Shown here: positions 1-64,000 of the stretch, one piece after another | How the letters are laid out: each line of letters begins with the position of its first letter | Numbering within the stretch: position 1 is the stretch's first letter | Source: Flavobacteriales bacterium | GTDB taxonomy: Bacteria > Bacteroidota > Bacteroidia > Flavobacteriales_F > PHOS-HE28 | Direction: 5' to 3' | NCBI GenBank assembly: GCA_035325445.1 | Contig: DAOKZW010000006.1 | Coordinates: 23,776 to 87,775 of the forward strand | Length of the DNA stretch: 64,000 bases | Made by a program: the position numbers and the translations under genes | The notes under the pieces: generated by a model | The model's database searches: none | What the model saw: only the letters and a program-made list of their open reading frames with translations | Told to the model about the DNA's origin: nothing

Positions 1-354
1 CCGAAGACCTTGGCGGCCCGGCGGATGGCGGACGACGTGCCCGAAGAGACCAAGAGCCGGCGCCTCACCGAGATCATCGACCTGCAGCGGGCCAACTCGG
101 CCAAGCGGATGGCCAGCTATGTGGGGCAGGTGCAAGAAGTGCTGCTCGAAGGGGTGAGCAAGCGCAGCGATGAGCAGATGCAAGGGCGCAATACGCAGAA
201 CGCCATGGTGGTGGTGCCCCGCTACGGCACCGCGGCCGCCCCTGGCCAAAGAGGCCTTCGCCCCGGCGACCGGGTGCTGGTACGCATCACCTCGGCCACC
301 GCCGGTTCGCTGCAAGGCGAGCCTGTGGCCTTGTCAATCCCGGTGCAAGCATGA
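1..354 (+). CDS. miaB: tRNA methylthiotransferase MiaB, C-terminal (TRAM-domain) fragment; gene begins upstream of window
   Basis: In frame from nt 1. Translation matches the MiaB C-terminal pattern (VGQVQEVLLEGVSKRS...GRNTQNAMVVV...GDRVLVRITSATAGSLQGEPV). The neighbourhood miaB / sigma-54 activator / lptE / secG is conserved in Bacteroidota. Stop overlaps the next start (ATGA at 351-354). Confidence 0.65.
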   Translation, partial: PKTLAARRMADDVPEETKSRRLTEIIDLQRANSAKRMASYVGQVQEVLLEGVSKRSDEQMQGRNTQNAMVVVPRYGTAAAPGQRGLRPGDRVLVRITSATAGSLQGEPVALSIPVQA

Positions 355-1556
355 ACGTGCAACCCATCAAACAGCGCTTCGGCATCATCGGCGCATCACC
401 GCTGCTGGACCGCGCGATCGAGATCGCGGCCCAAGTGGCACCCACCGGCCTGAGCGTGCTTATCCAAGGGGAAAGCGGCACGGGCAAGGAAGTGATGCCG
501 CAGATCATCCATGCCTTCAGTGCACGCAAGCACGGCCCGTACATCGCAGTAAACTGCGGGGCCATTCCCGAAGGCACCATAGACAGCGAGCTGTTCGGCC
601 ACGAGAAAGGGGCCTTCACCGGCGCCCACGAGGCCCGCAAAGGCTACTTCGAGGTGGCCAACGGGGGCACCATCTTCTTGGACGAGGTGGGCGAACTGCC
701 GCTGAGCACCCAGGTGCGCCTGCTGCGCGTGTTGGAGTCGGGCGAATTCATCCGGGTGGGCAGCAGCAAATCCCAAAAGACGGACGTGCGCGTGGTGGCC
801 GCCACCAACGTGAACATGCTGCAGGCCGTGCAACGGGGCCGCTTCCGCGAGGACCTTTTCTACCGCTTGAACACGGTGCCCATTCATGTACCGGCCCTGC
901 GCGAGCGTGGCGATGACATTTACCTGCTCTTCCGCTGGTTCGCCCAAGAGGCGGCCAGCCGATACAAGGCGCCCGCCATCACGCTCACCGAGGATGGGCT
1001 GCACCTGCTGGCCACTTACCGCTGGCCCGGCAACGTGCGGCAACTGCGCAACCTGGTGGAGCAAATGAGCGTTATCGAGCAGGTGCGGGAGATCAATGCG
1101 GCCACGCTGTCCTCGTACTTGCCCAAGGAAAGCATGGCCCTGTTGCCCGCCACCCATGGAGAAGGCCCCCAGACAGGGGATTCGATCAATGAACGGGAGC
1201 TCATCTTCAAGTTCCTGTTCGATATGAAGAACGACCTGAACGCCCTGAAGGAGCAGGTGCGCCTGCTCAGTGGCGGCGCCCCGGCCATGGCCCCCGCCAC
1301 GCCCCTCGTCCACGGCGAACCGGTGTTGCTGGCCCATGGGCCGCAACCGGGCATGAGCATCCGCATGCCGGGCGAAACCAGCGAGGATGTGGAACATACC
1401 GCCGTGGAGGAATCGCTGAGCCTGGAGGAAAAAGAACGCGAATTGATCCGCAAGGCCCTGGACAAGCACCGGGGCAAGCGGAAAAAGGCCGCACAGGAAC
1501 TGGGGATCAGCGAACGCACCCTTTACCGCAAGATCAAGGAGTGGAACATCGATTAG
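351..1556 (+). CDS. sigma-54-dependent transcriptional activator (AAA+ plus Fis-type HTH), without receiver or sensor domain
   Basis: Walker A GESGTGKE, GAFTGA sigma-54 contact motif and a C-terminal HTH (ELGISERTLYRKIKEW). The protein starts directly in the AAA+ domain. Confidence 0.85.
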   Translation: MNVQPIKQRFGIIGASPLLDRAIEIAAQVAPTGLSVLIQGESGTGKEVMPQIIHAFSARKHGPYIAVNCGAIPEGTIDSELFGHEKGAFTGAHEARKGYFEVANGGTIFLDEVGELPLSTQVRLLRVLESGEFIRVGSSKSQKTDVRVVAATNVNMLQAVQRGRFREDLFYRLNTVPIHVPALRERGDDIYLLFRWFAQEAASRYKAPAITLTEDGLHLLATYRWPGNVRQLRNLVEQMSVIEQVREINAATLSSYLPKESMALLPATHGEGPQTGDSINERELIFKFLFDMKNDLNALKEQVRLLSGGAPAMAPATPLVHGEPVLLAHGPQPGMSIRMPGETSEDVEHTAVEESLSLEEKERELIRKALDKHRGKRKKAAQELGISERTLYRKIKEWNID

Positions 1557-2050
1557 GCGGCCTCTTTGCCGGGCTCGTCCTGCTGGCGGGCCTGGGTTGC
1601 ACGGTGAACTACTCACTGGGCGGCGGCAGCATACCCGCAAGCGCCAAGACCTTGAGCGTGGCCAGCTTCACTGCGCGCGCGCCACTCTGCCCCCCGGGCT
1701 CGGCGCTGGCCATCACCGAGGCTGTCCGCGACCTGATGCAGGCCCAAACCCCCTTGAACCTCGTGCAGGGCGAAGGCGACATCGCCTACGAGGGCGCGAT
1801 CACGGCATACGATGTACAGCCGGTGGCCATCCAGGCGAATGAAACGGCCGCGCTCAACCGGCTCACCATCACCGTGGGCGTGCATTACATCAACAAGGCC
1901 GAGCCCAAGGCCAGTTCCGAATTCACCGTGTCGCGCTTTGCCGACTACTCCAGCTCACAGGACCTCAGCGCCGTGGAGGCCACCTTGGTGGATGAGATCG
2001 CCAAACAACTGGCGCAGGATATTTTCGACCGTACTTTGGGCAATTGGTGA
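1541..2050 (+). CDS. LptE-like lipoprotein
   Basis: GTG start overlaps the upstream stop. Lipobox LLAGLGC. Size and position match the LptE-family gene that follows the sigma-54 activator in Bacteroidota. Confidence 0.45.
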   Translation: MEHRLGGLFAGLVLLAGLGCTVNYSLGGGSIPASAKTLSVASFTARAPLCPPGSALAITEAVRDLMQAQTPLNLVQGEGDIAYEGAITAYDVQPVAIQANETAALNRLTITVGVHYINKAEPKASSEFTVSRFADYSSSQDLSAVEATLVDEIAKQLAQDIFDRTLGNW

Positions 2051-2059
2051 CCGAGGAAG

Positions 2060-3178
2060 ATGGACCGCGACCGTTTGGCCTTGCTGCTGCGCGACCCCTC
2101 CCAAGTGGAGGAAGGGGACCTGCCCTCATTGAGGTCCATGGCGGAACGCTATCCGTGGTTCGGGGGTGCCCGCCTGCTTTTGGCCGTGGGTGAACACCAC
2201 GCCAAGGACCTGTTGGCGCATGGCGGGCAAGGCCTGCCTGCCGCCTTTCTGCCTTCCCGTGAGGTGCTCTTCGACCTGGTGCACCACAAGGCCGACGGTG
2301 CACAAGAGGCCGTGATGCATGTGGTCAGGGATGACGTGCCCGAGGCGGCCCCACCGCTGAAAGAAGAGGCGGACACGCCAGAACTGCCAGCGGCATTGGA
2401 GGAACCGGCCACGCCCGCCGGCACATCCATGGCACCCGGCATCCCGGATAGGCAACCTGCATCATCAACCACCGAGGTTGAGGTCCCGGCGATGCCCTTG
2501 CGCCCGGAAGAAGCCACCGCCGGGGAAGAACCTTTGGCAGCAGCAATGCCGTCGCCCGCTCCTCCCATGGTGGAAAAGGATCCACAAGACCGGGCATACC
2601 TGGAACAGATCTACGCGGAGGCCTTGGCCAGCCAAGTGTACGACCTGGGCCAATTGGCTGGCGCCCCGCGTTCCGCGCCCGAGCCCCCACTGGTATCCAC
2701 GATCGTTCCGGCCCCTGCCTCAACCCCGGATCCGGTTCCGGCCCCTGTCCCTCCCACGGCAGTCGCGCCGCCTCCCATCCCCTCGCGGATGCGTTTCACG
2801 GACTGGCTCGAGCTGGAAAGCAGCCCCGCACCCGACGCACCTTCCCCTTCCGCCGCCGCATCGCCCGGCACGGGCCCCTTGCCCCCGGAAATCGCCCCGA
2901 AAGTCGCGCTCAGCGCCACGGAGATCTTGGACCGGTTCATCCAGCAAGGGGCTCCTCCGCCCAAGGAAAAAGCCGCCTTTTTCACCCCCCAGCAAGCTGC
3001 CAAGCGCAGCTTGAACGACGATGGGATGGTGAGCGAGACGTTGGCCCGGATACACGAAAAACAGGGGAATTTTGCAAAGGCCAAGGATGTTTATGACCGC
3101 TTGGCGGCCAAGCATCCGGAGAAAAGCATTTACTTCGCAGCCCTTTCCAAGGCCCTTGAGGCCCGCTTGAACAAATAA
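2060..3178 (+). CDS. hypothetical Pro/Ala-rich low-complexity protein with a C-terminal TPR-like helical segment
   Basis: 372-aa ORF in a conserved position between lptE-like and secG. It has a long P/A/E-rich linker and a C-terminal helical region (...[36 protein letters not shown]). Confidence 0.5.
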
Positions 3179-3180
3179 CA

Positions 3181-3513
3181 ATGGTCGCCATCTCCATCAT
3201 CATCATCATTTTGGCCGTCCTGCTGGGCTTGGTCGTTCTTGCCCAAAACCCCAAGGGAGGCGGGCTCGCAGCGGGCTTCACCGGGGCCCAACAGATCGGT
3301 GGTGTGCAACGCACGGCCGACTTCATGGAGAAGGCCACTTGGTTCTTGGCCACTGCGGTCATGGTCCTTTGCCTTGTTTCCGCCTCCATTCAAGGGACCA
3401 GCGTGGCTGGCGACGACTTGGACACGCCGATCATCTTGGACGAAAGCCCGGATACGGGCAATGCGATCCTGCCGGGCACCAACGATGCCCCGGAGGCCCC
3501 TGCGGAGGACTGA
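3181..3513 (+). CDS. secG: preprotein translocase subunit SecG
   Basis: Two TM helices flank the SecG signature [22 protein letters not shown]. Confidence 0.8.
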
Positions 3514-3538
3514 CCGATCGCGATCACCGCATTCAATC

Positions 3539-3577
3539 GGCCGGACGGGGGCTCCTCCCTCATCCGGCCTTTTTTTG
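3539..3577 (+). terminator. rho-independent terminator after secG
   Basis: Inverted repeat GGCCGGA...TCCGGCC (3539-3569) followed by TTTTTTT (3570-3576). Confidence 0.7.
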
Positions 3578-3764
3578 CCGGGGACTGAACCCCGCAGGCT
3601 GGGTCCAACCCTTGGCGCAACCGGCCGGGCCCGTCAGCCTGTCAGCCGGGCCTGACACAAGCGATGGCCTCGTTGCCATGTGCCGCTCTTTTTGGCAGTC
3701 CCTTCCTTGTGGCACGGGAATGGCTGGCGGCGGTGCCGCAAATCAATCCAAACCGAATAAAGAC

Positions 3765-4058
3765 ATGGCGACCAAAGTGAAGCCCCTGGCTGACCGCGTG
3801 CTCGTAGAGGCAGCTGCTGCTGAACAGACCACCAAAGGCGGGATCATCATTCCCGATACCGCAAAGGAAAAGCCGCAACGCGGCAAGGTGGTGGCCATTG
3901 GCACCGGGCGCGTTGCCGAGGACGGCAAGGTGACCCCGCTGAGCGTGAAGGTGGGCGACGAGGTGTTGTACGGCAAGTACAGCGGCACGGAACTTTCCTT
4001 CGAAGGACGGGACTACATGATCATGCGCGAGAGCGACATCTACGCGATCTTGAACTAA
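3765..4058 (+). CDS. groES: co-chaperonin GroES
   Basis: [15 protein letters not shown]...[25 protein letters not shown] verified at 3765; 97 aa. Confidence 0.95.
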
Positions 4059-4101
4059 GTGCGTGGGACCGACAACCGATAACTGACAACCGAACGAACA
4101 A

Positions 4102-5733
<1,632 letters not shown>

Positions 5734-5750
5734 GCCGTTTCCGCACAACC

Positions 5751-5793
5751 AACGAAACGAGCCCCGGTCCCCAGGATCGGGGCTCGTTTCGTT
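5751..5793 (+). terminator. stem-loop terminator after groEL
   Basis: Perfect 16-bp inverted repeat AACGAAACGAGCCCCG...CGGGGCTCGTTTCGTT 18 nt after the groEL stop. Confidence 0.65.
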
Positions 5794-5930
5794 CAGGGCG
5801 GTCCCATGGGCCGGAGCCCCCCAGGTCCTGCGGCAGTTTGGACCCCGCCCATGGCCTCCGTCCACAAATTGGGCTTTCCTGATCGGACGCACCGATGGAT
5901 GGCACCAGCCGCCCTACCTTTCCGCCAATT

Positions 5931-7649
5931 ATGATCCGCCGAGTCGGAAGCGCTACTCTCCAGTGCCTCTTGCTCATCGCGCTGACCCTGGGATGTCGGC
6001 CACTCTCCCCGAAGAATGGCCATGGCCGGCCGGGAGGTCTTGGTCCTGTCACGGATCACGCGATGGTTGTGAGCGCCCACCCCATGGCCACGGCCATTGG
6101 GGTTGATGTGTTGCGTGCCGGGGGCAATGCGGTGGACGCGGCGGTTGCGGTGCATTGGGCCTTGGCCGTGACCACCCCATGGGCAGGCAACATCGGCGGG
6201 GGCGGTTTCGCCGTGCTGCGCCTATCCGATGGGCAGGCCATGGCGCTGGATTTCCGGGAGACCGCGCCGGCCCGTTCCACCGGGAACATGTTCCTGGGGC
6301 CCAACGGTGACGCGGAGCACGATAAGAGCACCTATGGCGCCTTGGCCTGCGGGGTACCGGGCAGCGTGGCGGGGCTCTTCGCGCTGCACGACAGCCTGGG
6401 CCGCCTGCCCATGGCACGGCTGATCCAACCTGCCATCGACCTGGCACGCGACGGCTGCAGGCTGACGCCCATGGAGGCGCATGAGCTCAACAGCTGCCTG
6501 CCCATGTTGAGCAAGTACAGTACGCAGCCCAGCGCTTTCACTTCGCGCAAGCAATGGCATGCAGGCGACCTGTTCCTGCAACCCGAGCTGGCCCGCACCT
6601 TGGAGCGCATCCGCGATGAGGGTGCCGCCGGGTTTTATGGGGGCAGCACCGCAGCGGCCATCGTGGCCGAGATGGAACGCGGAGGTGGCCTCATCGATGC
6701 ACAGGACCTGGCCTCCTATCGGCCCGTGTGGCGGCCCGTGGTGAAAGGGCGGTACCGTGATGTGGAAGTGATCGGCATGCCACCGCCTTCCAGTGGCGGC
6801 ATCATGGTCCTACAGATGCTTCAGGGCATGGAATCCTTGAACGTACACGGCTCGGGATGGCAAACGGCGGCCACCGTGCACCGGATGGTGGAGGTGGAGC
6901 GGCGCGCATTCGCTGACCGGTCCGTCCATTATGGCGACCCGGCCTTCAGTTCCGTGCCCATGACAGGCATGCTGGACAGCCTCTACATCCGTGGCCGCAT
7001 GAAGAGCTTCAACCCTCGCCAAGCCACCCCGAGCGCATTGATCGCGGCGGGCATGCCGATAACGGAGCATGAGGAGACCACACATTTTTCCATCGTGGAC
7101 GCGGAAGGCAATGCGGTATCGTGCACCACCACATTGAACGGTGCATACGGCAGCGGTGTCGTGGTCGGGGGCGCGGGCTTCGTCCTCAATAATGAAATGG
7201 ACGATTTCAGCGCGGCACCCGGCGTGCCCAACAGCTATGGCCTGATCGGGGGGCAAGCCAACGCCGTGGCCCCGGGCAAGCGCATGTTGTCCTCCATGTC
7301 ACCTACCATCATCACCCGGGGCGGCCGCTTGTTCATGGTGGTCGGCTCCCCGGGCGGAAGCACCATTCCCACCTCCGTGTTCCAAGTGATCCTGAACGTG
7401 GTTGACCACGGCATGGGGATGCAGCAGGCGGTAAGCGCACCGCGCTTCCACCACCAATGGCTGCCCGACTCGATACAGGTGGAGGTCGGCGCCCTTGCCC
7501 CTGAGGACAGCATGCAGTTGGTCCGGATGGGGCACCGTTTCAAGGCACGGCGGCCCATCGGCCGCGTGGATGCGGTGTTGTGCCTGCCGGACGGGCGCTT
7601 GGAAGGCGGTGCCGACCCTCGGGGCGAGGATGCGGCGGCCGGTTACTGA
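5931..7649 (+). CDS. ggt: gamma-glutamyltranspeptidase
   Basis: GGT family signatures (TTHFSIVDAEGNAVSCTTTLN, GSPGGSTI). Lipoprotein-type signal MIRRVGSATLQCLLLIALTLGC. An alternative upstream start lies at 5895. Confidence 0.85.
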   Translation: MIRRVGSATLQCLLLIALTLGCRPLSPKNGHGRPGGLGPVTDHAMVVSAHPMATAIGVDVLRAGGNAVDAAVAVHWALAVTTPWAGNIGGGGFAVLRLSDGQAMALDFRETAPARSTGNMFLGPNGDAEHDKSTYGALACGVPGSVAGLFALHDSLGRLPMARLIQPAIDLARDGCRLTPMEAHELNSCLPMLSKYSTQPSAFTSRKQWHAGDLFLQPELARTLERIRDEGAAGFYGGSTAAAIVAEMERGGGLIDAQDLASYRPVWRPVVKGRYRDVEVIGMPPPSSGGIMVLQMLQGMESLNVHGSGWQTAATVHRMVEVERRAFADRSVHYGDPAFSSVPMTGMLDSLYIRGRMKSFNPRQATPSALIAAGMPITEHEETTHFSIVDAEGNAVSCTTTLNGAYGSGVVVGGAGFVLNNEMDDFSAAPGVPNSYGLIGGQANAVAPGKRMLSSMSPTIITRGGRLFMVVGSPGGSTIPTSVFQVILNVVDHGMGMQQAVSAPRFHHQWLPDSIQVEVGALAPEDSMQLVRMGHRFKARRPIGRVDAVLCLPDGRLEGGADPRGEDAAAGY

Positions 7650-10600
7650 CGACCTTCCGCCCCGGAAGGCGTGGCCTGCCCACGGCGCTTGCGCCGCCCT
7701 ACGCCCCAAATGCCCATGCCGGCAGCAGCCGCCAGCCCCAGCAAGGCCATCGCCCAGGCCGTGGCCCTGCGCTTTTCCAGCTCCACGGGGCCCACATCGC
7801 CAAGCAACACCAGGCCCGCCCAGTAGTAGGGATGCAGCAGTTCATCGCGGGCTTGGGCCAAGTAGTGGAGCTTGGCTTGGCGCAAAGCCTCATGCTTGGG
7901 CAGGCCCGCAGCCAATCCATCGTGGAAGTCATCGATGATATCGGCGCTCACTTTCTCATCGATGTTCCAGAGCGCCACCACCAGGCTTGGGCAGCCCGCG
8001 TAAGCAAAGCTGGTCCCGAGTGACCGTACCCCTTCCCCGGCATCTTCGCGCCCTCCACCGCTCTCGCACGCGGTGAGCACCGCCAGTTGGGCCCTGATAT
8101 CAAGTTCGTACAGCTCGTAGGCGTGCAGGTAGCCATCCCTTTCCGCATCGCGGCCATCGCCTTCCTTGCCCAGGACGATGCGCGAATACATGGGTCTTTC
8201 CGGGTCCATTTCGGCATGCGTTCCCAAGTACAGCAGGCCGCTGTTGCCGATCATCTTCCTGAAGTTGCCCTCGGAGGCCTCGGCGCCTGTAAAGACCTGC
8301 GCGGCCAGCCGTTTGCCCATCCTCTGCGCCGTACGCACGGCGAACGGTTGCCGCACATAATGCAGAAAGGCCCGGTCCATCGTGGAAGAATCCTGCAGGC
8401 CTTGCAGGTACTGCTGTTTCATCCGGTCATCGAAGCCGGGTGCCATGGCCAACACCCCTTTGGCCCTGGCTTTGGCCAGGTCGGCGAACTGCAGCGATGC
8501 CGTGGCGCTGAGCAGGTAGGCCATGGCATGGCGCTGGATCATCAGCCGCTGCGGGAACTGTTCCACCTCCGGCCCGGAGAGGAGCGCCTCAAAATTCACC
8601 GTGTGCAATTCCTTGTCGGGGATGATGAGCAGCTCATGGGCCGTGAGCAGATTTTCCACCGGCGCCACTATCCTTTGGTACAATTGGTATGCCTGCTCCA
8701 CATAGGCGGCGGTCCTGCGTTGGTTGATGGCCTCGTTCAGGGCCTTCACGTTCCCGGCCAACCCCTGCGGGTCCAACTTGGCCACATGGGTGCCCTGCAG
8801 GCCGACCACCATGACATACAAGGCCTGTTTGGTCCTGGCATACAGCAGCAGTTGCCGCTCTGGGGTCAACAACCTTTCCCGCACTTCCCGCAGGGTCGGT
8901 ATGCGGTCGCCGTACTTCAGGTTGAAATACTTGGGGTGGTTTTTCTCCAGGTATTGGAGCAAGGCCCGGTACTCCTGCTCCCGGACATCCAAGGCCATAT
9001 TGGCCTCGGGGTCGTCCCGATCAACCTGCATGGCCGTTTGCAGTTCGGCCTCACGGGTCAACAGGCTGTCGGGCACGCCCGCGAAGTTCAAGGCGGTGAA
9101 ACCGCCCAGCCGGCCCTTGAGCAATACGGTCCTGTCTGCCTCGGCCAAGTTGAAGAACCGTTGCATGGCTTGCTCGGACGGTGTGCGCATATAGCAATCG
9201 TAGGCCTCATCCAAGGCCAGGTCGAAGAGCTGCTGCTGGGCACCGGTCATTTGTAGTTTCGAGGCTTGATCATCCACGGCGATCCGGCTGCGCGACAAGG
9301 CGCGTATGGCCAGATCGAGGTCCTTGTCCCACTTTCCACTTCCCCTGGCCTGGGGTTCCATGGCCTGCTCCGTCCTCACCTTCCAGTAGATCGCATCCGG
9401 CAGGACGTGCGGGTCCGGGAATGCCACGGGCATTTGCGATGCCTCCACCACCTTGATCCGATCGCCCAGTTCCTCCATGGCAGCCAGCGCATGCCGATGG
9501 GCGCCGACATACAATCCGGCCTTAAAGGCTTGTTCAGCCATCAGCACATCAACCTGGGCCACCTTGTAATTCCGTTCACCGGCGATGTTCATGGCTATGG
9601 CACGGGCATGCCCAAGGTCTTCCATCGCCTCTGCATGCCTCCCTGCCGATGCCCTCATCTCGGCCCTTCCGCGGTATGCTTGCAACAACATGGCATTGGC
9701 CTCCTGCCCCATCTCTTGGCGGGCGGTTTCCATGCTGCACCGGTATAGGGAATCGGCCCTGCCCCTATCGCCTTTGCGGAAGGCGATATCCGCTAGCTTG
9801 GCGCATGCCTGTGCATATCCATCCCCCTTTTTTCCAAAAGCCTGCACCCATGCCGTCAAATAGGATTCCACCAAGGCCTGCGCCTTGTCGGTGTTTCCTT
9901 GTGCCAGTTCCACTTCGGCCATACGCTCGTTCAAGGCCAGCAATTGGATATCGTTCGCCCCCAGCACCTTGCTTCGGTCGTCCCATGCCAGGCCGAGCAA
10001 TTCACGGGCCCGGCCCATGTCGCCCATGGCGAAATACACTGCGGCGAGATTGAGGTAGTTGCGTGAACGGCCGACGAGGACCTCATCCCGTTCGGCCGGA
10101 TCATGGGTGGCCTCCAAGGCACGTCCAAAATCGCGGAGGCTTTCGTGGTAGTAGGCCTTACCCCGTGCCAGGTCCCCGGCATTCTGCCAGATCACGCCCA
10201 AATTGCCTTGTGTGGATGCTCGTCGCAGCAGGAGCACCACGGAGCTATCGGTCCCTATCGCCTCCAGCGCCTTGCGGTAATTGATCTCGGCCTCGCGCAC
10301 CCGGCCCAGCCTCCACAAGGCCACGCCCAAGGCGTTGTACGATTCGGCCCATTGGGCCGACGGAACACTGTCGGCCCGGGCATATTGCTCCAATGCTGCC
10401 CGGGCATACCGCGCGGTCCCGCGGTGATCGCCGAGCATGCTATGGTCAAATGCCAAATACTGGCGTGCCCTTCCCCGCTGCACCGGGGTAATGTCCGGGC
10501 TTCCATCGGCCACGATCATGGCCAAGGAATCCGTGTGGAGGCAGTCTTTGATGCGGCCGAGCTCATAGTACGTCCAGCTGAGGTCGAACAGGGCCTTGAG

Positions 10601-10906
10601 CAAGTCACCCGGGTTTCCACGTTCCCTTACCAGCTCCACCATGTGGCGTGCCCCTGCCGCGCCGGCATCGGGGCCATCCACCATCCGCTTGGCGCGGCCG
10701 TACCAATACACGTACAAGTAGGTTGAGTCCGCCCAACCTGTTCCGGCGGCCTGTTGCACTTGGCGGTCAACCAGCCGTATCACCTCCCCATATTGCTCCG
10801 CGTGGTATCGTTCACCGATCAGCCGGTGGGTTTCGGCCAAGTCCTGCGCCCCTGCCGACCAGGCCAGTCCCGTGCCTGCCGCCATCAGCACCACGCCCCG
10901 CATCAT
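7643..10906 (-). CDS. secreted TPR-repeat protein with C-terminal CHAT (caspase-like peptidase) domain
   Basis: Start moved to MMRGVVLMAAGTGLAWSAGAQD (signal peptide), which overlaps the upstream stop as ATGA (10903-10906). A ~700-aa TPR array is followed by a CHAT C-terminus with conserved His (LYLGTHAE) and Cys (VLTACESGG) and a terminal ...HPYYWAGLVLLGD motif. Confidence 0.8.
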   Translation of the reverse strand: MMRGVVLMAAGTGLAWSAGAQDLAETHRLIGERYHAEQYGEVIRLVDRQVQQAAGTGWADSTYLYVYWYGRAKRMVDGPDAGAAGARHMVELVRERGNPGDLLKALFDLSWTYYELGRIKDCLHTDSLAMIVADGSPDITPVQRGRARQYLAFDHSMLGDHRGTARYARAALEQYARADSVPSAQWAESYNALGVALWRLGRVREAEINYRKALEAIGTDSSVVLLLRRASTQGNLGVIWQNAGDLARGKAYYHESLRDFGRALEATHDPAERDEVLVGRSRNYLNLAAVYFAMGDMGRARELLGLAWDDRSKVLGANDIQLLALNERMAEVELAQGNTDKAQALVESYLTAWVQAFGKKGDGYAQACAKLADIAFRKGDRGRADSLYRCSMETARQEMGQEANAMLLQAYRGRAEMRASAGRHAEAMEDLGHARAIAMNIAGERNYKVAQVDVLMAEQAFKAGLYVGAHRHALAAMEELGDRIKVVEASQMPVAFPDPHVLPDAIYWKVRTEQAMEPQARGSGKWDKDLDLAIRALSRSRIAVDDQASKLQMTGAQQQLFDLALDEAYDCYMRTPSEQAMQRFFNLAEADRTVLLKGRLGGFTALNFAGVPDSLLTREAELQTAMQVDRDDPEANMALDVREQEYRALLQYLEKNHPKYFNLKYGDRIPTLREVRERLLTPERQLLLYARTKQALYVMVVGLQGTHVAKLDPQGLAGNVKALNEAINQRRTAAYVEQAYQLYQRIVAPVENLLTAHELLIIPDKELHTVNFEALLSGPEVEQFPQRLMIQRHAMAYLLSATASLQFADLAKARAKGVLAMAPGFDDRMKQQYLQGLQDSSTMDRAFLHYVRQPFAVRTAQRMGKRLAAQVFTGAEASEGNFRKMIGNSGLLYLGTHAEMDPERPMYSRIVLGKEGDGRDAERDGYLHAYELYELDIRAQLAVLTACESGGGREDAGEGVRSLGTSFAYAGCPSLVVALWNIDEKVSADIIDDFHDGLAAGLPKHEALRQAKLHYLAQARDELLHPYYWAGLVLLGDVGPVELEKRRATAWAMALLGLAAAAGMGIWGVGRRKRRGQATPSGAEGRQ

Positions 10907-11634
10907 TCGTTCACGCGTGCTTGTATTTGCCGTACCTGCTCCCCATACACCGTATCCCGGTCCAGGCCCAATGCATCCATGGCGGCCCGATCGCCCAGTT
11001 TCAGATAGGCCAGGAAGAGATACCACTTGGCCTTTCCCCTGAACTCGGATGCGTGGTTGCCGGCCACGGCCTGCAGCCCCGGGAGCGCCGCTACCGGGGC
11101 TCCCATTTGCAGTCTTGCCTGGGCGATGTAGTACAGCAACGTGTCGTTTGCGGGGTTCTGCAACAGCAGGCTCCCCCATTTGGCCGCCGCCTCTTCCAGG
11201 TCGCCGAGCTTGAAAGCCACCATGGCATCTTGGAACAGCGGGTCTTTGGTTGCGCTCATGGGTACCGGCAACCCGGGATCGGCGGTGTAGTATTCGGCGA
11301 AGAGGCGCTCATTTCCGGCTGGCGTTCGGAACCACCACAAGGCCCCCAGGGCAAGCATGGCCACCATGGCCGCATACTTGAGCCATCCGCGCCAGCCCTT
11401 GGTGTTGCGATCCACTTGGTCGGCGGGCCCGGCCATCACCTCCTGCAGGGTGCGTTCCATGCCGGCCATTTCCACGGCCAGGATATGTTCGCGCTGCATC
11501 TCCAATTCCTCACGCAGGGCACTATCCCCCTCCACTTCCCGCAGGAACGCCTGCCGTTGGCCGGCGTCCATGGTACCCAGCACAAAGGCCTCGATGGCCT
11601 CGAACCGGTCCTGTTTGATCGGTGCCTGGCTCAT
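10903..11634 (-). CDS. putative anti-sigma factor (single-pass membrane protein with periplasmic TPR-like domain)
   Basis: Start MSQAPIKQ overlaps the ECF sigma stop (ATGA 11631-11634). Central TM helix WLKYAAMVAMLALGALWWF. C-terminal helical-repeat domain. Confidence 0.55.
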   Translation of the reverse strand: MSQAPIKQDRFEAIEAFVLGTMDAGQRQAFLREVEGDSALREELEMQREHILAVEMAGMERTLQEVMAGPADQVDRNTKGWRGWLKYAAMVAMLALGALWWFRTPAGNERLFAEYYTADPGLPVPMSATKDPLFQDAMVAFKLGDLEEAAAKWGSLLLQNPANDTLLYYIAQARLQMGAPVAALPGLQAVAGNHASEFRGKAKWYLFLAYLKLGDRAAMDALGLDRDTVYGEQVRQIQARVNE

Positions 11635-12218
11635 TGTCCGTTTTCGTATTCCCGGCCGATCATTTTCCGGAATGCCCTCAATTTCATCATGCATCGGTAT
11701 TTGATGGTCCGGATGCTTTCCTCTTCCACGCCCAGTTCCTGTGCGATGGTGGCCAGGTCCTTCCGTTCAAAGTAGAATTGGTCCAGCACTTGGCGGCACT
11801 TGGCGTCCAGTTGTGCATACACCTCGCGCAAGCGCAGGATCCGCTCCTCCATCTCCTGTATTTCACCGGCCCCGGAGTGGTCGATATGGATGTCATGTAG
11901 CACTCGCATGTTCTTTTTTGCTGCGGACCTCACCACGTCCAACCATTTGTTCTTGGCCACTTGGAACAGGAATCCACCGGGGTCCGGCATGGCCTGTATA
12001 TCGATGGCTCCTTGCTTCACCTTGGTCCAAAGCACCAGGAATGCTTCCTGGAACATGTCCTTGGCGTCGTCCGTGGTTCCGTTGTTCTCCAGCACATAGT
12101 GCTTCACGGCCGGAAAATGCCTGCTGTAAATATCCCGCACGGCCTGTGGCTCGTTGCGACGCAACCCATCCAACCACGGCATCGCGGCCGCTTTTGCGAC
12201 GAACATCGTTTTTATCAC
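11631..12218 (-). CDS. ECF-type RNA polymerase sigma-70 family factor
   Basis: Region 2 (FQEAFLVLWTKV...) and region 4 HTH (DLATIAQELGVEEESIRTIKYRCMMKLR). GTG start at 12218; alternative ATG at 12206. Confidence 0.8.
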   Translation of the reverse strand: MIKTMFVAKAAAMPWLDGLRRNEPQAVRDIYSRHFPAVKHYVLENNGTTDDAKDMFQEAFLVLWTKVKQGAIDIQAMPDPGGFLFQVAKNKWLDVVRSAAKKNMRVLHDIHIDHSGAGEIQEMEERILRLREVYAQLDAKCRQVLDQFYFERKDLATIAQELGVEEESIRTIKYRCMMKLRAFRKMIGREYENGQ

Positions 12219-12321
12219 GGCAAATGCGATCTGGACGACGATAATACAACAGAATAAGCTTATTTTCCATCCGCTTGGTGCTTGTTGATCATTGGGCGCT
12301 TGCCCATCCTACATCGGACCC

Positions 12322-12337
12322 GTTCAAAAATGTGAAC
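12322..12337. promoter_or_regulatory. palindromic motif GTTCAA-AAAT-GTGAAC in the divergent ECF-sigma / LuxR intergenic region
   Basis: Read directly in sequence. A near-identical GTTCAA-TAC-GTGAAC lies at 38586-38600 in front of the antitoxin gene. Confidence 0.35.
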
Positions 12338-12475
12338 AGGGGCGCGCGGTGCGAGGGTGTCCGGAATGTCGTTCCTCCGCCATGGGCCCGAGGCGATGCT
12401 TGGTGGTGCTTTACGGGATCATGACCCGGAAAAGGCCGTGCGGCCGTTCACATTCGGTGGTCATCCCCGATAAGT

Positions 12476-12940
12476 GTGAAAGCAGACTTCATGGCACACC
12501 CAGACTCATCGTCCCATTCTCCTATTCCGGGCCAACAGGTTGGCGCGATCATTATTCTAAGCAACACCGTCCCGACCCTTGATGCCGAGGGCACATCCAT
12601 GACAGGGTTCCTGGTGCACGCCCGTGACCCTGCCGCCATTTTGTATGCTTTGCGCGACCTGTGTGCCGGCCATGAGCCCGTCGGTGAGTCCGCGCAACGC
12701 GTGCGGCTCACCTTGCACAAGGCGGATGGCACCGTTGGCGGCCATGGGTTGAGCCCGCGTGAACAGGAGGTGCTTTGCGGCCTTTCCAAAGGTTTGAGCT
12801 ACAAGATGATCGCCAATGAATTGCACATCAGTTTCGAGACGGTGCGCAGCCATGTCAAGGGCATTTACCTGAAAATGGATGTGAAGAACAACACGGCCGC
12901 CGTGGCCAAGGCCATCCATTGCGGCCTGGTGGCCGGCTGA
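12476..12940 (+). CDS. LuxR-family HTH DNA-binding protein
   Basis: C-terminal LuxR/GerE HTH (LSPREQEVLCGLSKGLSYKMIANELHISFETVRSHVKGIYLKM). The ~90-aa N-terminal region is unrecognised and the start is uncertain. Confidence 0.65.
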   Translation: MKADFMAHPDSSSHSPIPGQQVGAIIILSNTVPTLDAEGTSMTGFLVHARDPAAILYALRDLCAGHEPVGESAQRVRLTLHKADGTVGGHGLSPREQEVLCGLSKGLSYKMIANELHISFETVRSHVKGIYLKMDVKNNTAAVAKAIHCGLVAG

Positions 12941-12965
12941 TCCCGGTGCATCGGGAGGCTTGTGG

Positions 12966-14267
12966 CTACCCCCCTGTTGCTGGCGGCGTTCCGTCAATGA
13001 AGCCCTGCTCCACATCCTTCACCAGCAGGTTCACCAGGTCCACGCGGCCATGTGAGACATTGGTGACTGTAAAGCGGAAAGGGCCGTCCTCCACGATCTC
13101 GCCGGGCTCGGGCACGGTTCCCGTGCGGTTCATGATGTAGCCGGCGAGGGTATCATACTCCTCGCTTTCTTCCATGTTCAAGCCGAATTCGTCTACCAGG
13201 TGCTCCACCTCCACCCGCCCGCTGAAGACGAATTCGGCAGGCCCGATGCGTTGCTCCACGGTATCCTCGTCATCGTGTTCATCCTCGATATCGCCTACGA
13301 TTGTCTCCACCACATCCTCGATGGTGAGCATGCCTGCGGTTCCGCCGAATTCATCCACCACCACGGCGATATGGGTGCGTTGGCGCGTGAACATGCGCAG
13401 GACCTCATCTGCTGACATGGTGCCCGGGATGAAGTTGACCGTGTGCAGGATGGACCTTATGCTGCGTGGTCTTTTGAACATCTCATAGCTGTGCACGTAG
13501 CCGATGATGTTGTCGATGCCGTCCTTATGGATAAGCAGTTTGGTGAGGCCGGTTGCATGGAATCGCTTGGCGAGCTCGGCGATGGGCTCGTCCACGTCCA
13601 AGGCCTCGATATCGGCCCTTGGCACCATCAGGTCGCGAGCCTTGGTGTGGCTAAGTTCCAGGGTGTTCCTGAAGTATTCCACCTCGGCCTCCACTTCCTT
13701 GTCCGGCGAGTCTGTTTCACTCACCTCTTGCAGGAAAGCATCGAGGTCGATCCGCCCGAAACCGGCCTTTCCCATATTGGGTTTCACACCGGCCAGGCGC
13801 AGGATGCCTTCGCTGATGGTGGTCAGCAGCATGGTGGGCACCCACATCAAGATGAAGATCAGTCCCAAGGGCAACGCGAAAACGCTGAGCACCCCGTTGG
13901 GGTCCAGCCGGAACAAGGCCTTGGGCAGGAATTCCCCCACCACGAGGATGGCCATGGTGCTCAACAGCGTTTGCATCGCCAAGACGAACCCTTCATTGGG
14001 GTACAGGTTGCGGAGCCCGGGCTCGAGCCACTTGGCCATGAGTATGCCGTAGATGACCAGTGCTATGGTATTGCCCACCAGCAAGGCACTGATGACCCTG
14101 GCCGGTTTCTTCATCAATGCGGCCACCAGCTTGGCCCAAATGGCGCCTTGCTTGCGCTGGAGCTCGATATAGAGCTTATTGCTGCTTACCAAGGCGATCT
14201 CCAATCCTGAGCAAAGGGCGGACACGAGCACGGCTGCCAGGAGGAGGATCACATCAAAGGGGGCCAT
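12966..14267 (-). CDS. CNNM/CorC/HlyC-family membrane protein (DUF21 + CBS pair + CorC_HlyC; GldE-like)
   Basis: N-terminal 4-TM DUF21, CBS-domain region and C-terminal transporter-associated domain; 433 aa. Confidence 0.85.
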   Translation of the reverse strand: MAPFDVILLLAAVLVSALCSGLEIALVSSNKLYIELQRKQGAIWAKLVAALMKKPARVISALLVGNTIALVIYGILMAKWLEPGLRNLYPNEGFVLAMQTLLSTMAILVVGEFLPKALFRLDPNGVLSVFALPLGLIFILMWVPTMLLTTISEGILRLAGVKPNMGKAGFGRIDLDAFLQEVSETDSPDKEVEAEVEYFRNTLELSHTKARDLMVPRADIEALDVDEPIAELAKRFHATGLTKLLIHKDGIDNIIGYVHSYEMFKRPRSIRSILHTVNFIPGTMSADEVLRMFTRQRTHIAVVVDEFGGTAGMLTIEDVVETIVGDIEDEHDDEDTVEQRIGPAEFVFSGRVEVEHLVDEFGLNMEESEEYDTLAGYIMNRTGTVPEPGEIVEDGPFRFTVTNVSHGRVDLVNLLVKDVEQGFIDGTPPATGG

Positions 14268-14314
14268 CGATCCAATATTTGCCGCACCGGCGCGGCTTCA
14301 TTGCGTACTTGGTC

Positions 14315-14542
14315 CTACTTGGGCTTGCTGCCTTGGGCATTTCGTTGCTGTTCGGCCCACTGGGCCATTCTGCCCCGCATGAACCGGCGATACCCCCACA
14401 TGGCCGTGGCCACGGCGGGAAAGAGCAACCACACGCGGCCTTTGTCCCATCCGTGCACCGCCAGCACATAAATGGCCCACACCCCGCTGATCACGGCCAG
14501 CACGAGCCAGAATATCTCCATGATGCGCGCAAGCTTCTCCAT
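14315..14542 (-). CDS. small two-TM membrane protein (hypothetical)
   Basis: 75-aa ORF with two hydrophobic helices. Start overlaps the upstream stop (TGATG at 14540-14544). Confidence 0.4.
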   Translation of the reverse strand: MEKLARIMEIFWLVLAVISGVWAIYVLAVHGWDKGRVWLLFPAVATAMWGYRRFMRGRMAQWAEQQRNAQGSKPK

Positions 14543-15114
14543 CAGTTGTTCGTGTTGCCTGGTGCCAAGGTATCGTTTCGGTCCATGAAAAGCGTGCCCG
14601 TCACCTTGCGGATCGCATATCTGCTAAAATCCTCCGCGGCATCCAGGCCCTGCCCATAAATGATATCCTGGTCCCGGGTGATCATCACCGGGCGGTCGGT
14701 GTACACCTTCCCGCTATCCTGGCCCCAGGTGAGCAATTCCGTTTCCAGTTGTTCGCCCCTTGTATTCTTGAACACCACTTTCTCCTCCACCACCATTTTT
14801 CCTGTCGCTTGGTCTATCCTTCCCCTTCTTGCCGTCAGGCGGCTCCCTTCCTTCCCATCGGGGTCGAAGAAGGTGAGCTCCACCCCGTCCTGCAGCTCCG
14901 TGCGGGGCCGTTCACCGGCGTACTCCCGTATAGTTCCCGCCCTCAGCCTGTTGCGTACCAGGCCGCTGTCGGAGTAGATGTATTCCGCCCCTTGGGTGAT
15001 CCGCACGGCCCCATCATTGCGCACCTCGATGGCCGCGACCCGGTCGAGGTCGTTCTTGCAGGCCAAAAGGATGCACAGACCCGCGCACAGCCCGATCAGG
15101 CGGCCCTTTGTCAT
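14542..15114 (-). CDS. LptC-like periplasmic lipoprotein
   Basis: Lipobox CAGLCILLAC. Repeated beta-strand pattern typical of the LptC/OstA fold. Sits in the coaX / OMP / lptC / CNNM arrangement common in Bacteroidota. Confidence 0.45.
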   Translation of the reverse strand: MTKGRLIGLCAGLCILLACKNDLDRVAAIEVRNDGAVRITQGAEYIYSDSGLVRNRLRAGTIREYAGERPRTELQDGVELTFFDPDGKEGSRLTARRGRIDQATGKMVVEEKVVFKNTRGEQLETELLTWGQDSGKVYTDRPVMITRDQDIIYGQGLDAAEDFSRYAIRKVTGTLFMDRNDTLAPGNTNN

Positions 15115-16448
15115 TGGATCTTCGATGGCACGAACCAGCGCTCGCCCCGCCATGGGGTAAATGACACGCCCAGCCACAAGGCGGCGTGGCGCTCGCGCAG
15201 GAGGCCGTTGTCGGTGGTGCCCCGCAGGCCATACTCGCCCCCCAGGTTCAGCCAGCTGTTGGTCTGCACCGCATTCAGCGGTATTGAAACACCGGCCGAT
15301 ATCGTGGATCCGGTCAGTTCTTGGCCGCGCACTTCTTGCGCCGTTTGCTCGTGCCGGATGCCCAGGCGGTAGGCGGTCCGCTTGAACAACCCGCCATCGC
15401 CCCCGGGCCTGAAGCGCAGGGCTGCGGCATAGGTTACCGCATCACGCATGGGTGCGGCCGGCACGTAACCGGGCACCTCCATTTTCGCCGCCCCCCAGTT
15501 TCGGCGTTGCATCTGCACGGTAGCGGCCCAGCGGCCGTTGAGCACTCCCAGGCCCAGGCCGATGCCTGCCGGCACGGAAATACTTCCCCGGGCATGGCCC
15601 TCCTCGGCCACGGTATCGCGCACGGTCTCGAAGCCCTGTGTTTCCACGTACGTGGTGACCGTGCCGTTGTATTTCGCCCTGAACTCCGCAGGCAGGGATG
15701 CCGATAGCCCGACCGACCACCGCCAGTTATCGTCATCCCGATCCCTTTTCTTGGTCAGGTCGCCTTGCCAAATGAGGCTGGCGGCGGCCGTGGGTGACCT
15801 GAGCACCAAGGCTGAGAACGCCCTCACATTGTTGTATCCGGCATCTCTGGGGTACTCCGCTTCGCGGGTCTGTTCCACGCTTCCGAAGAGGAAATTGAAA
15901 TCGGCGCCCAGCGCCACCCGCATGCCCATGTTTCCGATGGAATCGGCCCGTTGCTGGTACAGGTTGCGGCCCAGCCCGAAGAAGGCCTTGTCCAATCCCC
16001 CGCTTCCGCTGTATTTGTATTTCACGGGGTATCCCTCCACCTCGGTTGCCCTCACCATGGCGTAATCCACCTCGCTGAACGGGGTCAGGCCCATGGCCAT
16101 TCCCCACTTGCCGGCCCCGAATGGCACACCGATGGCAAATCCGGTAAACCGCGCATCCTTGCGGGTGCTGCTGGCCTCCACGGAGCTGCTGCGCGTGGTC
16201 CTGATGGAAACACCGACATCGAACACCGGCCTGGCCAAGGAGACATAGCCTGCCGGATTGCCGGTGACAACGCTGTATGGCTCGGTGATGGCCAGGCCGG
16301 TACCGCCCATCATGGCTTGTGTGGCCTGGCCTGTGGCCAGCATGTCGCCCAGGCCGTAAGCGCTGTATGGCGACCCGCCCCCGCCCTGTGCGGCAGCCTC
16401 CATGGCCCCCAGATTACCGATCAGCAGAAGGAGAAGGAAGCGTTTCAT
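15111..16448 (-). CDS. outer-membrane beta-barrel protein (hypothetical; FadL/porin-like)
   Basis: Signal peptide MKRFLLLLLIGNLGAMEAAAQ. Alternating amphipathic beta-strand pattern. C-terminal aromatic residue (…KIQ end; terminal F/W-rich strand). Confidence 0.5.
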   Translation of the reverse strand: MKRFLLLLLIGNLGAMEAAAQGGGGSPYSAYGLGDMLATGQATQAMMGGTGLAITEPYSVVTGNPAGYVSLARPVFDVGVSIRTTRSSSVEASSTRKDARFTGFAIGVPFGAGKWGMAMGLTPFSEVDYAMVRATEVEGYPVKYKYSGSGGLDKAFFGLGRNLYQQRADSIGNMGMRVALGADFNFLFGSVEQTREAEYPRDAGYNNVRAFSALVLRSPTAAASLIWQGDLTKKRDRDDDNWRWSVGLSASLPAEFRAKYNGTVTTYVETQGFETVRDTVAEEGHARGSISVPAGIGLGLGVLNGRWAATVQMQRRNWGAAKMEVPGYVPAAPMRDAVTYAAALRFRPGGDGGLFKRTAYRLGIRHEQTAQEVRGQELTGSTISAGVSIPLNAVQTNSWLNLGGEYGLRGTTDNGLLRERHAALWLGVSFTPWRGERWFVPSKIQ

Positions 16449-17175
16449 GGTGGGCAAGTGCATGGAGGCCGAGGAGGGTGAGCGCCGGGTGCGCAAAGAT
16501 GCCGCATTTCAGGGCCCTTGCTGCACGTACCGCATCGCCGCCGGTCAACACCACGGCCAGTCTTGGGAATTGTTGTTGAAAAAGGCCGATGTAGCCCTGC
16601 AGCTCCATCAGCACTCCATAGTGCACCCCTGCGGCCAAGCTGGAGCGGGTGTCCGTTCCGGGCAGCACCGGATCTTCGGGCGGCTCCACCTGGGGTAACC
16701 TGGCGCTGAAGGCATGCATGGCCTTGGCACGCATCCTCAGCCCCGGGGCTATGATACCTCCGCGGTGGATGCCTTGCGCATCTATGAGGTCGTGGGTGAT
16801 GCAGGTACCCAGGTCGATGGCCAGTACCGGCCTGCCGGGAAACAGGGCGGCCGCGGCCGCCACATTGGCCAGCCGGTCCACCCCGAGCGTGGCCTTGGTG
16901 GCATACACGCTGGGCACCGGGGATGGTGAATCACCCCGGATCACGGTTACCGGGGCCAGCTCGCCCAACGCCTTCAGGAATGGCTCGTCCGTGGCGGCCA
17001 CCGAACCCATGATGCAGCGGGCCGGCCGTCTTCCGCCCAAAAGGTCCCGCACGCCGGGCATATCGCCATGGGGCATTTGGCGCACGGCCTGCAGCCGGTG
17101 GCCTGCAAACAGGCCCGCCTTCATGGATGAATTTCCCACGTCGAGGACCAATTCCGGGCCATCATGCTCTTCCAT
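16414..17175 (-). CDS. coaX: type III pantothenate kinase
   Basis: LDVGNSSMK N-terminal motif and GTCITHD motif of the Bvg accessory factor / CoaX family. Confidence 0.85.
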   Translation of the reverse strand: MEEHDGPELVLDVGNSSMKAGLFAGHRLQAVRQMPHGDMPGVRDLLGGRRPARCIMGSVAATDEPFLKALGELAPVTVIRGDSPSPVPSVYATKATLGVDRLANVAAAAALFPGRPVLAIDLGTCITHDLIDAQGIHRGGIIAPGLRMRAKAMHAFSARLPQVEPPEDPVLPGTDTRSSLAAGVHYGVLMELQGYIGLFQQQFPRLAVVLTGGDAVRAARALKCGIFAHPALTLLGLHALAHHETLPSPSADR

Positions 17176-17243
17176 TCACCGAACCAGCTATATTTGCCGC
17201 CCCTTCGCGCGGGATTTCCCGCAAAGATGGCGACGAAGATCTT

Positions 17244-17319
17244 GGTGCCTTAGCTCAGCTGGTAGAGCAATGGATTGAAAATCCATGTGTCCCCAGTTCG
17301 ATTCTGGGAGGCACCACCA
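17244..17319 (+). tRNA. tRNA-Phe (GAA), CCA encoded
   Basis: Cloverleaf folded by hand. Acceptor GGTGCCT/AGGCACC, D-arm AGCTCAGCTGGTAGAGC, anticodon loop TTGAAAA (GAA), T-arm GTTCGATTC, 3' CCA at 17317-17319. Confidence 0.9.
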
Positions 17320-17354
17320 CGACAGGGCCTCCGCTGCGCGGGGGCCCTGTTTTT

Positions 17355-17972
17355 TCAGCCCCTGTCCCACTCGTTCCCTTGGTGGTTGAGCAGCCATTGG
17401 CGCACCTGCGCCAAGTGCTTTTGCTTGACCTGCTCCCGTGATCGCCTGGCGAAATCGGTGTGGTACACATGCTTGACCAGGAAGTTCTCCTGCAACCGGT
17501 TCCACGCATGGCGGCCGTCCAGTTCACCCTGCATCGTCAACTCATGGAAAAGGCGATCGCCGATGATGAAAAAATCGTCGCGGCCCAAATAATCCAGGTC
17601 TGCATCACACAGCACCCGGGCCATCAGCTCCTCTGGAGCCTGCGGAATGGCCGTGGCCATGATCAAAGCACAGATGCGTTGCACCTGGTGCGGCGTGTAT
17701 CCAAAGCGCGGCAGGTGTTCCTGCGCGAGCATGCAACTGCCCCCCTCATGGTGCTCCGGCTTCACCAGGAAACCTGCATCATGGAACAAGGCCGCCGTGG
17801 CCAAGATCTCCAGATCCTCGCCGCTTATGCCTTCCCGCCCCCCGATGCGCATGGCGGCATCATGCACATCCAAGGTGTGCTCCACGGAATGGTAGGTACG
17901 AAAACTCGGCAGCCCCAACATCAGTTCCCCGAGTATGAATGCCTTGGCAGCTTCCTTGTTCATGGGCGACAT
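17355..17972 (-). CDS. HD-domain phosphohydrolase
   Basis: HD motif H..H...D (YHSVEHTLDVHDAAMRIG...LFHDAGF). Start chosen at MSPMNKEAAKAF. Confidence 0.7.
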   Translation of the reverse strand: MSPMNKEAAKAFILGELMLGLPSFRTYHSVEHTLDVHDAAMRIGGREGISGEDLEILATAALFHDAGFLVKPEHHEGGSCMLAQEHLPRFGYTPHQVQRICALIMATAIPQAPEELMARVLCDADLDYLGRDDFFIIGDRLFHELTMQGELDGRHAWNRLQENFLVKHVYHTDFARRSREQVKQKHLAQVRQWLLNHQGNEWDRG

Positions 17973-18118
17973 GCTTGCAAGATTAGTGCGTACGCGCTTG
18001 GCATCCTTGGTCCATGCCCCAACAACGGCCCGTCCCACCCTTTATTTCCCCTCCATCCACATGCACGCCTGGGCGCTTCGAAGGCGTGCCACAACCCCGC
18101 CAACGCTAATTTTGGGCC

Positions 18119-19078
18119 ATGGCGCGCCCCGCCCCCCGGACCCCGGTGCTGCTTTTCGGCTTCCTGGCATTCTACATCCTGCTGCAGTCTGCGTGGTGGA
18201 TGTGGCTGCTGGTGAGCAAGGGCCAGGATGTTTTCGCCTTGCAGGAACAACTGTTGGCCGAGGGCTTGGTGCCGTTGGTGCCCGTGCGGTTACCGAAGCA
18301 CATGCTTTTGATGGTGCTGGGCGAAGGCATGGTGTTCCTTGTGCTGCTGCTGCTGGCGCTATGGATCACCTTCCGCACGCTGCGCCAAGAGCTTGCGCTG
18401 GCACGTCAACAACGCGATTTCCTCATGGCCGCGAGCCACGAGTTGCGCACGCCCATCGCGGCACTGAAGCTCCATCTCCAGACCCTGCAACGCCCGGACC
18501 TGAACCCGGAAAGCCGGGAGACCCTGGCCAGCAATGCCCGCCACGACGTGGCCCGGTTGCACGCCTTGGCCGAGCAGATCCTGCTGGCCAGTCGTTTGGA
18601 GGAACAGGCCATCACGCCCCAGTGGGAGGAAGTTGACATTGCCGCCTTGGCCCATGCGATGCTGGAGGAAGCAAGGGCATCCTATGGCCGCGAACATCTG
18701 CTGCATGGGGAGGCCCCCGGGGCGTTGTTGCTTTGGACGGACCCTTCGCTGTTCCGCACCGTGCTCGGCAACCTGCTCGAAAACGCCTGCAAATATTCGC
18801 CCCCCGGTTCTTCGATCACCGTGACGCTGGGCCATCAGCAGCACCAGGTCCAGCTCCGTGTAACGGACCAAGGCGCAGGCATCCCCGAGGCGGAGCGCCC
18901 CCTGATGTTCCGCAAATTCCACCGCGGTGGCGATGAGGCCACCCGAAGCACCAAGGGAACCGGGTTGGGGCTGTTCATCGTAAGAAGATTGATGGAGGAC
19001 CTCGGAGGGCGGATCGAGTACCGGCCTGCCCAACCAAACGGTTCCACCTTCATCGCCACATTTCCCGATCGCACATGA
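18119..19078 (+). CDS. sensor histidine kinase (2 TM, HisKA + HATPase_c)
   Basis: H-box ASHELRTPIAAL. G-boxes DQGAGIPEAE and GTGLGLFIVRRL. Two N-terminal TM helices. Confidence 0.85.
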   Translation: MARPAPRTPVLLFGFLAFYILLQSAWWMWLLVSKGQDVFALQEQLLAEGLVPLVPVRLPKHMLLMVLGEGMVFLVLLLLALWITFRTLRQELALARQQRDFLMAASHELRTPIAALKLHLQTLQRPDLNPESRETLASNARHDVARLHALAEQILLASRLEEQAITPQWEEVDIAALAHAMLEEARASYGREHLLHGEAPGALLLWTDPSLFRTVLGNLLENACKYSPPGSSITVTLGHQQHQVQLRVTDQGAGIPEAERPLMFRKFHRGGDEATRSTKGTGLGLFIVRRLMEDLGGRIEYRPAQPNGSTFIATFPDRT

Positions 19079-20607
19079 CCGACAAGAAAGCCGCATTGAT
19101 CATTTTGGACGGCTGGGGCATCGGTGCCGGTGACCATACCGATGCCATCGCCCAGGCCCACACCCCCTTCATGGACCATTTGGCGCACACCACGCCCCAT
19201 GCGCAACTGCGCACCGACGGCGAGCACGTTGGCCTGCCCAAGGGCCAAATGGGCAACAGCGAAGTGGGGCACCTGAACATCGGTGCCGGTCGCGTGGTCT
19301 ACCAGGACCTTGTGCGGATCGGCCAGGCCATCGAGGATGGGTCGTTCGGGCGCAATGCCGTCCTCCAAGCGGCCTTGCAGGAAGCTTCCAAGCCCGGCAA
19401 GCACCTGCATCTGATCGGGCTTATCGGCCATGGTGGGGTGCATGCCTCCAGCGAACACTTGGTGGCCCTGTGCCATGAGGCCGGGAAAGCAGGCTTGCGG
19501 GACGTATTCATCCATGCCTTCACGGACGGCCGCGACACGGACCCGCGCAGCGGGCTGGGGTTCATGCAGGAACTGCTGGAAAAAGTGAAGGATACCCCCG
19601 CCCGCGTGGCCAGCGTGAGCGGCCGCTATTACGCCATGGACCGCGACAAGCGTTGGGAACGGATCAAGCTGGCCTATGACACGCTGGTCCATGGCCAAGG
19701 CCCCCGCGCCACAAGCGCCATCGGGGCCATAGAAGCGAGCTATGCGCATGGTGTGACCGATGAATTCATCCTTCCCTCCACGGTTATGGATGCTGGCGGG
19801 CAACCTTTGGCCGTCATCCGCCCACACGACGTGGTGATATGCTTCAACTTCCGCACCGACCGTTGCCGGGAGATCACCGAGGCCCTCACGCAACGGGCAT
19901 TCCCTGAGCAGGGCATGGCGCCCCTGCCCTTGCATTACGTCACCATGACCTTGTATGACCACCGCTTCCAAGGGGTGGAGGTCATGTTCAACAAGCAGGA
20001 CCTCTCCAAGACCCTCGGCGAGACGGTGTCACTGGCAGGCTTGGGCCAGATCCGATTGGCCGAAACCGAGAAATACCCCCATGTCACCTTCTTCTTCAAT
20101 GGGGGCCGGGAGGAGCCCTTCCCGGGCGAAAAGCGGGCCATGGTGCCCTCTCCCAAGGTGGCCACTTACGACCTGCAACCCGAAATGAGCGCCGAAGGTG
20201 TGACCGAGGCTGCGATCAAGGAGATCGAGGAAGGTGATTCCAAATTGATGGTATTGAATTTCGCCAACCCGGACATGGTCGGCCACACCGGTGTCTTTCC
20301 GGCCATTGTGAAGGCGGTGGAGACCACCGATGCCTGCGCCCGTCGTGTTGTGGAGGCAGGACGGGCCAAGGGCTGGTCCTTCGTCATCATCGCCGACCAT
20401 GGCAACGCCGACAAGGCCATCAACCCGGACGGGTCGCCCAACACGGCCCACACCACCAACCCGGTCCCGGTGTTCGTGCTGTGCGACCAGCCTGTTTCCG
20501 TGCGCAATGGCATCCTGGCAGACGTGGCCCCCACCCTGCTGGACCTGCTCGGGCTGGCCCAACCGGCTGAGATGACGGGGCGGTCGCTGACCACCCCTGC
20601 ATCATAG
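19075..20607 (+). CDS. gpmI: 2,3-bisphosphoglycerate-independent phosphoglycerate mutase
   Basis: MTDKKAALIILDGWGIG... full-length 510-aa iPGM. ATGA overlap with the upstream kinase stop (19075-19078). Confidence 0.95.
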   Translation: MTDKKAALIILDGWGIGAGDHTDAIAQAHTPFMDHLAHTTPHAQLRTDGEHVGLPKGQMGNSEVGHLNIGAGRVVYQDLVRIGQAIEDGSFGRNAVLQAALQEASKPGKHLHLIGLIGHGGVHASSEHLVALCHEAGKAGLRDVFIHAFTDGRDTDPRSGLGFMQELLEKVKDTPARVASVSGRYYAMDRDKRWERIKLAYDTLVHGQGPRATSAIGAIEASYAHGVTDEFILPSTVMDAGGQPLAVIRPHDVVICFNFRTDRCREITEALTQRAFPEQGMAPLPLHYVTMTLYDHRFQGVEVMFNKQDLSKTLGETVSLAGLGQIRLAETEKYPHVTFFFNGGREEPFPGEKRAMVPSPKVATYDLQPEMSAEGVTEAAIKEIEEGDSKLMVLNFANPDMVGHTGVFPAIVKAVETTDACARRVVEAGRAKGWSFVIIADHGNADKAINPDGSPNTAHTTNPVPVFVLCDQPVSVRNGILADVAPTLLDLLGLAQPAEMTGRSLTTPAS

Positions 20608-20635
20608 GGGCCGCCTTTGGATATCGGAAATAAGC

Positions 20636-20677
20636 GGGCCGGGTGCCGAAGCTGAACACAGCCTTAGCACCCGGCCC
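20636..20677. terminator. stem-loop between convergent gpmI and a T9SS cargo gene
   Basis: 11-bp perfect inverted repeat GGGCCGGGTGC...GCACCCGGCCC with a ~20-nt loop. A possible bidirectional terminator. Confidence 0.4.
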
Positions 20678-20691
20678 GTCCCTTCTGCGGT

Positions 20692-22329
20692 CTACTTGCT
20701 GCCCAACACCTGCAGGTGGCCGGTGTATTCCTTGTCCATCACGCGGACGATGTAGAAATACACGCCATCGTGCAAGCCCTTGGCCGAGTAGTTGTTCTGG
20801 TAATTCTGCGCACTGAACACCTCCTGCCCCCAGCGATTGAAGATCTGGACGTTGTTGTCCCGCCCTTGTATGCCCTCGATCACGAACTTGTCGTTGTGAC
20901 CGTCATTGTTGGGGGTGATGACGTTGGGGATGATGACTTGGCAGCCGGCATCGACCACCACTTGTGTCGCCACCTGCTTGGGGCACTGGTCCGAGGCATA
21001 AATGGTGTAAGCTCCGTTCTGCGTGCCCGGCACGTACACCACATTGGATTGGAGCGTATCGCCCCATGCCAGCACTACTTGGCCGAAGCCCCCTGTGGCC
21101 GTGGCGTACAGGGGAATGGAATCCTTGTCGCATTGCAACAGGAAATACGGCTCCGTGTGGATGGTGATGGGGGTATAGTCCAAGATGGCCAGCATGGCCG
21201 AATTGATCAATGTATCCCCGCAGGTATTCACGGCAAACAGGTTCATCACGGCCGTTTCGATACCTTCGCTCAGGCCATCTTCATAGGCCTCAAAGGGAAC
21301 GATCACCGAATCCTGCCCGGCCGGTATGATGATCGGGGTCGGGATGGTGTTATAGTCCACTCCTTCGGTGGCCGTTCCGGTCATGAAGAAGTTGATGGTC
21401 ATGGTGCTGTCCGTGCCTTGCGGGCGGAAGATGGTAAAGTGCCCCCCTTGGCATCCTTCGGCGGTGGTGGCATCGCCGTAAAACGTGGCTGCGGTAATGG
21501 GCGGCAGGGCCCCGCTGGATTGGAAGCTTCCTGCTTGGAGGAACACGGCCGAGTCATAGCTCGAATCGCCCGCATCGCCGATGGCCAGCTTGATGTGGTA
21601 GGTCTCCCCGCAGATCACTTGGGCCTCCGCGCGCAGCACGGTGGTGAATCCGTTCAGCACGATGCTGGTCCCGTTGGCGTTGCTCACGTAATACTGCTGG
21701 TTGGAGGGCGGGCAGCCCACATTCTCGGACCCATGGATATTGGCAATGCTCACGGGCAGCGTGGTCCCCGGCACCAGGGCGATGTTGATCGCATTGTTCG
21801 TGTAAGGCCCGTTGATGCCCGGTCCGCTCAGGAAGAAGCCGAACACGTCATTGAAGGATGGACTGCAGTTGTACGTGGGGTACTCCTCGGAACCGAACAC
21901 GTAGCTGAACTGCAGGGAATCGCCGCTGGGGATAAAATCGAACTCAAGGACGGACCGGTCGTTGATGGAAGTTCCGCCACCTTGGGTGGTGAGTTGCACC
22001 AGGTCGGGGTCGGAGCCGGTACCCAGTGCATCGCCCATGAACTGGCTGGCAGGCCCGGGGATTGAAGCTGGTTGGCCGGAGGAAAGGATCAATCCGGAAG
22101 TGATCCCCAGGTTGGTGATATTCCCGTTGGTAAAGGCACCCGATCCTGGTTGCGGGGTGGTCACGGCCACGCCGTTGTATGTTACGTTGGTGACGGTCAC
22201 ACCCCCGCCCACGAGGTATTGCTGTACCAGGTCCAGCGGGCTCAGCGAGGTGTTCACGTTCAACTGTGCCGCCAGGGGTAGTGCGGCCGCGGTTGAAAGC
22301 ACGAGTAGGGTTTTTCTCAACATTCTCAT
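20692..22329 (-). CDS. T9SS type-B C-terminal sorting-domain protein with choice-of-anchor-L domain
   Basis: Signal peptide MRMLRKTLLVLSTAAALPLAAQ. Choice-of-anchor-L signature (FGSEEYPTYNCSPSFNDVFGFFLSGPGI). C-terminal gliding/T9SS sorting domain (IIPNVITPNNDGHNDKFVIEGI...NRWGQEVF). Confidence 0.8.
   Translation of the reverse strand: MRMLRKTLLVLSTAAALPLAAQLNVNTSLSPLDLVQQYLVGGGVTVTNVTYNGVAVTTPQPGSGAFTNGNITNLGITSGLILSSGQPASIPGPASQFMGDALGTGSDPDLVQLTTQGGGTSINDRSVLEFDFIPSGDSLQFSYVFGSEEYPTYNCSPSFNDVFGFFLSGPGINGPYTNNAINIALVPGTTLPVSIANIHGSENVGCPPSNQQYYVSNANGTSIVLNGFTTVLRAEAQVICGETYHIKLAIGDAGDSSYDSAVFLQAGSFQSSGALPPITAATFYGDATTAEGCQGGHFTIFRPQGTDSTMTINFFMTGTATEGVDYNTIPTPIIIPAGQDSVIVPFEAYEDGLSEGIETAVMNLFAVNTCGDTLINSAMLAILDYTPITIHTEPYFLLQCDKDSIPLYATATGGFGQVVLAWGDTLQSNVVYVPGTQNGAYTIYASDQCPKQVATQVVVDAGCQVIIPNVITPNNDGHNDKFVIEGIQGRDNNVQIFNRWGQEVFSAQNYQNNYSAKGLHDGVYFYIVRVMDKEYTGHLQVLGSK
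21280..22240. repeat. tandem paralogous block, copy 1 (choice-of-anchor-L coding region), ~85% nt identity to 23950-24920
   Basis: Hand alignment of 21540-21725 against 24200-24385 shows long near-identical runs. Boundaries are approximate. Confidence 0.6.
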
Positions 22330-22339
22330 GGGTTTGGGG

Positions 22340-24997
22340 TCAGCGGTTCCGCGATCCGCGGAGCAAGGTAACATGGCCGTACTTCTCGTTGGCCTCAAAA
22401 TAATGGCCTTTCGCGCGATATTTATATACGTATACCCCGGTCGTGGCCTCGGGGCCGCCATTCACCGTCCCGTCCCATTGTTGATTGGGGTCGTCGGATT
22501 CAAACACCTTGTGGTTCCACCGGTCGAAGATGACCAGATGGTATTGCTCAATGGAATTGTATACCGGTCCGAAGGTATCGTTGATGCCATCCCCGTCCGG
22601 GGTGAATGCATTGGGGAAGAAAATGGTGGCCGGCGGTTTCACCAGCAGGCTGTCCCTGGCCTCACAGCCCTCTTGGCTCACGGTGTACAGCGTCACCCAG
22701 TGTTCCTCGAGGTCGACATAGGTATGTGCCACCGATCTGTCCTTCACGATGGTTCCATCACCGAGGTCCCAGATCATGACCGGCACGTAATGTGGTATGG
22801 TGGTGGCTTGGAACAACCAATCATCCTGTCCACCGAGATTGTAGATGAGGATCTCCGTTTCGGGATGTTGCACGGTAACATGGGTCCGGGCAGTCGCGAA
22901 TTCCCCGCAATGATCGAATGCGTTCACCGTGAATATCTGGTCCTCCTCACCATCGTAGAGCAGCTTCGGGTCGCTGTGGCCCCATCCTTCCCAATCCAGG
23001 ATGAAGGTGCCCGACCCCCCATGTACCCGGGCCCAAAGCACGATGGAATCCCCTGCACAAATGGTGCTGTCGGGGGTCAGTTCGATCCACATCGGCTGAT
23101 ACCTGGGATAGAAAGTATGGAAGACCGAACCAGCGGAATAGCCGCACTGGTCATGCACATGCAGCACATAGCTGGCATCGGTGGGCACGCCCACCTGCAA
23201 GGTGTCCGCATTGCTCAAGATGGCCCCCAATGCATTGGTCCATTGGTAGGTATACACGCCGTTGCCGCCGGTTACGGCAAATGGGAAGAGCACGACGGTA
23301 TCGCCGATGCAGAACACGGTGGTGTCCCATGACAGGATCTGTATGTCCGGCAACGGAGCTGTTGACACCAGCACCGAATCCATGGCCGATGCACCGCACC
23401 CATCGGTCACCGTGACCACATACCAGATCGGGTCGGAGGCCGGCACGTTCAGCGTGGGGTTGCTTCCCACCACGAGCCCGCCCTGGGTCCATTGGTACGC
23501 GTAGTTACCATCGCCCCCCGTGGCTTGGTCCACGGTGATGTTCTCGTTGCCCAGGCACGGCACGGCGACATCGGGGCTCGCCGTCACATTCATGGGGGCG
23601 TAATAGGGAATGATCACGGTTATGCTGTCCAGTACGGAAGGCACACTGCACGTATCAGAGACCGTGACGTAGAATGTGGTTGTTTCCTCCACGCTCACAC
23701 TGATGGTGGCGGTGGTGTCCCCCGTGCTCCACAGGTATCTATGCAGGCCGGTACCCCCGGCCACTTGGGGGCCTATCAGGTAGGTCTGGCCACATATCCC
23801 GTTCACATCATTGGTGACCACGTCCAATTCCGGATATTGGTCGATGTAGAACGTATAATCGTTCACCACCTGCATACCGCTGCACACGATGTTCTGGCTG
23901 ATATTGATGGTGATGGTCTCCAGCCCGTCCGCATCATAGGGTATGGTGAGCGGGAAGACGAGGCTCGTATCGCCGGGTTGGAAGATGATCTGTGGCGGGA
24001 AGGGTGGGATGTAATCCACCCCGGGGGTTGCTGTACCGCCGACCAGCAGGGTCACCGTATCCACATTGGCCGTATCGCCCAAGCGATGGAAGGTGAACGG
24101 GATCACCCCGCACCCCTCGAACATGGTGGTGTCATTCATGGCCAGGCCGGCACCGACGACATCGAGGGAGGGTACCACCTGTCCCGAGCTGGCAAAGCTT
24201 CCCGCCTGCAGGAACACGGCCGAGTCATAGCTGGAGTCGCCGGCATCACCGATGGCGAGTTTAATGTGGTAGGTCTGTCCGCAGACCACCGCCGCCTCGG
24301 CGCGCAGCACGGTGGTTAGGCCGTCCAGTGCGATGTGGGGCCCGTTCCCGTTGTTCACGTAGTACTGCTGGTTGGCCGGGGGGCAGCCGAAGTTTTCGGG
24401 ACCATGGATATTGGCGATGCTCACCGGCAAAGTGGTCCCCGGCACCAGGGCGATATTGATCGCATTGTTCGTATAGGGCCCGTTGATGCCAGGCCCGCTC
24501 AGGAAAAAGCCGAACACATCGTTGTACTGCGGGCTGCAGTTGAACGTGGGGTACTCCTCCGACCCGAACACGTAGTTGAATTTGACCGAGTCACCGCTCG
24601 GAATGAAGTCGAACTCAAGCACGGACCGGTCGTTGATGGAGGTTCCACCACCTTGTATGGTAAGCTGTACCAGGTCCGGATCGGTGCCTGTGCCCAAGAC
24701 ATCGCTCATAAAGTTCATGGCCGACCCCGGGATGGACGATGCCAGGCCGGATGAGAGGATCAGGCCCGCGTCGATGCCCAGCACGGTGGAAGCGCCGTTT
24801 GTGAAGGAGCCGGACCCCTGTTGGGGCGTGGCCACCACCACGCCATTGAATTTCACATTGGAAATGGTGACCCCGCCGCCTAAAAGGACGTTCTCCACCA
24901 GCTGGGTCGGTGTCATGGCGGTGGACACGCTCAGCTGCGCCATTAGCGGGTTGCCCGCCGCAAGTAGCAGGCAACCGGAGATCAACAATGCACGCAT
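22340..24997 (-). CDS. T9SS type-B sorting-domain protein with choice-of-anchor-L domain plus Ig-like repeats (paralogue of 20692-22329)
   Basis: Start re-assigned to MRALLISGCLLLAAGNPLMAQ; the 218-aa upstream extension in the ORF track is antisense to the peptidase gene. Same N-terminal domain as its neighbour. C-terminal FFPNAFTPDGDGINDTF...NRWNHKVF sorting domain. Confidence 0.8.
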   Translation of the reverse strand: MRALLISGCLLLAAGNPLMAQLSVSTAMTPTQLVENVLLGGGVTISNVKFNGVVVATPQQGSGSFTNGASTVLGIDAGLILSSGLASSIPGSAMNFMSDVLGTGTDPDLVQLTIQGGGTSINDRSVLEFDFIPSGDSVKFNYVFGSEEYPTFNCSPQYNDVFGFFLSGPGINGPYTNNAINIALVPGTTLPVSIANIHGPENFGCPPANQQYYVNNGNGPHIALDGLTTVLRAEAAVVCGQTYHIKLAIGDAGDSSYDSAVFLQAGSFASSGQVVPSLDVVGAGLAMNDTTMFEGCGVIPFTFHRLGDTANVDTVTLLVGGTATPGVDYIPPFPPQIIFQPGDTSLVFPLTIPYDADGLETITINISQNIVCSGMQVVNDYTFYIDQYPELDVVTNDVNGICGQTYLIGPQVAGGTGLHRYLWSTGDTTATISVSVEETTTFYVTVSDTCSVPSVLDSITVIIPYYAPMNVTASPDVAVPCLGNENITVDQATGGDGNYAYQWTQGGLVVGSNPTLNVPASDPIWYVVTVTDGCGASAMDSVLVSTAPLPDIQILSWDTTVFCIGDTVVLFPFAVTGGNGVYTYQWTNALGAILSNADTLQVGVPTDASYVLHVHDQCGYSAGSVFHTFYPRYQPMWIELTPDSTICAGDSIVLWARVHGGSGTFILDWEGWGHSDPKLLYDGEEDQIFTVNAFDHCGEFATARTHVTVQHPETEILIYNLGGQDDWLFQATTIPHYVPVMIWDLGDGTIVKDRSVAHTYVDLEEHWVTLYTVSQEGCEARDSLLVKPPATIFFPNAFTPDGDGINDTFGPVYNSIEQYHLVIFDRWNHKVFESDDPNQQWDGTVNGGPEATTGVYVYKYRAKGHYFEANEKYGHVTLLRGSRNR
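23950..24920. repeat. tandem paralogous block, copy 2
   Basis: See copy 1. Confidence 0.6.
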
Positions 24998-25147
24998 GAA
25001 AAGGAAAAGGATGGGTGAGTGATGGGGGTGGGGTGGTCGATCAGCTATTATGACCCTCGATCGGTTGCTCAGGTTGCCCCGCCCAAAGAATAAACCCGCA
25101 GGCCATGCGGTCCTATCTTTGGCGGGCATCGAAAATAACCAGGATCC

Positions 25148-26518
25148 ATGACATCTGTCGACAAGCATATTGAAGCACACAAGGACCGTTTTTTGGATGA
25201 ATTGCTCGATCTGCTGCGGATCCCGAGCGTGAGCGCGGACCTGAAGTACAAGGGCGACGTGGCCCGGTGCGCCGATGCCGTGAAACAGCGGATGGAGGAA
25301 GCCGGCCTGGACAAGGTGGAGGTATGCCCCACGAAGGGGAACCCGATCGTCTATGGCGAGAAGATCATCGACCCGGCCAAGCCCACGGTATTGGTGTACG
25401 GCCACTACGATGTGCAACCGCCGGACCCGATGGAGCTTTGGGACAGTCCTCCCTTCGAGCCCGTGGTGAAGGACGGCATGATCTACGCGCGGGGCAGTGC
25501 CGACGACAAGGGTCAGTTCTATATGCACGTGAAGGCGGTCGAGGCCATGCTCCGCACGGAAGGACTGCCTTGCAACGTAAAGATGATGATCGAGGGCGAG
25601 GAGGAGGTGGGCTCGGAAAACCTGGGCACCTTCGTGAAGGAAAACAGGCAACGCCTGGCCGCGGACGTGGTGCTGATCAGCGACACCTCCATGCTGGCCA
25701 ACGACGTACCGAGCATCAATACGGGGCTACGTGGCCTGAGCTACGTGGAAGTGGAGGTGACCGGTCCCAACCGCGACCTGCATAGCGGCGTTTACGGCGG
25801 GGCTGTGGCCAATCCGATCAACGTGCTGTGCGACCTGATCAGCAGCCTGCATGACAAGGACCGCCGGATCACCATCCCCGGTTTCTATGATGCTGTGCGG
25901 GAGCTGGGCACGGCGGAACGCGCCGAGCTCGCCAAGGCTCCCTTCAACGAAAAGGAATTCATGGCGGACCTCGGTATCGGTGCCGTACAGGGCGAAAAAG
26001 ACTACACCTCGCCGGAACGCAGCTCCATCCGGCCCACGCTGGACGTGAACGGCATTTGGGGCGGATACATCGGTGAGGGGGCCAAGACCGTGCTGCCGTC
26101 CAAGGCCTACGCGAAGATCAGCATGCGCCTGGTGCCCGACCAGAAGAACGAGGAGATCAGCCGGCTCTTCAAGGCCCATTTCGAAAAGATCGCGCCGCCG
26201 CATGTAACGGTGGAAGTGAGGCTGCTGCACGGCGGCGAAGCGGCGGTCACCCCCACGGACAGCGTGGCATACCGGGCGGCCAGCCTGGCCATGGAAGAGA
26301 CTTTCGGCAAGAAGCCCATCCCCACGCGCGGTGGCGGCAGCATTCCCATTGTGGCACTGTTCGAAGAGGTGCTGGGCCTGAAGACCATCCTGCTGGGGTT
26401 TGGCCTTGACAGCGACAACATCCACAGCCCCAACGAGCGGTACGGCATCTTCAACTACATGATCGGCATCCGCACCATTCCCCGGTTCTACAAGCACTTC
26501 GCGGAACTCTCGAAGTGA
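25148..26518 (+). CDS. M20-family metallopeptidase (dipeptidase / ArgE-DapE-like)
   Basis: M20 pattern: HYDVQPPDP, GSADDKGQ, EGEEEVGS. 456 aa. Confidence 0.8.
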   Translation: MTSVDKHIEAHKDRFLDELLDLLRIPSVSADLKYKGDVARCADAVKQRMEEAGLDKVEVCPTKGNPIVYGEKIIDPAKPTVLVYGHYDVQPPDPMELWDSPPFEPVVKDGMIYARGSADDKGQFYMHVKAVEAMLRTEGLPCNVKMMIEGEEEVGSENLGTFVKENRQRLAADVVLISDTSMLANDVPSINTGLRGLSYVEVEVTGPNRDLHSGVYGGAVANPINVLCDLISSLHDKDRRITIPGFYDAVRELGTAERAELAKAPFNEKEFMADLGIGAVQGEKDYTSPERSSIRPTLDVNGIWGGYIGEGAKTVLPSKAYAKISMRLVPDQKNEEISRLFKAHFEKIAPPHVTVEVRLLHGGEAAVTPTDSVAYRAASLAMEETFGKKPIPTRGGGSIPIVALFEEVLGLKTILLGFGLDSDNIHSPNERYGIFNYMIGIRTIPRFYKHFAELSK

Positions 26519-26553
26519 AGCCCGGCGGGCGAACCTGATCTTCGGCACAAACG

Positions 26554-27045
26554 TTGAAGGAGGCCCGGATAATGGATTTCCTCCGACCGATCAACGCCCT
26601 GAGGTCCCTTGGCCTCTTCCTGTTGCTCACCACGCTGGTAGGTTGCATGCGGTACAGCGAGGTGGAGTTGTTGGCCATCCGCGATACGCAGCTAACGCAG
26701 ATGGATGTCAATGGCATGGAAGCAACGGTATCCATGGAGATCTCCAATCCGAACAACTACCGGATCCAAGTGATGGACCCCGATGTGGACCTGTTCCTGA
26801 ACGGCACGGCCGTGGGCAAGGCCACCCTGGACAGCGTGGTGGTGCTGGAACCGCGGAGCACCCGCGTGTACAGCATCCCCTTGCGCGCCACATTCAACCA
26901 AAGCGGCGTCATGCTTCCCCTGCTTTTGGGTTCGGCCATGACCGGCACCATGCACCTGAAGGCGCAAGGCACCGTGGTCGGCAAGGCGCGGTCCCTGCGC
27001 AAGCGGTTCCCGTTCGAGGTGGAACAGGAGATCAGTCTCCGTTGA
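26554..27045 (+). CDS. LEA_2 / WHy-like lipoprotein
   Basis: Lipoprotein signal LLLTTLVGC. NPNNY motif in a beta-rich ~130-aa domain typical of LEA14-like proteins. Alternative start at 26572. Confidence 0.45.
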   Translation: MKEARIMDFLRPINALRSLGLFLLLTTLVGCMRYSEVELLAIRDTQLTQMDVNGMEATVSMEISNPNNYRIQVMDPDVDLFLNGTAVGKATLDSVVVLEPRSTRVYSIPLRATFNQSGVMLPLLLGSAMTGTMHLKAQGTVVGKARSLRKRFPFEVEQEISLR

Positions 27046-27562
27046 ACGGCCCGGCATGCCCGTCCAAAATCTCCACGTAGGAGGTGAGCACCCACATGCC
27101 GAGCGCTCCCTTGGCCAAGCCGAACGCCGCATCGCCGGGCTTGGTCTGTAACATTACAAAGCCGTCCTCGGCCGTCCATTCGGCATCCTCGTCCCTGAAC
27201 CGGGCGGGCCACGGCAAATGGGCCGGCAGCTCCCGGTGCTCGCGGAAGTAGTGCACCAGGTTGATGTCCCTTCCACCGGATACCAGGATCATCTGCTCGG
27301 GCCCGTGGAAAGCGTAATTGATCCACAGGCCGGCACCGAACAACGCAGGGCCGATGGCCAGCAGATTGAACCAGAGCCAATCACCGGCATCCATGTGCAG
27401 CTGCCTGCGGCCCCACCCTGCCGGCCACAGGTTGCCGGCCAGCGCAAACAGGACGAACCAGCGCAGGATGGTGGACCACGGCACCAAGGTGCGTTCCACC
27501 AGCAGGAAGAACACCACCGGCACGGACAGGAGGCCGAAGGCCATCACGGTGTTGGTCCACAT
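27032..27562 (-). CDS. hypothetical multi-pass membrane protein
   Basis: Start chosen at [21 protein letters not shown]; four predicted TM segments. Function unknown. Confidence 0.4.
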
Positions 27563-27657
27563 GGGCGGTTCGGGCCGCCGATCAACCTTTGGGTGTTGAC
27601 GGGCACGGCTTCCGGGCGGTCGGAGCCGCCATCCGTCATCCCTACCTTTATCCATTG

Positions 27658-29763
27658 ATGCGCACGGGTTGCCCGGCATCAAGCCTTTTGTCGGTACTGC
27701 TGCTGTTCACCGGCTGCAGCACCGGCCAACCACCCGTTAAAGATACCATGCCCACCCACACCAACCGCCTGGCCGGCGAAACCAGTCCCTACCTGCTGCA
27801 GCACGCACACAACCCGGTGGACTGGTATCCGTGGGGGGAGGAGGCCTTCGCCAAGGCCAAGGCGGAGAACAAGCTTGTGCTGGTGAGCATCGGGTACAGC
27901 ACGTGCCACTGGTGCCATGTGATGGAGCGCGAAAGCTTCGAGAACGAGGACGTGGCCCGGCTGATGAACGACCGGTTTGTATGCATCAAGGTGGATCGCG
28001 AGGAGCGGCCGGACGTGGACCAGGTGTACATGACCGCCGTGCAGCTGATGACGGGCCGCGGCGGATGGCCGTTGAACTGCTTCACCCTGCCCGACGGCCG
28101 GCCCGTGTACGGCGGCACCTACTTCCCCACAGAACAATGGACGCAGGTGCTGGAAAGCCTGCACCGCACTTGGAAGGACGAGCCGGGCAAGGTGCTGGAA
28201 TACGCCGGCCGCCTGCATACAGGAGTGACCCGGAGCGACCTGATCACCCTGAACACGGATCCGCCGGACTTCACGCGCAGGCAGGTGGATCAGCTGGCGG
28301 ATGCCTTGGAGCAGCATTTCGACACCGCTTGGGGCGGTCCCGACCGGGCCCCCAAGTTCCCGATGCCCAACAACTACACGTTCCTCCTGCGCTATGCGGC
28401 CACCAGGGGGCGCAAGGCCATCGCCAAGCAGGTGCGCCTCACGCTGGACAAGATGGCCCAGGGCGGCATCTTCGACCAGGTGGGCGGGGGCTTCGCTCGC
28501 TACAGCACCGACATCAGCTGGAAGGTGCCGCATTTCGAGAAGATGCTGTACGACAACGCCCAGCTCATCTCCCTGTACGGCCTTGCCTACCAATACTTCC
28601 ACGACGAGGCCTACCGCGACGTGGTGGAGCGGACCTTGGGCTGGGCCCGCCGCGAGATGCTGTCCCCGGAAGGGCTCTGGTACAGCGGGCTGGATGCCGA
28701 TTCGGAAGGGGAAGAAGGGCTGTTCTACCTGTGGACCGAAAAGCAGCTCGACGAGGCACTGGGGGCTGATGCCGGGTTTGGCAAGGCATACTACAATGTG
28801 GGTGGCGAGGGCTTCTGGGAGGAAGGGCGCAACATCCTTCTGCGCACCATGGACGATGCCGCCTGCGCCCGCAAGCTCGGGCTCAGCCTACAGGAGCTCG
28901 CCACCCGCCGGGCCCGGGTGGATGCCAAGCTGCTCACGGAGCGCGAAAAGCGGGTCAGGCCGGGCTTGGACGACAAGGTGCTCACCTCGTGGAATGCCCT
29001 GATGGTGACCGCCCTGTGCGATGCGCACGATGCCTTGGGCCACGCCGAATACCTGGCCTTGGCCGAACGGACGATGCACACGCTGCTCACCACCTGCCGC
29101 CGGGACGATGGCGGGCTCTGGCACAGCTACACGAAGCGGGTGGCCGCGATCAACGGGTACCTGGAGGACTACAGTTTCACCATCGAGGCACTCCTGTCGT
29201 TGTACCAATGCACCTTCGACGAGTCGTGGCTCGCCGAGGCCCGCAAGTTGGCGGACTATGCGATCGACAACTTCCTGGACCAGGGCAGCGGCATGTTCCT
29301 GTTCACCAGCAAGCTGGACCCGCCCCTGATCGCGCGGAAGATGGAGGTGATGGACAACGTGATCCCCTCCTCCAACTCGAGCATGGCCAAAGGCTTGTTC
29401 GCCTTGGGGCACCTGTATGACGACCGCCGCCTGCTGGCGATCTGCAAGCAACAGCTCCACAACGTGGCGGCATCCATGGCCGACTACGCCGGCGGATACA
29501 CCAATTGGGCCCTGCTGCTGATGGACCATGTGTATCCGTGGTACGAGATCGCCATCACGGGGCCGGAGGCCATGGCCCGCAGGCAGGCCTTCAATGCGCA
29601 CTACATCCCCGGCCGGGTGTTCATGGGCGGCAGCCGGCCCGGCACATTGCCCCTGCTGGAGGACAAGCGTGCCGAAGGCACCACCACCATCTACGTCTGC
29701 GAGAACAAAGTATGCCGCCTGCCCGTGGCCAGCGTGGAGGAAGCCCTGTCACAGATCCGATGA
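27658..29763 (+). CDS. thioredoxin-domain (DUF255/YyaL-like) protein with C-terminal six-hairpin glycosidase-like domain; lipoprotein
   Basis: Signal [11 protein letters not shown]255 core [39 protein letters not shown]. ~700 aa, the size of this family. Confidence 0.85.
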
Positions 29764-29807
29764 TGCCCACCTTGGCCCGAGCTTTGCGCCCTTGCAGCGC
29801 CCACCGC

Positions 29808-30776
29808 ATGAAAACACGACCGGCACGCCTAGCTGCCCTTCCGATCGCCCGTTGGGCCTTGCTCCTGCTGGTGCTGGCCATGGGGACGGCCGGCCATGCC
29901 CAGATATTGCTGGTCGGCCCGGGCACGGAAGATCCCGACATCCTGCACTTCAACACCGAGTTCATCGCCCGGAACGGGGTGCGCAGCGTGAAGGGCCAAG
30001 CCTGGGTGAAGCGGGACAACAAACCCATGTTGCCGCTGGACCGGCATTTCCAGTACCAGTTCGGCGAGGAAGGGCGCCTGGGCTACACCAACACTTCCTT
30101 TGGCAAAGCAGGCTCGGGCATGGATACCGCCTCGGTGATGTACAGCTACGATAACGAGGGACGGCTGCTCCAGGAACTGCACAATGACATCAACGGGTTC
30201 TATGCGCTGCGTTCCGAATACGACCGGGAAGGGCGGGCCACCAGGGTGACCAACGTGCGGTTGGAGAACCTGGGCGGTAACCGGTACCATTTCGTGGAAG
30301 GCCCTTCCACCATCATCAGCGATGAGCGCTATGAGTATCGCAAGCTGAGCGACACCACTTGGATGAAGACCTGGTTGAACGACAGGGGGCGCCCCTACCA
30401 AGAGGAAATGTTCACCTTGGATGGCTTGGGCTACTTGCGCCAAGTGGACCGCCGGAACCTGATCACCCAGCGGCGCGGCAGCATCACCTTCACCTACGAT
30501 GAAAAGGGCCGTTTGGAGGAGCGGAACGAACAGCCCGACCTGGCCGTGCAGCAAAGCACCACTTGGAAGTGGACCTACGACCAGGCGGGCAACCCGTTGA
30601 CGCGCGACCTATTCCGCAATGGCGTCCTGGCCCGGCACAGCGAATACCTGTATGCGGAGGGCACCCTGTTCCTGAAGGCCGTCATCACCAAGAACGACGA
30701 GACCAACGTGATCGACATCGTCCGTTACGAGACGGAACGGCGCAGCGCCTTGGCGGAACCGCTCAAGATGGACTGA
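29808..30776 (+). CDS. secreted protein with four YD (RHS-like) repeats
   Basis: Signal MKTRPARLAALPIARWALLLLVLAMGTAGHAQ. Repeats YSYDNEGRLLQ, EYDREGRATRV, FTYDEKGRLEER, WTYDQAGNPLTRD. An alternative start ATG at 29760 overlaps the upstream stop (ATGA). Confidence 0.5.
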   Translation: MKTRPARLAALPIARWALLLLVLAMGTAGHAQILLVGPGTEDPDILHFNTEFIARNGVRSVKGQAWVKRDNKPMLPLDRHFQYQFGEEGRLGYTNTSFGKAGSGMDTASVMYSYDNEGRLLQELHNDINGFYALRSEYDREGRATRVTNVRLENLGGNRYHFVEGPSTIISDERYEYRKLSDTTWMKTWLNDRGRPYQEEMFTLDGLGYLRQVDRRNLITQRRGSITFTYDEKGRLEERNEQPDLAVQQSTTWKWTYDQAGNPLTRDLFRNGVLARHSEYLYAEGTLFLKAVITKNDETNVIDIVRYETERRSALAEPLKMD

Positions 30777-30809
30777 CCCCTTTCGGGATCATTCGGCCGT
30801 GATACCGGC

Positions 30810-32000
30810 TCAGATCACGCCGAGCTCCCTGCCCACCTTTTCGAAGGCGGCCAAGGCCTTTTCGATGTCCTGCGGTGAATGCGCCGCGCTGAGCTGCACC
30901 CGGATCCGGGCCTCACCCTTGGGCACCACGGGGTAGAAAAAGCCGATGACATAGATGCCCTGCTCGAGGAGTTTGTCGGCCATCACTTGGCTCAGCTTGG
31001 CATCGCCCAGCATCACCGGTATGATGGCTGCTCCGGCGCCCCGGGTCTTGAAGCCCAAGGCCTCGATGCCGGTGCGGAACTGGTTGACGTTGCGCTCCAG
31101 CTTGTCGTGCAGCTCGGTGGAGCTGCTGAGCAGGTCCACCACCCTGATGGAGGCACCCACGATGGCCGGGGCCAGCGAATTGCTGAACAGGTAGGGCCGC
31201 GACCGCTGCCTGAGCATTTCGATGATCTCCTTGCGGCCGGTGGTATAGCCGCCCATGGCGCCGCCCAGGGCCTTGCCCAAGGTGCTGGTGATGATGTCCA
31301 CGCGGCCCATCACGCCGCAATGCTCCACGCTGCCGCGGCCCGTTTTGCCAATGAAGCCGGTGGCATGGCTTTCGTCCACCATCACCAAGGCCTCGTACTT
31401 GTCCGCCAGGTCGCAGATGCCTTTGAGGTCGGCGATGATGCCGTCCATGCTGAACACGCCGTCGGTAACGATGACGATGTTGGCGGCCCCGTCGGCCCTG
31501 GCGGTTTTCAGCTGCACCTCCAGGTCGGCGAGGTCATTGTTCTTGTAGCGGTAGCGCATGGCCTTGCACAGGCGCACGCCATCGATGATGCTGGCATGGT
31601 TGAGGGCATCGCTGATGATGGCGTCCTCCTGGCCGAGCAGGGGCTCGAACACGCCTCCATTCGCATCGAAGCAAGCGGCATAGAGGATGGTATCCTCGGT
31701 GCCGTGGAATTCGGCGAGCTTATGCTCCAGCTCCTTGTGTATGTCCTGCGTGCCGCAGATGAAACGCACGCTGCTCATGCCATAGCCATGGGAATCCAAG
31801 GCGGCATGCGCGGCCTTGATCACCTCCGGGTGTGATGAGAGGCCCAAATAGTTGTTCGCGCAGAAGTTGAGCACGCGTTTCCCGTTGACGGTAATCTCCG
31901 CCCCTTGTTCGCTGGTGATGATGCGCTCCCTTTTGAAGAGGCCGGCCTCTCCGATGGCGGCCAATTCCTTGGCGAGGTGTTCCTTGAATTTTCCGTACAT
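30810..32000 (-). CDS. kbl: glycine C-acetyltransferase (2-amino-3-ketobutyrate CoA ligase)
   Basis: Full-length class-II aminotransferase of the Kbl/BioF type ([12 protein letters not shown] lysine in TLGKALGG); 396 aa. Confidence 0.85.
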
Positions 32001-32087
32001 GGATCGATGGATGGGATCGGTTGTTCAGATGTGTGGCAGGCGAATTTATCCTGTTCCTGTTGGGGAGCGGGAATAGCCTTGGCCGTG

Positions 32088-32378
32088 TCAGCCCACGACG
32101 CGGGGCACCTTGAAGTAATCGCTGTCCTTCACCGGCGCATTGGCCAAGGCCTGTTCCTTGGTGATCTCCATGGCTGGCTCGTCGGCCCGCAGGACATCCT
32201 CTCCCTCGGTCATGAAGATCAGGGGCTCCACACCCGTGGTGTCCACTTGCGCCAAGGTTTCCACAAAATCGAGGACCCGCTGCATATCGGCCAGCCTGGT
32301 TGCGCGCACGGCGGGATCCGTCAGGTCCAGTCGCGACAGCTCCGCAATACGGTCCAAGGCCTTTTCGTCGATCTTCAT
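32088..32378 (-). CDS. gatC: Asp-tRNA(Asn)/Glu-tRNA(Gln) amidotransferase subunit C
   Basis: MKIDEKALDRIAELSRLDLTD... 96-aa GatC. ATGA overlap with plsC stop (32375-32378). Confidence 0.85.
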   Translation of the reverse strand: MKIDEKALDRIAELSRLDLTDPAVRATRLADMQRVLDFVETLAQVDTTGVEPLIFMTEGEDVLRADEPAMEITKEQALANAPVKDSDYFKVPRVVG

Positions 32379-33199
32379 TTTTCGGGATATGCTTTGCGCA
32401 AAGGTGCTTCAATTGCCTCAAACACGTGTTGCCGCAGGGCATCCACATCGGCAGCGCCCAGCCCGGCGGTGGGTATCGGGGCATGCACCACGGCACGCGC
32501 CACCCCGGGGCGGCCCCAGCTCAGCGGCTTTTCCGGATCGCCGAACAGGTACCAGTTGTCCAGGAAGGTGATGGGCACCACGGGCACCTGCTTTTTCACG
32601 GCCAACCGGAAGGCCCCGTCCTTGAAAGGCAGCATGCGTGGTGCATCGGGCGAAATGGTCCCTTCGGGAAAGATGCTTACCGCGCTTCCCTGGTCCACGG
32701 CCATGCCCGCCTTCATCAGGGCCCGTGCAGCCTCCACGCCGTTGCCCCTGTTCACGGCGATGTGCATGTCCTTGAAGAAGATGTTGAACAAGGGCCATTC
32801 CAGCAACTCATGCTTGCCCATGAAAAGGAAATAGTCCGGCAACAGGCAGAACGCATGGATGATGTCCAGGTAGCTGGCATGGTTGATGCACACGATATAC
32901 GGTGGTGGTGGAAGCGGCTGCTCCCGTTGCACTTTCAGCGGCACCATGCCGGCCCAGGCGAGGAAATGCCCCCAAGCCTTCATCAACTTGAACGCCGCCG
33001 GATAGCGGGAGGGCTTGTGCAACAGGATTCGGAAAGGCACGTAGAGCAACACCATGGAGGAGCCGAAGACCAGGGCGAACCATAGCTTGAAAAGCAGGCG
33101 AAAGGGCAGGAACACCCATTTCCACAATGGTTTACGCAGGCTCTCACCTGCGGCCACCCGGGGCGGCAAGGTCGTATGCTGATGCACGGGCACGGACAA
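32375..33199 (-). CDS. plsC: 1-acyl-sn-glycerol-3-phosphate acyltransferase family protein
   Basis: HxxxxD acyltransferase motif (CINHASYLD) and FPEGT motif. Confidence 0.75.
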   Translation of the reverse strand: MSVPVHQHTTLPPRVAAGESLRKPLWKWVFLPFRLLFKLWFALVFGSSMVLLYVPFRILLHKPSRYPAAFKLMKAWGHFLAWAGMVPLKVQREQPLPPPPYIVCINHASYLDIIHAFCLLPDYFLFMGKHELLEWPLFNIFFKDMHIAVNRGNGVEAARALMKAGMAVDQGSAVSIFPEGTISPDAPRMLPFKDGAFRLAVKKQVPVVPITFLDNWYLFGDPEKPLSWGRPGVARAVVHAPIPTAGLGAADVDALRQHVFEAIEAPLRKAYPEK

Positions 33200-33285
33200 C
33201 AGGTCTAAAAAGAAGGGCGAAGCTACCTTCTATCTTCGTGCCCTTTCACGGTTAGCCACCCGTTCATAGTGGCCCTTCCCTTCCG

Positions 33286-34254
33286 ATGCGAATCCTCACC
33301 GGCATACAAAGCACCGGGGTTCCCCACTTGGGCAACCTGCTGGGCGCCATTCTTCCGGCCATTTCCATGGGCCGCACCCCGGGCAATGATGCGTTCCACT
33401 TCATCGCCGACCTGCACTCGTTCACCACGGTGCGCGACCCGCAGGCGCTGCGGGAGAACACATACGCTGTGGCGGCGGCGTGGCTGGCATGCGGGCTCGA
33501 TGTGGACCGGGTGACCTTCTATCGGCAGAGCGACGTGCCGGAGGTGACCGAACTGGCGTGGTACCTGGGTTGTCTCACCCCCTACCCCATGCTGGCCAAT
33601 GCACATTCCTTCAAGGACAAGAGCGGCAACGTGAGCCAAGTGAACGCGGGGCTGTTCTACTACCCCGTCCTGATGGCGGCGGACATCCTGCTGTACGATG
33701 CCGAAGTGGTGCCCGTGGGCAAGGACCAGAAACAGCACTTGGAGATCACGCGCGACATGGCCGGGGCGTTCAACCGGCTATACGGGGAAGACACCTTCGT
33801 GGTGCCGGAGGCACGCATCGATGAGCAGCTGATGACCATCCCCGGCACGGACGGGCGGAAGATGAGCAAGAGCTACAACAACACCATCAACATTTTCCTG
33901 CCCGAAAAGGACCTGAAGAAGCAGGTGATGGGGATCGTGACGGACAGCAAGGCCCTGGAAGACCCCAAGGACCCGGCCACGGACAATGTTTTCCAGCTCT
34001 TCAAGCTGGTGGCCCCGCCCGCGGCGGTGGCCGAGATGGAAACGAAATACCGGGCCGGGGGATATGGGTACGGCCATGCCAAGAAGGAGCTGCTATCGGT
34101 GCTCACGGAACGCTTCGCACACGAGCGTTCCACGTTCCAACGGTTGATGGCCGACCGGGCTGAGCTGGACAAGCAACTGGCCATCGGTGCCGAAAAGGCA
34201 CGCTCGGTGGCGGGCCGGACGCTCGACCGGGTGCGGCAAAGGGCCGGCTACTGA
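33286..34254 (+). CDS. trpS: tryptophan--tRNA ligase
   Basis: Class I HIGH (PHLGN) and KMSKS (KMSKS present). 322 aa. Confidence 0.95.
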   Translation: MRILTGIQSTGVPHLGNLLGAILPAISMGRTPGNDAFHFIADLHSFTTVRDPQALRENTYAVAAAWLACGLDVDRVTFYRQSDVPEVTELAWYLGCLTPYPMLANAHSFKDKSGNVSQVNAGLFYYPVLMAADILLYDAEVVPVGKDQKQHLEITRDMAGAFNRLYGEDTFVVPEARIDEQLMTIPGTDGRKMSKSYNNTINIFLPEKDLKKQVMGIVTDSKALEDPKDPATDNVFQLFKLVAPPAAVAEMETKYRAGGYGYGHAKKELLSVLTERFAHERSTFQRLMADRAELDKQLAIGAEKARSVAGRTLDRVRQRAGY

Positions 34255-34377
34255 GGATCGCCGCCTGTCCGATTGTTGATAACCTGTGCAAGACACGGGG
34301 CACCTGTTTTCCTGAAGCGCCATTACCTTGGCCATGAACTTCCTGGCATGTGGCCCGGAATAAAAAAACCAATTGAA

Positions 34378-34533
34378 ATGGCAGCAGCAGTAGAAGCGTA
34401 TTGCGTAAAGTGCAAGGCTAAGCGGAACATGAGGGACGCCGCCCAAGTCACCATGGCCAACGGCCGCAAGGCCATGAAAGGCAAGTGTCCCGAGTGCGGT
34501 ACGGGCATGTTCAAGATCTTGGGCAAGGCCTAA
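34378..34533 (+). CDS. small zinc-ribbon protein (DUF5679-like)
   Basis: 51 aa, MAAAVEAYCVKCKAKRNM...KGKCPECGTGMFKI with a CxxC...CxxC pattern. The longer 86-aa ORF is rejected as an N-terminal extension. Confidence 0.45.
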   Translation: MAAAVEAYCVKCKAKRNMRDAAQVTMANGRKAMKGKCPECGTGMFKILGKA

Positions 34534-34601
34534 CCTTGGGAAGTTCCTTCCGTTTCAGGGGCACGGAAACATCCCCGCTTCCCGGCATTTGATGGAATTG
34601 C

Positions 34602-35381
34602 ATGAAACGGATCGTTTTTCCCGCCCGCAAAACCACGAGGATCCTCTTTTTGATATTGGGGGTACTCGTGGTTTTGCATCTTTTTGTGGCATTCTGCCAT
34701 TTGGTGCTGCATGTGCGTGTAGGTGCCCTGACCGAGTTGGTGGACCTGGACCTTGAGTCGAACCTTCCCACCTTCTTCAACGCGCTGCTTTTCTTCGTCG
34801 GGTCGGCATTGCTGTACCTGCATGGCCGTGCGGGCGATGCCAAACAGGGCAAAGGCTGGGCCGCCATGGCCTTGATCTTCGTGTTCCTCGGCCTTGATGA
34901 AGGCTCGCAGATCCATGAAAAATTCATGGGGTTCACACAGCGCTTGCTGGCCCGCGGCCAGATCGGGGAAGAGGCCGGCAGCTGGCTGTTGAATGCGTGG
35001 GTGGTGCCCTACGTGTTGGCCTTGGGGGTGTTGGCGTTCATCCTTTGGCGCTGGTTCTGGCGCCTGGCCCCGTCGTTGCGGAAGGGGTTGTTGATCAGCG
35101 GCGGCGTGTACGTTTTCGGTGCCGTGGGCATGGAGATGGCCGGTTCCAAGCTGATCGCCACGCTGCCGGGGCAGGATGCATCGGCCTTTCCATGGCTTCC
35201 CTGCGATCTTTACGGCGATCCCTCGGGCTGTTGGCTGTTCATGGAGCCACGCTATATCCTGCTGTATACCTTGGAGGAAGTGGGCGAGATGACGGGCCTG
35301 ATCCTGTGCATCCGTACCCTCTTGCGGCATTTCGAGGCCAACGGGACCCAGCTGTCCCTGTCCTTGGCCAAGGCGGAATAG
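34602..35381 (+). CDS. hypothetical polytopic membrane protein
   Basis: 259 aa with ~7 hydrophobic helices; no recognisable motif. Confidence 0.5.
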   Translation: MKRIVFPARKTTRILFLILGVLVVLHLFVAFCHLVLHVRVGALTELVDLDLESNLPTFFNALLFFVGSALLYLHGRAGDAKQGKGWAAMALIFVFLGLDEGSQIHEKFMGFTQRLLARGQIGEEAGSWLLNAWVVPYVLALGVLAFILWRWFWRLAPSLRKGLLISGGVYVFGAVGMEMAGSKLIATLPGQDASAFPWLPCDLYGDPSGCWLFMEPRYILLYTLEEVGEMTGLILCIRTLLRHFEANGTQLSLSLAKAE

Positions 35382-35388
35382 GCCCGTC

Positions 35389-36501
35389 TCAAACGAACCT
35401 TTCACGGATGATCTTCCCCGATGTGGTGCGGGCGAATTTGGCCAGCGCCACGATGCGGCGGGGCCATTGGTGCTCGGGGAGCACCTTCATCAGCACGGGC
35501 ACCACGTCATCGATCACCTCCTCGGAGTCACGATCGGTTTCCAGCACCATGGCCACGGCCTGCCCAAGCACGGCATCATCCATGGGGATGAAATAATGCG
35601 GGTAAGGCACCATGCCGGCGGTGCTCCTCTCCATCTGTTCCGGATAGAACTTCTTGCCCCCACTCAGGATCACGTTGTCGATGCGGCCCAACCACCGGAA
35701 ATTCCGGTCATCGACCAGGTCCACCAGGTCGTTGGTGACGTGCCGCTTCCGGGTGAGGTGCGGTGTGTTGACCACCAAGCAGCCCCGTTCATCCAATGCG
35801 AACGTTATCCGGCCGATGGCGTGGTAGGCGGCCTCCGGCTGCGGCCCGTTGAGCCTTCGCAAGGCCACGTGGGTCACCGTTTCGGTGCTGCCATACCCAT
35901 GGAACACGGCCGTTCCTAGCCCCTGCACGTCCTCCTCCAAAGCTTGGCTGACGGGCCCTCCGCCCAAGAGGACCGTATCGAACTGCCGTTCCACGCGCGG
36001 CTTGTCCTCTTGGATGGCCCTATGCAACTGCAAGGGCACCATGGCGGTGAAACGGAAGCGGTCCTGCACGCCGCCCAAATTGTCCAACACCGATCCCCGT
36101 GGGCCGATCACATGCAGGTCAAGGCCCAAGGCCATGGCACGCACGACCATCATCTTGCCTGCGATGTACTCACAGGGAAGGCACAGCAGCACCCGATCTC
36201 CTTCGTGCAGCCCGAATGTTTCGGCGGTGAGCCTTGCGCTGTTCACCAGGTCCCTGCGCGGCAGGCTGATCATCTTGGGCGGACCGGTGGTGCCGCTGGT
36301 GGCCACGCGCAAGGAACCGTCTTGGATGGCGAGGTCGAAAACCAGGTCGCAGAGGTCATCCATCCAGGCCTCATCCTCCATGGACCGCTTGCGTTGCCTG
36401 AAATGTTCGACGGCCCCGGGTCCGTCGAACGTCACGCCGTCCACGGTGAGCCGGTTGAAGGACTCCCCGATGCTGTACTTGTATCTCCGGCCGGTGCCCA
36501 T
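35389..36501 (-). CDS. menE: AMP-dependent ligase, probable O-succinylbenzoate-CoA ligase
   Basis: AMP-binding motif TSGTTGPPK. Sits in the men cluster. Start set at MGTGRRYKYS, 1 nt after the menC stop. Confidence 0.65.
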   Translation of the reverse strand: MGTGRRYKYSIGESFNRLTVDGVTFDGPGAVEHFRQRKRSMEDEAWMDDLCDLVFDLAIQDGSLRVATSGTTGPPKMISLPRRDLVNSARLTAETFGLHEGDRVLLCLPCEYIAGKMMVVRAMALGLDLHVIGPRGSVLDNLGGVQDRFRFTAMVPLQLHRAIQEDKPRVERQFDTVLLGGGPVSQALEEDVQGLGTAVFHGYGSTETVTHVALRRLNGPQPEAAYHAIGRITFALDERGCLVVNTPHLTRKRHVTNDLVDLVDDRNFRWLGRIDNVILSGGKKFYPEQMERSTAGMVPYPHYFIPMDDAVLGQAVAMVLETDRDSEEVIDDVVPVLMKVLPEHQWPRRIVALAKFARTTSGKIIRERFV

Positions 36502-36502
36502 G

Positions 36503-37585
36503 TCAGAACCCCAGGCCCGCCGGCCTTGCTGGGAGGTGTATGCGGTGCAGGTCCCATGCCTCTTCCGGCCGGTACCACAGCTGGGCATCCTTCACGGCAA
36601 GTGGTGATGGTATGTTGTCCAAGTACACGCTGCCCGTGCCCAGTCCTTGCGTGCCACGGGCATTGAGGGTGGCGGCCCACTGCGCGATGGCGTTCAGCCC
36701 TATGCTGCTTTCCAGGGCCGAGGTGATCCACCAGCCGATGTTCCTTTCTTCCGCCAGATCGATCCATTCCCGGGCTGCGGCCCAGCCGCCCACCAAGGAA
36801 GGCTTGATCACGATGTATTGGGGCTTCACATTGTCCAGCAGATCCTGCTTCGCCCCCAACGAATGCAGGCCGATCAGGTCTTCGTCCAAGGCGATCGGCA
36901 CGGGCGTGGCGGCGCAGATCTCGGCCATCACCTCGAACAGGCCCTGCCCCACGGGCTGTTCAATGCTTTCCACCTCCAAGGCCGCCAACCGCTCCAACAC
37001 GGGCATCACGTTCTGGTGGGTGAAGGCCCCGTTGGCATCCACGCGCAGGGTAAGCTCATGGGCGGGAAAGTATTTGCGCACCTCGGCCAACAGCTCCAGC
37101 TCATCCTCGATGCCGATGGCCCCGACCTTCATCTTCACGCAGCGGTTACCGCCGTCGATCTGCGCCTGGATGCGTTCGCGCATCGTGGCCTTGTCGCCCA
37201 TCCAGACCAGGCCGTTGATGGGGATGCCCTTGCGGCCCAAGGTGAAGTCTGACGGGAACAGGATCTTGCTGCCGCTGGCCCGCAGGTCGCGCAGGCACTG
37301 CTCCACCGCAAAGCGCACGCTGGGCACGTGCACCAGATCGTGCCGCAGGCGGTCCTCCCAGTCGGTGGTGTTGGCGCACAGCTCCACCAGCTTGGTGCGC
37401 ACGTCCGCCGGAAACTCCATGCTGTGGCCGGGGAACGGGGCCGCCTCACCGATGCCCTTCACCTCCGGGCGATCCTTGTGCCAAGCCACCAGGTACCAGA
37501 CCGTGCGCTCGTGCAGCACCCCCTTGCTGGTGCCCAGCGGGAAGCGCGGCGTGAAGGTGACCTCTTTCCAAACGGCTTCGATCAT
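36503..37585 (-). CDS. menC: o-succinylbenzoate synthase (enolase superfamily)
   Basis: MR/MLE-type residues KMKVG, RVDANGAF, ESIEQP, IALDED. Start MIEAVWKEV overlaps the menA stop (ATGA 37582-37585). The 167-aa N-terminal ORF extension is rejected. Confidence 0.7.
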   Translation of the reverse strand: MIEAVWKEVTFTPRFPLGTSKGVLHERTVWYLVAWHKDRPEVKGIGEAAPFPGHSMEFPADVRTKLVELCANTTDWEDRLRHDLVHVPSVRFAVEQCLRDLRASGSKILFPSDFTLGRKGIPINGLVWMGDKATMRERIQAQIDGGNRCVKMKVGAIGIEDELELLAEVRKYFPAHELTLRVDANGAFTHQNVMPVLERLAALEVESIEQPVGQGLFEVMAEICAATPVPIALDEDLIGLHSLGAKQDLLDNVKPQYIVIKPSLVGGWAAAREWIDLAEERNIGWWITSALESSIGLNAIAQWAATLNARGTQGLGTGSVYLDNIPSPLAVKDAQLWYRPEEAWDLHRIHLPARPAGLGF

Positions 37586-38475
37586 GGGGCAATAACCAAC
37601 CCCAAAGAAAAGAGCAATGCAACAATGAGGGTGGTCAACGCCAACACCTTGAGCTGCGGGTCCAATGCGCGCGGCTCCTGGTTCTTGAGCACGGTGCGCA
37701 GGTGGCGGTCGAAGAATGGGAAGGCGATGATGAACAAGTATTGCCACCACGAGCGGAAGCTGATGGCGGTGAAGACCACCAAGCAGGCAAAGCCCACGAG
37801 CACCAATGCCGCATGATAGGCCTTGGCCCTTGCGGGGCCCAAGCGGACGGCCACGGTGCGCTTGCCGCTGGCGGCATCGTTCTCCACGTCGCGCATGTTG
37901 TTGAGATTGAGGACGCCGGTGGCCAACAAGCCCATGCCTACTGCGGGAAAGAAGACGATGGGTGTAAGGCGCAGCGCATGCAGGTAATAGGTGCCCCCCA
38001 CGCCCAGCAGGCCGAAAAAGAGCAGCACGCTGATGTCGCCGAGGCCGGCATATCCGTACGGGTTGCTTCCGTATGTGTACCACACCGCCGCAGCGATGGC
38101 CGCCAGCCCGAGCAGCAGAAAGAGCAGCGTGGTGATGGAGAAGCCAAGTGCATGGATGATCAACGCCAAGCCCGACATGAATGATAACAGGCCGCAGACC
38201 CAGATGGCCCTCTTCATGGCGGCCGGCGAGATGGCCCCGCTCTGCACCGCACGCTCCGGTCCTACCCGTTGCTGGTTATCCGTGCCATGCAGGTGATCCC
38301 CCAGATCATTGGCCAGGTTGCTGAGCACCTGCAGCAGCACGGCGGTGAGCAGTGCCAACAGGAACACCGGCCAGCGGAAGGCCCCTTCAAACGCGGCCAC
38401 CCCGCTGCCGGTGATGATGCCGCTCATGGCCAAGGGCAGGGTGCGGGGGCGGAAGGCGTGGAGCCAGGGATTCAT
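37582..38475 (-). CDS. menA: 1,4-dihydroxy-2-naphthoate polyprenyltransferase (UbiA family)
   Basis: UbiA motif NLANDLGDHLHGTD. ~8 TM helices. Start chosen at MNPWLHAF. Confidence 0.75.
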   Translation of the reverse strand: MNPWLHAFRPRTLPLAMSGIITGSGVAAFEGAFRWPVFLLALLTAVLLQVLSNLANDLGDHLHGTDNQQRVGPERAVQSGAISPAAMKRAIWVCGLLSFMSGLALIIHALGFSITTLLFLLLGLAAIAAAVWYTYGSNPYGYAGLGDISVLLFFGLLGVGGTYYLHALRLTPIVFFPAVGMGLLATGVLNLNNMRDVENDAASGKRTVAVRLGPARAKAYHAALVLVGFACLVVFTAISFRSWWQYLFIIAFPFFDRHLRTVLKNQEPRALDPQLKVLALTTLIVALLFSLGLVIAP

Positions 38476-38585
38476 GGCGGGGCGCAAGGTATTGGTCCCC
38501 GCCGGGTTCGCGATGCGTGACCCGGCGGGGATAGGAGTTGCATTCCCTTGCCACCTTCGGCCCGGAACATTACGTAACTTCACGC

Positions 38586-38600
38586 GTTCAATACGTGAAC
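38586..38600. promoter_or_regulatory. palindromic operator-like motif GTTCAA-TAC-GTGAAC (plus upstream TTCAC half-site) immediately 5' of the antitoxin start
   Basis: Seen in sequence 4 nt before the ATG at 38604. Typical position for a TA autoregulatory operator. Confidence 0.4.
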
Positions 38601-38603
38601 CCG

Positions 38604-38822
38604 ATGACCGTGAAGCTCACCTTGTCCGTCCCGCCGAAGTTCAAAAAGACGGCGGCCATGCTCAGTCGCCGACGCAAGAAGAGCATTTCCGCCCTGGTGG
38701 TGGAGTTGATCGAGCGCGAGGCGGAAAAGGACAAGGACCGATATGCCGAGATCCGGGGTATATGGAAGGACCGCGACATCACCGCTGAAGAAATCCGCGA
38801 GCGCGCATGGAAACGGTCCTGA
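38604..38822 (+). CDS. type II antitoxin (VapB-like) of VapBC pair
   Basis: 73-aa basic/charged protein MTVKLTLSVPPKFKK... Overlaps the PIN toxin start by 16 nt. Confidence 0.5.
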   Translation: MTVKLTLSVPPKFKKTAAMLSRRRKKSISALVVELIEREAEKDKDRYAEIRGIWKDRDITAEEIRERAWKRS

Positions 38823-39184
38823 TCGATACCAGCATCCTGGTCGGCCTGGCCCGGAATGAAGCAGCCGCCGACAGCGCCCTGGCCCGCGTGGGCGATGCCC
38901 TCCAAGTGATCTGCGACGTGGTGCTCGCCGAAATGCTGGACGGCGCGCGGAACGAGGCGGAGCACGACCGCTTCTTCGCATATTTCAACAAGAACTTCGA
39001 GATCCTTCCACTAACGATGGAAGTGTCCCTGCGCTTCCGGGAGATCCTCCGCTCAACCGGCAAGGAGCGGGGCAAGCACCTCGCCGACTACCTGATCGCC
39101 GCCACGGCGATAGCGCATGACGTGCCGTTGCTCACCTTGAACACCAAGCATTTCAAGGGCATCAAGGGCTTGCAATTGGCTTGA
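38807..39184 (+). CDS. vapC: PIN-domain toxin VapC
   Basis: PIN acidic residues: VLIDTSIL (D6), ...EMLDG..., ...LIAATAIAHDVPLLTLN (D). 125 aa. Confidence 0.8.
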   Translation: METVLIDTSILVGLARNEAAADSALARVGDALQVICDVVLAEMLDGARNEAEHDRFFAYFNKNFEILPLTMEVSLRFREILRSTGKERGKHLADYLIAATAIAHDVPLLTLNTKHFKGIKGLQLA

Positions 39185-39240
39185 GAAGCCCATACGTGCA
39201 TCATTCGAAAAGGTGGTAACAGAAGGGAATCCCACTACTC

Positions 39241-39393
39241 TTGGTCCAACTCAACCACGAAGTGGTCGGGGAACGGGTCGGCGTGCTGAGCAAGTTCCCG
39301 TTCCGGGTGGTATACGAGGTTGACGGTTACGAGGTGATCATTTACCGCGTGGTACACATGAGGCGCAGGCCACACGAACGGTTCAGGCCGTAA
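39241..39393 (+). pseudogene. RelE/ParE-family toxin, C-terminal half only (truncated remnant)
   Basis: Own translation of + strand: ...GERVGVLSKFPFRVVYEVDGYEVIIYRVVHMRRRPHERFRP*. The RelE/ParE C-terminal signature is present but there is no N-terminal half or ATG. The overlapping - strand ORF 39235-39525 is rejected. Confidence 0.4.
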
Positions 39394-39737
39394 GGAAGGC
39401 TTCCTCGAGCGCAACCAGCCCTCTGCTACCCACAACCACTGGCCGCCGATGGCAGCGTACGGGGCTTGGAAGCGTTCAGGCCTGTACCTATCGGACCGTG
39501 TCGTGCATGGCCCCGCACTTTTCACTTCAACTGCTTCGTGCTATATTTATCCTATCAACGATCCACCCCATCACAAAGGCACTCCCGCCCATGCCTATTG
39601 GCGGCTAGACGCAATGCGCATTTTGCACTTCAGATTCAGTATGTCGCTGATCGTTAGGACGGTACAGCAAAACAGACACCCCGTTCAGTTGCGTCTATTA
39701 ACGAGTTAGCGGGCATTATAATGACAGACAGCCGGCA

Positions 39738-40328
39738 ATGAATATTTGGATAATAATTTTGGCAGTCCTAGTCTATGCGTTCTACGATCTCCCTTTGGAA
39801 ATTACGGATACTTTTTTGGCATATTTAATTCCCTTCATCATATCAATAGTTTGTTTAGCTACATTGATTTTAAACTTTCGGACTATTTCTTTATTAACAT
39901 ATAAACATAAGGTAATTGCAAGGTTTTTTAACTGGGTAGCTACAATTGTTTTTAGCGCTATGACTTTGTGGAACTTTCCAATCCCTGTTGACAGAGGTTA
40001 TCGTAACAAAAACTGGACTGACATTGATATGCTTATTAACCCTAACAATCTGACAGAACAATACGTTCGACAACATATAGAATTTGGTGGTTCCGATATG
40101 CCGGGACAAAATGTCAAGGTTCAAAAAATAAACTCATGGCTACGTTGGCGACATCACGCTGACACAAAAAAATTAAATGGACAATGGTTATTCATTGATA
40201 ATTCAAATAATGGATATAACAGCCCACCATTTAACTTAGACGAAACCAAAATTGACTATGACAGGGATAAACAAAAAGCAAAGCTTGTTACAATTGTAAA
40301 TGGACGAGTGGAACATAACGCCCGCTAA
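39738..40328 (+). CDS. hypothetical membrane protein encoded in an AT-rich (~35% GC) foreign segment
   Basis: 196 aa with three N-terminal TM helices and an Asn/Lys-rich soluble C-terminal domain. Strong compositional contrast with the ~65% GC surroundings. TATAAT hexamer at 39716-39721. Confidence 0.55.
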   Translation: MNIWIIILAVLVYAFYDLPLEITDTFLAYLIPFIISIVCLATLILNFRTISLLTYKHKVIARFFNWVATIVFSAMTLWNFPIPVDRGYRNKNWTDIDMLINPNNLTEQYVRQHIEFGGSDMPGQNVKVQKINSWLRWRHHADTKKLNGQWLFIDNSNNGYNSPPFNLDETKIDYDRDKQKAKLVTIVNGRVEHNAR

Positions 40329-40504
40329 CACACGTTTGGCGCAATGGGGGCCGACCCGGTTCACTGAAAGCTTGTGCTTCTGTTGTAAATTCGTGTTGGC
40401 TGACGATTTAGTTTTCCAAAATCCCCACTGCCCCGAGCGTGGGAACGTTAGTAGTGAACACGTTGGCCCGATACACATCGGGCCGATAGGTATCGGACGC
40501 TCCC

Positions 40505-42178
40505 CTATCCCAATTCCTTGAAGTAATTCCGCAGCACCTGGGGCGAAACCTCCGCATCCGTCTTCACCACCAGCACCGCCGGTTTTTCGTGGGGCTTGTA
40601 TAGCTCCTGCAGCGCCGCTTGCAGCGTGGCGCCATCATGGGCTTCGTAGCACGCCAGGCCGTAGCTCTTCACCAAGGCGGGGATGTCGCGGCCATGCGGT
40701 GACTCGAACCAGGGCAGCAATTCGGGGTCCTTGTCGGGCCCTTCGATGTAGCGGAAGATGTTGCCGCCGCCGTTGTCGATCACGATCACGCGCAGGTCGG
40801 GCGAGAGATACTTGTTCCAGAAGGCATTGCTGTCGTAGCAGAAGGCCACGTCGCCGGTGATGAGGGTGGTGGGCCTGCCGGTGGCATGGGCCGCGCCCAC
40901 GGCGGTGCTGGTGCAACCGTCTATGCCGCTGGTGCCGCGGTTGCTGAAGAAGCGCAGGCCGCGTGTGCGATCAAGAAGCTGCACGTAGCGCGCCGCCGTG
41001 CTGTTGGCCAGGTGTACGTCGCTGCCTTCGGGGATCCTTTCCAGCAAAGCCTGGAACACGGTGAGGTCGCAGTAGGGCGCTTTCTTCAACAGGCCGTCGT
41101 GTGCCTCGCGCATGCGTTGGGCCACCATGCGCCACGCCTCGGCGTAGAGGCTTTCGTTGGGCTTCACCTGCCCTTCCATCTGCGCCAGGAATATGTGCGG
41201 CGCCACGGCGATGTCGTGCGTGAGGCTCTGGAAGGTGTCGTAGTGCCGCCGCTCCTCGTCGATGTGCCAATGCTGGGCAGGCTTCCATTTGCGCAGCAGG
41301 CCCTTGATGCGCTTGCTGACAATGGCCCCGCCGAAGGTGATCAGGATGTCCGGCTTCAGGTCCTTCTCGTTGCCATCGTTCACGCCTTCCAAGGTGCGGT
41401 CGATGCAGGTGATGAAGGCCTCATCATCCAAGTTGGACGTGGCCTCGGTGAGTACCGTACACTGCGGGAGTTTGGCCCATTGCTTCAGTTGGGCCTTGAA
41501 GGCATCGCCCCAGTAGCCCTGGCCCACCAGCACCATCACCTTCAGGCTTTGGGAGAACTGTTGGCCCCGCCATCCCTTGTCGGGCAGCATGAAGGAAGCC
41601 ACGGGCATGGGGGCGATCAGGCGCAGGTCCTGGGTGTCATCCGTGCGGCCGTAGAGCGGTTCGGCGAAGGGTACATTCACCTGCACGGGGCCCGGCACGG
41701 GCAGCAGGGTGGCATCGATGGCGGCATTGATCAAGCGGCCGGCATGCCACCTCGCCAGATCGTCCGTGGCGCGCGGCAACTGCACGCTCCGCTTCAGGTG
41801 CGGTGCCAGGACATGCTGTTGACGGATGGTCTGCCCCTCGCCCTGATCGATCCACTCCTCGGGCCTGTCGGCGCTGATCACCAGCAGGGGTATGCGCTGG
41901 TAGAAGGCCTCGGCCACGGCCGGGCCGTAGTTGAGCACGGCGCTGCCGCTGGTGCAGATGAGGGCCACGGGCCGGTGCAGTTGCTGGGCCATGCCCAAGG
42001 CGAAGAAGGCCGCGCTGCGCTCATCGATCACCTGCAAGCAGGTGATGCCGGCTTGTTGTTGGAAGGCGATCACCAGCGGCGCGTTGCGCGAGCCGGGGCT
42101 GATGACCGCGTGGGTAACGCCCTTTTCGGCACAGAGCCGGGCCAGTGCAGCGGCGGTGAAGTGGTCCGTTGTCGGCAT
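40505..42178 (-). CDS. menD: 2-succinyl-5-enolpyruvyl-6-hydroxy-3-cyclohexene-1-carboxylate synthase
   Basis: TPP-enzyme pattern (VISPGSRNAPL ... GTSGIDG). 557 aa. In the men cluster. Confidence 0.85.
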   Translation of the reverse strand: MPTTDHFTAAALARLCAEKGVTHAVISPGSRNAPLVIAFQQQAGITCLQVIDERSAAFFALGMAQQLHRPVALICTSGSAVLNYGPAVAEAFYQRIPLLVISADRPEEWIDQGEGQTIRQQHVLAPHLKRSVQLPRATDDLARWHAGRLINAAIDATLLPVPGPVQVNVPFAEPLYGRTDDTQDLRLIAPMPVASFMLPDKGWRGQQFSQSLKVMVLVGQGYWGDAFKAQLKQWAKLPQCTVLTEATSNLDDEAFITCIDRTLEGVNDGNEKDLKPDILITFGGAIVSKRIKGLLRKWKPAQHWHIDEERRHYDTFQSLTHDIAVAPHIFLAQMEGQVKPNESLYAEAWRMVAQRMREAHDGLLKKAPYCDLTVFQALLERIPEGSDVHLANSTAARYVQLLDRTRGLRFFSNRGTSGIDGCTSTAVGAAHATGRPTTLITGDVAFCYDSNAFWNKYLSPDLRVIVIDNGGGNIFRYIEGPDKDPELLPWFESPHGRDIPALVKSYGLACYEAHDGATLQAALQELYKPHEKPAVLVVKTDAEVSPQVLRNYFKELG

Positions 42179-42181
42179 GGT

Positions 42182-43291
42182 TCAATTCGCTTGGGCACCG
42201 TTTTCCAGGGCCCGCAGCCAAGTACGGGCTTTCCGTTCGGTTTCCGTCCATTCCATTGCGGGGTCGCTTCCTGCGGTGATCCCGGCGCCCACCATCAATT
42301 GCGCCCCGCCGCCCTTCAGGCGCATGCAGCGCAGGTTGACGAACAGCTCGGTGGTGCCATCCATATTCCAAGGCCCCCAAAAACCGGCATACAAGGAGCG
42401 GTCATGTCCTTCGTGGTGCCGGATGAAGCGCCGGGCCTTATCATTGGGTGTCCCGCAAACGGCCGGTGTGGGATGCAGACGCGACACCAAAGTCGCCAAC
42501 GAGGTTCCGTGCAGTTCGGCCTCCAGAACGGTGTGCAGGTGCGCCACGGGGCCGGCCTTGAGCACCTGCGGCCCTTGGACCTTGGTGCCATGCATCCGCA
42601 GTTCGGCGAAGAGGTCCCGCAGGTACTCCGTGACCCGCGCCTGTTCGTCCAACTCTTTTTCCCCCCACTCTCTGATCGTTGGCGGAACGGCCTCCACGGG
42701 GCGCGTGGCCGCGATGGAGTCGACCCGGACATGGTCGCCCGATGCCTTCACGAGCCGTTCCGGCGAGGCTCCCATCCATAGGCCATGTTCAGGCGTGCAG
42801 GCCATGGCCACCAAGGTATGCGGGTTGTCCTGCATGGCCCAGATGAACAGGTCGGGCCAGCTGGATGCCGGGATATCGGCCTCCTTTACACGGGAAAGCA
42901 CCACCTTGCCCAACCGCCCTTCGGCACAGGCCTGCTTGGCGGCGTCCACCGCATCCATGAACTCCTGTTTGCCGGTCGGTGCATCCGTCGGGTCGGGCAT
43001 CCCGTCGCTTCCCCGGCACGCCTGCAGCCCAGTGCCCTCCTCTTCGTGGGCCGTGAAAGTCAGCTCCACATCGGCGCGTATGAAAGGGATCCGTTGCGGA
43101 TCGATGGTGAACGGGGCCACGACGAACACTTTTTCCAAGGCTGCAAGCCCGGGCCAGTCGGCCCCCTCCGTTCCTGGCCCCACCTGGGCCCAAATGCGCA
43201 CGGAACCGCCGGGCGTCCGGAAGGCGGCGAACGTCAGCCGCTCCCGGATGCACAACGCGAGCGCTTCCTGCAACCCGGGAAAGAGGCTCAT
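42182..43291 (-). CDS. menF: isochorismate synthase
   Basis: Chorismate-binding C-terminal domain (GGAQLMVGAGITAGSDPAMEWTETERK). Start MSLFPGLQE overlaps the thioesterase stop (ATGA 43288-43291). Confidence 0.8.
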   Translation of the reverse strand: MSLFPGLQEALALCIRERLTFAAFRTPGGSVRIWAQVGPGTEGADWPGLAALEKVFVVAPFTIDPQRIPFIRADVELTFTAHEEEGTGLQACRGSDGMPDPTDAPTGKQEFMDAVDAAKQACAEGRLGKVVLSRVKEADIPASSWPDLFIWAMQDNPHTLVAMACTPEHGLWMGASPERLVKASGDHVRVDSIAATRPVEAVPPTIREWGEKELDEQARVTEYLRDLFAELRMHGTKVQGPQVLKAGPVAHLHTVLEAELHGTSLATLVSRLHPTPAVCGTPNDKARRFIRHHEGHDRSLYAGFWGPWNMDGTTELFVNLRCMRLKGGGAQLMVGAGITAGSDPAMEWTETERKARTWLRALENGAQAN

Positions 43292-43707
43292 GCCCGCTTG
43301 GTGATCACCATGTTGGTCAAACGGCAAACCGCCACCAGTTCGCCCGCTTCGTTGGTCACCCGGATATCCCACACATGCGTGGTGCGCCCCCTGTGGAGCA
43401 GGGTTCCCGTGGCCTTGACCCGTCCCGACGTGGCGCTTTTAAGATGGTTCGCGTTCAGCTCAATGCCCACCACGGCCTGCGTACCCAGGTCGACCAGCAT
43501 GGCGGACCCCATGCTGCCCAAGGTCTCAGCCAAGGCGGCGGTGGCACCGCCATGCAGCAGGCCCATAGGCTGTTTGGTACGATGGTCCACCGGCATGGTG
43601 GCCGAAAAGGTCCCTTCGGGGCTGGGCACGAACTCAATGCCCAAGTGGGACACCATGTTCTCTTTTTGGATGGCGTTGGCCCACGCGATCTGCTTCTCCG
43701 TGAACAT
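43288..43707 (-). CDS. hotdog-fold thioesterase (PaaI-like), probable 1,4-dihydroxy-2-naphthoyl-CoA hydrolase
   Basis: PaaI signature GLLHGGATAALAETLGS. Start at MFTEKQIAW. Upstream of menF. Confidence 0.6.
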   Translation of the reverse strand: MFTEKQIAWANAIQKENMVSHLGIEFVPSPEGTFSATMPVDHRTKQPMGLLHGGATAALAETLGSMGSAMLVDLGTQAVVGIELNANHLKSATSGRVKATGTLLHRGRTTHVWDIRVTNEAGELVAVCRLTNMVITKRA

Positions 43708-43779
43708 GGCGCGAAAGTACTCCGTGCACCCGCGGATGGAAGATCGGGGAAAGTTCGGCCCAAGGCCGATCTTTGCACC

Positions 43780-44544
43780 ATGAAAGGGCTGGATCCAACT
43801 GACAAGGCGCAAGGCAGCTCACCGGTTGACGAGGCGGATGCCGGGGGTGCCAAGGCCAAGAAGCGCCTGTTGCTGGTGGAGGACGAGGAATCGCTTCGCT
43901 CCACGCTGCGGATGAACTTCGAGCTGGAAGGGTATACGGTGACCACGGCGGTTCGGGGTGGCGAGGCCTTGGATCGGATCAGGGGTGCGCGATTCGACGG
44001 CATCGTGCTGGATGTTATGCTGCCTGACGTTGACGGCTTCACCATTTGTGAGACGATCCGTTTGGAGGGTGACCGGACCCCTGTTCTATTCCTGACGGCC
44101 CGCACCAATGCTGCGGACCGTGTGCGTGGCTTGCGTGCCGGCGATGATTTCCTGGCCAAGCCCTTCGACCTGCAGGAGTTGCTGCTTCGCGTGGAGAAGC
44201 TGGTGAGCCGCGCGGACGAGGGCAGCACGGCGGCGGCCCCCGCACACATCGAGTTCGGCAGCAACACCGTGGATTTCGTCACTTACAAGATCAGCGGGCA
44301 GCGGGGGCTGAAGAAGCGGCTTACCCAGCGCGAGATGCTGCTGTTGCGCCTGCTCACCGAGCGGGCTGGCGAAGTGGTCTCCCGTGAAGAGATCCTGCAG
44401 AAAGTTTGGGGCTACGATGTGTTCCCCACCACCCGGACCATTGACAACTTCATCGTTTCCTTCCGGAAATACTTCGAGTCCAACCCGCACGATCCCAAGC
44501 ACTTCCGGTCCATCCGGGGCGTTGGATACACCTTTATGCCATAA
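43780..44544 (+). CDS. OmpR-family response regulator
   Basis: Receiver domain (LLVEDEESL ... DGIVLDVMLPDVDGF ... LTAR) and winged-helix C-terminus (RIRGVGYTF). Start ATG verified at 43780. The 135-aa upstream extension in the ORF track is rejected. Confidence 0.85.
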   Translation: MKGLDPTDKAQGSSPVDEADAGGAKAKKRLLLVEDEESLRSTLRMNFELEGYTVTTAVRGGEALDRIRGARFDGIVLDVMLPDVDGFTICETIRLEGDRTPVLFLTARTNAADRVRGLRAGDDFLAKPFDLQELLLRVEKLVSRADEGSTAAAPAHIEFGSNTVDFVTYKISGQRGLKKRLTQREMLLLRLLTERAGEVVSREEILQKVWGYDVFPTTRTIDNFIVSFRKYFESNPHDPKHFRSIRGVGYTFMP

Positions 44545-44646
44545 TTTTCTTCGGCCAGAGGCAACCGAACCGGCCCTCCCTCGTCTTGTATTCAGATTCG
44601 AGGGTTTTCCTTTGATCTGGTTCCTAATCCTTGCAGGTTTACCGCG

Positions 44647-44679
44647 CAGGGGCCCGAAATGGGCCCCTGTTCGGTTTTT
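44647..44679. terminator. stem-loop terminator between the convergent response-regulator and nuclease genes
   Basis: CAGGGGCCC-gaaat-GGGCCCCTG followed by TTCGGTTTTT. Confidence 0.6.
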
Positions 44680-44695
44680 AGGGGGCGCCACGCCT

Positions 44696-47449
44696 TCAAT
44701 CCCCTGCCTCCGCCAAGCAAAACGCACAGTATTTGCTCTCCGGATCATGCTCCACGGGCAATGCTGGATCCATCATCTCCTTCACCGCCTGGGCCAGCAG
44801 GCCCGCCATGGCCGGCAAGTCATCCCGCGTGATGGTGTCCCGCCCTCCCACTTGCAGCAGCAGGGGCTTGTTGCTTTCGCCGGTTTGAAGGGGCAGGATA
44901 CCGGCCTGCAACGCCTGCACATCTGGATGCCGCTTCAAATAGAGCCACGCGTACACCATCAATTGGGCGGCGTAGCGTTTGCTTCCTTTCAGGTCCTTCA
45001 AGTCCCATCCGCCCACCTTCAAGTCCTCCTCCTTCACCCGGCCCGTCTTCAGGTCCAGGATGCGCACCATTTGGCCGAGCTTGTCCACCCGGTCCAAGCG
45101 CCCTTGGATCCTCACCGTTGAGCCGATGGCCTCGGTGGCCTCCTGCAAAACGGCATCAAGGCCCAGCTCTTGGGCCAGCACCGTGACCTGTGCCCCGGCA
45201 CGCAATTCCGCCACCTCGTTCAACAGGAAACGGCGCGCGGCATGCAGGGCCATGTGGAACTGCAGCATCGGTTGGCCTTGCGTCAATTGGTCCACGTGCA
45301 GCTTCTTCCCCAACTCGGCAGTGAGCCTTTCCTGCAGCCCCACGACCGCCTTTTCCAATTCCTCCGCCACCAGCTGCCTTCCGAGGAAAGGTTCCAGTAC
45401 GCCCTCCATGGCATTGTGCAGGGCCTCGCCCAGCACGTTGGCCGCGATCCGCGCATCATGCTCATCACTTTCCTTCAGGCGCAACACCTGCTTGAAGTGG
45501 AAATCGAGAGGACATCGCAACCAATCGCCCAAGGCCGATGGCGACAGGCCCTTGTCCAACCTTCTTCGCAAGGCCTCCAGCACGGCGTCGTCCTTGCGCA
45601 CCTTCACGGCCACCGGCGCCGGGACCGCCAGGCCCGTACGTGCCTCGCGCACCTCCATGGCCTGGTCCCGCTCCTTGAACAATTCGTGCTGCAACTGCAT
45701 GATGAAGCGGCTCGGCCCGCCTCCTTCATCCTCTTCGGGCCAGACCAGGGTGGCGCTTTCGCAGCGCTGCAACATGCGCATGAAATTGTAGGCCTGAACG
45801 GCATCGGTCTCGTCGCGCATGGGCATGGCATGCCCGCGGCGCAGCTCGAACGGTATATAGCTGCGTTCCGTGGTGTTGGCGGGCAGCACGCCTTCCTTGG
45901 CCCCCAGCAGGATGAGGTGCCCGGTATCCAAGGCCCTGGCCTCGAGCATGCCCATCACCTGCACGCCGGCCAGGGGTTCGCCATAGAAGCCGATGCGGGC
46001 ACCCGCCAGCAGGCGGCGGAACACGGTGGCATAGGCCTTCACGTCCAACTGGTGGCCATAGCGGTCCAGCATCAGGTGCACGCGCTGCAGCACACGCGAC
46101 GCCTGGAAGATCTGCTCCAACGCGAAGCCGTCCCCGGCCATCGCCTTCATGGCCCATGCCAACGCCCTGGCCGTAACGTCCGGCATGAAACGGGCCACAT
46201 CCTCCATTTCGATGAAAACGCCCTCTGCCTCGGGGAACAGGCCGCTTTTGCCGAACGCTTCACGCAGAAAGGCGGCATCGTGATAAGGCCGCTGCTTCCT
46301 GCGCACCTCGGCAAGCACTTCGATCATGGCCTTCCCGCGGTTTTTGTCACGCAGGAACGGGTGGCCCAGCAAGCGCTCCAGGTCCTTCAGGAAAAAGCCT
46401 TGCCCCGGCCTTGCCCCCGCGAACAGCTGGTGCAAGGCCTCGAGGAAAGAGCCCACCGGCAACTGCGCGGCAGGCAGGCCCATGGTGATGTTGAACGGCC
46501 CCAGCTCCCGCGGCAGGGCCTCGAGCAGGGGCGGCAACAGGCTTTCGTCCGCCAAGACCAGGGTGGTGGCGTTCCGTTCCTCCGTCTTGGCCTGCTTCAG
46601 CAGTTCGGCGGCACACCAGGCCTGCGCCACGTTGTTGGGGGCACGCACGGCCTTGATCCGCCCGGTATCACCGGAAAACCCGTCATCGAGCGGGATGACG
46701 CCGGGTCCGAATTCGCCGATGGCCTTGCGCAAATAGTGGCCCGCCTCCTGCACGCCCCCCTCCACATAATAACGGTCCCCTTCCCAGGCCATTCGGGCCA
46801 GGCCATTGCCGCGGAAGATGCGCACCACGGCGGCCTGGGCCGGCGTGAATGCGTTCAGGCCCGCGAACCACACGGCCTTCCAGCGGGACCGGCCCTGCTT
46901 GGCCCCTGCCACGGCGGTCCGTTCGATCAGCCCGCTGGTACCCGCTCCCAGCTCCAGCAACCGCGTGTTCAGCGCGGCGTGCAGCCTGCCCACCATGGCC
47001 CAGTACCGGATCATCCGATACTGCCCCGGGCTCAGGTCCTGGTCCTTGAAGGTCCACTCGATATCCTCCCACATCCGCAGGTCGCGGTAGTAGGTATCCA
47101 GGTTCACCAAGTGTGCGTCCGCCTCACTGATATCGGCCAGGGCTGTATTGCCCCATCGCAGGAAATCACCCAAGGGTTGCGCACCCTCGCCTTCGGCCTT
47201 GCGGTAGGCTTCATACCCTTCAAAGAGCAGTTCTTCGTTGGCCAACGGGCGCAATCCGGAGAGCTCTTCCATAAAGGTTCCTATGGTGAACAACTGGGGG
47301 CTCCACTGGGCTTTTCCCGTGTCTTCGGCGATCCATTTGCGCAGGTACAGGCCTGCCCGCTGGCTGGGCAGTACCACCGCCACGTCGCGTAACCCATCGG
47401 GGTGCTCCTTGATGATGGCCTTGGCCACTTTCCGCAGGAATGGTTCCAT
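44696..47449 (-). CDS. AddB-like PD-(D/E)XK nuclease family protein (inactive-helicase N-terminus + RecB-type nuclease C-terminus)
   Basis: C-terminal nuclease motif RIDRVDKL...ILDLKTGRVK...QLMVYAWL. Start set at MEPFLRKVAKAI. Confidence 0.65.
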   Translation of the reverse strand: MEPFLRKVAKAIIKEHPDGLRDVAVVLPSQRAGLYLRKWIAEDTGKAQWSPQLFTIGTFMEELSGLRPLANEELLFEGYEAYRKAEGEGAQPLGDFLRWGNTALADISEADAHLVNLDTYYRDLRMWEDIEWTFKDQDLSPGQYRMIRYWAMVGRLHAALNTRLLELGAGTSGLIERTAVAGAKQGRSRWKAVWFAGLNAFTPAQAAVVRIFRGNGLARMAWEGDRYYVEGGVQEAGHYLRKAIGEFGPGVIPLDDGFSGDTGRIKAVRAPNNVAQAWCAAELLKQAKTEERNATTLVLADESLLPPLLEALPRELGPFNITMGLPAAQLPVGSFLEALHQLFAGARPGQGFFLKDLERLLGHPFLRDKNRGKAMIEVLAEVRRKQRPYHDAAFLREAFGKSGLFPEAEGVFIEMEDVARFMPDVTARALAWAMKAMAGDGFALEQIFQASRVLQRVHLMLDRYGHQLDVKAYATVFRRLLAGARIGFYGEPLAGVQVMGMLEARALDTGHLILLGAKEGVLPANTTERSYIPFELRRGHAMPMRDETDAVQAYNFMRMLQRCESATLVWPEEDEGGGPSRFIMQLQHELFKERDQAMEVREARTGLAVPAPVAVKVRKDDAVLEALRRRLDKGLSPSALGDWLRCPLDFHFKQVLRLKESDEHDARIAANVLGEALHNAMEGVLEPFLGRQLVAEELEKAVVGLQERLTAELGKKLHVDQLTQGQPMLQFHMALHAARRFLLNEVAELRAGAQVTVLAQELGLDAVLQEATEAIGSTVRIQGRLDRVDKLGQMVRILDLKTGRVKEEDLKVGGWDLKDLKGSKRYAAQLMVYAWLYLKRHPDVQALQAGILPLQTGESNKPLLLQVGGRDTITRDDLPAMAGLLAQAVKEMMDPALPVEHDPESKYCAFCLAEAGD

Positions 47450-47816
47450 ATCCACTATTGGCGTTCCGTTCAGATGAACGGCCTGGCTGGCCGATCTTTG
47501 CGCAAAGTAGCCCGCGATGGATGATCCGCTGTTCCCGTTGTACCGCCGCTCCATCAATGGATTGAATTGGTACCGGATCGATTCGCCCACGGCGGTGACC
47601 GAGGTGCAGCGCGTGGGGAGCCGGCATGTGGTACACCGCTTGGAGGCCATTGCCTATCCGGAACAGGTGCGGGTGCTGTCGTTGATCGACATGCACGACG
47701 GGCATGTGGAGGAGTGCCCTGCCGAGGAGGTGGAGGAGTTGATCGATCGATCGGGCCGCCAAGGTTGAGCAACCTTCAATCAGGTGCATCGTATCGCCGT
47801 ACATTGCCGTCTCTCC

Positions 47817-49946
47817 ATGAAGATGCGCCATCTCCTGCTTTCCATATTGTTGGCCCTGGCCATGCCGGCATGGGCCACGCACATCCTGGGCGGGGAGATG
47901 TACTATACCTACTTGGGGAACGACAATTACCAAGTGACGCTGCGGCTTTACCGGGATTGCGGCCCGGACAACACGAACAACACCGCGTTGGACGTGACGG
48001 CCGCCATCGGCGTGTTCAACAGTGCGGGGGTACTGGTGAACACGGTCACCTTCACGCTTCCCTTTGAGACGACCATGCCCGTGGTGACGGGCAATCCCTG
48101 TTTGACCGCCCCGCCGAACATCTGCACCCGGCAAGGGGTGTACACAGGCATTATCCATCTGCCTTCGGGCACTGGCGGCTACACCTTGGCCTATCAGCGT
48201 TGCTGTCGCAGCCCGGCCATGTTCAACATTGTGAACAGCCCCAACCAGCAGGGCATGACCTGCACCATCCAGGTGCCCGACCCTGCGGTGCATGGGCCCA
48301 ACAGCTCGCCATCCTTTGATGATGACCCGCCGATGGTGCTGTGCCTTGACCAGACCACGGCCTTGGACCAACTGGCCACCGATGCCGACGGCGACTCGCT
48401 GGCGTATGCGCTCTGCGCTCCCTTGGACGGAGGCAACTCCATCAACCCGATGCCCGTGCCGCCCGCTGCCCCGCCGTATTCTTCCGTGATCTGGGCGCCC
48501 GGCTACTCCACACAAAACCAGTTGAACTCGGTGCCGCCCATGTCCTTCGGGAACGACAATGGCGTCCTGACCCTGCACCCCACGACCATCGGCAATTTCG
48601 CCGTGAGCATCTGCGTAAGCGAATACCGTAATGGTGTGCTGCTGAGCCAGGTGATCCGCGATTTCCGTTTCCTGGTGGTGCCCTGCTTCCAGTCGTTCAC
48701 CTCGGCCTTTGCCGAACAGGACGACCATTGCAACGGGCTTGTGGTGAACATGCAGAACCAGAGCACGGGCGCGGTGGCCTACCACTGGGACTTCGGCGTG
48801 CCGGGCACCGATGCCGATACATCCAACCTGCCCGCACCTTCGTTCACCTATCCGGCACCGGGTTCATACACCATCACATTGGTGGCCAATCCGGGATGGC
48901 CCTGCGCGGACACTTCGCAACATGTTTTCACCGTTAGCGACCCCTTGGAGGTATCCTTTATTGCCCCGCCCACGCTTTGCGCCGACCAGCTTCCGCTATC
49001 CTTGACGGCGCACGGCAATTTCTCCCCGGATGCCGACCTGCTCTGGGACTTGGGCACCGGCACATCACCGGACATGCACAGTGCCAACACCACGATCGAT
49101 TGGCCCACCTTGGGCAGCCATGCCGTATCGATCAGCGTCACGGACAATGGCTGCAACGCCAGCTACACCGACAGCATCCGCATCTTCCCCCTGCCCGACC
49201 CCGTGTTCGGCGTGGAGCCGCATGGGTGCATACCGTTCGGGCCCGTGTTCACCAACGGTTCATCCGCCTGGACACCCATGCAATTCCTGTGGGATTTCGG
49301 CGACGGCACGACCAGCACGGACAGCCTGCCCGTGCATACCTACGCCACGCCCGGCCTCTACACGGTATCCCTCACCACCAGCACGAACAGCGGCTGCATT
49401 GCATCCACGACCCTGGTGCAGCAGGGGGCGGTGGACGCTTGGCCCCTGCCCGTGGCCATGGCCACGGCCATTCCCAACGTGACATCGGTCCTTGAGCCCG
49501 ACGTGGTGTTCACGGACCATTCCACCGATGCGGTGCAATGGGACTTCATCGTTGAGGGCATCCATTACGACACCACCTCCTTTACGCACACCTTCAGCGA
49601 TGCCGGTTGGTACACGGCCCTGCTGACGGTATTCACCGACATGGGTTGCATGGACACCACCACCGTCCGCGTGTTCATCGGCGACCACTTGTTCTTTGCC
49701 CCGACGGCCTTCACGCCCAACGGTGACGACATGAACGAGGTGTGGAAGCCCAGCGTGAAGGGTGCGCGCCTGTACAGCTTGGACATCTTCAACCGCTGGG
49801 GCGAAGTGGTCTTCAGCACCACCGACCCCGAGCAGGGATGGGATGGCAAGGGCGCAACGCCCGGCATCTATGCCTACAAGGCATGGCTCACGGAGTGGGG
49901 ACCTTTGGAGAAGGAGTACAACGGCTCCTTCGTGTTGATCAGGTAG
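47817..49946 (+). CDS. T9SS type-B sorting-domain protein with PKD-like repeats
   Basis: Signal MKMRHLLLSILLALAMPAWA. Repeated W.FGDGT PKD signatures. C-terminal FFAPTAFTPNGDDMNEVW...NRWGEVVF sorting domain. Confidence 0.8.
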   Translation: MKMRHLLLSILLALAMPAWATHILGGEMYYTYLGNDNYQVTLRLYRDCGPDNTNNTALDVTAAIGVFNSAGVLVNTVTFTLPFETTMPVVTGNPCLTAPPNICTRQGVYTGIIHLPSGTGGYTLAYQRCCRSPAMFNIVNSPNQQGMTCTIQVPDPAVHGPNSSPSFDDDPPMVLCLDQTTALDQLATDADGDSLAYALCAPLDGGNSINPMPVPPAAPPYSSVIWAPGYSTQNQLNSVPPMSFGNDNGVLTLHPTTIGNFAVSICVSEYRNGVLLSQVIRDFRFLVVPCFQSFTSAFAEQDDHCNGLVVNMQNQSTGAVAYHWDFGVPGTDADTSNLPAPSFTYPAPGSYTITLVANPGWPCADTSQHVFTVSDPLEVSFIAPPTLCADQLPLSLTAHGNFSPDADLLWDLGTGTSPDMHSANTTIDWPTLGSHAVSISVTDNGCNASYTDSIRIFPLPDPVFGVEPHGCIPFGPVFTNGSSAWTPMQFLWDFGDGTTSTDSLPVHTYATPGLYTVSLTTSTNSGCIASTTLVQQGAVDAWPLPVAMATAIPNVTSVLEPDVVFTDHSTDAVQWDFIVEGIHYDTTSFTHTFSDAGWYTALLTVFTDMGCMDTTTVRVFIGDHLFFAPTAFTPNGDDMNEVWKPSVKGARLYSLDIFNRWGEVVFSTTDPEQGWDGKGATPGIYAYKAWLTEWGPLEKEYNGSFVLIR

Positions 49947-50036
49947 GCCCGCATTGCTTCTTCCCACCGGATATTTCTCCTACAGGAAGTGTCGGGGACC
50001 AAGGGCAAACAAACCGGTCCGTTTCCGGCCTTCGCC

Positions 50037-50504
50037 TTACATCCCGGCGCGCACCATATCCACGTGCGGGATGCCGTCCAGCATGTACTCCGGTCCTTTG
50101 CTGACATAGCCTGAGCGCCGGTAGAAATCCTGCAGATGGGCCTGCGCAGCCAATGCCGACCGCCTGCTTCCATGCAGGCGCCCCAATGCTTCCAGGGTTT
50201 CCTCCATCAGCCGGTGGCCGAGTCCCCGGCCCCGGTGCCCCGGGGCCACCACGACCCGGCCGATGTGCGGCATGCCGTCCTCATCGGGAGGCAGTATGCG
50301 GGCGTAGGCCACCACGCTCCCATCAGCCTTCCGGCCCATGACGTGCCACGCATCGGGATCCAGCCCATCGAGCTCGGGATAGGGGCAATCCTGCTCCACC
50401 ACGAAAACATCCACGCGCAAGCGGATGATGTCATGCAACAAACGGCCATCCAGCCCGCTGAAGGGCATCACCGACCAGGCCACCTCCTCCATCGCCTCAT
50501 GCAT
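50037..50504 (-). CDS. GNAT-family N-acetyltransferase
   Basis: Acetyl-CoA binding motif VAPGHRGRGLGHRLME. Start uncertain (50492-50528). Confidence 0.7.
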   Translation of the reverse strand: MHEAMEEVAWSVMPFSGLDGRLLHDIIRLRVDVFVVEQDCPYPELDGLDPDAWHVMGRKADGSVVAYARILPPDEDGMPHIGRVVVAPGHRGRGLGHRLMEETLEALGRLHGSRRSALAAQAHLQDFYRRSGYVSKGPEYMLDGIPHVDMVRAGM

Positions 50505-53500
50505 CCACGTCCACCACTTGGCCTTCACGCACGTACAGGAGGGCGCCTTCCACGGGGCATCCCTCCACCTCGTTCAACAAGCGGGTGTAGTTGCGCACCT
50601 GCTCCTTGTGGTCGTCGAGCGCCTTCCCGGTCTTGATGTCCAGCACACGGAACACGCTCCCGTCGCGCACCACGCGGTCGGGCCGCCAAGCTTGGCCCTT
50701 CCCGTCGATCAAGGTCGATTCCGTATACACGTCCAAGCCCTCTCCGAAGAAGGGCGCCAATTCGGGCTTGGCCAGTACGGCCCCCAAGTGATCTCGCAAC
50801 CATTGCACCTCCCCGGCAGGGAGGCCCCATGCGGCCGCTTCCCGATCAATGGCCATCGGCAGATCGGCGGCGGTGCGCACCCGCTCCAGTATGGCATGTA
50901 CCGCCTTGCCGTGGCTACGGAAGGGGTCGGGGTCCGCGGGGTCCCACTCCTCCGGCGCTTCCCTTCGAATGGCCAGCGCACCTTCTTCCGTGTCCACGGC
51001 GGGGGTAAGGTTCATCACGGGCCGGGCCGGCACTTCTTTTTTGCGCCCCTCTTCCTTGCGCGGCCGTACCGACATGGAAATCCAGGTCTGTTCTTCGCTG
51101 AGTTCCAAGAAGGCACAGATGCCGGCCGAAAGGGATTGCCCCCTCTCGCTGGGCACGCTTATGTACAAGCGCTGCTCAGGCCTTGTGATGGCCACATAGA
51201 GGACATTCAGCTCATCCAGGCGTGAGAGGCGATTTTCCTGGATCGCCTCGGGCACAGCGAGCATACCCGGGTCCGAAAGCGTCTTTTTCTGCTGCACCAA
51301 CGCGGCCGGCAAGTCGGGCACATGCGGTCCGGGCGTTATCCAGATCCGTTCGCGCTTGTTGCCGCCAGGTGCCTTGCCCGCCTCTGGAATGATCACCACC
51401 GGGAATTGCAGGCCCTTGGCCTTGTGCACGGTCATGACCCGGATGGCATCGGGGTTCGGCGCGGCACCGGCCGGGCGCTTGTACACGGTGCGTTCCCAAT
51501 GCTCCAGGAAGCCCGACAGGTCATCTCCATTGGCCATGGCGAAAGTATGGGCCTCGTTGAGCAGGGCCATGGCAAACCCGTTCACGGCGGGATCACAGCC
51601 CAAGGCCAGGCCGATCTTCGTTATCAGCGCCACCAACGGCTGCCTGGCGTGGACATGGGGATGCCGGGTGCTCCAATGGTCCAACAACTCCCGGGGCTTT
51701 TTTCCTGCCGCGAACGGGTCCACGGCATCCTGCCCGTTGGCCGTAAAGACCGCGACCGACTGGGCGGCCCGGGCCGCCGTTTCATCGTTGCGATGGTGCA
51801 GCCATGCCAGCACATTCACGATGCCCATGGCCACGGGGCTGTGCCCCAAGGTGAATCCATCGGGCGCCACCACCGGCCAACCCCTTTCGACCAAACGCCT
51901 GCTGGCCGTGGCGCCTTGGTTCCCGCTGCGCACCAGCACGGCAATATCGCCTGTGCTGAAGCCGTCCGCCAAGCTGTCTTCCACCGCCTTGATCATCAGC
52001 TCCCAGGGGCGCTGTTTGAGTTGGTGCTTTTCCTCTTCGTCCAGATTTCTGCCTTTGGCCTTCACCGTGGGATAGGCGGTCACCTCCACGTAACCCTTGG
52101 AGCTGGACCTGAGCTCTTGTTCATGGGCTTCATATCCCTTTCGCTCCTCTTCATCCAGAAGCAGCTTGAGCGAGCCCGTCAATGCATTGTTGAACTCCAC
52201 GATACCGGCTGCTGAACGGTAATTCGCGTTCAGCGGCGGCACTTCCTTGTGGTTCCTGAGCAGCGTCCTTTCCAGCTCATCGCCCCGCTGCAACACCTCC
52301 TTGCCGAACAGCCCCGGGAATGATGTGAATTGCCTCACCTCCCCGTTGCGCCACCGGTAAATGGCCTGCTTGGCATCGCCGACGAGGAACACCGACCCTT
52401 CGGAGGACAGGGCATTCTCCACCAGCGGGAGCAGCGCGTGCCACTGCATGAGGCTGGTATCCTGGAACTCATCCACCAGGAAGTGCCTATAACGCTCACC
52501 GAGGCGTTCGTACAGGAATGGTGCAGGTTCCTCCTGCACGATCTCCATCACTTTCCGGGTAAGGTCGCTGAAGAATGAAACGCCTTCCTCCCGTTTCAGC
52601 TGCTCCAACCGTTGATCGATGGAATTGAGCGAGGCCGTAGGAAGCAGATCTCGCAGGATGGCCAGGTCCAGCGCATGCCTTCGCACTTCATCCCACCGTG
52701 CCTGCACCTCGTCATATACCTCGGACAACAGCGGCACCAGTCCCTCGATGGGCTTCACCGCGTAGTCCGGCGTCGATTTGGCGATCCAGTTGTCCGTGCT
52801 CCGCGCTTGGGCCATGCGCTGTTTCACCTCAATCCATTCCTCAAAATCCCGCAGGTCGCGGTAGAAGCTGATGTAGCCGTTGCGCTTGTATGGGAAATCA
52901 TCCTCGTCCAGTCCGGCGGCCTCCACGGCATCCATCACCTTCTTGCCGAGCGCCCGCATTTGCGCGCGGAATTCATTGGTACGGCGGCGCAACAGGTCGC
53001 GCACCTCGATGAACCGGGTGATGCCCATGTCCTTCAACCGGGCCAGGTGCACCAACGCCTCTTCCTTGCCCAGCTGCTTGGACAGCTCCAGCAGGGGCGC
53101 ATCCACCCGCCATGGTTTTTCCTCCTCCAGCAATTGCTCGCACGTGGCCACCAGCACTTGGGTGAGGGCAGGGTCATCACCGGCCTCTTCCAGCATCAGG
53201 TCGATGGCCTTGGCGCGGTAATACTCCTCCTCGGTGGTCATGCGTAACTCCTGGTCGAGCTGAAGTTCCCGTGTGAAGGGCATCACCACGCGGCGCGTGA
53301 ACGAATCGATGGTGGTGACCGCCAGTTGCGACCAGTGGTGGAGCATGTGGGTGAGCGTGGCCTTTGCGCGGCGGTGCACCTCATCGGCCCCGATACCGGC
53401 CTGGGCCATCACTTCATTCAACACATCCTTTTCCGTCGCCTTTTCCAAGGGCTTTCCGCTGGCCAAGGCCTCCAGATACTCCAGCACCCGCTCGCGCATT

Positions 53501-53646
53501 TCCGCGGCAGCCTTGTTGGTGAAGGTGAGGGCCAGGATGCCGGCATAGGTATCGGCATCCTTCTTCCCCAGTGCAAGCACGAGGTAGCGTTTCACCAAGG
53601 CGTGGGTCTTGCCGGCCCCGGCGGAACTGTGGAGGACAGTGAACAT
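50497..53646 (-). CDS. AddA-like UvrD/Rep-family helicase with C-terminal PD-(D/E)XK nuclease
   Basis: Walker A SAGAGKTHAL, UvrD motifs, and C-terminal RPDRV...VLDIKTGK...Q.RNY nuclease motif. 1049 aa. Confidence 0.85.
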   Translation of the reverse strand: MFTVLHSSAGAGKTHALVKRYLVLALGKKDADTYAGILALTFTNKAAAEMRERVLEYLEALASGKPLEKATEKDVLNEVMAQAGIGADEVHRRAKATLTHMLHHWSQLAVTTIDSFTRRVVMPFTRELQLDQELRMTTEEEYYRAKAIDLMLEEAGDDPALTQVLVATCEQLLEEEKPWRVDAPLLELSKQLGKEEALVHLARLKDMGITRFIEVRDLLRRRTNEFRAQMRALGKKVMDAVEAAGLDEDDFPYKRNGYISFYRDLRDFEEWIEVKQRMAQARSTDNWIAKSTPDYAVKPIEGLVPLLSEVYDEVQARWDEVRRHALDLAILRDLLPTASLNSIDQRLEQLKREEGVSFFSDLTRKVMEIVQEEPAPFLYERLGERYRHFLVDEFQDTSLMQWHALLPLVENALSSEGSVFLVGDAKQAIYRWRNGEVRQFTSFPGLFGKEVLQRGDELERTLLRNHKEVPPLNANYRSAAGIVEFNNALTGSLKLLLDEEERKGYEAHEQELRSSSKGYVEVTAYPTVKAKGRNLDEEEKHQLKQRPWELMIKAVEDSLADGFSTGDIAVLVRSGNQGATASRRLVERGWPVVAPDGFTLGHSPVAMGIVNVLAWLHHRNDETAARAAQSVAVFTANGQDAVDPFAAGKKPRELLDHWSTRHPHVHARQPLVALITKIGLALGCDPAVNGFAMALLNEAHTFAMANGDDLSGFLEHWERTVYKRPAGAAPNPDAIRVMTVHKAKGLQFPVVIIPEAGKAPGGNKRERIWITPGPHVPDLPAALVQQKKTLSDPGMLAVPEAIQENRLSRLDELNVLYVAITRPEQRLYISVPSERGQSLSAGICAFLELSEEQTWISMSVRPRKEEGRKKEVPARPVMNLTPAVDTEEGALAIRREAPEEWDPADPDPFRSHGKAVHAILERVRTAADLPMAIDREAAAWGLPAGEVQWLRDHLGAVLAKPELAPFFGEGLDVYTESTLIDGKGQAWRPDRVVRDGSVFRVLDIKTGKALDDHKEQVRNYTRLLNEVEGCPVEGALLYVREGQVVDVDA

Positions 53647-53794
53647 GGACCGACCAAGATACTCCGCATTCCATCCTTCTTATTTCCGATATCACGTTCT
53701 GCCGCATCCGGTCCGGCAATGCAGGTCCTCCGGGCCGGGGCCGTAATTTCGTGGGCGCAGCTCCCTTGTTCCAACCCGCCGTAAGCCCCCCAAT

Positions 53795-54559
53795 ATGCCG
53801 AGGTCCACTACCGGTTACCTGATCCTCCTGGTCGCATTGGCCTTCTCCGCTTGTCGCAAAGACCCCGCCCCCCCGACCCCGGAAGGGCCGTTGCGCGTGC
53901 CTCTTCTTCTCACCGTGAAGCCCCTCTGGAACGGGGCTCCGTTCGACAAGAACACGGTGTATGAGGCCGCCGGCCAACGGGTCCAGGTGACGGAATTGAA
54001 ATTCTTCCTGTCACCCGTGGGGCTTACCGGACCGGGTGTGGCGAGCGAGCTGTTCGACGCCGACCTGTTCAACGTGACCAACGGTGCTGAACACCGCACG
54101 CTCTCCGTGGAGGCCGGGGAATACCACACCTTGCACCTGGGTCTGGGCCTTCCGTACGAGCTCAATCATCGCGACCTGGCCACCATTCCGCCGAACGCCC
54201 CCACCGGCAACAACAGCGCCATGTACTGGAGCTGGGGCCTGCAATACCGGTTCGTGATCTTCTCCGGCAGGTTCGACAGCGATCCGGCCGGGATCGGCAC
54301 GCCCCTGTATACCTTCGATCTGCACACCGGCCTGGACACGTGCTACCGCGCACGCAGCCTGCCTTTGCACGCCGATGCCGTGGACGGCGACACCCTTCGC
54401 CTGGCCATCAACGTGGACATCGCCCGGTTCTTCTCTGATGGCAACGATGTGCTGGACCTTTCACAAGGCGCGATCTGGCATGGCGACGTGGACCAGCTTC
54501 CCTTGGCGCTGAAAGCCGCCGATCTTCAGATAAAGGCATTCTCGGTGGAGTTGGAATGA
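53795..54559 (+). CDS. MbnP-like periplasmic lipoprotein (partner of a MbnH/MauG-type diheme peroxidase)
   Basis: Lipobox LALAFSAC. ~250-aa beta-rich protein, translationally coupled (ATGA 54556-54559) to a diheme CCP. The call rests mainly on this conserved pairing and its size. Confidence 0.45.
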   Translation: MPRSTTGYLILLVALAFSACRKDPAPPTPEGPLRVPLLLTVKPLWNGAPFDKNTVYEAAGQRVQVTELKFFLSPVGLTGPGVASELFDADLFNVTNGAEHRTLSVEAGEYHTLHLGLGLPYELNHRDLATIPPNAPTGNNSAMYWSWGLQYRFVIFSGRFDSDPAGIGTPLYTFDLHTGLDTCYRARSLPLHADAVDGDTLRLAINVDIARFFSDGNDVLDLSQGAIWHGDVDQLPLALKAADLQIKAFSVELE

Positions 54560-55572
54560 GCCGGGGCGTGTTAACCGTGATCGGACTGGCCCTCCTACTG
54601 GCGGGCGTAGCGGGTTGCACAAAGGAACCGGACATACCCACCGGCACTTCCATCGTCCTGTTCAGTCCTGAGGTGCCTCCCGGATGGCCGATGCCGCCCG
54701 TGCGCGAGGACAATCCGCTCACCATGGCCAGCGTACAACTGGGCAAGGCCCTGTTCTTCGATGAACGACTTTCGTTGGGACGCGGCCTCTCCTGTGCATC
54801 CTGCCACAGGCCCGGATCAGCCTTCAGCGATACGGTGGCGCTGAGCCTTGGCGTGCACGGCACCCCCGGCATGCGCAACGCGCCCACGTTGGCCAATGTG
54901 GCCTACCACCCTTCGCTCCACCGCGATGGCGCCGCACCCTCCCTGGAGCAGCAGGTGCTTGTGCCGCTTTTCGATGAGAGGGAATTGGACAGCGACCCGC
55001 AACAGGTGGTGGACCTGCTGAAGGGCGACCCTGCTATCCGGGCCATGGCGATGGAGGCATACGGCCGGCCCTTCGACCTGTACGTGCTCACACGTGCGAT
55101 CGCCAACTACGAGCGCACGTTGATCGGTGGGCGTAGCCGTTACGATCGTTACCTGAACGGTGATACCGCCGCGCTGGACGGGGCCGAACGGCATGGCATG
55201 GCGTTGTTCTTCGGTGATGCCAACTGCTCGGCCTGCCATACAGGCTTCGATCTCAGCGACCATGGCTTCCACAACGTGGGCACTGCGGGCGGTGCCGACC
55301 ATGGCCGGCAGCGGATCACGCTCGATCCCGCCGACCGCGGCAAATTCAAGACGCCCACCTTACGGAACGTTGCGCTCACCGCACCGTATATGCACGATGG
55401 AAGCATGGCCACCCTGGAAGAAACGATCGCATACTTCAATGGTGGTGGCCATGCCGACCCGGGCAAAGACCCGTTGATGGCGCCGTTGCACCTCACACCG
55501 GCACAGATGGCGGACCTGGCGGCTTTCCTTCGCTCGTTGACGGATGAGCAACCCTTGGACCACGTGGAATGA
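54556..55572 (+). CDS. diheme cytochrome c peroxidase (CCP/MauG/MbnH family)
   Basis: Two CXXCH motifs (CASCHRPG; CSACHTGF). Signal peptide/lipobox. Confidence 0.85.
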   Translation: MSRGVLTVIGLALLLAGVAGCTKEPDIPTGTSIVLFSPEVPPGWPMPPVREDNPLTMASVQLGKALFFDERLSLGRGLSCASCHRPGSAFSDTVALSLGVHGTPGMRNAPTLANVAYHPSLHRDGAAPSLEQQVLVPLFDERELDSDPQQVVDLLKGDPAIRAMAMEAYGRPFDLYVLTRAIANYERTLIGGRSRYDRYLNGDTAALDGAERHGMALFFGDANCSACHTGFDLSDHGFHNVGTAGGADHGRQRITLDPADRGKFKTPTLRNVALTAPYMHDGSMATLEETIAYFNGGGHADPGKDPLMAPLHLTPAQMADLAAFLRSLTDEQPLDHVE

Positions 55573-56717
55573 TGGACCGGCAGCATCACATCCTGCTCGC
55601 ACTTTGTGGGCTGATCATGGCCGCGGCGGCATGCAAGCGCGAGGAGCTGGCGGACGCCCCGGCGGAGACAGGTGCCGTGGGCACGCCATATACCCTGCAC
55701 ATCCCGGCCAACCTGCCGCCCATGGACATGCCGGCGGACAATCCGCTGACCGTGGAAGGCGTGGCCTTGGGCCGGTTCCTCTTCTACGAGGAACGCCTGA
55801 GCGGGAACAATGGCATGAGCTGCGCCAGCTGCCACATGCAGGCCCGCGGCTTCACGGACGGCAAGGCCGTGAGCAAGGGCATCGACAGCATCGCCGGCAC
55901 ACGCAGCGCCATGCCGCTGATCAACCTCGGCTACGGCAACTTCTTCTTCTGGGACGGGCGGGCATCCAGCCTGGAGGAACAGGCGCTGGAGCCCGTGGTG
56001 AACCCGGTGGAAATGCACGATACCTGGCCCAACGTCATGGGCAAGCTGCAGGCGGACCCGGTCTATCCCACCCTGTTCAAACGGGCCTTCGGCACGGACC
56101 AGATCGACTCCATGCTGGTGGCCAAGGCCCTCGCGCAATTCATGCGTACCATGATCAGCGGCAACAGCCCTTTCGACAAGTTCAGGCGGGGCGAAGGTCT
56201 TATTTCCGTTGATGCCCAGGTGGGGTTCAACCTGTTCCAGATCGAAGGGGGAAGCCCCGGACAGATCATCCCCGTGGCGGGCAGCATGCCGGTGATCGGG
56301 CAAGGCGGTGCGGACTGTTTCCACTGCCACACGGCCGATGCCGGCCTCTTCACCGATGAGCAATTCCACAACAACGGGCTCGACACGGTTTTCCCCGATC
56401 CGGGGCGTGCCGGTGTGACGAATGACCCTTGGGACCTGGGCAAATTCAAGGCACCCACCCTTCGCAACATCATGGCAACGGCACCCTACATGCACGACGG
56501 CCGCTTCGCCACCATCGACGAGGTGCTCGACCACTACAACTCCGGGGGCCATCATTCCCCCACGGTGGACCCCTTCATGAAGTTCACGGACCCGGACATG
56601 GACCTGGGCCTAACGCCCCTGAAGCGCCAGCAGATCAAGGCCTTTTTGCAGTCCTTGACGGACGAGGAGTTCTTGAACAACCCGTCTTTCCAGGACCCGG
56701 GGCCTCCGCACCTGTAA
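55569..56717 (+). CDS. diheme cytochrome c peroxidase (second tandem paralogue)
   Basis: CASCHMQARG and CFHCHTADAG heme motifs. ATGA overlap with the upstream CCP (55569-55572). Confidence 0.85.
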   Translation: MMDRQHHILLALCGLIMAAAACKREELADAPAETGAVGTPYTLHIPANLPPMDMPADNPLTVEGVALGRFLFYEERLSGNNGMSCASCHMQARGFTDGKAVSKGIDSIAGTRSAMPLINLGYGNFFFWDGRASSLEEQALEPVVNPVEMHDTWPNVMGKLQADPVYPTLFKRAFGTDQIDSMLVAKALAQFMRTMISGNSPFDKFRRGEGLISVDAQVGFNLFQIEGGSPGQIIPVAGSMPVIGQGGADCFHCHTADAGLFTDEQFHNNGLDTVFPDPGRAGVTNDPWDLGKFKAPTLRNIMATAPYMHDGRFATIDEVLDHYNSGGHHSPTVDPFMKFTDPDMDLGLTPLKRQQIKAFLQSLTDEEFLNNPSFQDPGPPHL

Positions 56718-56737
56718 AACCTGCTGCGTCCCGGCGG

Positions 56738-58252
56738 TCAGGCTGCACGGATGCCCGCATCGGGTCTCCATGTGGTGCAGCGCATGCGGTCATTCAGCAC
56801 TTCCGGCTTGAAGATGCTGGTGCCCATCAACATGCGTGCGCACTCCTGCACTCCCTCGGTGATGCTGGGATGCGGGTGCATCAACGCGGCCAGGCGGGCT
56901 ATGCCCATGCCCTCGCTGATCATCAGCGCAACCGCCTGGATGGCGCTGCTGGCATGCTCACCGACGGCCCGCATGCCGAGCACCTTCATCTCCTCATCAT
57001 CCGTGACGATGAGCTTGAAGAACCCTTTGGTGTGGCGCATGGCGATGGCCCGCGCCAAGCAACTGTAGTCGATCCGGGCCGTGCGATGTGGGATCTCCCT
57101 TCGTCGGCAATCCTGCTCATTCAGGCCCACGCCGGCCACCTCGGGATCGAGGAACATGATGGTGCTCACGTTCGCATGGCTCAGCGGTTCCTCATGGACA
57201 TGGAAAAGCCTTTCCACGGCATGGCGGCCTTCCTGTTCCCCGATATTGACGAGCATGTTGGCGCCCATGGCATCGCCCACCACATGGATGTGCGGTTGCG
57301 AGCTTCGGGTTCCGTCCAGCACCACATTGCCGGTATCATCGCGCCGTACGCCGGCCAACTCCAGGTCCAATTGGTCCACGTTGGCCACGCGCCCCACTGA
57401 AAGCAGTGCTTTCTCGACGGCCACCTCCTCGGTGCGCCCGTCCTCGTACCGCAACAGGTAGCGCACGGCATCCGGCTCCGCCTCTATCCGCTCCAGGCGC
57501 GCCTGATGATGGATAACCACGCCCTTCCGTTCCAGATTGCCGGCGACCAGGGCGGACACATCCTCGTCCTCGAACGGCAGTATACGCGGGGCACGATCGA
57601 TAAGATGGACCTTGGTTTGTCCGAAGTTGCTGAAGATGGTGGCAAACTCGCAGCCCACCACACCGGCACCGATGATGACGATGCTCGCGGGCAGCTTGTT
57701 CATGCTGAAGATGCCGTCACTGGACAGGATCCGTTGCTCATCCACGGCGATGCCCGGCAATGTTCTCGGTCGGCTACCCGTGGCGATGATGAATTTTTGG
57801 GCTCGCACCGTGGAAACAACACCCTCCCTTACCACCTGCACCGTTTGCGGGTCCACGAACCGGGCATGGCCCCGCACATGCTTGAAGGCGCCCTTGGCCG
57901 CACCGGGCCGCGCCTCCATCATCTGCATGTGGCACGCATGCAAATACTTGCGTTCAAACAAGGCTTCGTTGACCGTTTTGGCGACCTCCGTCCAGGGCAT
58001 GCTGAAGCGTTCGCGGTTCTTGCCCCGCAGCACCTCATTCGCCGTGGCGATACGATGGCTCAATTCCCACAGCGTCTTGGAGGCCAGGGCACCATTGTAA
58101 ATACCGGTTCCCCCGATGCGTTCGCGCTCTATCAGCACCACATTCCTGCCCAAGTCCAACGCACGCATGGCCGCCGCGTAGCCGGCCGGCCCGCCACCGA
58201 TCACACACAGATCATGATCAACCGTTCTGTCCATTCCAACAGGTTCGGGCAT
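56738..58252 (-). CDS. FAD/NAD(P) pyridine-nucleotide-disulfide oxidoreductase family protein, soluble transhydrogenase (SthA)-like
   Basis: GxGxxG FAD (CVIGGGPAGY) and NAD (IIGAGVVGCEF) folds. Dimerisation motif HPHPSITE. No CXXXXC redox disulfide (GGTGIYNGALASK). Confidence 0.7.
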   Translation of the reverse strand: MPEPVGMDRTVDHDLCVIGGGPAGYAAAMRALDLGRNVVLIERERIGGTGIYNGALASKTLWELSHRIATANEVLRGKNRERFSMPWTEVAKTVNEALFERKYLHACHMQMMEARPGAAKGAFKHVRGHARFVDPQTVQVVREGVVSTVRAQKFIIATGSRPRTLPGIAVDEQRILSSDGIFSMNKLPASIVIIGAGVVGCEFATIFSNFGQTKVHLIDRAPRILPFEDEDVSALVAGNLERKGVVIHHQARLERIEAEPDAVRYLLRYEDGRTEEVAVEKALLSVGRVANVDQLDLELAGVRRDDTGNVVLDGTRSSQPHIHVVGDAMGANMLVNIGEQEGRHAVERLFHVHEEPLSHANVSTIMFLDPEVAGVGLNEQDCRRREIPHRTARIDYSCLARAIAMRHTKGFFKLIVTDDEEMKVLGMRAVGEHASSAIQAVALMISEGMGIARLAALMHPHPSITEGVQECARMLMGTSIFKPEVLNDRMRCTTWRPDAGIRAA

Positions 58253-58395
58253 TCCTACGCTCCGGAGGCGGTTTGGTTATTCCGGATGCCCGTTCATTGG
58301 ATCGTTGCTTTCCCCCGCCCCCTCCAGTCGGGTGATTCGTCGAAAGAATCGGGCGCCCGTATCCAAACCGGGCCATCCGGCGTACAGAAGCCACC

Positions 58396-61300
58396 ATGCT
58401 CCCGCGTCAACTATTCCGTTACTTCCTGCCCATTGCTTGGGCAGTGCTGCTTGGCGGGCCTTTGCACGCGCAGTGCCCCGAGCTTTTCGACAGCAATGGC
58501 GACCCGAGCCCGGTGCCGCGATGGGTAAGCTGTTCGGGCGGCAACTTCACCTTGTTGATCGCCTCTCCCAACCCCACCGGCGCCTACACCATTGATTGGG
58601 GTGATGGCACGCCGCCCATGAGCGGTGCCAGCCTGGTGCCTCCGCAGACCGTTACCCACGTTTATCCGGCGGCGGTGGCCACGTACACCGTCACCTTCAC
58701 GGAGATCACCAGCGGCTGCGTGGTCACCGGAACCGTGATCATGGAGAAAAGCACGAGCGCCTCGATCCAGATCCCCATTGGCGGCCTGACACAAGCCTGT
58801 GCACCGCAATCCCTCGACTTCATCAACAGCAGCACCAATACCTCGCCGAACACGGTGTTCCACTGGAACTTCGGCGATGGCACGGGCTGGACGGCCTATC
58901 CCTACACCAATCTCGGGCAAACGCTCACGCACATGTACATGCCCGGCACGGTGGGTTGCGAGACCACGGTACGGCTGCGTGCCGAAAACATCTGCAACAC
59001 CTTGCAAGGGGGGCCCAGCATCGCCACCTTCAACCCCATCCGGATCTGGGACCTCGACTCCGCCGAGATCTCACCCAGCGCCACGCTGCTCTGCTGGCCC
59101 GACAACCAGGTGACCTACCTGAACACCACGCGGCGCAACTGCTACAACCAAGGCAACATCTACCAGCGCTACGAATACTGGAACTTCGGTGATTACTGGG
59201 GAACCGGGCAAGACTCCATCATCGACTGGACACCCTGGCCGCCCACCTTCCCGCACACGATCGCCTATCCGGGCATCGGCTCCTACGACGTGATGCTGCT
59301 GGACAGCAACTACTGCGGGATCGACACCACCTACGTCACGATCAACATCGTGCCTCCTCCTTCCGTGGCGGTAAACGCCAACCCCACGCCCGTATGTGCG
59401 GGCGAACTGGTGAACTTCACGCAAACCACCAGCGGCGGGGCCAACTACTTCCAGTGGGACTTTGACGAGGGGAACGGGTTCCAATGGACCAACGCGGGGA
59501 ACCAGAGCCACATCTTCAACACGCAGGGCGTGTACAACGTGAGCTACACGGCCAGCATACAAGGTGCCACGGCAGGTTGCGCGGACACGGCCACGGTGGC
59601 CGTTACCGTGCTGCCCAGTCCCACCGCCCAATTCACCCTTGACCAGGACGCGGCCTGCACCTCGTTGACGGTCCAGGCGACGAACACAAGCGTGAACGCG
59701 GTGAGCTACCTCTGGGATTTCGGGGACGGGACAACGAGCACCCTTGCCAACCCGCCACCCCATACCTATTCCAGCATCGGCGCCTACACCATCACGCTTA
59801 CTGCCATCAACAGCCAAGGCTGCCACAACACCACCACCGGGACCGTACACGTGTATGCGGTGCCCAGCCCTGTTATCGGTGCCCAGAACGTATGTGAGGG
59901 TTCCGATGCCCAATTCGCGGACCTCACCATCACGGAGCCGGGCAACCCGGTACAGGGCTGGTATTGGGACCTGGGCGACGGCACCGCGAGCACCGACCAG
60001 GCCCCGACCCATACCTATGCGGCCAGCGGCACCTATACGGTAACGCTGACCGTGACCACGCCCTATTGCTCCGGCACGGGCAGCAGCACCATCACCGTGG
60101 AACCCAAGCCGGTGGCCGGCCTGACCGCGAGCCCCGTCGCCGGGTGCTCGCCCATGAGCGTCCAGTTCGCCAACACGAGCACGGGGGCGACCAACTACAT
60201 CTGGCAGTTCGGCGATGGCGGCAGCGACAATGCCACGGACCCGGTTCACACCTACTACAATGCTGGCACCACGGACACCGTGTACACCGCCCGGCTGATC
60301 GCCGGCACGACCTTCGGCTGCCATGATACGACAAGCCTGGCCATCACCGTCGCCCCCACGGTGTTCGCCATGTTCACCCACAATGCGGTACCGGGCTGCG
60401 CCCCCTTGGCGGTCGATTTCACGAATAACAGTACAGGGGCCACGAGCTACCTGTGGGACTTCGGTGACGGAACGACCAGCACGGACCATTCGCCATCGCA
60501 CACCTACATCAACACCTCCGGTGTGCTGCAGATCATGACGATGCAGCTCACCGTGTCCAACTGGGCCGGGTGCAGCAGCAGCACCCAACAGCAGATCATC
60601 GTCTATCCCGCGCCCCACTTCACCTTCAGCGCCCAGCCCGACAGCGGTTGCTCGCCGCTGACGGTCACCTTCCCGTCGGTGATCGGCGCCATCAGCTACC
60701 AATGGAATTTCGGGGACGGAAGCACCGGCAGCGGGCCCACGCCGCAGCACACCTACATCAACAGCACGGGCAGCACCGTGCACTACCCCGTAAGCCTGGT
60801 GGCCACCAATGCATTCGGATGTACGGACAGCACTTCCGGGACCATCACCGTCTTCGCCTCACCAACGGCGCAATTCACCGTTGGCGCCACCTCCGGCTGC
60901 CATCCGTTGGCCGCCACCCTCACCAACCAGTCGCAAGGCGCGAGCAGTTACCATTGGTCCTATGGCGACGGCCAATCCTCCGATACCACCGCCCTTGCAC
61001 ACGGGCACACTTGGTACAACTTCATCGGGCCGGGATCCAGCTCCTACCCCGTTACCCTGACGGCTTATTCTACGGAAGGCTGCAGCAGCACTTCCAGCAC
61101 CACCGTCGGTGTGCATCCCTGGGTGAATGCCGCCTTCGTGGTGGACAGCGCCGGCTGCTCGCCCTTGACCCCGCATTTCGTGAACCTGAGCACCGGGGCA
61201 ACCAGTTATCTCTGGACCTTCGGCGACGGGTCGGGCAGCCTTTCCACCAACCCGTCGCACACGTACTCCCACAACGGCCTGTCGGACACCTTTTTCCACC

Positions 61301-62925
61301 CGGTGCTGATCGCCAGCTCCCCGTTCGGATGCAGCGATACGGCCACGGCCGCGGTGCTCGTGCATCCCGCGCCCATCGCCCAAGTGACCGCCTCCTCGGC
61401 AACCGGCTGTGCGCCTTCCCCCATCACTTTCCATGACCTCTCCATCGGGGCGGCCACGCTGAACTGGCAATTCGGGGACGGCACCTTCCAGAACGGAGGT
61501 CCCGGCGACGTCACGCACATCTTCAACAATACCGGGACCGCGCCACAGCCCTACAACGTGCAACTGATCGCCACTTCCGCCTACGGATGCACGGACACCA
61601 CGACCACGCCCATCACCATCTATCCGCCCGTGCAGGCCCAATTCCAACTTCCCGCCGAGGCCTGCTCACCGGCACAGATCAACCTGATGGAGCAGAGCAC
61701 CGGCAGCATCCAGGCCATGTGGGACATGGGTGACGGCATCACCCTGGTGGGGACAAACGTGTCCCATACCTACCTGAACACGGGCAACACGGACGTGACC
61801 TATACCGTTACGCTCACCGCCACATCGGCCTACGGGTGCACCAGCACCATGTCGCACGACATCACGATCCATCCGTTGCCGAGCGCCTCCTTCCTGGCCA
61901 CGCCCTTCACCCAGCTCTTCCCGGACGCCACCGTGACCTTGGACAACACCACGCCGCCCGGCTCATGGGGCTACTCCTGGTCCTTCGGCGACGGCAGCAG
62001 CTCCACGGCGCAATCGCCCCTCCAGCACACCTATTCCACTTGGGGCAACTACACCATCACGCTGGTGGTGAGCACGGGCATCTGCGCGGATACCGCCACC
62101 CAACAGGTCAGCATTCTCCCCCCGCTGCCCACCGCCTCCTTCGTCGGCAGCGGCGAGGGTTGCGCACCGCTCACGGTCTCCTTCACCAACACCTCGCTCC
62201 TGGGCGCCGGCTACCAATGGCAATTCGGCGATGGTGCCACGAGCATCGCGGAGAATCCCGTGCATGAATACCACATCCCCGGCACCTATACCGTCCAGCT
62301 CACCGTATTCGGGGTCAATGGCGGGGTGAACACGGCGATCAAGGTTGACTCCGTGGTGGTGCATCCCAGCGCCATGGCCTTCTTCACGCTGCAGCCCGAA
62401 CAGGTGGTTGCCCCCACGCAGCCCCTTTTCACCTACAACCTCAGCACCAACGCGAGCGGCTACATCTGGGATTTCGGCGACGGCACGTACAGCAACGAAA
62501 CCTCGCCCTTGCACTATTACCAGAACCCGGGCACGTATGATGTATCACTCATCGCCAACAACATGTGGAACTGCCCGGACACGTTCAGCGTACCCGGCGC
62601 AGTTTCGGCCATAGCTGGCGGGGAGATCATTTTCCCGAACGCCTTCACGCCGGGTAACACGGGGCCCTCGGACGGCGTATATGACCCCAATAGCATCGAG
62701 AACGACATCTTCCATCCGTTGAGCAAAGGCGTTGTGGATTACAAGCTGCAGATATTCAACCGTTGGGGCGAGCTGCTCTTCGAAACCCTTGATATCCACA
62801 AAGGTTGGGATGGCTACTACCGCGGCCAGCTGTCCAAGCAGGACGTATACGTGTGGAAAGCATACGCCCGGTTTGTTACGGGGGAGGAGAAACGCATGTC
62901 CGGAGACTTGACCTTATTGCGATGA
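58396..62925 (+). CDS. giant T9SS type-B sorting-domain protein with ~15 tandem PKD repeats
   Basis: Signal peptide. Roughly 15 iterations of W.FGDG(T) every ~85-90 aa. C-terminal IIFPNAFTPGNTGPSDGVYDP...NRWGELLF sorting domain. Confidence 0.85.
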   Translation: MLPRQLFRYFLPIAWAVLLGGPLHAQCPELFDSNGDPSPVPRWVSCSGGNFTLLIASPNPTGAYTIDWGDGTPPMSGASLVPPQTVTHVYPAAVATYTVTFTEITSGCVVTGTVIMEKSTSASIQIPIGGLTQACAPQSLDFINSSTNTSPNTVFHWNFGDGTGWTAYPYTNLGQTLTHMYMPGTVGCETTVRLRAENICNTLQGGPSIATFNPIRIWDLDSAEISPSATLLCWPDNQVTYLNTTRRNCYNQGNIYQRYEYWNFGDYWGTGQDSIIDWTPWPPTFPHTIAYPGIGSYDVMLLDSNYCGIDTTYVTINIVPPPSVAVNANPTPVCAGELVNFTQTTSGGANYFQWDFDEGNGFQWTNAGNQSHIFNTQGVYNVSYTASIQGATAGCADTATVAVTVLPSPTAQFTLDQDAACTSLTVQATNTSVNAVSYLWDFGDGTTSTLANPPPHTYSSIGAYTITLTAINSQGCHNTTTGTVHVYAVPSPVIGAQNVCEGSDAQFADLTITEPGNPVQGWYWDLGDGTASTDQAPTHTYAASGTYTVTLTVTTPYCSGTGSSTITVEPKPVAGLTASPVAGCSPMSVQFANTSTGATNYIWQFGDGGSDNATDPVHTYYNAGTTDTVYTARLIAGTTFGCHDTTSLAITVAPTVFAMFTHNAVPGCAPLAVDFTNNSTGATSYLWDFGDGTTSTDHSPSHTYINTSGVLQIMTMQLTVSNWAGCSSSTQQQIIVYPAPHFTFSAQPDSGCSPLTVTFPSVIGAISYQWNFGDGSTGSGPTPQHTYINSTGSTVHYPVSLVATNAFGCTDSTSGTITVFASPTAQFTVGATSGCHPLAATLTNQSQGASSYHWSYGDGQSSDTTALAHGHTWYNFIGPGSSSYPVTLTAYSTEGCSSTSSTTVGVHPWVNAAFVVDSAGCSPLTPHFVNLSTGATSYLWTFGDGSGSLSTNPSHTYSHNGLSDTFFHPVLIASSPFGCSDTATAAVLVHPAPIAQVTASSATGCAPSPITFHDLSIGAATLNWQFGDGTFQNGGPGDVTHIFNNTGTAPQPYNVQLIATSAYGCTDTTTTPITIYPPVQAQFQLPAEACSPAQINLMEQSTGSIQAMWDMGDGITLVGTNVSHTYLNTGNTDVTYTVTLTATSAYGCTSTMSHDITIHPLPSASFLATPFTQLFPDATVTLDNTTPPGSWGYSWSFGDGSSSTAQSPLQHTYSTWGNYTITLVVSTGICADTATQQVSILPPLPTASFVGSGEGCAPLTVSFTNTSLLGAGYQWQFGDGATSIAENPVHEYHIPGTYTVQLTVFGVNGGVNTAIKVDSVVVHPSAMAFFTLQPEQVVAPTQPLFTYNLSTNASGYIWDFGDGTYSNETSPLHYYQNPGTYDVSLIANNMWNCPDTFSVPGAVSAIAGGEIIFPNAFTPGNTGPSDGVYDPNSIENDIFHPLSKGVVDYKLQIFNRWGELLFETLDIHKGWDGYYRGQLSKQDVYVWKAYARFVTGEEKRMSGDLTLLR

Positions 62926-64000
62926 TGACACCACGCCAAATGCTTCTTGTGGCGCTGCTTCTGGCCCTGCCATTCGTTCCGGCCTCGGCCCAACGCGGGT
63001 ACAGCCGGGCCCAGTATAACATGCTGGACGAGGCCCGCACCCTGATGGAGGCCGGCCAGTGGAGCGACGCCTACAAGATCTACAAGCGCCTGCTCAATGC
63101 CGACACCACCTCGGCGGAGACCTACTACGGCATCGGCATGTGCGAGGCCAACATGCCCGACAAGCGGGCCATGGCGTCATCCCATTTCGAAATAGCTGTG
63201 CGCCACGGCCATCAGGAGGCCCTCTACCGGTTGGCGTTGGAACGTCACCGCCAGGAACGTTTCGGGGAGGAGCTGGCGCTGTTGGAACAGTATCGCAGCC
63301 GCAATGGGCGCGATATCCCCCGCGAGGAGATCGACCGCCAGATCGCCATGGCGCACACGGCCTCATCCCTGACGGCCGACCCCGTGCGGCTGAAGATCCG
63401 CAACCTGGGCCCGGCGGTGAACTCGCCCGCGCACGACTACTGCCCGGTGGTGACCGCCGACGGCAGCCGCATGTTCTTCACCAGCCGCCGTGCCGGCACC
63501 ATGGGTGCCCTGAAGGACGCAAGCGACCAATTCTACGAGGACATCTACGTGAGCGAGCAGCAAGGTGGTCAGTGGGGTGCCGCGCGGAACGTGGGGGCCC
63601 CGATCAACTCCATCATGCAGGACGCCACGGTGGGCCTGAGCCCTGACGGCAATGAGATGATCATCTACCGCGCCGGTACGGACAACCCCGCCGGCGAGCT
63701 GCTGATCAGCCAGCGCGCGCAAGGCATCTGGAGCACGCCCGCGCGGATGACGGACAAGATCAACAGCAAATACCACGAGCCCAGCGCGGCCATTTCGCCG
63801 GACGGTTCGGAGATCTACTTCACCAGCGACCGCCCCGGCGGTTTCGGCGGGCGCGACCTGTACCGCATCCGACGCCTGCCCAACGGGCAATGGAGCGAGC
63901 CCCTCAACCTGGGGCCCGAGATCAATACGCCGTACGACGAGGACGCCCCCTTCCTGCACAGCGACGGCACCACGCTCTTCTTCAGCAGCAACGGGCACAA
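62922..64000 (+). CDS. TPR + PD40 (TolB-like beta-propeller repeat) protein, 5' part only; continues beyond window
   Basis: Own translation from ATG 62922 (overlaps the upstream stop, ATGA). Signal MMTPRQMLLVALLLALPFVPASAQ. TPR-like helices, then repeated ...SPDG.E.YFTS.R.GG... PD40 motifs. No stop before 64000, so absent from the ORF track. Confidence 0.7.
   Translation, partial: MMTPRQMLLVALLLALPFVPASAQRGYSRAQYNMLDEARTLMEAGQWSDAYKIYKRLLNADTTSAETYYGIGMCEANMPDKRAMASSHFEIAVRHGHQEALYRLALERHRQERFGEELALLEQYRSRNGRDIPREEIDRQIAMAHTASSLTADPVRLKIRNLGPAVNSPAHDYCPVVTADGSRMFFTSRRAGTMGALKDASDQFYEDIYVSEQQGGQWGAARNVGAPINSIMQDATVGLSPDGNEMIIYRAGTDNPAGELLISQRAQGIWSTPARMTDKINSKYHEPSAAISPDGSEIYFTSDRPGGFGGRDLYRIRRLPNGQWSEPLNLGPEINTPYDEDAPFLHSDGTTLFFSSNGH

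Follow-up and report, generated by a model that had tools for sequence, protein, structure and literature searches.

Three genes on the minus strand of a Flavobacteriales contig raise the question of whether a caspase-like protease and an ECF sigma factor form one signalling unit and, if so, what the protease does in it. The window (the whole stretch of 64,000 nucleotides analysed, here also 64 kb) carries them in the order ECF sigma, anti-sigma-like protein, TPR-CHAT protein (Table 1). An earlier note on this DNA had described three minus-strand genes joined by two ATGA stop/start overlaps; both are present exactly where it placed them, at 11631-11634 (sigma/anti-sigma) and 10903-10906 (anti-sigma/CHAT). 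The three genes are one tightly coupled unit, with translational coupling.

Table 1. Features of the three-gene locus and its promoter, in positions of the window.
Feature	Position	Strand	Basis or remark
-35-like block ATGGAA of ECF-type promoter	12265..12270	-	orthologue consensus ATGGAC, 16 nt upstream of CGT
-10-like block GTATTATCGT (orthologue consensus CCGTATTATCGT)	12238..12247	-	orthologue upstream alignment and PWM
ECF (group IV) sigma gene, 195 aa, GTG start	11631..12218	-	Sigma70_r2/r4 and TIGR02937
Anti-sigma-like single-pass membrane protein gene, 243 aa	10903..11634	-	ATG overlaps sigma stop (ATGA)
Cytoplasmic N-terminal three-helix region, residues 1-68, presumed sigma-binding domain	11431..11634	-	AF2 helices
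Predicted transmembrane helix, residues 81-103	11326..11394	-	AF2 helix
Juxtamembrane periplasmic motif DPGLPVPMS, residues 119-127	11254..11280	-	orthologue invariance
Periplasmic 3-TPR-type domain, residues 132-243	10906..11241	-	TPR_16 in orthologues; Foldseek
TPR-CHAT gene, 1087 aa	7643..10906	-	ATG overlaps anti-sigma stop (ATGA)
Predicted Sec signal peptide, residues 1-20, AGA|QD	10847..10906	-	read from sequence
Helical-repeat / TPR array, ~residues 25-665	8912..10834	-	
CHAT (caspase-like, clan CD) domain, ~residues 680-1040	7787..8869	-	
Catalytic His897 codon	8216..8218	-	invariant in orthologue alignment; aligns to DdvA H862
Catalytic Cys947 codon	8066..8068	-	245/250 relatives; aligns to DdvA C907
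Predicted C-terminal transmembrane anchor, residues 1048-1070, then cytoplasmic RRKRR tail	7697..7765	-	

The first gene product is, by domain content, score and length, a member of the ECF (group IV) sigma-70 factors. Regions 2 and 4, already recognised in the earlier note, are found as Sigma70_r2 (9.5e-7) and Sigma70_r4 (3.5e-8), both above the Pfam cutoffs, and TIGR02937 (sigma70-ECF) is matched with 73.3 bits against a cutoff of 42.9. The closest solved relative is SigL of M. tuberculosis (E=1e-10). That sigma starts at the GTG of 12216-12218 is supported by a GTG kept ~27 nt downstream of a conserved promoter block in orthologous upstream regions. This block, ATGGAC-N16-CGTATTATCGT, is of ECF type and conserved upstream of sigma in 37 non-identical orthologous regions; positions of its -10-like part are invariant or almost so. 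In the window the PWM is matched at 12236-12272 with 24.1 bits (maximum in 20 shuffles, 19.2 bits), so that the promoter anticipated upstream of 12218 is present. It is the sole match above 8 bits, and the PWM search of the 64-kb window gave no second site and no further regulon members. In 570 kb of orthologous loci 48 matches of at least 16 bits were obtained, all upstream of sigma. Sigma would autoregulate its own operon from this promoter.

The middle protein had been read as a single-pass membrane protein with a periplasmic TPR-like domain, fitting an anti-sigma factor. The predicted topology stands: a single transmembrane helix is predicted, a hydrophobic run occupies its position in nearly all sigma-adjacent homologues, and TPR_16 is matched by 23/23 orthologues, the window protein itself giving sub-threshold TPR matches only. 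The anti-sigma assignment stands less firmly. NCBIfam NF052375 ('anti-sigma factor') is matched by all 23 orthologues (best 5.8e-12), every match lying below the equivalog cutoff of 100 bits; NF010501 is matched by 15/23 and zf-HC2, weakly, by 5/23. Position, predicted architecture and these sub-threshold family matches suggest an anti-sigma function. Directly downstream of sigma, with an ATGA overlap and one predicted transmembrane helix, the protein has traits of a class I anti-sigma factor. The His/Cys zinc-binding motif (HxxxCxxC, ZAS) is absent from residues 1-68; if a class I domain (ASDI) is present, it is therefore a non-zinc one. Helices of the AF2 model in this region span residues 8-19, 24-36 and 38-68, and the motif IE.Y..G.L...E...FE..L..D..L..E is common to the gene after sigma in distant loci. 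Foldseek with the model found 3-repeat peptide-binding TPR modules (target-normalised TM-score 0.7-0.78), matched by the TPR domain only and not by the N-terminal helices. None of D119, P120, G121, L122, P123 and M126 varies among 23 orthologues with identities of 46-58%. The DPGLPVPMS motif to which they belong sits in a lower-confidence loop of the AF2 model, is confined to the clade of the window and may be a cleavage or docking site.

The third protein matches PF12770 (CHAT) with E=4.2e-51 over residues 739-1037, and TPR_12, TPR_10 and TPR_8 above their cutoffs. The CHAT fold is that of Csx29, separase and DdvA and is caspase-like. The intact dyad claimed earlier is confirmed: both contexts, LYLGTHAE and VLTACESGG, are present, and His897 and Cys947 are invariant in the orthologue alignment. 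Over 250 relatives the His is kept in 248 and the Cys in 245 (exceptions for Cys947 are truncated ORFs plus one Arg). G950, G952, E958 and G959 around the dyad are also conserved, in ~250 sequences from several orders. In alignment His897 and Cys947 fall on H862/C907, the dyad defined by experiment in DdvA, and on the dyad region of Csx29. The DdvA alignment came from a CHAT-only profile search; PDB sequence searches with the single CHAT-protein sequence or a full-length profile returned TPR proteins only.

Export of this protein, as the earlier note had it, is upheld at the level of prediction. A signal-peptide-like N-terminus occurs in 90/99 orthologues by a crude test, the window copy having been judged by eye, and the location is predicted as periplasmic. 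The implied free state is not upheld, a C-terminal anchor having been missed. A hydrophobic C-terminal helix followed by an Arg/Lys tail is present in 99/99 full-length orthologues and also in Bacteroidota-type distant relatives; it is absent from other CHAT proteins. The rule by which it was called asks for an uncharged run plus an Arg/Lys tail, since helices rich in Ala, Gly and Trp escape a Kyte-Doolittle threshold of 1.6. Judged from sequence, the product is a predicted periplasmic, membrane-anchored caspase-like protease and not a free periplasmic protein. The omission matters because it bears on mechanism: the anchor would bring CHAT to the side of the membrane on which the anti-sigma linker is exposed.

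The sigma > anti-sigma > CHAT order is conserved in related genomes, as had been supposed. Of 67 orthologous loci, 66 have sigma directly upstream of the anti-sigma gene; CHAT lies directly downstream of that gene in 57/58, and the 4-nt sigma/anti-sigma overlap is kept in 45/65. The anti-sigma family comprises 442 representatives (50%-identity clusters) at E<=1e-30. The triad occurs in Flavobacteriales, Saprospiraceae, Lewinellaceae, Cytophagales, Cyclobacteriaceae, Prolixibacteraceae and Chitinophagales, including cultured species (Prolixibacter bellariivorans, Draconibacterium, Flavilitoribacter nigricans), and it was met again, between unrelated flanks, when two more of the distant anti-sigma relatives were sampled. 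Distant Bacteroidota TPR-CHAT genes have their cognate sigma genes close by: 30 were found within 1 kb, 13 at 1-2 kb and none at 4-7 kb (~245 kb scanned at that distance). Among 42 such loci with full flanks, 31 have a sigma within 3.5 kb, in four gene orders. Chance adjacency and mis-called ORFs are both rejected by the conserved linkage in orthologous loci and by this distance distribution. The linkage is far above what chance would give, and it persists where the gene order has changed. Sigma, anti-sigma and CHAT do form an envelope signalling unit of three genes, and one that is widely conserved in Bacteroidota.

In a clade other than that of the window, CHAT is not co-oriented with sigma and has its own transcription unit. 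With a PWM built from 7 sites, the CHAT strand has no sigma-type promoter (best <=7.7 bits; background 95th percentile 5.1 bits), and the opposite strand has one in 12/13 loci (11-22 bits). This pattern fits CHAT as an input and not an output. Peptide genes with a double-glycine leader adjoin CHAT in one related clade and stand under the sigma-type promoter; an example core peptide, from the Prolixibacteraceae clade, is VEPPKSRDKDVFDFEEE.

The best reading of the unit, given about an even chance of being right, is a split DdvA-like circuit: the anchored CHAT protein would sense the signal and also make the site-1 cut in the anti-sigma. At the inner membrane the ECF sigma would be held by the three-helix domain on the cytoplasmic side of the single-pass anti-sigma, whose periplasmic side would expose the juxtamembrane linker (DPGLPVPMS) and a small 3-TPR domain of peptide-binding type. 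The TPR-CHAT protein, exported by Sec, would then be tethered to the inner membrane by its C-terminal helix; the tether would put the CHAT domain within ~10 residues of the membrane, and the ~640-residue TPR array would reach into the periplasm and sense by binding a ligand. Once the signal, a periplasmic protein or peptide, is bound to the array, the CHAT dyad would become active. Active CHAT would clip the periplasmic part of the separate anti-sigma, and this site-1 cut would license RseP-type intramembrane proteolysis and release of sigma. Freed sigma would transcribe its own operon, from the GGAC-N16-CGTAT promoter, and unlinked targets. Gene identities, predicted topology and the conservation of dyad, linkage and promoter are results of the analysis; cleavage partners, signal and regulon are putative, and the proteolytic link between CHAT and anti-sigma is plausible. 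Against this reading count the 11/42 well-flanked distant TPR-CHAT loci in which no nearby cognate sigma was found, and the co-transcription of CHAT from the sigma-dependent promoter in the clade of the window, by which CHAT is formally also an output. The model by analogy counts against it as well: autoproteolysis of DdvA is itself unproven, and dyad mutants have no phenotype in unperturbed cells (PMC11506125).

If CHAT were only an output, sigma and anti-sigma would sense an envelope signal otherwise, and the induced anchored protease would cleave other periplasmic targets (e.g. damaged or foreign envelope proteins) or mature or degrade secreted peptides. This is unlikely, though a serious contender. 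Co-transcription does not decide for it, accessory regulators too being often co-transcribed with sigma and anti-sigma genes, as rseB and rseC are. The promoter-free CHAT strand of the non-co-oriented clade speaks against it, as does the linkage to the anti-sigma gene through four gene orders, which is more typical of interacting partners. A purely non-catalytic role is given very little probability: the TPR-CHAT protein would act as an RseB-like shield or co-anti-sigma on the periplasmic domain of the anti-sigma and block degradation until displaced by a ligand. A third gene after sigma and anti-sigma has its parallel in the order rpoE-rseA-rseB, TPR arrays mediate protein-protein binding, and the bulky TPR-CHAT of DdvA sterically blocks RseP (PMC11506125). 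The conservation of the dyad and its surroundings across several orders is, however, not explained by a purely structural role. A steric role could coexist with catalysis.

A further alternative, considered improbable, is an anti-phage sensor like DdvS/DdvA, in which TPR-CHAT detects an entering phage component and sigma turns on defence genes elsewhere in the genome. Among solved CHAT proteins DdvA comes closest in sequence profile; it controls CBASS and type III-B CRISPR (PMC11506125), and tandem CHAT paralogues at 8 loci suggest diversification of a recognition module. However, PADLOC gave no match for any of the three proteins, and the operon neighbours are housekeeping genes (GroEL, gamma-glutamyltranspeptidase, GerE-type regulator, CNNM/CorC transporter, LptC); the defence module envisaged in the earlier note is not borne out. 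The promoter has no second site in the 64 kb, flanks differ between loci and lack defence genes in the sampled contexts, and only a subset of DdvA-like pairs lies near defence systems, according to the authors of the DdvA work. The anti-phage alternative concerns signal and output and is compatible with the mechanism of the split DdvA-like circuit.

More tentative, and rather doubtful as a whole, is the extension of the split DdvA-like circuit to a phylum-wide Bacteroidota family. In this family an anchored periplasmic caspase-like protease would be the dedicated sensor and site-1 protease for a separate anti-sigma. Once released, sigma would, in one clade at least, drive the genes next to that of the protease, which encode secreted peptides with a double-glycine leader. 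If so, this would be a peptide-based feedback loop, quorum-sensing-like or of kin signalling, operating via periplasmic caspase-type proteolysis; the peptides encoded in that clade would be candidates for a ligand or a substrate. Should the circuit hold, ECF signalling would have in the caspase-like proteases a general class of site-1 enzymes. Presumed protease and presumed substrate lie on two polypeptides, so the cleavage hypothesis is directly testable in trans.

The earlier note knew of no characterised ECF-controlled CHAT system. This is wrong: DdvS/DdvA (PMC11506125), Csx29-Csx30 (PMC10028731) and the ECF54 context (PMC8999054) are on record. A description of the split Bacteroidota module was not found in a literature search covering papers outside subscription-only access. 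The module looks like an unstudied "split" relative of DdvS/DdvA of M. xanthus, an ECF sigma with a transmembrane anti-sigma to which a periplasmic TPR-CHAT is fused (PDB 8ROT/8RW5; PMC11506125). The CHAT of DdvA is proposed as the site-1 protease, removal of TPR-CHAT being followed by RseP-dependent degradation (PMC11506125). DdvA is the only characterised envelope TPR-CHAT/anti-sigma system; its trigger and substrate are still unknown, and it is taxonomically narrow according to its authors. Common to both is a predicted periplasmic TPR-CHAT genetically paired with an ECF sigma. In contrast to DdvA, the anti-sigma (243 aa, with its own 3-TPR domain) and the TPR-CHAT protein (1087 aa) are here separate polypeptides, and the latter has its own predicted signal peptide and C-terminal anchor; by that anchor the CHAT domain and not the scaffold would adjoin the membrane, unlike in DdvA. 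DdvA has CHCC as zinc ligands; the anti-sigma domain here has none. Neither CBASS nor CRISPR lies beside the module, which belongs to Bacteroidota; fused DdvA-like proteins are reported only from Myxococcota and one Comamonas. Overall identity is only 13-14%. DdvA-type proteins are further characterised by a CHAT active site without the three-helix motif and by a dimeric arrow-shaped assembly.

With canonical regulated proteolysis (E. coli DegS/RseP-RseA-sigmaE with RseB; B. subtilis PrsW/RasP-RsiW-sigmaW) the module shares a single-pass anti-sigma co-transcribed with a presumably autoregulated ECF sigma, an expected periplasmic site-1 cut before site-2 cleavage, and a promoter layout of AAC-like -35 and CGT -10. 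The sigmaW promoter is TGAAAC-N16-CGTA. The module differs in that the candidate site-1 protease is a caspase-like CHAT protein instead of a serine protease or metalloprotease, and is encoded inside the operon.

For ECF54 of Actinobacteria, CHAT, subtilase and carboxypeptidase proteins are recorded in the genomic context, and proteolytic sigma control is proposed (PMC8999054). The conserved ECF-CHAT association is alike; ECF54 belongs to another phylum and is described as having no anti-sigma, whereas a clear anti-sigma-like gene here lies between sigma and CHAT. In type III-E Craspase, the TPR-CHAT protein Csx29 cleaves Csx30, which inhibits the ECF-like CASP-sigma, and so relieves this inhibition (PMC10028731). 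Craspase belongs to a CRISPR locus and is cytoplasmic, target RNA being its activator by way of Cas7-11, and Csx30 is not a membrane protein; for the window protein, in contrast, a periplasmic location and a membrane anchor are predicted, and its neighbourhood has no cas genes. The module would nevertheless follow the same logic of protease, sigma inhibitor and ECF sigma as Csx29, Csx30 and CASP-sigma.

The triad, composed of an ECF sigma gene, a gene for an anti-sigma-like middle protein of 243 aa and a gene for a TPR-CHAT protein of 1087 aa, is strongly conserved. The three ORFs were found exactly as the earlier note described, with a coding-strand ATGA at both junctions, each start codon overlapping the stop of the gene before. 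The first protein carries Sigma70_r2 and r4 domains and passes the TIGR02937 ECF superfamily model (73.3 bits; cutoff 42.9), in agreement with its reading as an ECF sigma factor with regions 2 and 4.

Features of the triad and of related loci (L-numbers, loci retrieved for comparison; other coordinates, the window)
Feature	Location	Strand or orientation	Basis
ECF sigma gene	11631-12218	-	ORF in window
Middle (anti-sigma-like) gene	10903-11634	-	ORF in window
CHAT gene	7643-10906	-	ORF in window
Sigma promoter	12236-12272	-	PWM site
GerE/LuxR-type HTH gene (154 aa)	12476-12940	+	
Overlap of CHAT and gamma-glutamyltranspeptidase genes	7643-7649		
Two TPR-CHAT genes, one sigma/anti-sigma pair	L006:3573-10252, L019, L040, L042, L048, L051, L065, L079		
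Second TPR-CHAT gene (~1071 aa)	L163:1-316, L164:1-316		
Partner protein of ~500 aa	L014:6543-8054, L022:9709-11223 and similar		
Tandem small ORFs	L022:6149-6710, L030:6187-6770, L039:5507-5737, L058:533-926	divergent from CHAT	leader regex
Single small ORFs	L014, L021, L024, L025, L026, L028, L034, L036, L050, L059	divergent from CHAT	leader regex

Middle and CHAT proteins each have ~100 or more orthologue clusters (48–62% identity), all from uncultured 'Flavobacteriales bacterium' assemblies; one deposited MAG protein is identical to the CHAT protein. The gene order is kept in relatives. Of the 80 loci that the anti-sigma alignment retrieved from metagenomes, those with room have sigma directly upstream of the anti-sigma gene in 66/67 cases and CHAT directly downstream in 57/58. 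The 4-nt sigma/anti-sigma overlap is retained in 45/65 loci, and the anti-sigma/CHAT junction lies between -4 and +7 nt in 57/62. At E<=1e-30 the anti-sigma family numbers 442 representatives, clustered at 50% identity; two sampled distant relatives again show sigma, anti-sigma and a ~1070-aa CHAT gene amid unrelated flanking genes, so the triad, not the neighbourhood, is the conserved unit.

A species-representative genome scan with the CHAT alignment as query also returned 80 loci, from Flavobacteriales, Saprospiraceae, Lewinellaceae, Cytophagales, Cyclobacteriaceae, Prolixibacteraceae and Chitinophagales. Around these TPR-CHAT genes, mostly distant (22–33% identical), 49 strong matches to one ECF subgroup occur: 30 within 1 kb, 13 at 1–2 kb, 6 at 2–4 kb and none at 4–7 kb (~245 kb scanned in those outer bins). 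Sigma is present in 31 of the 42 distant loci with at least 3.5 kb of flank on each side. Sigma and CHAT genes converge in 23 cases and diverge in 9; the co-oriented arrangements are upstream (10) and downstream (6). The gene after sigma in distant loci always encodes the N-terminal motif 'IE.Y..G.L...E...FE..L..D..L..E', with a TM helix in nearly all.

Variants of the arrangement occur. Eight loci have two TPR-CHAT genes beside one sigma/anti-sigma pair, in tandem in several (e.g. L006, L019, L065), pointing to a sensor/protease that has duplicated and diversified. In two others a second TPR-CHAT gene lies ~5 kb upstream of the triad; the genes in between encode a DUF5117/DUF4953 protein and one of 504 aa that has no Pfam match. 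The ~500-aa anti-sigma-like partner of Prolixibacteraceae keeps the N-terminal motif but carries the hydrophobic helix around residue 336, versus ~85 in the 243-aa form, so topology and domain content differ.

The middle protein had been read as an anti-sigma factor with a TPR-like domain. Taken alone it gives TPR matches that are all sub-threshold. All 23 orthologues match TPR_16, and all 23 match NCBIfam NF052375 'anti-sigma factor' over the N-terminal ~100 residues, but below the equivalog cutoff (best E=5.8e-12). The AlphaFold model (mean pLDDT 85.7) consists, N to C, of three helices, a TM helix at residues 81–103, a lower-confidence loop and a compact helical-repeat domain resembling 3-repeat peptide-binding TPR modules (Foldseek). 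The loop DPGLPVPMS, 16–24 residues past the TM helix, is invariant.

In the third protein, PF12770 CHAT matches residues 739–1037 (E=4.2e-51), and several TPR families exceed their cutoffs. Neither His897 nor Cys947 varies across 23 aligned sequences, which include relatives of 22% identity. In a set of 250, 248 sequences have the His and 245 the Cys; those without are truncated ORFs, apart from one substitution. The best solved sequence match of a CHAT-only profile is DdvA, the Myxococcus xanthus anti-sigma (8ROT; E=1.6e-4), with Craspase Csx29 ranking behind; the family motifs GTHAE and ACE(S/T)G align with DdvA ATHGK (H862) and AACEGG (C907). The TPR array and intact dyad reported earlier are thereby borne out. 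Foldseek matches of the full-length model (pLDDT 86.8, pTM 0.77) are separases, DdvA and Craspase (E from 7e-15 to 7e-11). Export is consistent with the signal-peptide-like N-terminus MMRGVVLMAAGTGLAWSAGA/QD, but a C-terminal membrane anchor had been overlooked: the hydrophobic helix ATAWAMALLGLAAAAGMGIWGVG followed by RRKRR. Anchor and Arg/Lys tail are found in 99/99 full-length orthologues and in Bacteroidota-type distant relatives, and were not found in the other retrieved CHAT proteins. By the positive-inside rule, an established topology principle, this tail places the protein body in the periplasm. The last strand of the modelled CHAT domain stops ~10 residues ahead of the anchor, so the domain is predicted to abut the outer face of the inner membrane.

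Translated sequence upstream of orthologous sigma genes contains a recurring in-frame 'RIIV', by which a conserved DNA element was recognised: ATGGAC-N16-CCGTATTATCGT, with a conserved GTG ~27 nt downstream. A PWM built leaving out the window sequence gives a site of 24.1 bits upstream of 12218, the sole match above 8 bits in 64 kb (maximum over 20 shuffles, 19.2 bits); the ECF-type promoter looked for there is present. Across orthologous loci totalling 570 kb, the PWM gives 48 matches scoring 16 bits or more, every one upstream of sigma; in the 64-kb window it finds no further regulon member. Classical ECF promoters share the AC-N16-CGT layout (e.g. sigmaW, TGAAAC-N16-CGTA). This layout supports autoregulation of the operon by sigma, judged from sequence, and the promoter with its conserved spacing supports GTG at 12218 as the sigma start.

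The triad had also been put forward as a possible defence module. Its neighbours are GroEL, gamma-glutamyltranspeptidase, a small GerE/LuxR-type regulator, a CNNM/CorC transporter and LptC, and PADLOC gave no match for any of the three proteins; nothing marks the triad as a defence system, and the defence-island reading is not supported. The CHAT (-, stop TAA) and gamma-glutamyltranspeptidase (+, stop TGA) genes converge with a 7-bp overlap and no terminator-like hairpin between them. The GerE/LuxR-type gene is divergent from sigma across a common promoter-bearing intergenic region. A homologue is present in 14/52 orthologous loci with enough upstream sequence, directly upstream and divergent in 12/14; it could represent lineage synteny or an extra regulator.

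CHAT may act as pure output of the sigma factor or as its input. Input is favoured, since linkage to the anti-sigma is maintained through four gene orders and a sigma-type promoter was not found on the CHAT strand in the Prolixibacteraceae-type clade. There CHAT is a separate transcription unit, and the clade's sigma promoter, GGGTTACC-N14-CGAATAAT, reaches at most 7.7 bits on the CHAT strand (background 95th percentile 5.1) and 11–22 bits on the opposite strand in 12/13 loci. In 14 Bacteroidales/Prolixibacteraceae-type loci an outward-facing sigma-type promoter precedes 1–3 small genes (34–62 aa), always 100–250 nt upstream of CHAT and divergent from it; tandem ORFs (four loci) lie behind a second promoter copy, GGGTTACC-N14-AGAATA. 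The products have a double-glycine-type leader (…FE[IV]L[ST].EEL..V[KR]GG); their core is short and charged, e.g. VEPPKSRDKDVFDFEEE. The leader regex gives 33 matches in real sequence versus 10 in reversed. Matches that cluster at CHAT occur in this clade only; the window's clade has none of these genes. The arrangement suggests that the peptides are ligands or substrates of TPR-CHAT proteins in some lineages.

In the best-supported reading, to which we give about an even chance, the triad is a DdvA-like circuit split over separate polypeptides. A periplasmic protein or peptide would be sensed by the anchored TPR-CHAT protein, which would then cut the anti-sigma close to the membrane, with the DPGLPVPMS loop as the obvious candidate site. 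RseP-type proteolysis would follow, then release of sigma to a putative regulon.

The earlier note knew of no characterised ECF-linked CHAT system; DdvA and Craspase are precedents. DdvA, a transmembrane anti-sigma, has as its periplasmic domain a TPR-CHAT bearing the dyad H862/C907; signal-induced CHAT autoproteolysis of its juxtamembrane linker was proposed as the site-1 step before RseP, and RseP-dependent loss was shown for DdvA without TPR-CHAT (PMC11506125). Fused DdvA-like proteins are reported only from Myxococcota and one Comamonas (PMC11506125). In type III-E CRISPR, the TPR-CHAT protein Csx29 cuts Csx30, a binder and inhibitor of the ECF-like CASP-sigma (PMC10028731). A review records CHAT proteins around actinobacterial ECF54, described as having no anti-sigma (PMC8999054). 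The literature searched yielded no account of the split arrangement in Bacteroidota. Protease-controlled ECF sigma inhibition with TPR-CHAT would be common to Craspase and the triad. With DdvA the triad would share a TPR-CHAT-linked, protease-controlled sigma/anti-sigma logic, but it is split and C-terminally anchored. The triad is best read as a split, C-terminally anchored, Bacteroidota-wide form of known TPR-CHAT protease-controlled ECF signalling.

Follow-up and report, generated by a model that had tools for sequence, protein, structure and literature searches.

The 64,000-nt stretch of DNA analysed here (the window) carries an insert between the menaquinone genes menD and menA. We found that this insert is very probably composite: next to a VapBC pair and some gene debris lies a single integron-type cassette that was captured recently. 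It would have been assembled in at least three layers, with the cassette as the third.

The men genes lie on the minus strand, spaced by 1-3 nt or overlapping by 4 nt, the tight packing described in the first-pass annotation. The gene menA (37582-38475) encodes a UbiA-family prenyltransferase of 297 aa (Pfam UbiA, 2.7e-30) and is the first gene of menA-menC-menE, with menC at 36503-37585 and menE at 35389-36501. The gene menD (40505-42178) encodes SEPHCHC synthase (Pfam TPP_enzyme_N, TPP_enzyme_M_2 and TPP_enzyme_C) and closes the upstream thioesterase-menF-menD block, in which menF occupies 42182-43291. Comparison of 70 orthologous menD loci showed the empty site in the two relatives nearest to the window, L021 and L036: there, menD and menA overlap or are separated by 6-15 bp, as against a gap of 2,029 bp in the window (38476-40504). 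The menD products of L021 and L036 share 85% and 81% amino acid identity with that of the window, and the L021 menA orthologue shares 82%. The annotation was right that an insert splits the men genes and that it holds a plus-strand block with vapB-like and PIN genes, but the insert spans 38476-40504 against the relatives’ empty site and does not begin at 38584. The possibility raised there, that all relatives have the same intervening block, does not hold for L021 and L036, which lack it.

In the 56 loci with both genes identified, between 2 bp and 7.9 kb of DNA of varying content separates menD from menA, and the junction is a recurrent insertion hot spot in this Flavobacteriales lineage. In three loci (L022, L026, L070) the opening 68-111 nt of menA occur on both sides of the insert as direct repeats. 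A comparable arrangement is known from SXT/R391 ICEs, which insert at the 5’ end of prfC and give the gene a new one in exchange. The three inserts are similar in that they provide the intact menA with both its 5’ end and its upstream region; they differ in that they have no integrase or conjugation genes, and the window has no detectable repeat. Around the window insert, no significant flanking direct repeats or target-site duplication were found. We also looked within the insert for a degenerate copy of the 5’ end of menA like that of L026, and rejected it (local alignment score of 21, shuffle mean 20.9). The right flank of the insertion, reaching to the menD stop codon (40447-40504), contains two short palindromes (40468-40496), and was confined to the window’s species among the loci compared. 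A 14-nt inverted repeat (39485-39498 and 40479-40492) was also seen, at about the frequency expected by chance in 2.3 kb by a rough estimate.

The cassette (39706-40446, plus strand) runs from TTAGCGGGC... to ...GGGAACG and has a GC content of 38%, compared to 62% for the window (61.9%). Its single ORF (39738-40328, plus strand) encodes 196 aa with 34.5% GC, and its GC3 is 0.32, compared to 0.60-0.88 in every other gene of the window. GC in 200-nt windows falls to 0.31-0.37 at 39700-40300 and stays at 0.55-0.69 elsewhere, a single dip in 64 kb. The protein has three N-terminal membrane helices and a beta-rich C-terminal domain, and its AlphaFold model has a pLDDT of 84. We found 30 homologues with 47-99% identity and many invariant residues; no Pfam, NCBIfam or PADLOC family and no informative PDB match were found. 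We would guess at an accessory role associated with the envelope.

The candidate attC site of the cassette is a 139-nt hairpin (40318-40456, plus strand). It is the sole match in the 64-kb window to R1, a home-made covariance model built from other attC sites with the window sequence left out, and it matches at full length with 48.3 bits (E 4.8e-9), forming 20 of the 21 modelled pairs. The R1 score partly reflects plain homology, as attC sites of orthologous cassettes (L091_a1, L092_a3) were in the model. R'' is GCCCGCTAAC (40320-40329), which holds the TAA stop codon, and R' is AAC|GTTAGTA (40444-40453). These boxes fit RYYYAAC/GTTRRRY partially, agreeing in the AAC/GTT triplets and in 2-3 more positions only.

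The structure behind R1 came from a single member and was entered manually, with pair counts as the check. Across nine attC sites, the window excluded, 74.6% of cells pair, compared to 60% for shuffled sequences (0 of 500 shuffles reach this value) and 29-41% when the pairing partners are slid; 12 pairs have compensatory changes on both sides. RNAalifold, applied to the MAFFT alignment of the attC sites, did not predict a structure. R1 also finds attC sites beside homologues outside the model (L099, L100, L101, L103, L105). These sites form a uniform subfamily of ~139-140 nt, up to ~196 nt, while classical attC sites measure ~57-141 nt.

Both ends of the cassette are exact. Homology to the copies in arrays begins precisely at G|TTAGCGGGC (39705), and DNA identity over 39705-40330 to cassettes within the arrays L092, L093 and L094 is 80.7%. 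The 5’ end GTTAGCGGGCATTAT complements ATAACGCCCGCTAAC at the stop codon at 14 of 15 nt (repeat I6). The same complementarity between the first bases of a cassette and its own R'' occurs in L014 and in every array cassette examined; it is the hallmark expected of a circular intermediate.

The closest homologues, P0003 (79%) and P0002 (80%), sit in unidirectional arrays of small ORFs, in which the spacers begin with ...(A/C)TAAC at the stop codon and finish with ...AAC|GTTA. The neighbours of the cassette change from one copy to the next: those in L092, L093 (two copies) and L094 differ in their upstream or downstream cassettes. In L095 the cassette ORF lies between prfA and a UbiA-family gene, and in the window it lies between vapBC and menD. 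The contigs bearing the arrays are low in GC (34-39%). Most array ORFs have no assigned function, and one array carries a HigB/HTH toxin-antitoxin cassette. More distant homologues were found in Bacteroidales and in Bacteroidota MAGs, and a protein-profile scan of metagenome contigs found 4 loci.

A sister strain type (L014 and L106), with 96.5% identity over vapBC, carries different cassettes at the same junction. Its first cassette holds a different AT-rich ORF, of 242 aa, and an attC of its own that scores 98.5 bits (bottom-strand fold z = -5.5). Behind it another AT-rich ORF begins, which makes at least two other cassettes. Samples SRR22825181 and SRR2107128 contain the window type of the locus, and SRR19427039 and ERZ27299006 the sister type. 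A resemblance of the 28-aa N-terminus of the second to NhaA was considered and gave no Pfam match. The presence of two other cassettes at the identical junction suggests that the site was used repeatedly.

The cassette in the window is joined at the end of a conserved 105-nt docking block (39603-39705, plus strand; ending ...TCTATTAACGAG|TT), which is 97% identical between strain types bearing different cassettes. Just upstream, the non-coding stretch at 39394-39602 has ~80% identity between the strain types (window aligned to L014 and L106), and homology between strains ends at ~39712. The ~340 bp of non-coding DNA described earlier ends in this conserved block, the docking point of the cassette. 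No match to the block was found in a 20-mer metagenome scan (0 matches) or in the other loci, and the scans found neither a cassette-free copy nor further strain variants. Known RNA families were not detected in 38400-40600 (Rfam, 0 matches at E <= 1); Rfam includes no attC family. A candidate second attC in the non-coding stretch (39598-39712) was unsupported, with at most 7 bits by R1 with filters off. The block may be a secondary site of the attG type or one resembling attI.

Between vapC and the non-coding stretch we found two gene fragments. The first (39235-39300, minus strand) is an ORF6N-like N-terminal fragment; it has no Pfam match itself, and the homologous stretch of L014 (785-1018, minus strand) matches Pfam ORF6N at 2.9e-7. 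In this sister strain, an intact ORF6N gene is inserted at the position corresponding to window 39284/39332. The second fragment (39241-39393, plus strand, 50 codons) was previously described as a truncated RelE/ParE gene. The match to the C-terminal end of the profile stands (Pfam ParE_toxin, positions 63-88 of 89), but with an E value of 0.0036 it does not reach the cut-off, and there is no PDB match. Neither a full-length fold nor an antitoxin ORF alongside was found, so that this ORF is plausibly, at best, a toxin remnant, which the profile match supports weakly. Together, the ORF6N and RelE/ParE C-terminal fragments would represent the second layer, as leftovers of earlier insertions.

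The first layer, and earliest resident of the insert, would be the VapBC type II toxin-antitoxin operon. The vapB-like gene (38604-38822, plus strand, 72 aa) matches Pfam VAPB_antitox (2.3e-5) and DUF6364 (5e-5), both slightly under cut-off, and its product shares 85% amino acid identity with the L026 orthologue. The vapC gene (38807-39184, plus strand, 125 aa) encodes a PIN-domain RNase (Pfam PIN, 9.3e-16) with 90% identity to that of L026, and matches NCBIfam VapC (5e-12, under the equivalog cut-off) and the PDB structure of VapC 7by2 (2.2e-5). The two genes overlap by 16 nt, with the small antitoxin gene preceding the PIN toxin gene as in VapBC operons. By eye, the PIN acidic residues D7, E42 and D94 are present, and the fourth position, in ...TLNTKHF..., is non-acidic.

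We found vapBC orthologues at the equivalent spot beside menA in three other species (L026, L042, L089), and in one of these, direct repeats corresponding to ~111 nt from the start of menA flank the module. The vapBC unit of L026 has homology to the window from 38568 onwards. The DNA identity of vapBC to L026 is 78-80%, compared to 67-76% for the flanking men genes, and its identity to L089 is below that of the flanks. Recent lateral transfer of vapBC was considered and is not demonstrated, as its identity to L026 is only slightly above the flanks. Together with the fragments, vapBC has a near-native GC content of 55-64%. This suggests that vapBC is an old, native-looking resident divergently transcribed from menA, whose spread may be read as vertical inheritance with losses or as lateral.

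The insert would also affect transcription of the men genes. Co-transcription of menD and menA would have been lost, and menA-menC-menE would start from a promoter in the 128-bp spacer between vapB and menA (38476-38603), which should hold the promoters of both divergent genes. Within this spacer lie a perfect GC-rich hairpin of 12 bp (38496-38531) and a palindrome near vapB. A sigma-70-type promoter scan was at chance level, no Bacteroidetes-type TTTG-N17-23-TAnnTTTG match was found, and a terminator scan found none.

We propose that the cassette came from a pool circulating on low-GC contigs. A circular cassette, with the predicted junction ...CGAGCGTGGGAACG|TTAGCGGGCATTATAATG..., would have used its folded attC to recombine with duplex chromosomal DNA at G|TT, in a hypothetical target ...TTAACGAG|TTAGTAG.... 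The site before capture is predicted to have been ...TCTATTAACGAGTTAGTAGTGAACACG..., and the junctions resulting from this exchange would be ...AACGAG|TTAGCGGGC... and ...GGGAACG|TTAGTAG.... Catalysis may be attributed to an integron integrase encoded elsewhere or since lost.

Several other explanations were weighed against this composite origin. The first-pass annotation treated the whole 1.9-2 kb block as one acquired genomic or defence islet that entered once with an integrase and has since decayed. The block is indeed missing from the closest relatives and contains toxin-antitoxin genes and gene fragments; furthermore, the intact ORF6N gene of the sister strain matches the PADLOC candidate PDC-S05. 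However, that sister-strain gene is the only PADLOC match, and no such match marks the window itself as a defence islet. The AT-rich gene of about 35% GC is confirmed and its foreign nature stands, but the composition shift is confined to ~39700-40330, and vapBC has native GC, positional orthologues in three species, and divergence like that of the flanks. Moreover, the AT-rich gene has exact cassette limits and an attC, and occurs elsewhere without vapBC. We detected no Phage_integrase-type match (gene calls ~10 kb on either side of the AT-rich ORF, plus 10 mid-sized ORFs), no tRNA in 30000-50000, and no target-site duplication, leaving none of the features of a classical genomic island except a foreign composition limited to the cassette. 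The absence of an integrase in the searched ORFs agrees with the annotation, but it is not evidence of decay, since a cassette needs no local integrase. Entry as a single islet is therefore very improbable. Even less credible is an ordinary foreign gene with a terminator whose likeness to attC is fortuitous. The hairpin of the window alone folds no better than shuffles (z = -0.7), and the promoter and terminator scans are uninformative. Against this, the hairpin has no T-run and gives the R1 match described above, covariation extends across unrelated cassettes, and the same ORF has differing neighbours in arrays.

Two further explanations accept the cassette and differ on how the site came to hold it. 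The locus could be the remnant of a complete chromosomal integron, with the 105-nt block as attI and intI deleted where the RelE/ORF6N debris lies, leaving a CALIN serviced in trans. This would account for the joining of different cassettes at one and the same position in both strain types, with at least two in one of them, for the conservation of the block compared to the sequence just upstream, and for the scrambled upstream region. We consider it unlikely, as the insert contains no intI-like ORF or fragment, none of the 70 related loci (0/70) has an attC at the menD-menA locus, the block is found nowhere else in the loci or the metagenome collection, and complete integrons are reported to be rare in Bacteroidetes genomes. 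No integron-integrase gene, which in a complete integron lies next to attI and a Pc promoter, was found in the searched ORFs of the window. Homologous recombination, by natural transformation or other transfer, is somewhat less probable still. Here the cassette would be passive cargo between vapBC and menD homology, with no integrase in the lineage, which could explain the differences between strains and possibly the original arrival. The flanks are kept between strain types, and the menA 5’ repeats around inserts elsewhere in the family suggest homology-driven events. However, the exact G|TT start of both cassettes and the complementarity to their own R'' are left unexplained; these features mean that attC-type recombination must have placed a cassette here once.

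Beyond the composite origin of the insert, we tentatively suggest a joint proposal, which we regard as rather doubtful. The docking block would be a dedicated orphan attI-like site served in trans, at which the population samples cassettes from the low-GC contig pool, and a second insertion mechanism, duplicating the first 68-111 nt of menA, would target the menD-menA junction across the family.

As a lone attC with no integrase found nearby, the captured cassette is a SALIN or a small CALIN. A SALIN is a single attC site without an integron-integrase. It arises when the attC of a cassette recombines with a genomic site (attG), for which the consensus is 5’-GWT-3’ (Loot et al., bioRxiv 10.1101/2022.09.11.507474). 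The window fits this description, with one ORF and one attC, no second attC in 64 kb, a position between housekeeping genes, and G|TT junctions that agree with 5’-GWT-3’. It differs in that its host is an uncultured high-GC Flavobacteriales bacterium and not a proteobacterium, that the sister strain holds at least two other cassettes at the identical junction, and that the unusually conserved 105 nt before the junction resemble a dedicated site more than a random GWT. CALINs were described in 2016 (PMC4889954) and are treated by IntegronFinder 2.0 (bioRxiv 10.1101/2022.02.28.482270). Several of our loci (L106, L091-L094, L099 and L103) resemble them, being same-strand arrays in which attC sites separate small ORFs and no integrase is visible. 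The window has one attC, compared to a default threshold of two. The uniform attC size of the subfamily, at or above the classical upper size, is another difference.

Toxin-antitoxin genes also adjoin cassettes in the sedentary chromosomal integrons of Vibrio (PMC11023631), where they are themselves cassettes and stabilise the integron. In contrast, the VapBC genes of the window contain no attC (R1, filters off), face away, and would predate the cassette, and are best described as a neighbour. Among Bacteroidota, the small low-GC same-strand arrays with conserved spacers are similar to the rAID-1 clusters of Bacteroidales, in which low-GC same-strand small genes lie beside a XerD-like recombinase together with immunity genes. 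The spacers found here differ: they are hairpins of the attC type carrying AAC/GTT boxes, and neither a recombinase nor an immunity gene was matched.

To our knowledge, work on integrons has dealt almost exclusively with Proteobacteria. The locus described here shows that cassettes with a distinct ~140-nt attC subfamily circulate on low-GC contigs, and that one was inserted, with no integrase nearby, amid a core biosynthetic cluster of a 62%-GC Flavobacteriales bacterium. It provides a natural example of genome-inserted cassettes (SALIN/attG) beyond model organisms, and a combination of toxin-antitoxin genes and an AT-rich gene with no integrase need not signal a decayed island. The menD-menA junction is thus a concrete place for asking whether such insertions get reused like attI.

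The menaquinone genes in the window fall into two minus-strand groups, one formed by a 4HBT thioesterase gene, menF (42182-43291) and menD (40505-42178), and the other by menA (37582-38475), menC (36503-37585) and menE (35389-36501). Within each group the spacing is 1-3 nt or the genes overlap by 4 nt, so the gene calls bear out the tight packing described in the first-pass annotation. We also recovered the plus-strand block described there between menD and menA. It consists of a vapB-like ORF of 72 aa (38604-38822; Pfam VAPB_antitox and DUF6364, each slightly below the cut-off), a PIN gene overlapping it by 16 nt (38807-39184; Pfam PIN, 9e-16; PDB VapC 7by2, 2e-5), a 50-codon ORF (39241-39393), ~340 bp without an ORF, and an AT-rich ORF of 196 aa (39738-40328). 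About 8 kb from the insert, precomputed gene calls place an RHS/YD-repeat-like ORF (~29760-30776, plus strand) with faint or weak Pfam matches.

The junction was compared with relatives by scanning one genome per species, which gave 70 loci carrying a menD relative. Every one is from an uncultured Flavobacteriales or Bacteroidota MAG, and many apparently stem from wastewater-type projects. In the two closest, L021 (menD 85%) and L036 (81%), menD and menA are 6-15 bp apart or share an ATGA overlap. Relative to this empty site the insert spans 38476-40504 (2,029 bp), confirming the proposed insertion.

The predicted GC drop was also found. In 200-nt windows, GC is 0.31-0.37 in the AT-rich stretch versus 0.55-0.69 across the rest of the 64 kb, and this is the sole dip. 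The AT-rich ORF has 34.5% GC and a GC3 of 0.32, compared to 61.9% GC for the window and a GC3 of 0.60-0.88 for all other genes. The shift is limited to ~39700-40330, where the ORF is foreign in composition; vapBC and the neighboring fragments are near-native.

Judged by its ends, the AT-rich gene belongs to the integron-type cassettes: its boundaries are precise and it carries an attC of its own. Its 196-aa product has ~30 homologues (47-99% identity, many invariant positions), and no named family was found for the protein or its homologues. The closest homologues (79-80%) are on contigs of 34-39% GC (L091-L094), within unidirectional arrays of small ORFs that include a HigB/HTH toxin-antitoxin pair. 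The array spacers (135-230 bp) open at the stop codon with ...(A/C)TAAC and close with ...AAC^GTTA (^, junction). The bases with which each array cassette begins, following G^TT, form the reverse complement of its own 3'-end box, a hallmark of a circular cassette intermediate. The window cassette has the same arrangement, with 14/15 nt pairing between GTTAGCGGGCATTAT (39705-39719) and ATAACGCCCGCTAAC (40315-40329). At the DNA level it matches the array copies at 80.7% over 626 nt, beginning precisely at 39705, and the leader ...GGCATTATAA(A/T)GACAGACA... is common to both. The motif GACAGACA(A)AAC(A) directly precedes the ATG in many cassettes (L091-L094, the sister-strain locus L106 and window 39720-39737), and may be a translation-initiation or promoter-proximal element.

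To describe the attC site, nine sites from the arrays and sister-strain locus L014, excluding that of the window, were aligned, and an R/L-box structure drawn by hand was tested against them. Of the cells, 74.6% pair, versus 60% in column shuffles (0/500 reach 74.6%) and 29-41% with the partners slid, and both sides have changed at twelve pairs. The covariance model built from these sites (R1) gave one match in the 64-kb window, at 40318-40456 (48.3 bits, E 4.8e-9, full length, 20/21 pairs). Part of this score is plain homology, because two of the model sites belong to orthologous cassettes. With filters off, there was no other match above 7 bits in 38300-40700. R1 gave no site in any of the 70 related men loci. 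It matched beside the sister-strain cassette (98.5 bits) and beside homologues outside the model (L099, L100, L101, L103 and L105). The bottom strand of the L014 attC folds at -35 kcal/mol (z = -5.5). On its own, the attC of the window shows no folding advantage over shuffled sequence (z = -0.7), and it has no Rfam match.

Two other homologue loci were inspected. At L099 9097-10720, on a 465-kb Bacteroidales MAG contig, three attC matches border small ORFs, one of which encodes a homologue of 52% identity, and a type I restriction-modification/Fic/protein-kinase gene cluster lies immediately upstream of them; no integrase was found within 10 kb. In the low-GC genome of L095, prfA and a UbiA-family gene flank a 71%-identical copy (1020-1760). 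Its cassette 5' boundary, AC^GTTAGCGTTCATTA, is retained, but R1 detected no attC there. This copy looks like another isolated insertion, possibly a domesticated cassette.

The window locus was recovered in several metagenome runs by exact-sequence look-ups, together with a sister strain type (L014, L019, L020, L106) whose vapBC is 96.5% identical. From ~39712 on, the sister strain carries a different AT-rich ORF, 242 aa long and lipoprotein-like at its N-terminus, and its cassette shares the joining base of the window cassette. By this comparison, one cassette has been swapped for another between sister strains, at a single base. In L106, the attC of this cassette gives way to G^TTACCTGC... 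and the beginning of another AT-rich ORF, which brings the sister strain to at least two cassettes. The left junction reads ...TCTATTAACGAG^TTAGCGGGC and the right ...GGGAACG^TTAGTAGTG, giving a reconstructed target ...AACGAG^TTAGTAG... with GTT at the crossover. Insertion of cassettes at genomic attG sites is reported to follow a 5'-GWT-3' consensus and to yield a single attC without integrase (SALIN) (bioRxiv 10.1101/2022.09.11.507474), and the reconstructed target is compatible with this consensus. Between the strain types, identity is 97% over the 105 nt leading up to the junction and ~80% over the 200 nt preceding those; this pattern would fit a secondary site in repeated use or one of attI-like type. 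As first noted, no integrase was found, either in gene calls ~10 kb on each side of the AT-rich ORF or among ten further mid-sized window ORFs. No tRNA was found in 30000-50000.

The sister strain has an intact minus-strand ORF6N-domain gene inserted at window 39284/39332 (L014 1283-1840; L106 603-1160; Pfam 3.5e-36; PADLOC candidate defence family PDC-S05, 6e-59), where the window has only fragments. No defence-model match was found within the window itself. Within 39235-39393 there is an ORF6N-like N-terminal fragment (minus strand), matched by Pfam (2.9e-7) in the sister-strain copy alone, and a weakly supported RelE/ParE-like C-terminal fragment (plus strand). The latter had been called a truncated RelE/ParE gene, and a C-terminal match is indeed seen, but in the ParE_toxin profile the 50-codon ORF covers just the final 26 positions (E 0.0036), with no PDB match. 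VapBC orthologues occupy exactly the position of the window vapBC, divergent from menA, in L026 (VapB 85%, PIN 90% aa), L042 and L089. The vapBC DNA identity to L026 is 78-80%, compared to 67-76% for the flanking men genes. Since this is near that of the flanks and the GC is native, VapBC is an old resident of the junction, not a recent import; its distribution would fit both vertical descent with losses and lateral spread. Thus, the first-pass reading holds for an insertion, a foreign AT-rich gene and a missing integrase, but a single decayed islet does not fit a precisely bounded cassette with its own attC beside an old, near-native vapBC.

The menD-menA junction is a family-wide insertion hot spot, ranging from 2 bp to 7.9 kb. 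In most species menB lies between menD and menA; it is missing there in the window and 12 relatives, and this variable position indicates repeated rearrangement of the cluster. MenB is a 273-aa naphthoate synthase and is nowhere in the 64-kb window. Many relatives have additional genes between menB and menA, and other toxin-antitoxin-type genes adjoin menA (DUF433 in L022, DUF5615 in L034). Copies of the initial 68-111 nt of menA, counted from the ATG, lie as direct repeats at the ends of the DNA inserted between menB and menA in L022 (12755-12822), L026 (12799-12873 and 13557-13667) and L070 (12593-12661; menD on the plus strand in all three). The old copy keeps the menB junction and the intact menA takes its 5' end from the insert. 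No integrase is present at these inserts, which points to an unknown process of insertion or duplication acting on the menA 5' end. The window shows no detectable repeat of this kind. One of the repeat pairs in L026 encloses vapBC, and a second is joined to an ORF with MORN repeats. The 7.9-kb insert of L034 (11790-19592) carries genes for two secreted-type proteins of very large size, a tandem set of four paralogous low-GC lipoproteins (15969-18030, 41-46%), an IS200-like Y1 transposase (Pfam 3.6e-7) and the DUF5615 gene. The menD-menA spacer of L025 (11760-11960) consists, by eye, of about three tandem ~60-bp repeats (CCCTTTGCG..TTGGCGGTTAAG...).

The insert removes the tight menD-menA coupling of L021 and L036, and we infer that the 128-bp vapB-menA spacer would then have to drive menA-menC-menE. 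Scans for promoter and terminator patterns gave results at chance level. A perfect 12-bp GC-rich hairpin with a 12-nt loop (TCCCCGCCGGGT ... ACCCGGCGGGGA, 38496-38531) separates the vapB promoter region from the menA start. This hairpin lacks a T-run, and L026 does not have it. If one role is to be named for the 196-aa protein, we predict an accessory membrane or envelope-associated protein, carried on a mobile cassette. The element is of a kind already known, a SALIN or small CALIN (attC cluster without integrase). What is new here is the cassette identity of the AT-rich gene and its exchange at one base, in a host phylum in which integrons are little described.

Follow-up and report, generated by a model that had tools for sequence, protein, structure and literature searches.

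A 196-aa open reading frame (ORF; 39738–40328, + strand, ATG start) differs sharply in composition from the rest of the 64-kb stretch of DNA analyzed here (the window), which raises the question of where this gene came from and whether it works together with the toxin-antitoxin genes beside it. The GC content of the ORF was 34.5% (0.345) as compared with 0.619 for the window, and its GC content at third codon positions (GC3) was 0.32, against 0.81–0.86 for vapB, vapC, menD and menA, in keeping with the initial annotation of a foreign, AT-rich gene in a host where GC3 is about 0.85. When GC was calculated in 500-nt intervals, the only two low values, 0.408 (39501–40000) and 0.424 (40001–40500), both overlapped the ORF and none of the remaining intervals fell below 0.556, so that the description of the ORF as the sole strongly AT-rich region also held.

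The ORF is a real gene, with about 30 homologues (E ≤ 1e-30), each of about 195 aa, that share 37 invariant columns at 47–80% identity. The dN/dS values within the family ranged from 0.07 to 0.20, values that indicate strong purifying selection, and a chance ORF is excluded. It is also rare, since an exhaustive profile search of 1.84 billion protein representatives returned only 15 matches, none of them annotated or fused. The ORF was intact and identical in four samples, and an insert of about 2.0 kb that contains it was 100% identical in three other samples, whereas menD differed.

The insert between menA and menD

This insert (38477–40504) lies between the start of menA and the stop of menD, as delimited by blastn against a relative (L021, MenD 85% identical) in which the site is empty and menD and menA are 6 nt apart. 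In this comparison the alignment of menA ended at 38476 and that of menD began at 40540. The host flanks are menA (37582–38475, − strand; UbiA-family prenyltransferase, Pfam UbiA 2.7e-30), the start of which was placed at ATG 38475 by homology, and menD (40505–42178, − strand; Pfam TPP_enzyme_N, _M_2 and _C), homologues of which are named SEPHCHC synthase in Flavobacteriales metagenome-assembled genomes. The insert carries its genes on the + strand, and the men genes lie on the − strand. The men genes separated in this way belong to the vitamin-K2 operon.

The neighborhood first reported for the ORF, with VapBC and a RelE remnant, was recovered, the VapB and ParE matches being below cut-off. 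Specifically, vapC (38807–39184, + strand) encodes a PIN-domain toxin (Pfam PIN 9.3e-16; NCBIfam TA_toxin_VapC 5e-12, below its cut-off), and the vapB-like antitoxin gene (38604–38822, + strand), called mechanically from TTG 38538 with ATG 38604 as the likely start, overlaps the vapC start and narrowly missed the cut-off in its matches to Pfam VAPB_antitox (2.3e-5) and DUF6364 (5.1e-5). The ParE/RelE-family toxin gene is a 3′ remnant of 50 aa (39241–39393, + strand; ParE_toxin E = 0.0036, below cut-off) that covers profile positions 63–88 of 89, the C-terminal end only, and that from 39284 shares homology with a longer copy of the gene in a sister locus (L019). The host-like GC3 of vapB (0.81) and vapC (0.84) suggests that this pair was acquired separately from the ORF. 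The flanks of vapBC form an inverted repeat of 75–82% identity without an AAC box and are weakly attC-like.

The attC site and the boundaries of the cassette

The recombination site of an integron cassette, attC, is an imperfect palindrome of about 57–141 nt located directly 3′ of an ORF that carries two boxes, R″ (RYYYAAC) and R′ (GTTRRRY), in the palindrome. A 131-nt site of this kind (40323–40453, + strand) begins within the end of the ORF, its R″ box CGCTAAC holding the TAA stop codon and its R′ box GTTAGTA lying at 40447–40453. The AAC and GTT cores of these boxes fit the consensus, and their degenerate positions fit only partly. An attC starting in the stop codon, the decisive feature of the locus, had been overlooked in the initial annotation.

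A covariance model (R2), trained on eight attC sites of other cassettes in six other loci and run with filters off, gave a single match across the two strands of the 64 kb, a full-length one at 40323–40453 (+ strand) with 39.2 bits and E = 1.8e-6, as compared with 5 bits on the minus strand. In a sequence-only MAFFT alignment of the eight training sites, the R and L helices were 73.7% paired, compared with 61% after shuffling and 30–41% after sliding, and none of 500 shuffles equaled the covariation score of the alignment. Two L-stem positions were mismatched, in seven and in all eight of the sites. The spacers measured 1–5 nt on the R″ side (1–2 nt in about half) and 5–7 nt on the R′ side, and the related sites had conserved AAC…GTTA boxes and a uniform length of 131–133 nt. 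In an architecture scan 40323–40453 was the only site in the window to score at least 16, five shuffles of the window giving 0, 0, 0, 0 and 1 sites at a score of at least 18. Folding of 40323–40453 as DNA paired its two ends, with an unremarkable z-score of −1.2 for the site alone. A first scan that required complementarity of R″ and R′ inside one site gave no sites, which is attributed to an unsuitable criterion, as in an array each R′ box derives from two cassettes. An earlier covariance model (R1), for which loop-trimmed pseudo-sites had been used, was discarded: in native DNA it did not recover the sites on which it was trained, and its pairing statistics, being circular, were not used. 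Rfam and tRNA scans were empty.

The cassette delimited by this attC (39706–40448, + strand, 743 bp) begins with a 32-nt A-rich leader, followed by the ORF and then by the attC. Homology with the cassettes of three related loci (L005, L007 and L008) begins at G/TTAGCGGGC and ends at CG/TTA, where the slash marks the crossover point, and the flanks are unrelated. Aligned with these three, the sequence upstream of G39705 showed identities of 0.22–0.30, the leader 0.73–0.87 and the ORF 0.78–0.81, with a fall to 0.26–0.40 past the downstream GTTA. The same step was seen at 39705 against other copies of the cassette, from 0.22–0.35 before to 0.64–0.87 after this position. In the four contexts outside this locus that were compared, homology to the cassette began and ended at G/TT crossover points. 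An integron cassette starts with bases that can pair with the R″ box of its own attC, the site being reconstituted in the circular form. Accordingly, the 5′ end of the cassette, GTTAGCGGGCATTAT (39705–39719), is complementary to ATAACGCCCGCTAAC (40315–40329) at 14 of 15 nt (93%), and the rule was also true of six other cassettes (four in L005, one in L008 and one in L019).

On the upstream side, comparative evidence places a second recombination site at 39598–39711 (+ strand), a hairpin with arms TAGACGCAA (39606–39614) and TTGCGTCTA (39689–39697), then TTAACGA and, at 39705–39711, the R′ box GTTAGCG, with the crossover between G39705 and T39706. In the comparison with L019 the arms and the box were kept and the loop had diverged, the two loci parting right after GTTA. 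The R2 model did not recognize 39598–39711, suggesting that this site belongs to another type or has degenerated.

No recombinase domain was found in the ten size-plausible ORFs of the window that were scanned, nor was an integrase found in the 10-kb flanks of related loci (L001, L003, L004, L011 and L027). A complete integron would have IntI and attI beside the array; here the insert is bounded by menA and menD. The sigma70-like TATAAT noted initially is literally present at 39716–39721, within the cassette's conserved 5′ end. Its reading as a promoter was not supported, as this hexamer has no −35 partner and sigma-70 promoter-like sites were at chance level in the region (three found versus 2.0 ± 1.4 expected). 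The Bacteroidetes −7 motif TAnnTTTG had no match upstream of the ORF, and the scan detected no terminator-like sites with a T-run.

Related loci and comparison with known cassette arrays

Three states were seen at the men junction: the empty site of L021, the slot occupied by the present cassette, and the slot occupied by another cassette in the sister lineage L019 (MenD 93% identical). In the latter, a different AT-rich cassette lies between the same two sites, so that the slot beside the same ParE/RelE gene encodes an unrelated 412-aa secreted BNR protein. This series shows cassette capture and exchange in Flavobacteriales, part of a phylum that is almost devoid of integrons according to surveys of complete genomes; of two IntegronFinder 2 surveys, for Bacteroidetes the earlier gave no complete integrons or CALINs (clusters of attC sites lacking an integrase) and the later one complete integron, in Salinibacter (PMC9024848).

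Elsewhere, homologues of the ORF adjoined R2-type attC sites in at least ten contexts (L001, L003, L005/6, L007, L008, L011, L024, L025, L026 and L027), and in L004, L009 and L016 the gene had no intact attC. The cassette that follows the 196-aa cassette differed between L005 and L007. The array of L027 had 13 attC sites in 15 kb, all on one strand, the other strand carrying a group II intron; that of L005 included a HigBA toxin-antitoxin cassette. The initial annotation had proposed a search for homologues in defense islands or prophages. In L003 the homologue follows a type I restriction-modification operon, and the phage, plasmid and IMG/VR collections searched contained no relatives.

On this evidence the ORF is most probably the single gene of an integron-type cassette, carried in a small integrase-less array that splits menD from menA. 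In the mechanism we propose, a 2-kb array comprising the cassette, vapBC and the decayed ParE/RelE gene would have been inserted into the 6-nt menD–menA junction of a high-GC Flavobacteriales genome, and the cassette would have been a recent import from the cassette pool of low-GC Bacteroidota, which would explain the 35% GC of the ORF. Recombination would be catalyzed by an integron integrase encoded elsewhere, and the ORF may be transcribed by read-through from upstream. A vague observation of a foreign gene is thereby replaced by a concrete and testable genetic mechanism.

The cassette resembles integron cassettes of unknown function (gcu) in having one promoterless ORF followed by an imperfect palindrome with AAC/GTT boxes, a stop codon in the first box, G/TT boundaries and 5′ bases complementary to its own R″, as well as in the shuffled order between arrays and the interspersed toxin-antitoxin cassettes. 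It differs from them in that no IntI was found here, in the deviation of the degenerate box positions from RYYYAAC/GTTRRRY and in its Bacteroidota hosts. One further cassette without an assigned function would, by itself, be no surprise to integron specialists. With no integrase nearby, the array is CALIN-like, being small and chromosomal, although it sits inside the junction of a housekeeping operon; a CALIN requires two or more attC sites within 4 kb (two or more being the IntegronFinder default), and here one site is supported by the model and the second (39598–39711) by comparison, through its hairpin, its GTTA box and the exchange of cassettes there. Similarities with the Vibrio superintegron (VCR) concern mainly the related arrays, which have homogeneous attC sites of about 132 nt with conserved internal motifs, many small same-strand ORFs without assigned function (as in L027, with its high density of sites) and toxin-antitoxin cassettes such as HigBA in L005. 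That system belongs to another phylum, however, and here no integrase was observed and the window holds a 2-kb array fragment.

Possible roles of the protein

An AlphaFold2 model of the protein (pLDDT 84), obtained following the suggestion of a structure prediction, showed helices at residues 3–15, 25–50 and 55–78 followed by a beta-rich C-terminal domain of about 115 aa. Kyte-Doolittle hydropathy was clearly above 1.6 for the first two helices only, the third being weaker in this sequence; the membrane anchor described initially was thus reproduced by three modeled helices, two of them with clear hydropathy. The C-terminal domain was, as claimed, rich in Asn (13%) and Lys (8%). Loop 1 carries three acidic and no basic residues and loop 2 four basic and no acidic residues, which fits an N-in/C-out orientation, so that the protein is predicted to have its N-terminus inside, three transmembrane helices and a C-terminal beta domain that is probably periplasmic. 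The absence of a recognizable motif was borne out in Pfam, NCBIfam, PHROGs and PADLOC, which gave nothing for the ORF or its remote relatives, a match to a housekeeping family included. The fold searches gave no match, with none at E ≤ 0.001 among the viral structures of BFVD, and a PDB sequence profile search returned only noise from transmembrane segments. A conserved SGS…K motif led us to consider a type I signal peptidase (S26), a candidate that was judged by the S26 fold and the Ser/Lys boxes B–E and rejected.

The initial annotation took the toxin-antitoxin genes as a functional clue, with the membrane protein as an abortive-infection or defense effector that works with VapBC and RelE or shares a defense island with them. 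The adjacency itself, the ParE or HigBA pairs near homologues in L004 and L005, the restriction-modification operon of L003, the membrane anchor and the foreign composition are in line with such a role. Yet no conserved co-occurrence of the family with toxin-antitoxin genes was found, as the neighbors vary in every locus examined; in L019 an unrelated cassette follows the same ParE/RelE gene, and the host-like GC3 of vapBC is discordant with the 0.32 of the ORF. The gene is moreover a self-contained cassette with its own attC, PADLOC and PHROG gave no match, and toxin-antitoxin cassettes are generic in, and typical of, chromosomal cassette arrays (PMC13108822). A functional link of the ORF to these genes is not supported and the partnership is very unlikely; their adjacency is better explained by common residence in one small array, of which the toxin-antitoxin genes would be members and not partners of the ORF. 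A reading that would remove the cassette altogether, in which the palindromes terminate transcription or represent REP/MITE-like repeats and the gene is an ordinary horizontally acquired orphan, appears the least credible. The failure to find an integrase in the window or flanks scanned and the fold z-score of only −1.2 are compatible with it, and the hairpins could act otherwise, though no terminator-like site with a T-run was detected. Against it stand the conserved AAC…GTTA boxes and uniform length of the sites, the complementarity of the first bases of each cassette to its own R″ box, the breaks in homology exactly at G/TT, the permuted cassette order with another cassette in the sister-lineage slot, and the orientation of 13 out of 13 L027 sites on one strand with the group II intron opposite.

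Within the cassette explanation, a defense or immunity role at the cell envelope is plausible. We tentatively consider it possible, though short of probable, that the protein acts alone as a protective factor of the envelope, either excluding phage genome entry or neutralizing a toxin of the periplasm or membrane. For the former, an inner-membrane protein encoded by a single cassette-borne gene would block genome injection through its periplasmic domain. The single-gene cassette, its strong purifying selection and diverse hosts and the predicted membrane anchor with an outward-facing domain point in this direction, and there is precedent in phage-resistance cassettes, of which about one third of those found experimentally have transmembrane helices and one, Deva, blocks genome injection (10.1101/2024.07.02.601719). 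By architecture the protein is like these phage-resistance cassettes (BRiCs), small and cassette-borne with transmembrane helices and no recognizable domain, unlike them in that theirs come from mobile integrons of Proteobacteria (10.1101/2024.07.02.601719) and that the present gene is not known to have a phage phenotype. As cassette-borne membrane proteins recently gave new mechanisms of phage resistance, it is reasonable to consider this family for functional screening. However, PADLOC, PHROG and fold searches (including BFVD) revealed no likeness in sequence or fold to known defense or exclusion proteins, and most cassettes of unknown function are not defense genes. Exclusion genes are often found in phage genomes, and those searched held no relatives. 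As the specific role, phage exclusion is rather improbable. For the latter, the protein would be an orphan factor conferring immunity to an interbacterial toxin, its gene being stored in an array of integron-like type such as the rAID-1 arrays of Bacteroidales, the description of which the present arrays recall in phylum, in small same-strand genes of skewed, here AT-rich, composition and in repetitive, integron-like intergenic sequences (10.1101/471110). Lipoproteins encoded by several neighboring cassettes, an Imm33-like gene near the homologue in L004, an RHS/YD fragment in L027 and RHS-repeat ORFs in the window (27589–30776) lend it some color. In contrast, rAID-1 arrays are defined by a XerD-family recombinase and homology to T6SS immunity genes (10.1101/471110), and here no XerD-type recombinase was found in the window ORFs or related-locus flanks scanned, no Pfam family was matched, those of immunity proteins included, and a cognate toxin gene stood beside no family member. 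Conservation of 37 residues without change at 47–80% identity is unusual for immunity proteins, as these typically diversify, and we hold this role to be unlikely. The broadest form of the envelope reading, a new single-protein protection factor found essentially only in integron cassettes among Bacteroidota, together with dispersed attC slots in Flavobacteriales chromosomes that actively exchange cassettes by means of an integrase supplied in trans, is doubtful; if true, such slots, with no integrase close by and even inside housekeeping operons, would represent a mode of integron biology undocumented for the phylum. Irrespective of its role, the family is a rare, tightly conserved and cassette-restricted group of membrane proteins with no known relatives.

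Finally, the ORF may be a decaying or non-functional passenger that is unexpressed in this host, lacking a promoter and mismatched in codon usage, for which there is a limited but real chance. The GC3 of 0.32 in a host at 0.85, the lack of a supported promoter and the already truncated ParE/RelE gene next to it agree with silence, while the intact ORF, identical in four samples, and the strong purifying selection on the family speak against decay. Silent carriage is compatible with the cassette explanation, and weak expression is believed to be the rule for array cassettes.

The AT-rich ORF and its protein family

The 196-aa ORF at 39738–40328 (+) proposed in the initial annotation is a genuine gene, with 30 homologues found in a search of 5.8 billion proteins, 37 invariant alignment columns (including LAYLIPF, KNWTD, GS, RW and W-L-x-I) and dN/dS values of 0.07–0.20 (dS 0.6–1.6) in pairwise comparisons of the window gene with its copies in the related loci L005, L008 and L016. 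Nearly all of the homologues were 185–205 aa long (the two shorter ones being 181 and 119 aa), with 47–99% identity; those with a named source came from Bacteroidota MAGs and none of the 30 contained a Pfam domain. When 1.84 billion cluster representatives were searched exhaustively with a profile, just 15 proteins reached E≤0.001, so the family is rare. Remote relatives (147–181 aa) retained E21, W93, G118 and S119 and almost always P19, D95, K127, R136, G148 and W150. The earlier statement that no motif is recognizable agreed with the lack of similarity of the protein to Pfam, NCBIfam, PHROG and PADLOC families, to PDB sequences and folds and to viral folds. The search for homologues in prophages that had also been suggested gave no relatives in phage, plasmid and IMG/VR collections. 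This tiny, highly conserved and cassette-restricted family is of modest interest.

The ORF has a GC content of 0.345 vs 0.619 for the window, and the two 500-nt windows covering it (0.41–0.42) stood apart from all others of the 64 kb (at least 0.556), as expected of the sole strongly AT-rich coding region. Its GC3 was 0.32 vs 0.81–0.86 in vapB, vapC, menD and menA; the presumed foreign origin was confirmed, with a cassette as the mechanism. The sigma70-like promoter fared less well: a literal TATAAT is present at 39716–39721, within the conserved cassette end, but it lacks a −35 partner, leaving a promoter unsupported, and promoter-like sites around the ORF were no more numerous than expected by chance.

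Cassette ends and the attC site

In L005, the homologue (79% identical) lies in a row of small same-strand ORFs headed by a HigBA pair, each ORF being followed by an imperfect palindrome of 130–190 nt that starts with ...TAAC at or just past the stop codon and ends with ...AAC(C)GTTA just 5' of the next ORF. Past G|TT, each of these cassettes starts with bases complementary to the first box of its own palindrome, as in the pairs GTTGTGC/GCACAAC, GTTATGTGC/GCACATAAC, GTTAGCGGGC/GCCCGCTAAC and GTTATAGGC/GCCTATAAC. Such complementarity between start and own box is expected for a circular integron cassette opened at the attC G|TT (PMC4889954, PMC8618304). In the window, GTTAGCGGGCATTAT (39705–39719) is 93% complementary to ATAACGCCCGCTAAC (40315–40329, stop codon included). 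As a further test of the boundaries, the window was aligned with three loci in which the surroundings of the homologous cassette differ (L005, L007 and L008). Identity was 0.22–0.30 in the 60 nt 5' of G39705, 0.73–0.87 in the 33-nt leader, 0.78–0.81 in the ORF, 0.48–0.68 in the attC arms and 0.26–0.40 past the downstream GTTA.

A covariance model of attC sites (R2) was built from eight native sites of about 131 nt belonging to other cassettes, from L003, L005, L008, L011, L024 and L026. In a sequence-only alignment of these sites the R and L helices were 73.7% paired (61% when shuffled, 30–41% when slid), none of 500 shuffles equalled the covariation score and two stem positions were mismatched in nearly all eight sites. 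Searched over both strands of the window with filters off, R2 gave a single, full-length match at 40323–40453 (+) with 39.2 bits (E=1.8e-6) vs 5 bits on the reverse strand. This was also the sole site scoring at least 16 in a cruder architecture scan, in which five shuffles of the window gave 0, 0, 0, 0 and 1 sites at a score of at least 18. Its R boxes meet the textbook consensus in the AAC/GTT cores only. The R'' box (within 40315–40329) encodes the last residues of the protein and its stop codon, so that C-terminus and recombination site constrain each other and the C-termini are clade-specific, with AAC GCC CGC TAA C (N-A-R-stop) in the window clade and AAC AAC CCA TAA C (N-N-P-stop) in the other clade (L003, L009, L011). 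The attC sites of L005, L006, L007, L008, L024, L026 and L027 form a homogeneous family, nearly all of 131–133 nt, and share internal motifs (for example ACATTTGTG and TTTTGTGGT) that are conserved; this Bacteroidota family recalls the VCR repeats of Vibrio superintegrons.

Cassette exchange within the menaquinone operon

The ORF belongs to a self-contained cassette with its own attC, exchanged at a defined slot. MenD homologues placed the host among high-GC Flavobacteriales MAGs. In the relatives L021/L022 (MenD 85% identical), menF-menD-menA-menC-menE are contiguous and the menD stop and menA start are 6 nt apart, identifying 38477–40504 of the window as an insertion; R2 had no match in L021. 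The closer relative L019 (MenD 93% identical) shares window 39284–39708, comprising a ParE/RelE gene and a hairpin up to GTTA, and matches the window again from 40458 onward. The slot at window 39706–40448 is occupied there by another AT-rich cassette (7723–9085 of that locus) encoding a BNR-repeat protein of 412 aa that has a type IX secretion domain (Por_Secre_tail); the cassette starts with GTTACAACC, has its own R'' box GGTTGTAAC with a perfect R'/R'' match and carries a shorter attC (95 nt). Comparison of L021, the window and L019 thus gives three states of the locus, empty, cassette A and cassette B, a natural series of modest interest. The stretch 39598–39711 is a putative upstream recombination site on the grounds that its hairpin is kept in L019 while the loop diverges, a GTTA box is present and two different cassettes are joined to it; it was not recognized by R2.

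The array splits the menaquinone operon, with about 2 kb of opposite-strand genes between menD (40505–42178, −) and menA (37582–38475, −), a position of some modest interest. With menD separated from them, menA-menC-menE, downstream of the insert, must have gained a new promoter. Three other metagenome samples (L013–L015) had an insert 100% identical to that of the window (zero differences over 38434–40548), while the adjacent menD (40549–40725 compared) showed 10–16 differences within a few hundred bases, which suggests a recent sweep or a transfer of the insert between strains and, together with the unameliorated GC3, points to recent acquisition of the cassette. The left edge of the insert carries, between the start of menA and vapB, a perfect hairpin with a stem of 12 bp and a loop of 12 nt (38496–38531; TCCCCGCCGGGT ... 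ACCCGGCGGGGA), and two small palindromes adjoin the menD stop. A motif of about 21 nt (TCAGGCCTGTACCTATCGGAC/TCGGGCCGATAGGTATCGGAC) occurs upstream of the slot (39476–39498), just past the cassette (40468–40498) and also in L019; possible identities are a REP-like element and the remnant of an earlier cassette end.

The adjoining toxin-antitoxin genes were as annotated: upstream of the ORF lie a VapB-like ORF, the first of three such elements, a VapC with a PIN domain (E=9.3e-16) and a 50-aa ORF matching ParE_toxin at its C-terminal end only. Their value as a functional clue did not hold, since the adjacency reflects co-residence in one array and the L019 swap shows that it has no functional basis. 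Cassette arrays typically include toxin-antitoxin cassettes (PMC13108822). The vapBC genes have a host-like composition and are flanked by an inverted repeat of 75–82% only. Neither the window nor the flanks of any related locus yielded an integron integrase; the array is CALIN-like (an attC cluster without integrase) and we infer the recombinase.

The family in other loci and a possible role

R2-type attC sites directly adjoin family members in L003, L005/6, L007, L008, L024, L025 and L026 and in the complete Bacteroidales chromosome L001 (71.7 bits). A 236-aa cassette comes before the 196-aa cassette in L005 and after it in L007. The Flavobacterium MAG L011 has three such sites; an array of four to five cassettes (6000–10600) lies 3' of a 2-oxoacid dehydrogenase E1 gene, no integrase was found within 10 kb of it and the family member appears frame-disrupted (ORF of 139 aa vs a tblastn match over 172 residues). 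In L027 (1–20588 of a 141-kb contig), 13 attC sites lie within 15 kb, all on the same strand, and there are about 25 small same-strand ORFs, among them one for a DUF3859 protein and an RHS/YD-shell fragment. At one end, the opposite strand encodes the reverse transcriptase of a group II intron (RVT_1 and GIIM), an arrangement known for attC-associated introns. Neighbouring cassettes were mostly without annotation, as is usual for cassettes. No intact attC was found at the family members of L004, L009 and L016, the last two retaining box remnants. The L016 homologue (71% identical; locus 1–2812) stands alone, flanked by prfA and a UbiA-family gene, with GTTAGCG kept at the 5' end and a decayed 3' attC; it resembles a cassette that has become fixed at a secondary site and is heading to domestication.

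The element is an integron gene cassette without assigned function in an integrase-less array, a kind already known. Its host phylum adds modest interest, as surveys of complete genomes show almost no integrons in Bacteroidetes (PMC9024848). AlphaFold2 with the family alignment (pLDDT 84) predicted helices at 3–15, 25–50 and 55–78 followed by a beta-rich C-terminal domain; the three N-terminal transmembrane helices annotated earlier were thus recovered as helices, the third being weaker than the first two in hydropathy. Loop 1 (DLPLEITD) has three acidic and no basic residues and loop 2 four basic and no acidic ones, a distribution consistent with an N-in, C-out topology that would place the beta domain of about 115 aa in the periplasm. 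Under the proposed mechanism, the cassette would have been captured by an integrase and its ORF expressed by read-through, yielding a protein whose domain would face the periplasm. As a single gene conserved across hosts, predicted to be membrane-anchored and outward-facing, it might tentatively be given a protective role at the envelope. Exclusion of phage entry, which has a precedent in the third of phage-resistance cassettes that have transmembrane helices and in the injection-blocking Deva (10.1101/2024.07.02.601719), would be a rather unlikely form of such protection. Immunity to a toxin acting in the periplasm, for which the rAID-1 immunity arrays of Bacteroidales are an integron-like precedent (10.1101/471110), would be quite improbable. 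Some 9 kb away from the array, two overlapping long ORFs of 724 and 423 aa (27589–30776), the second with RHS-repeat matches, may form a polymorphic-toxin locus.
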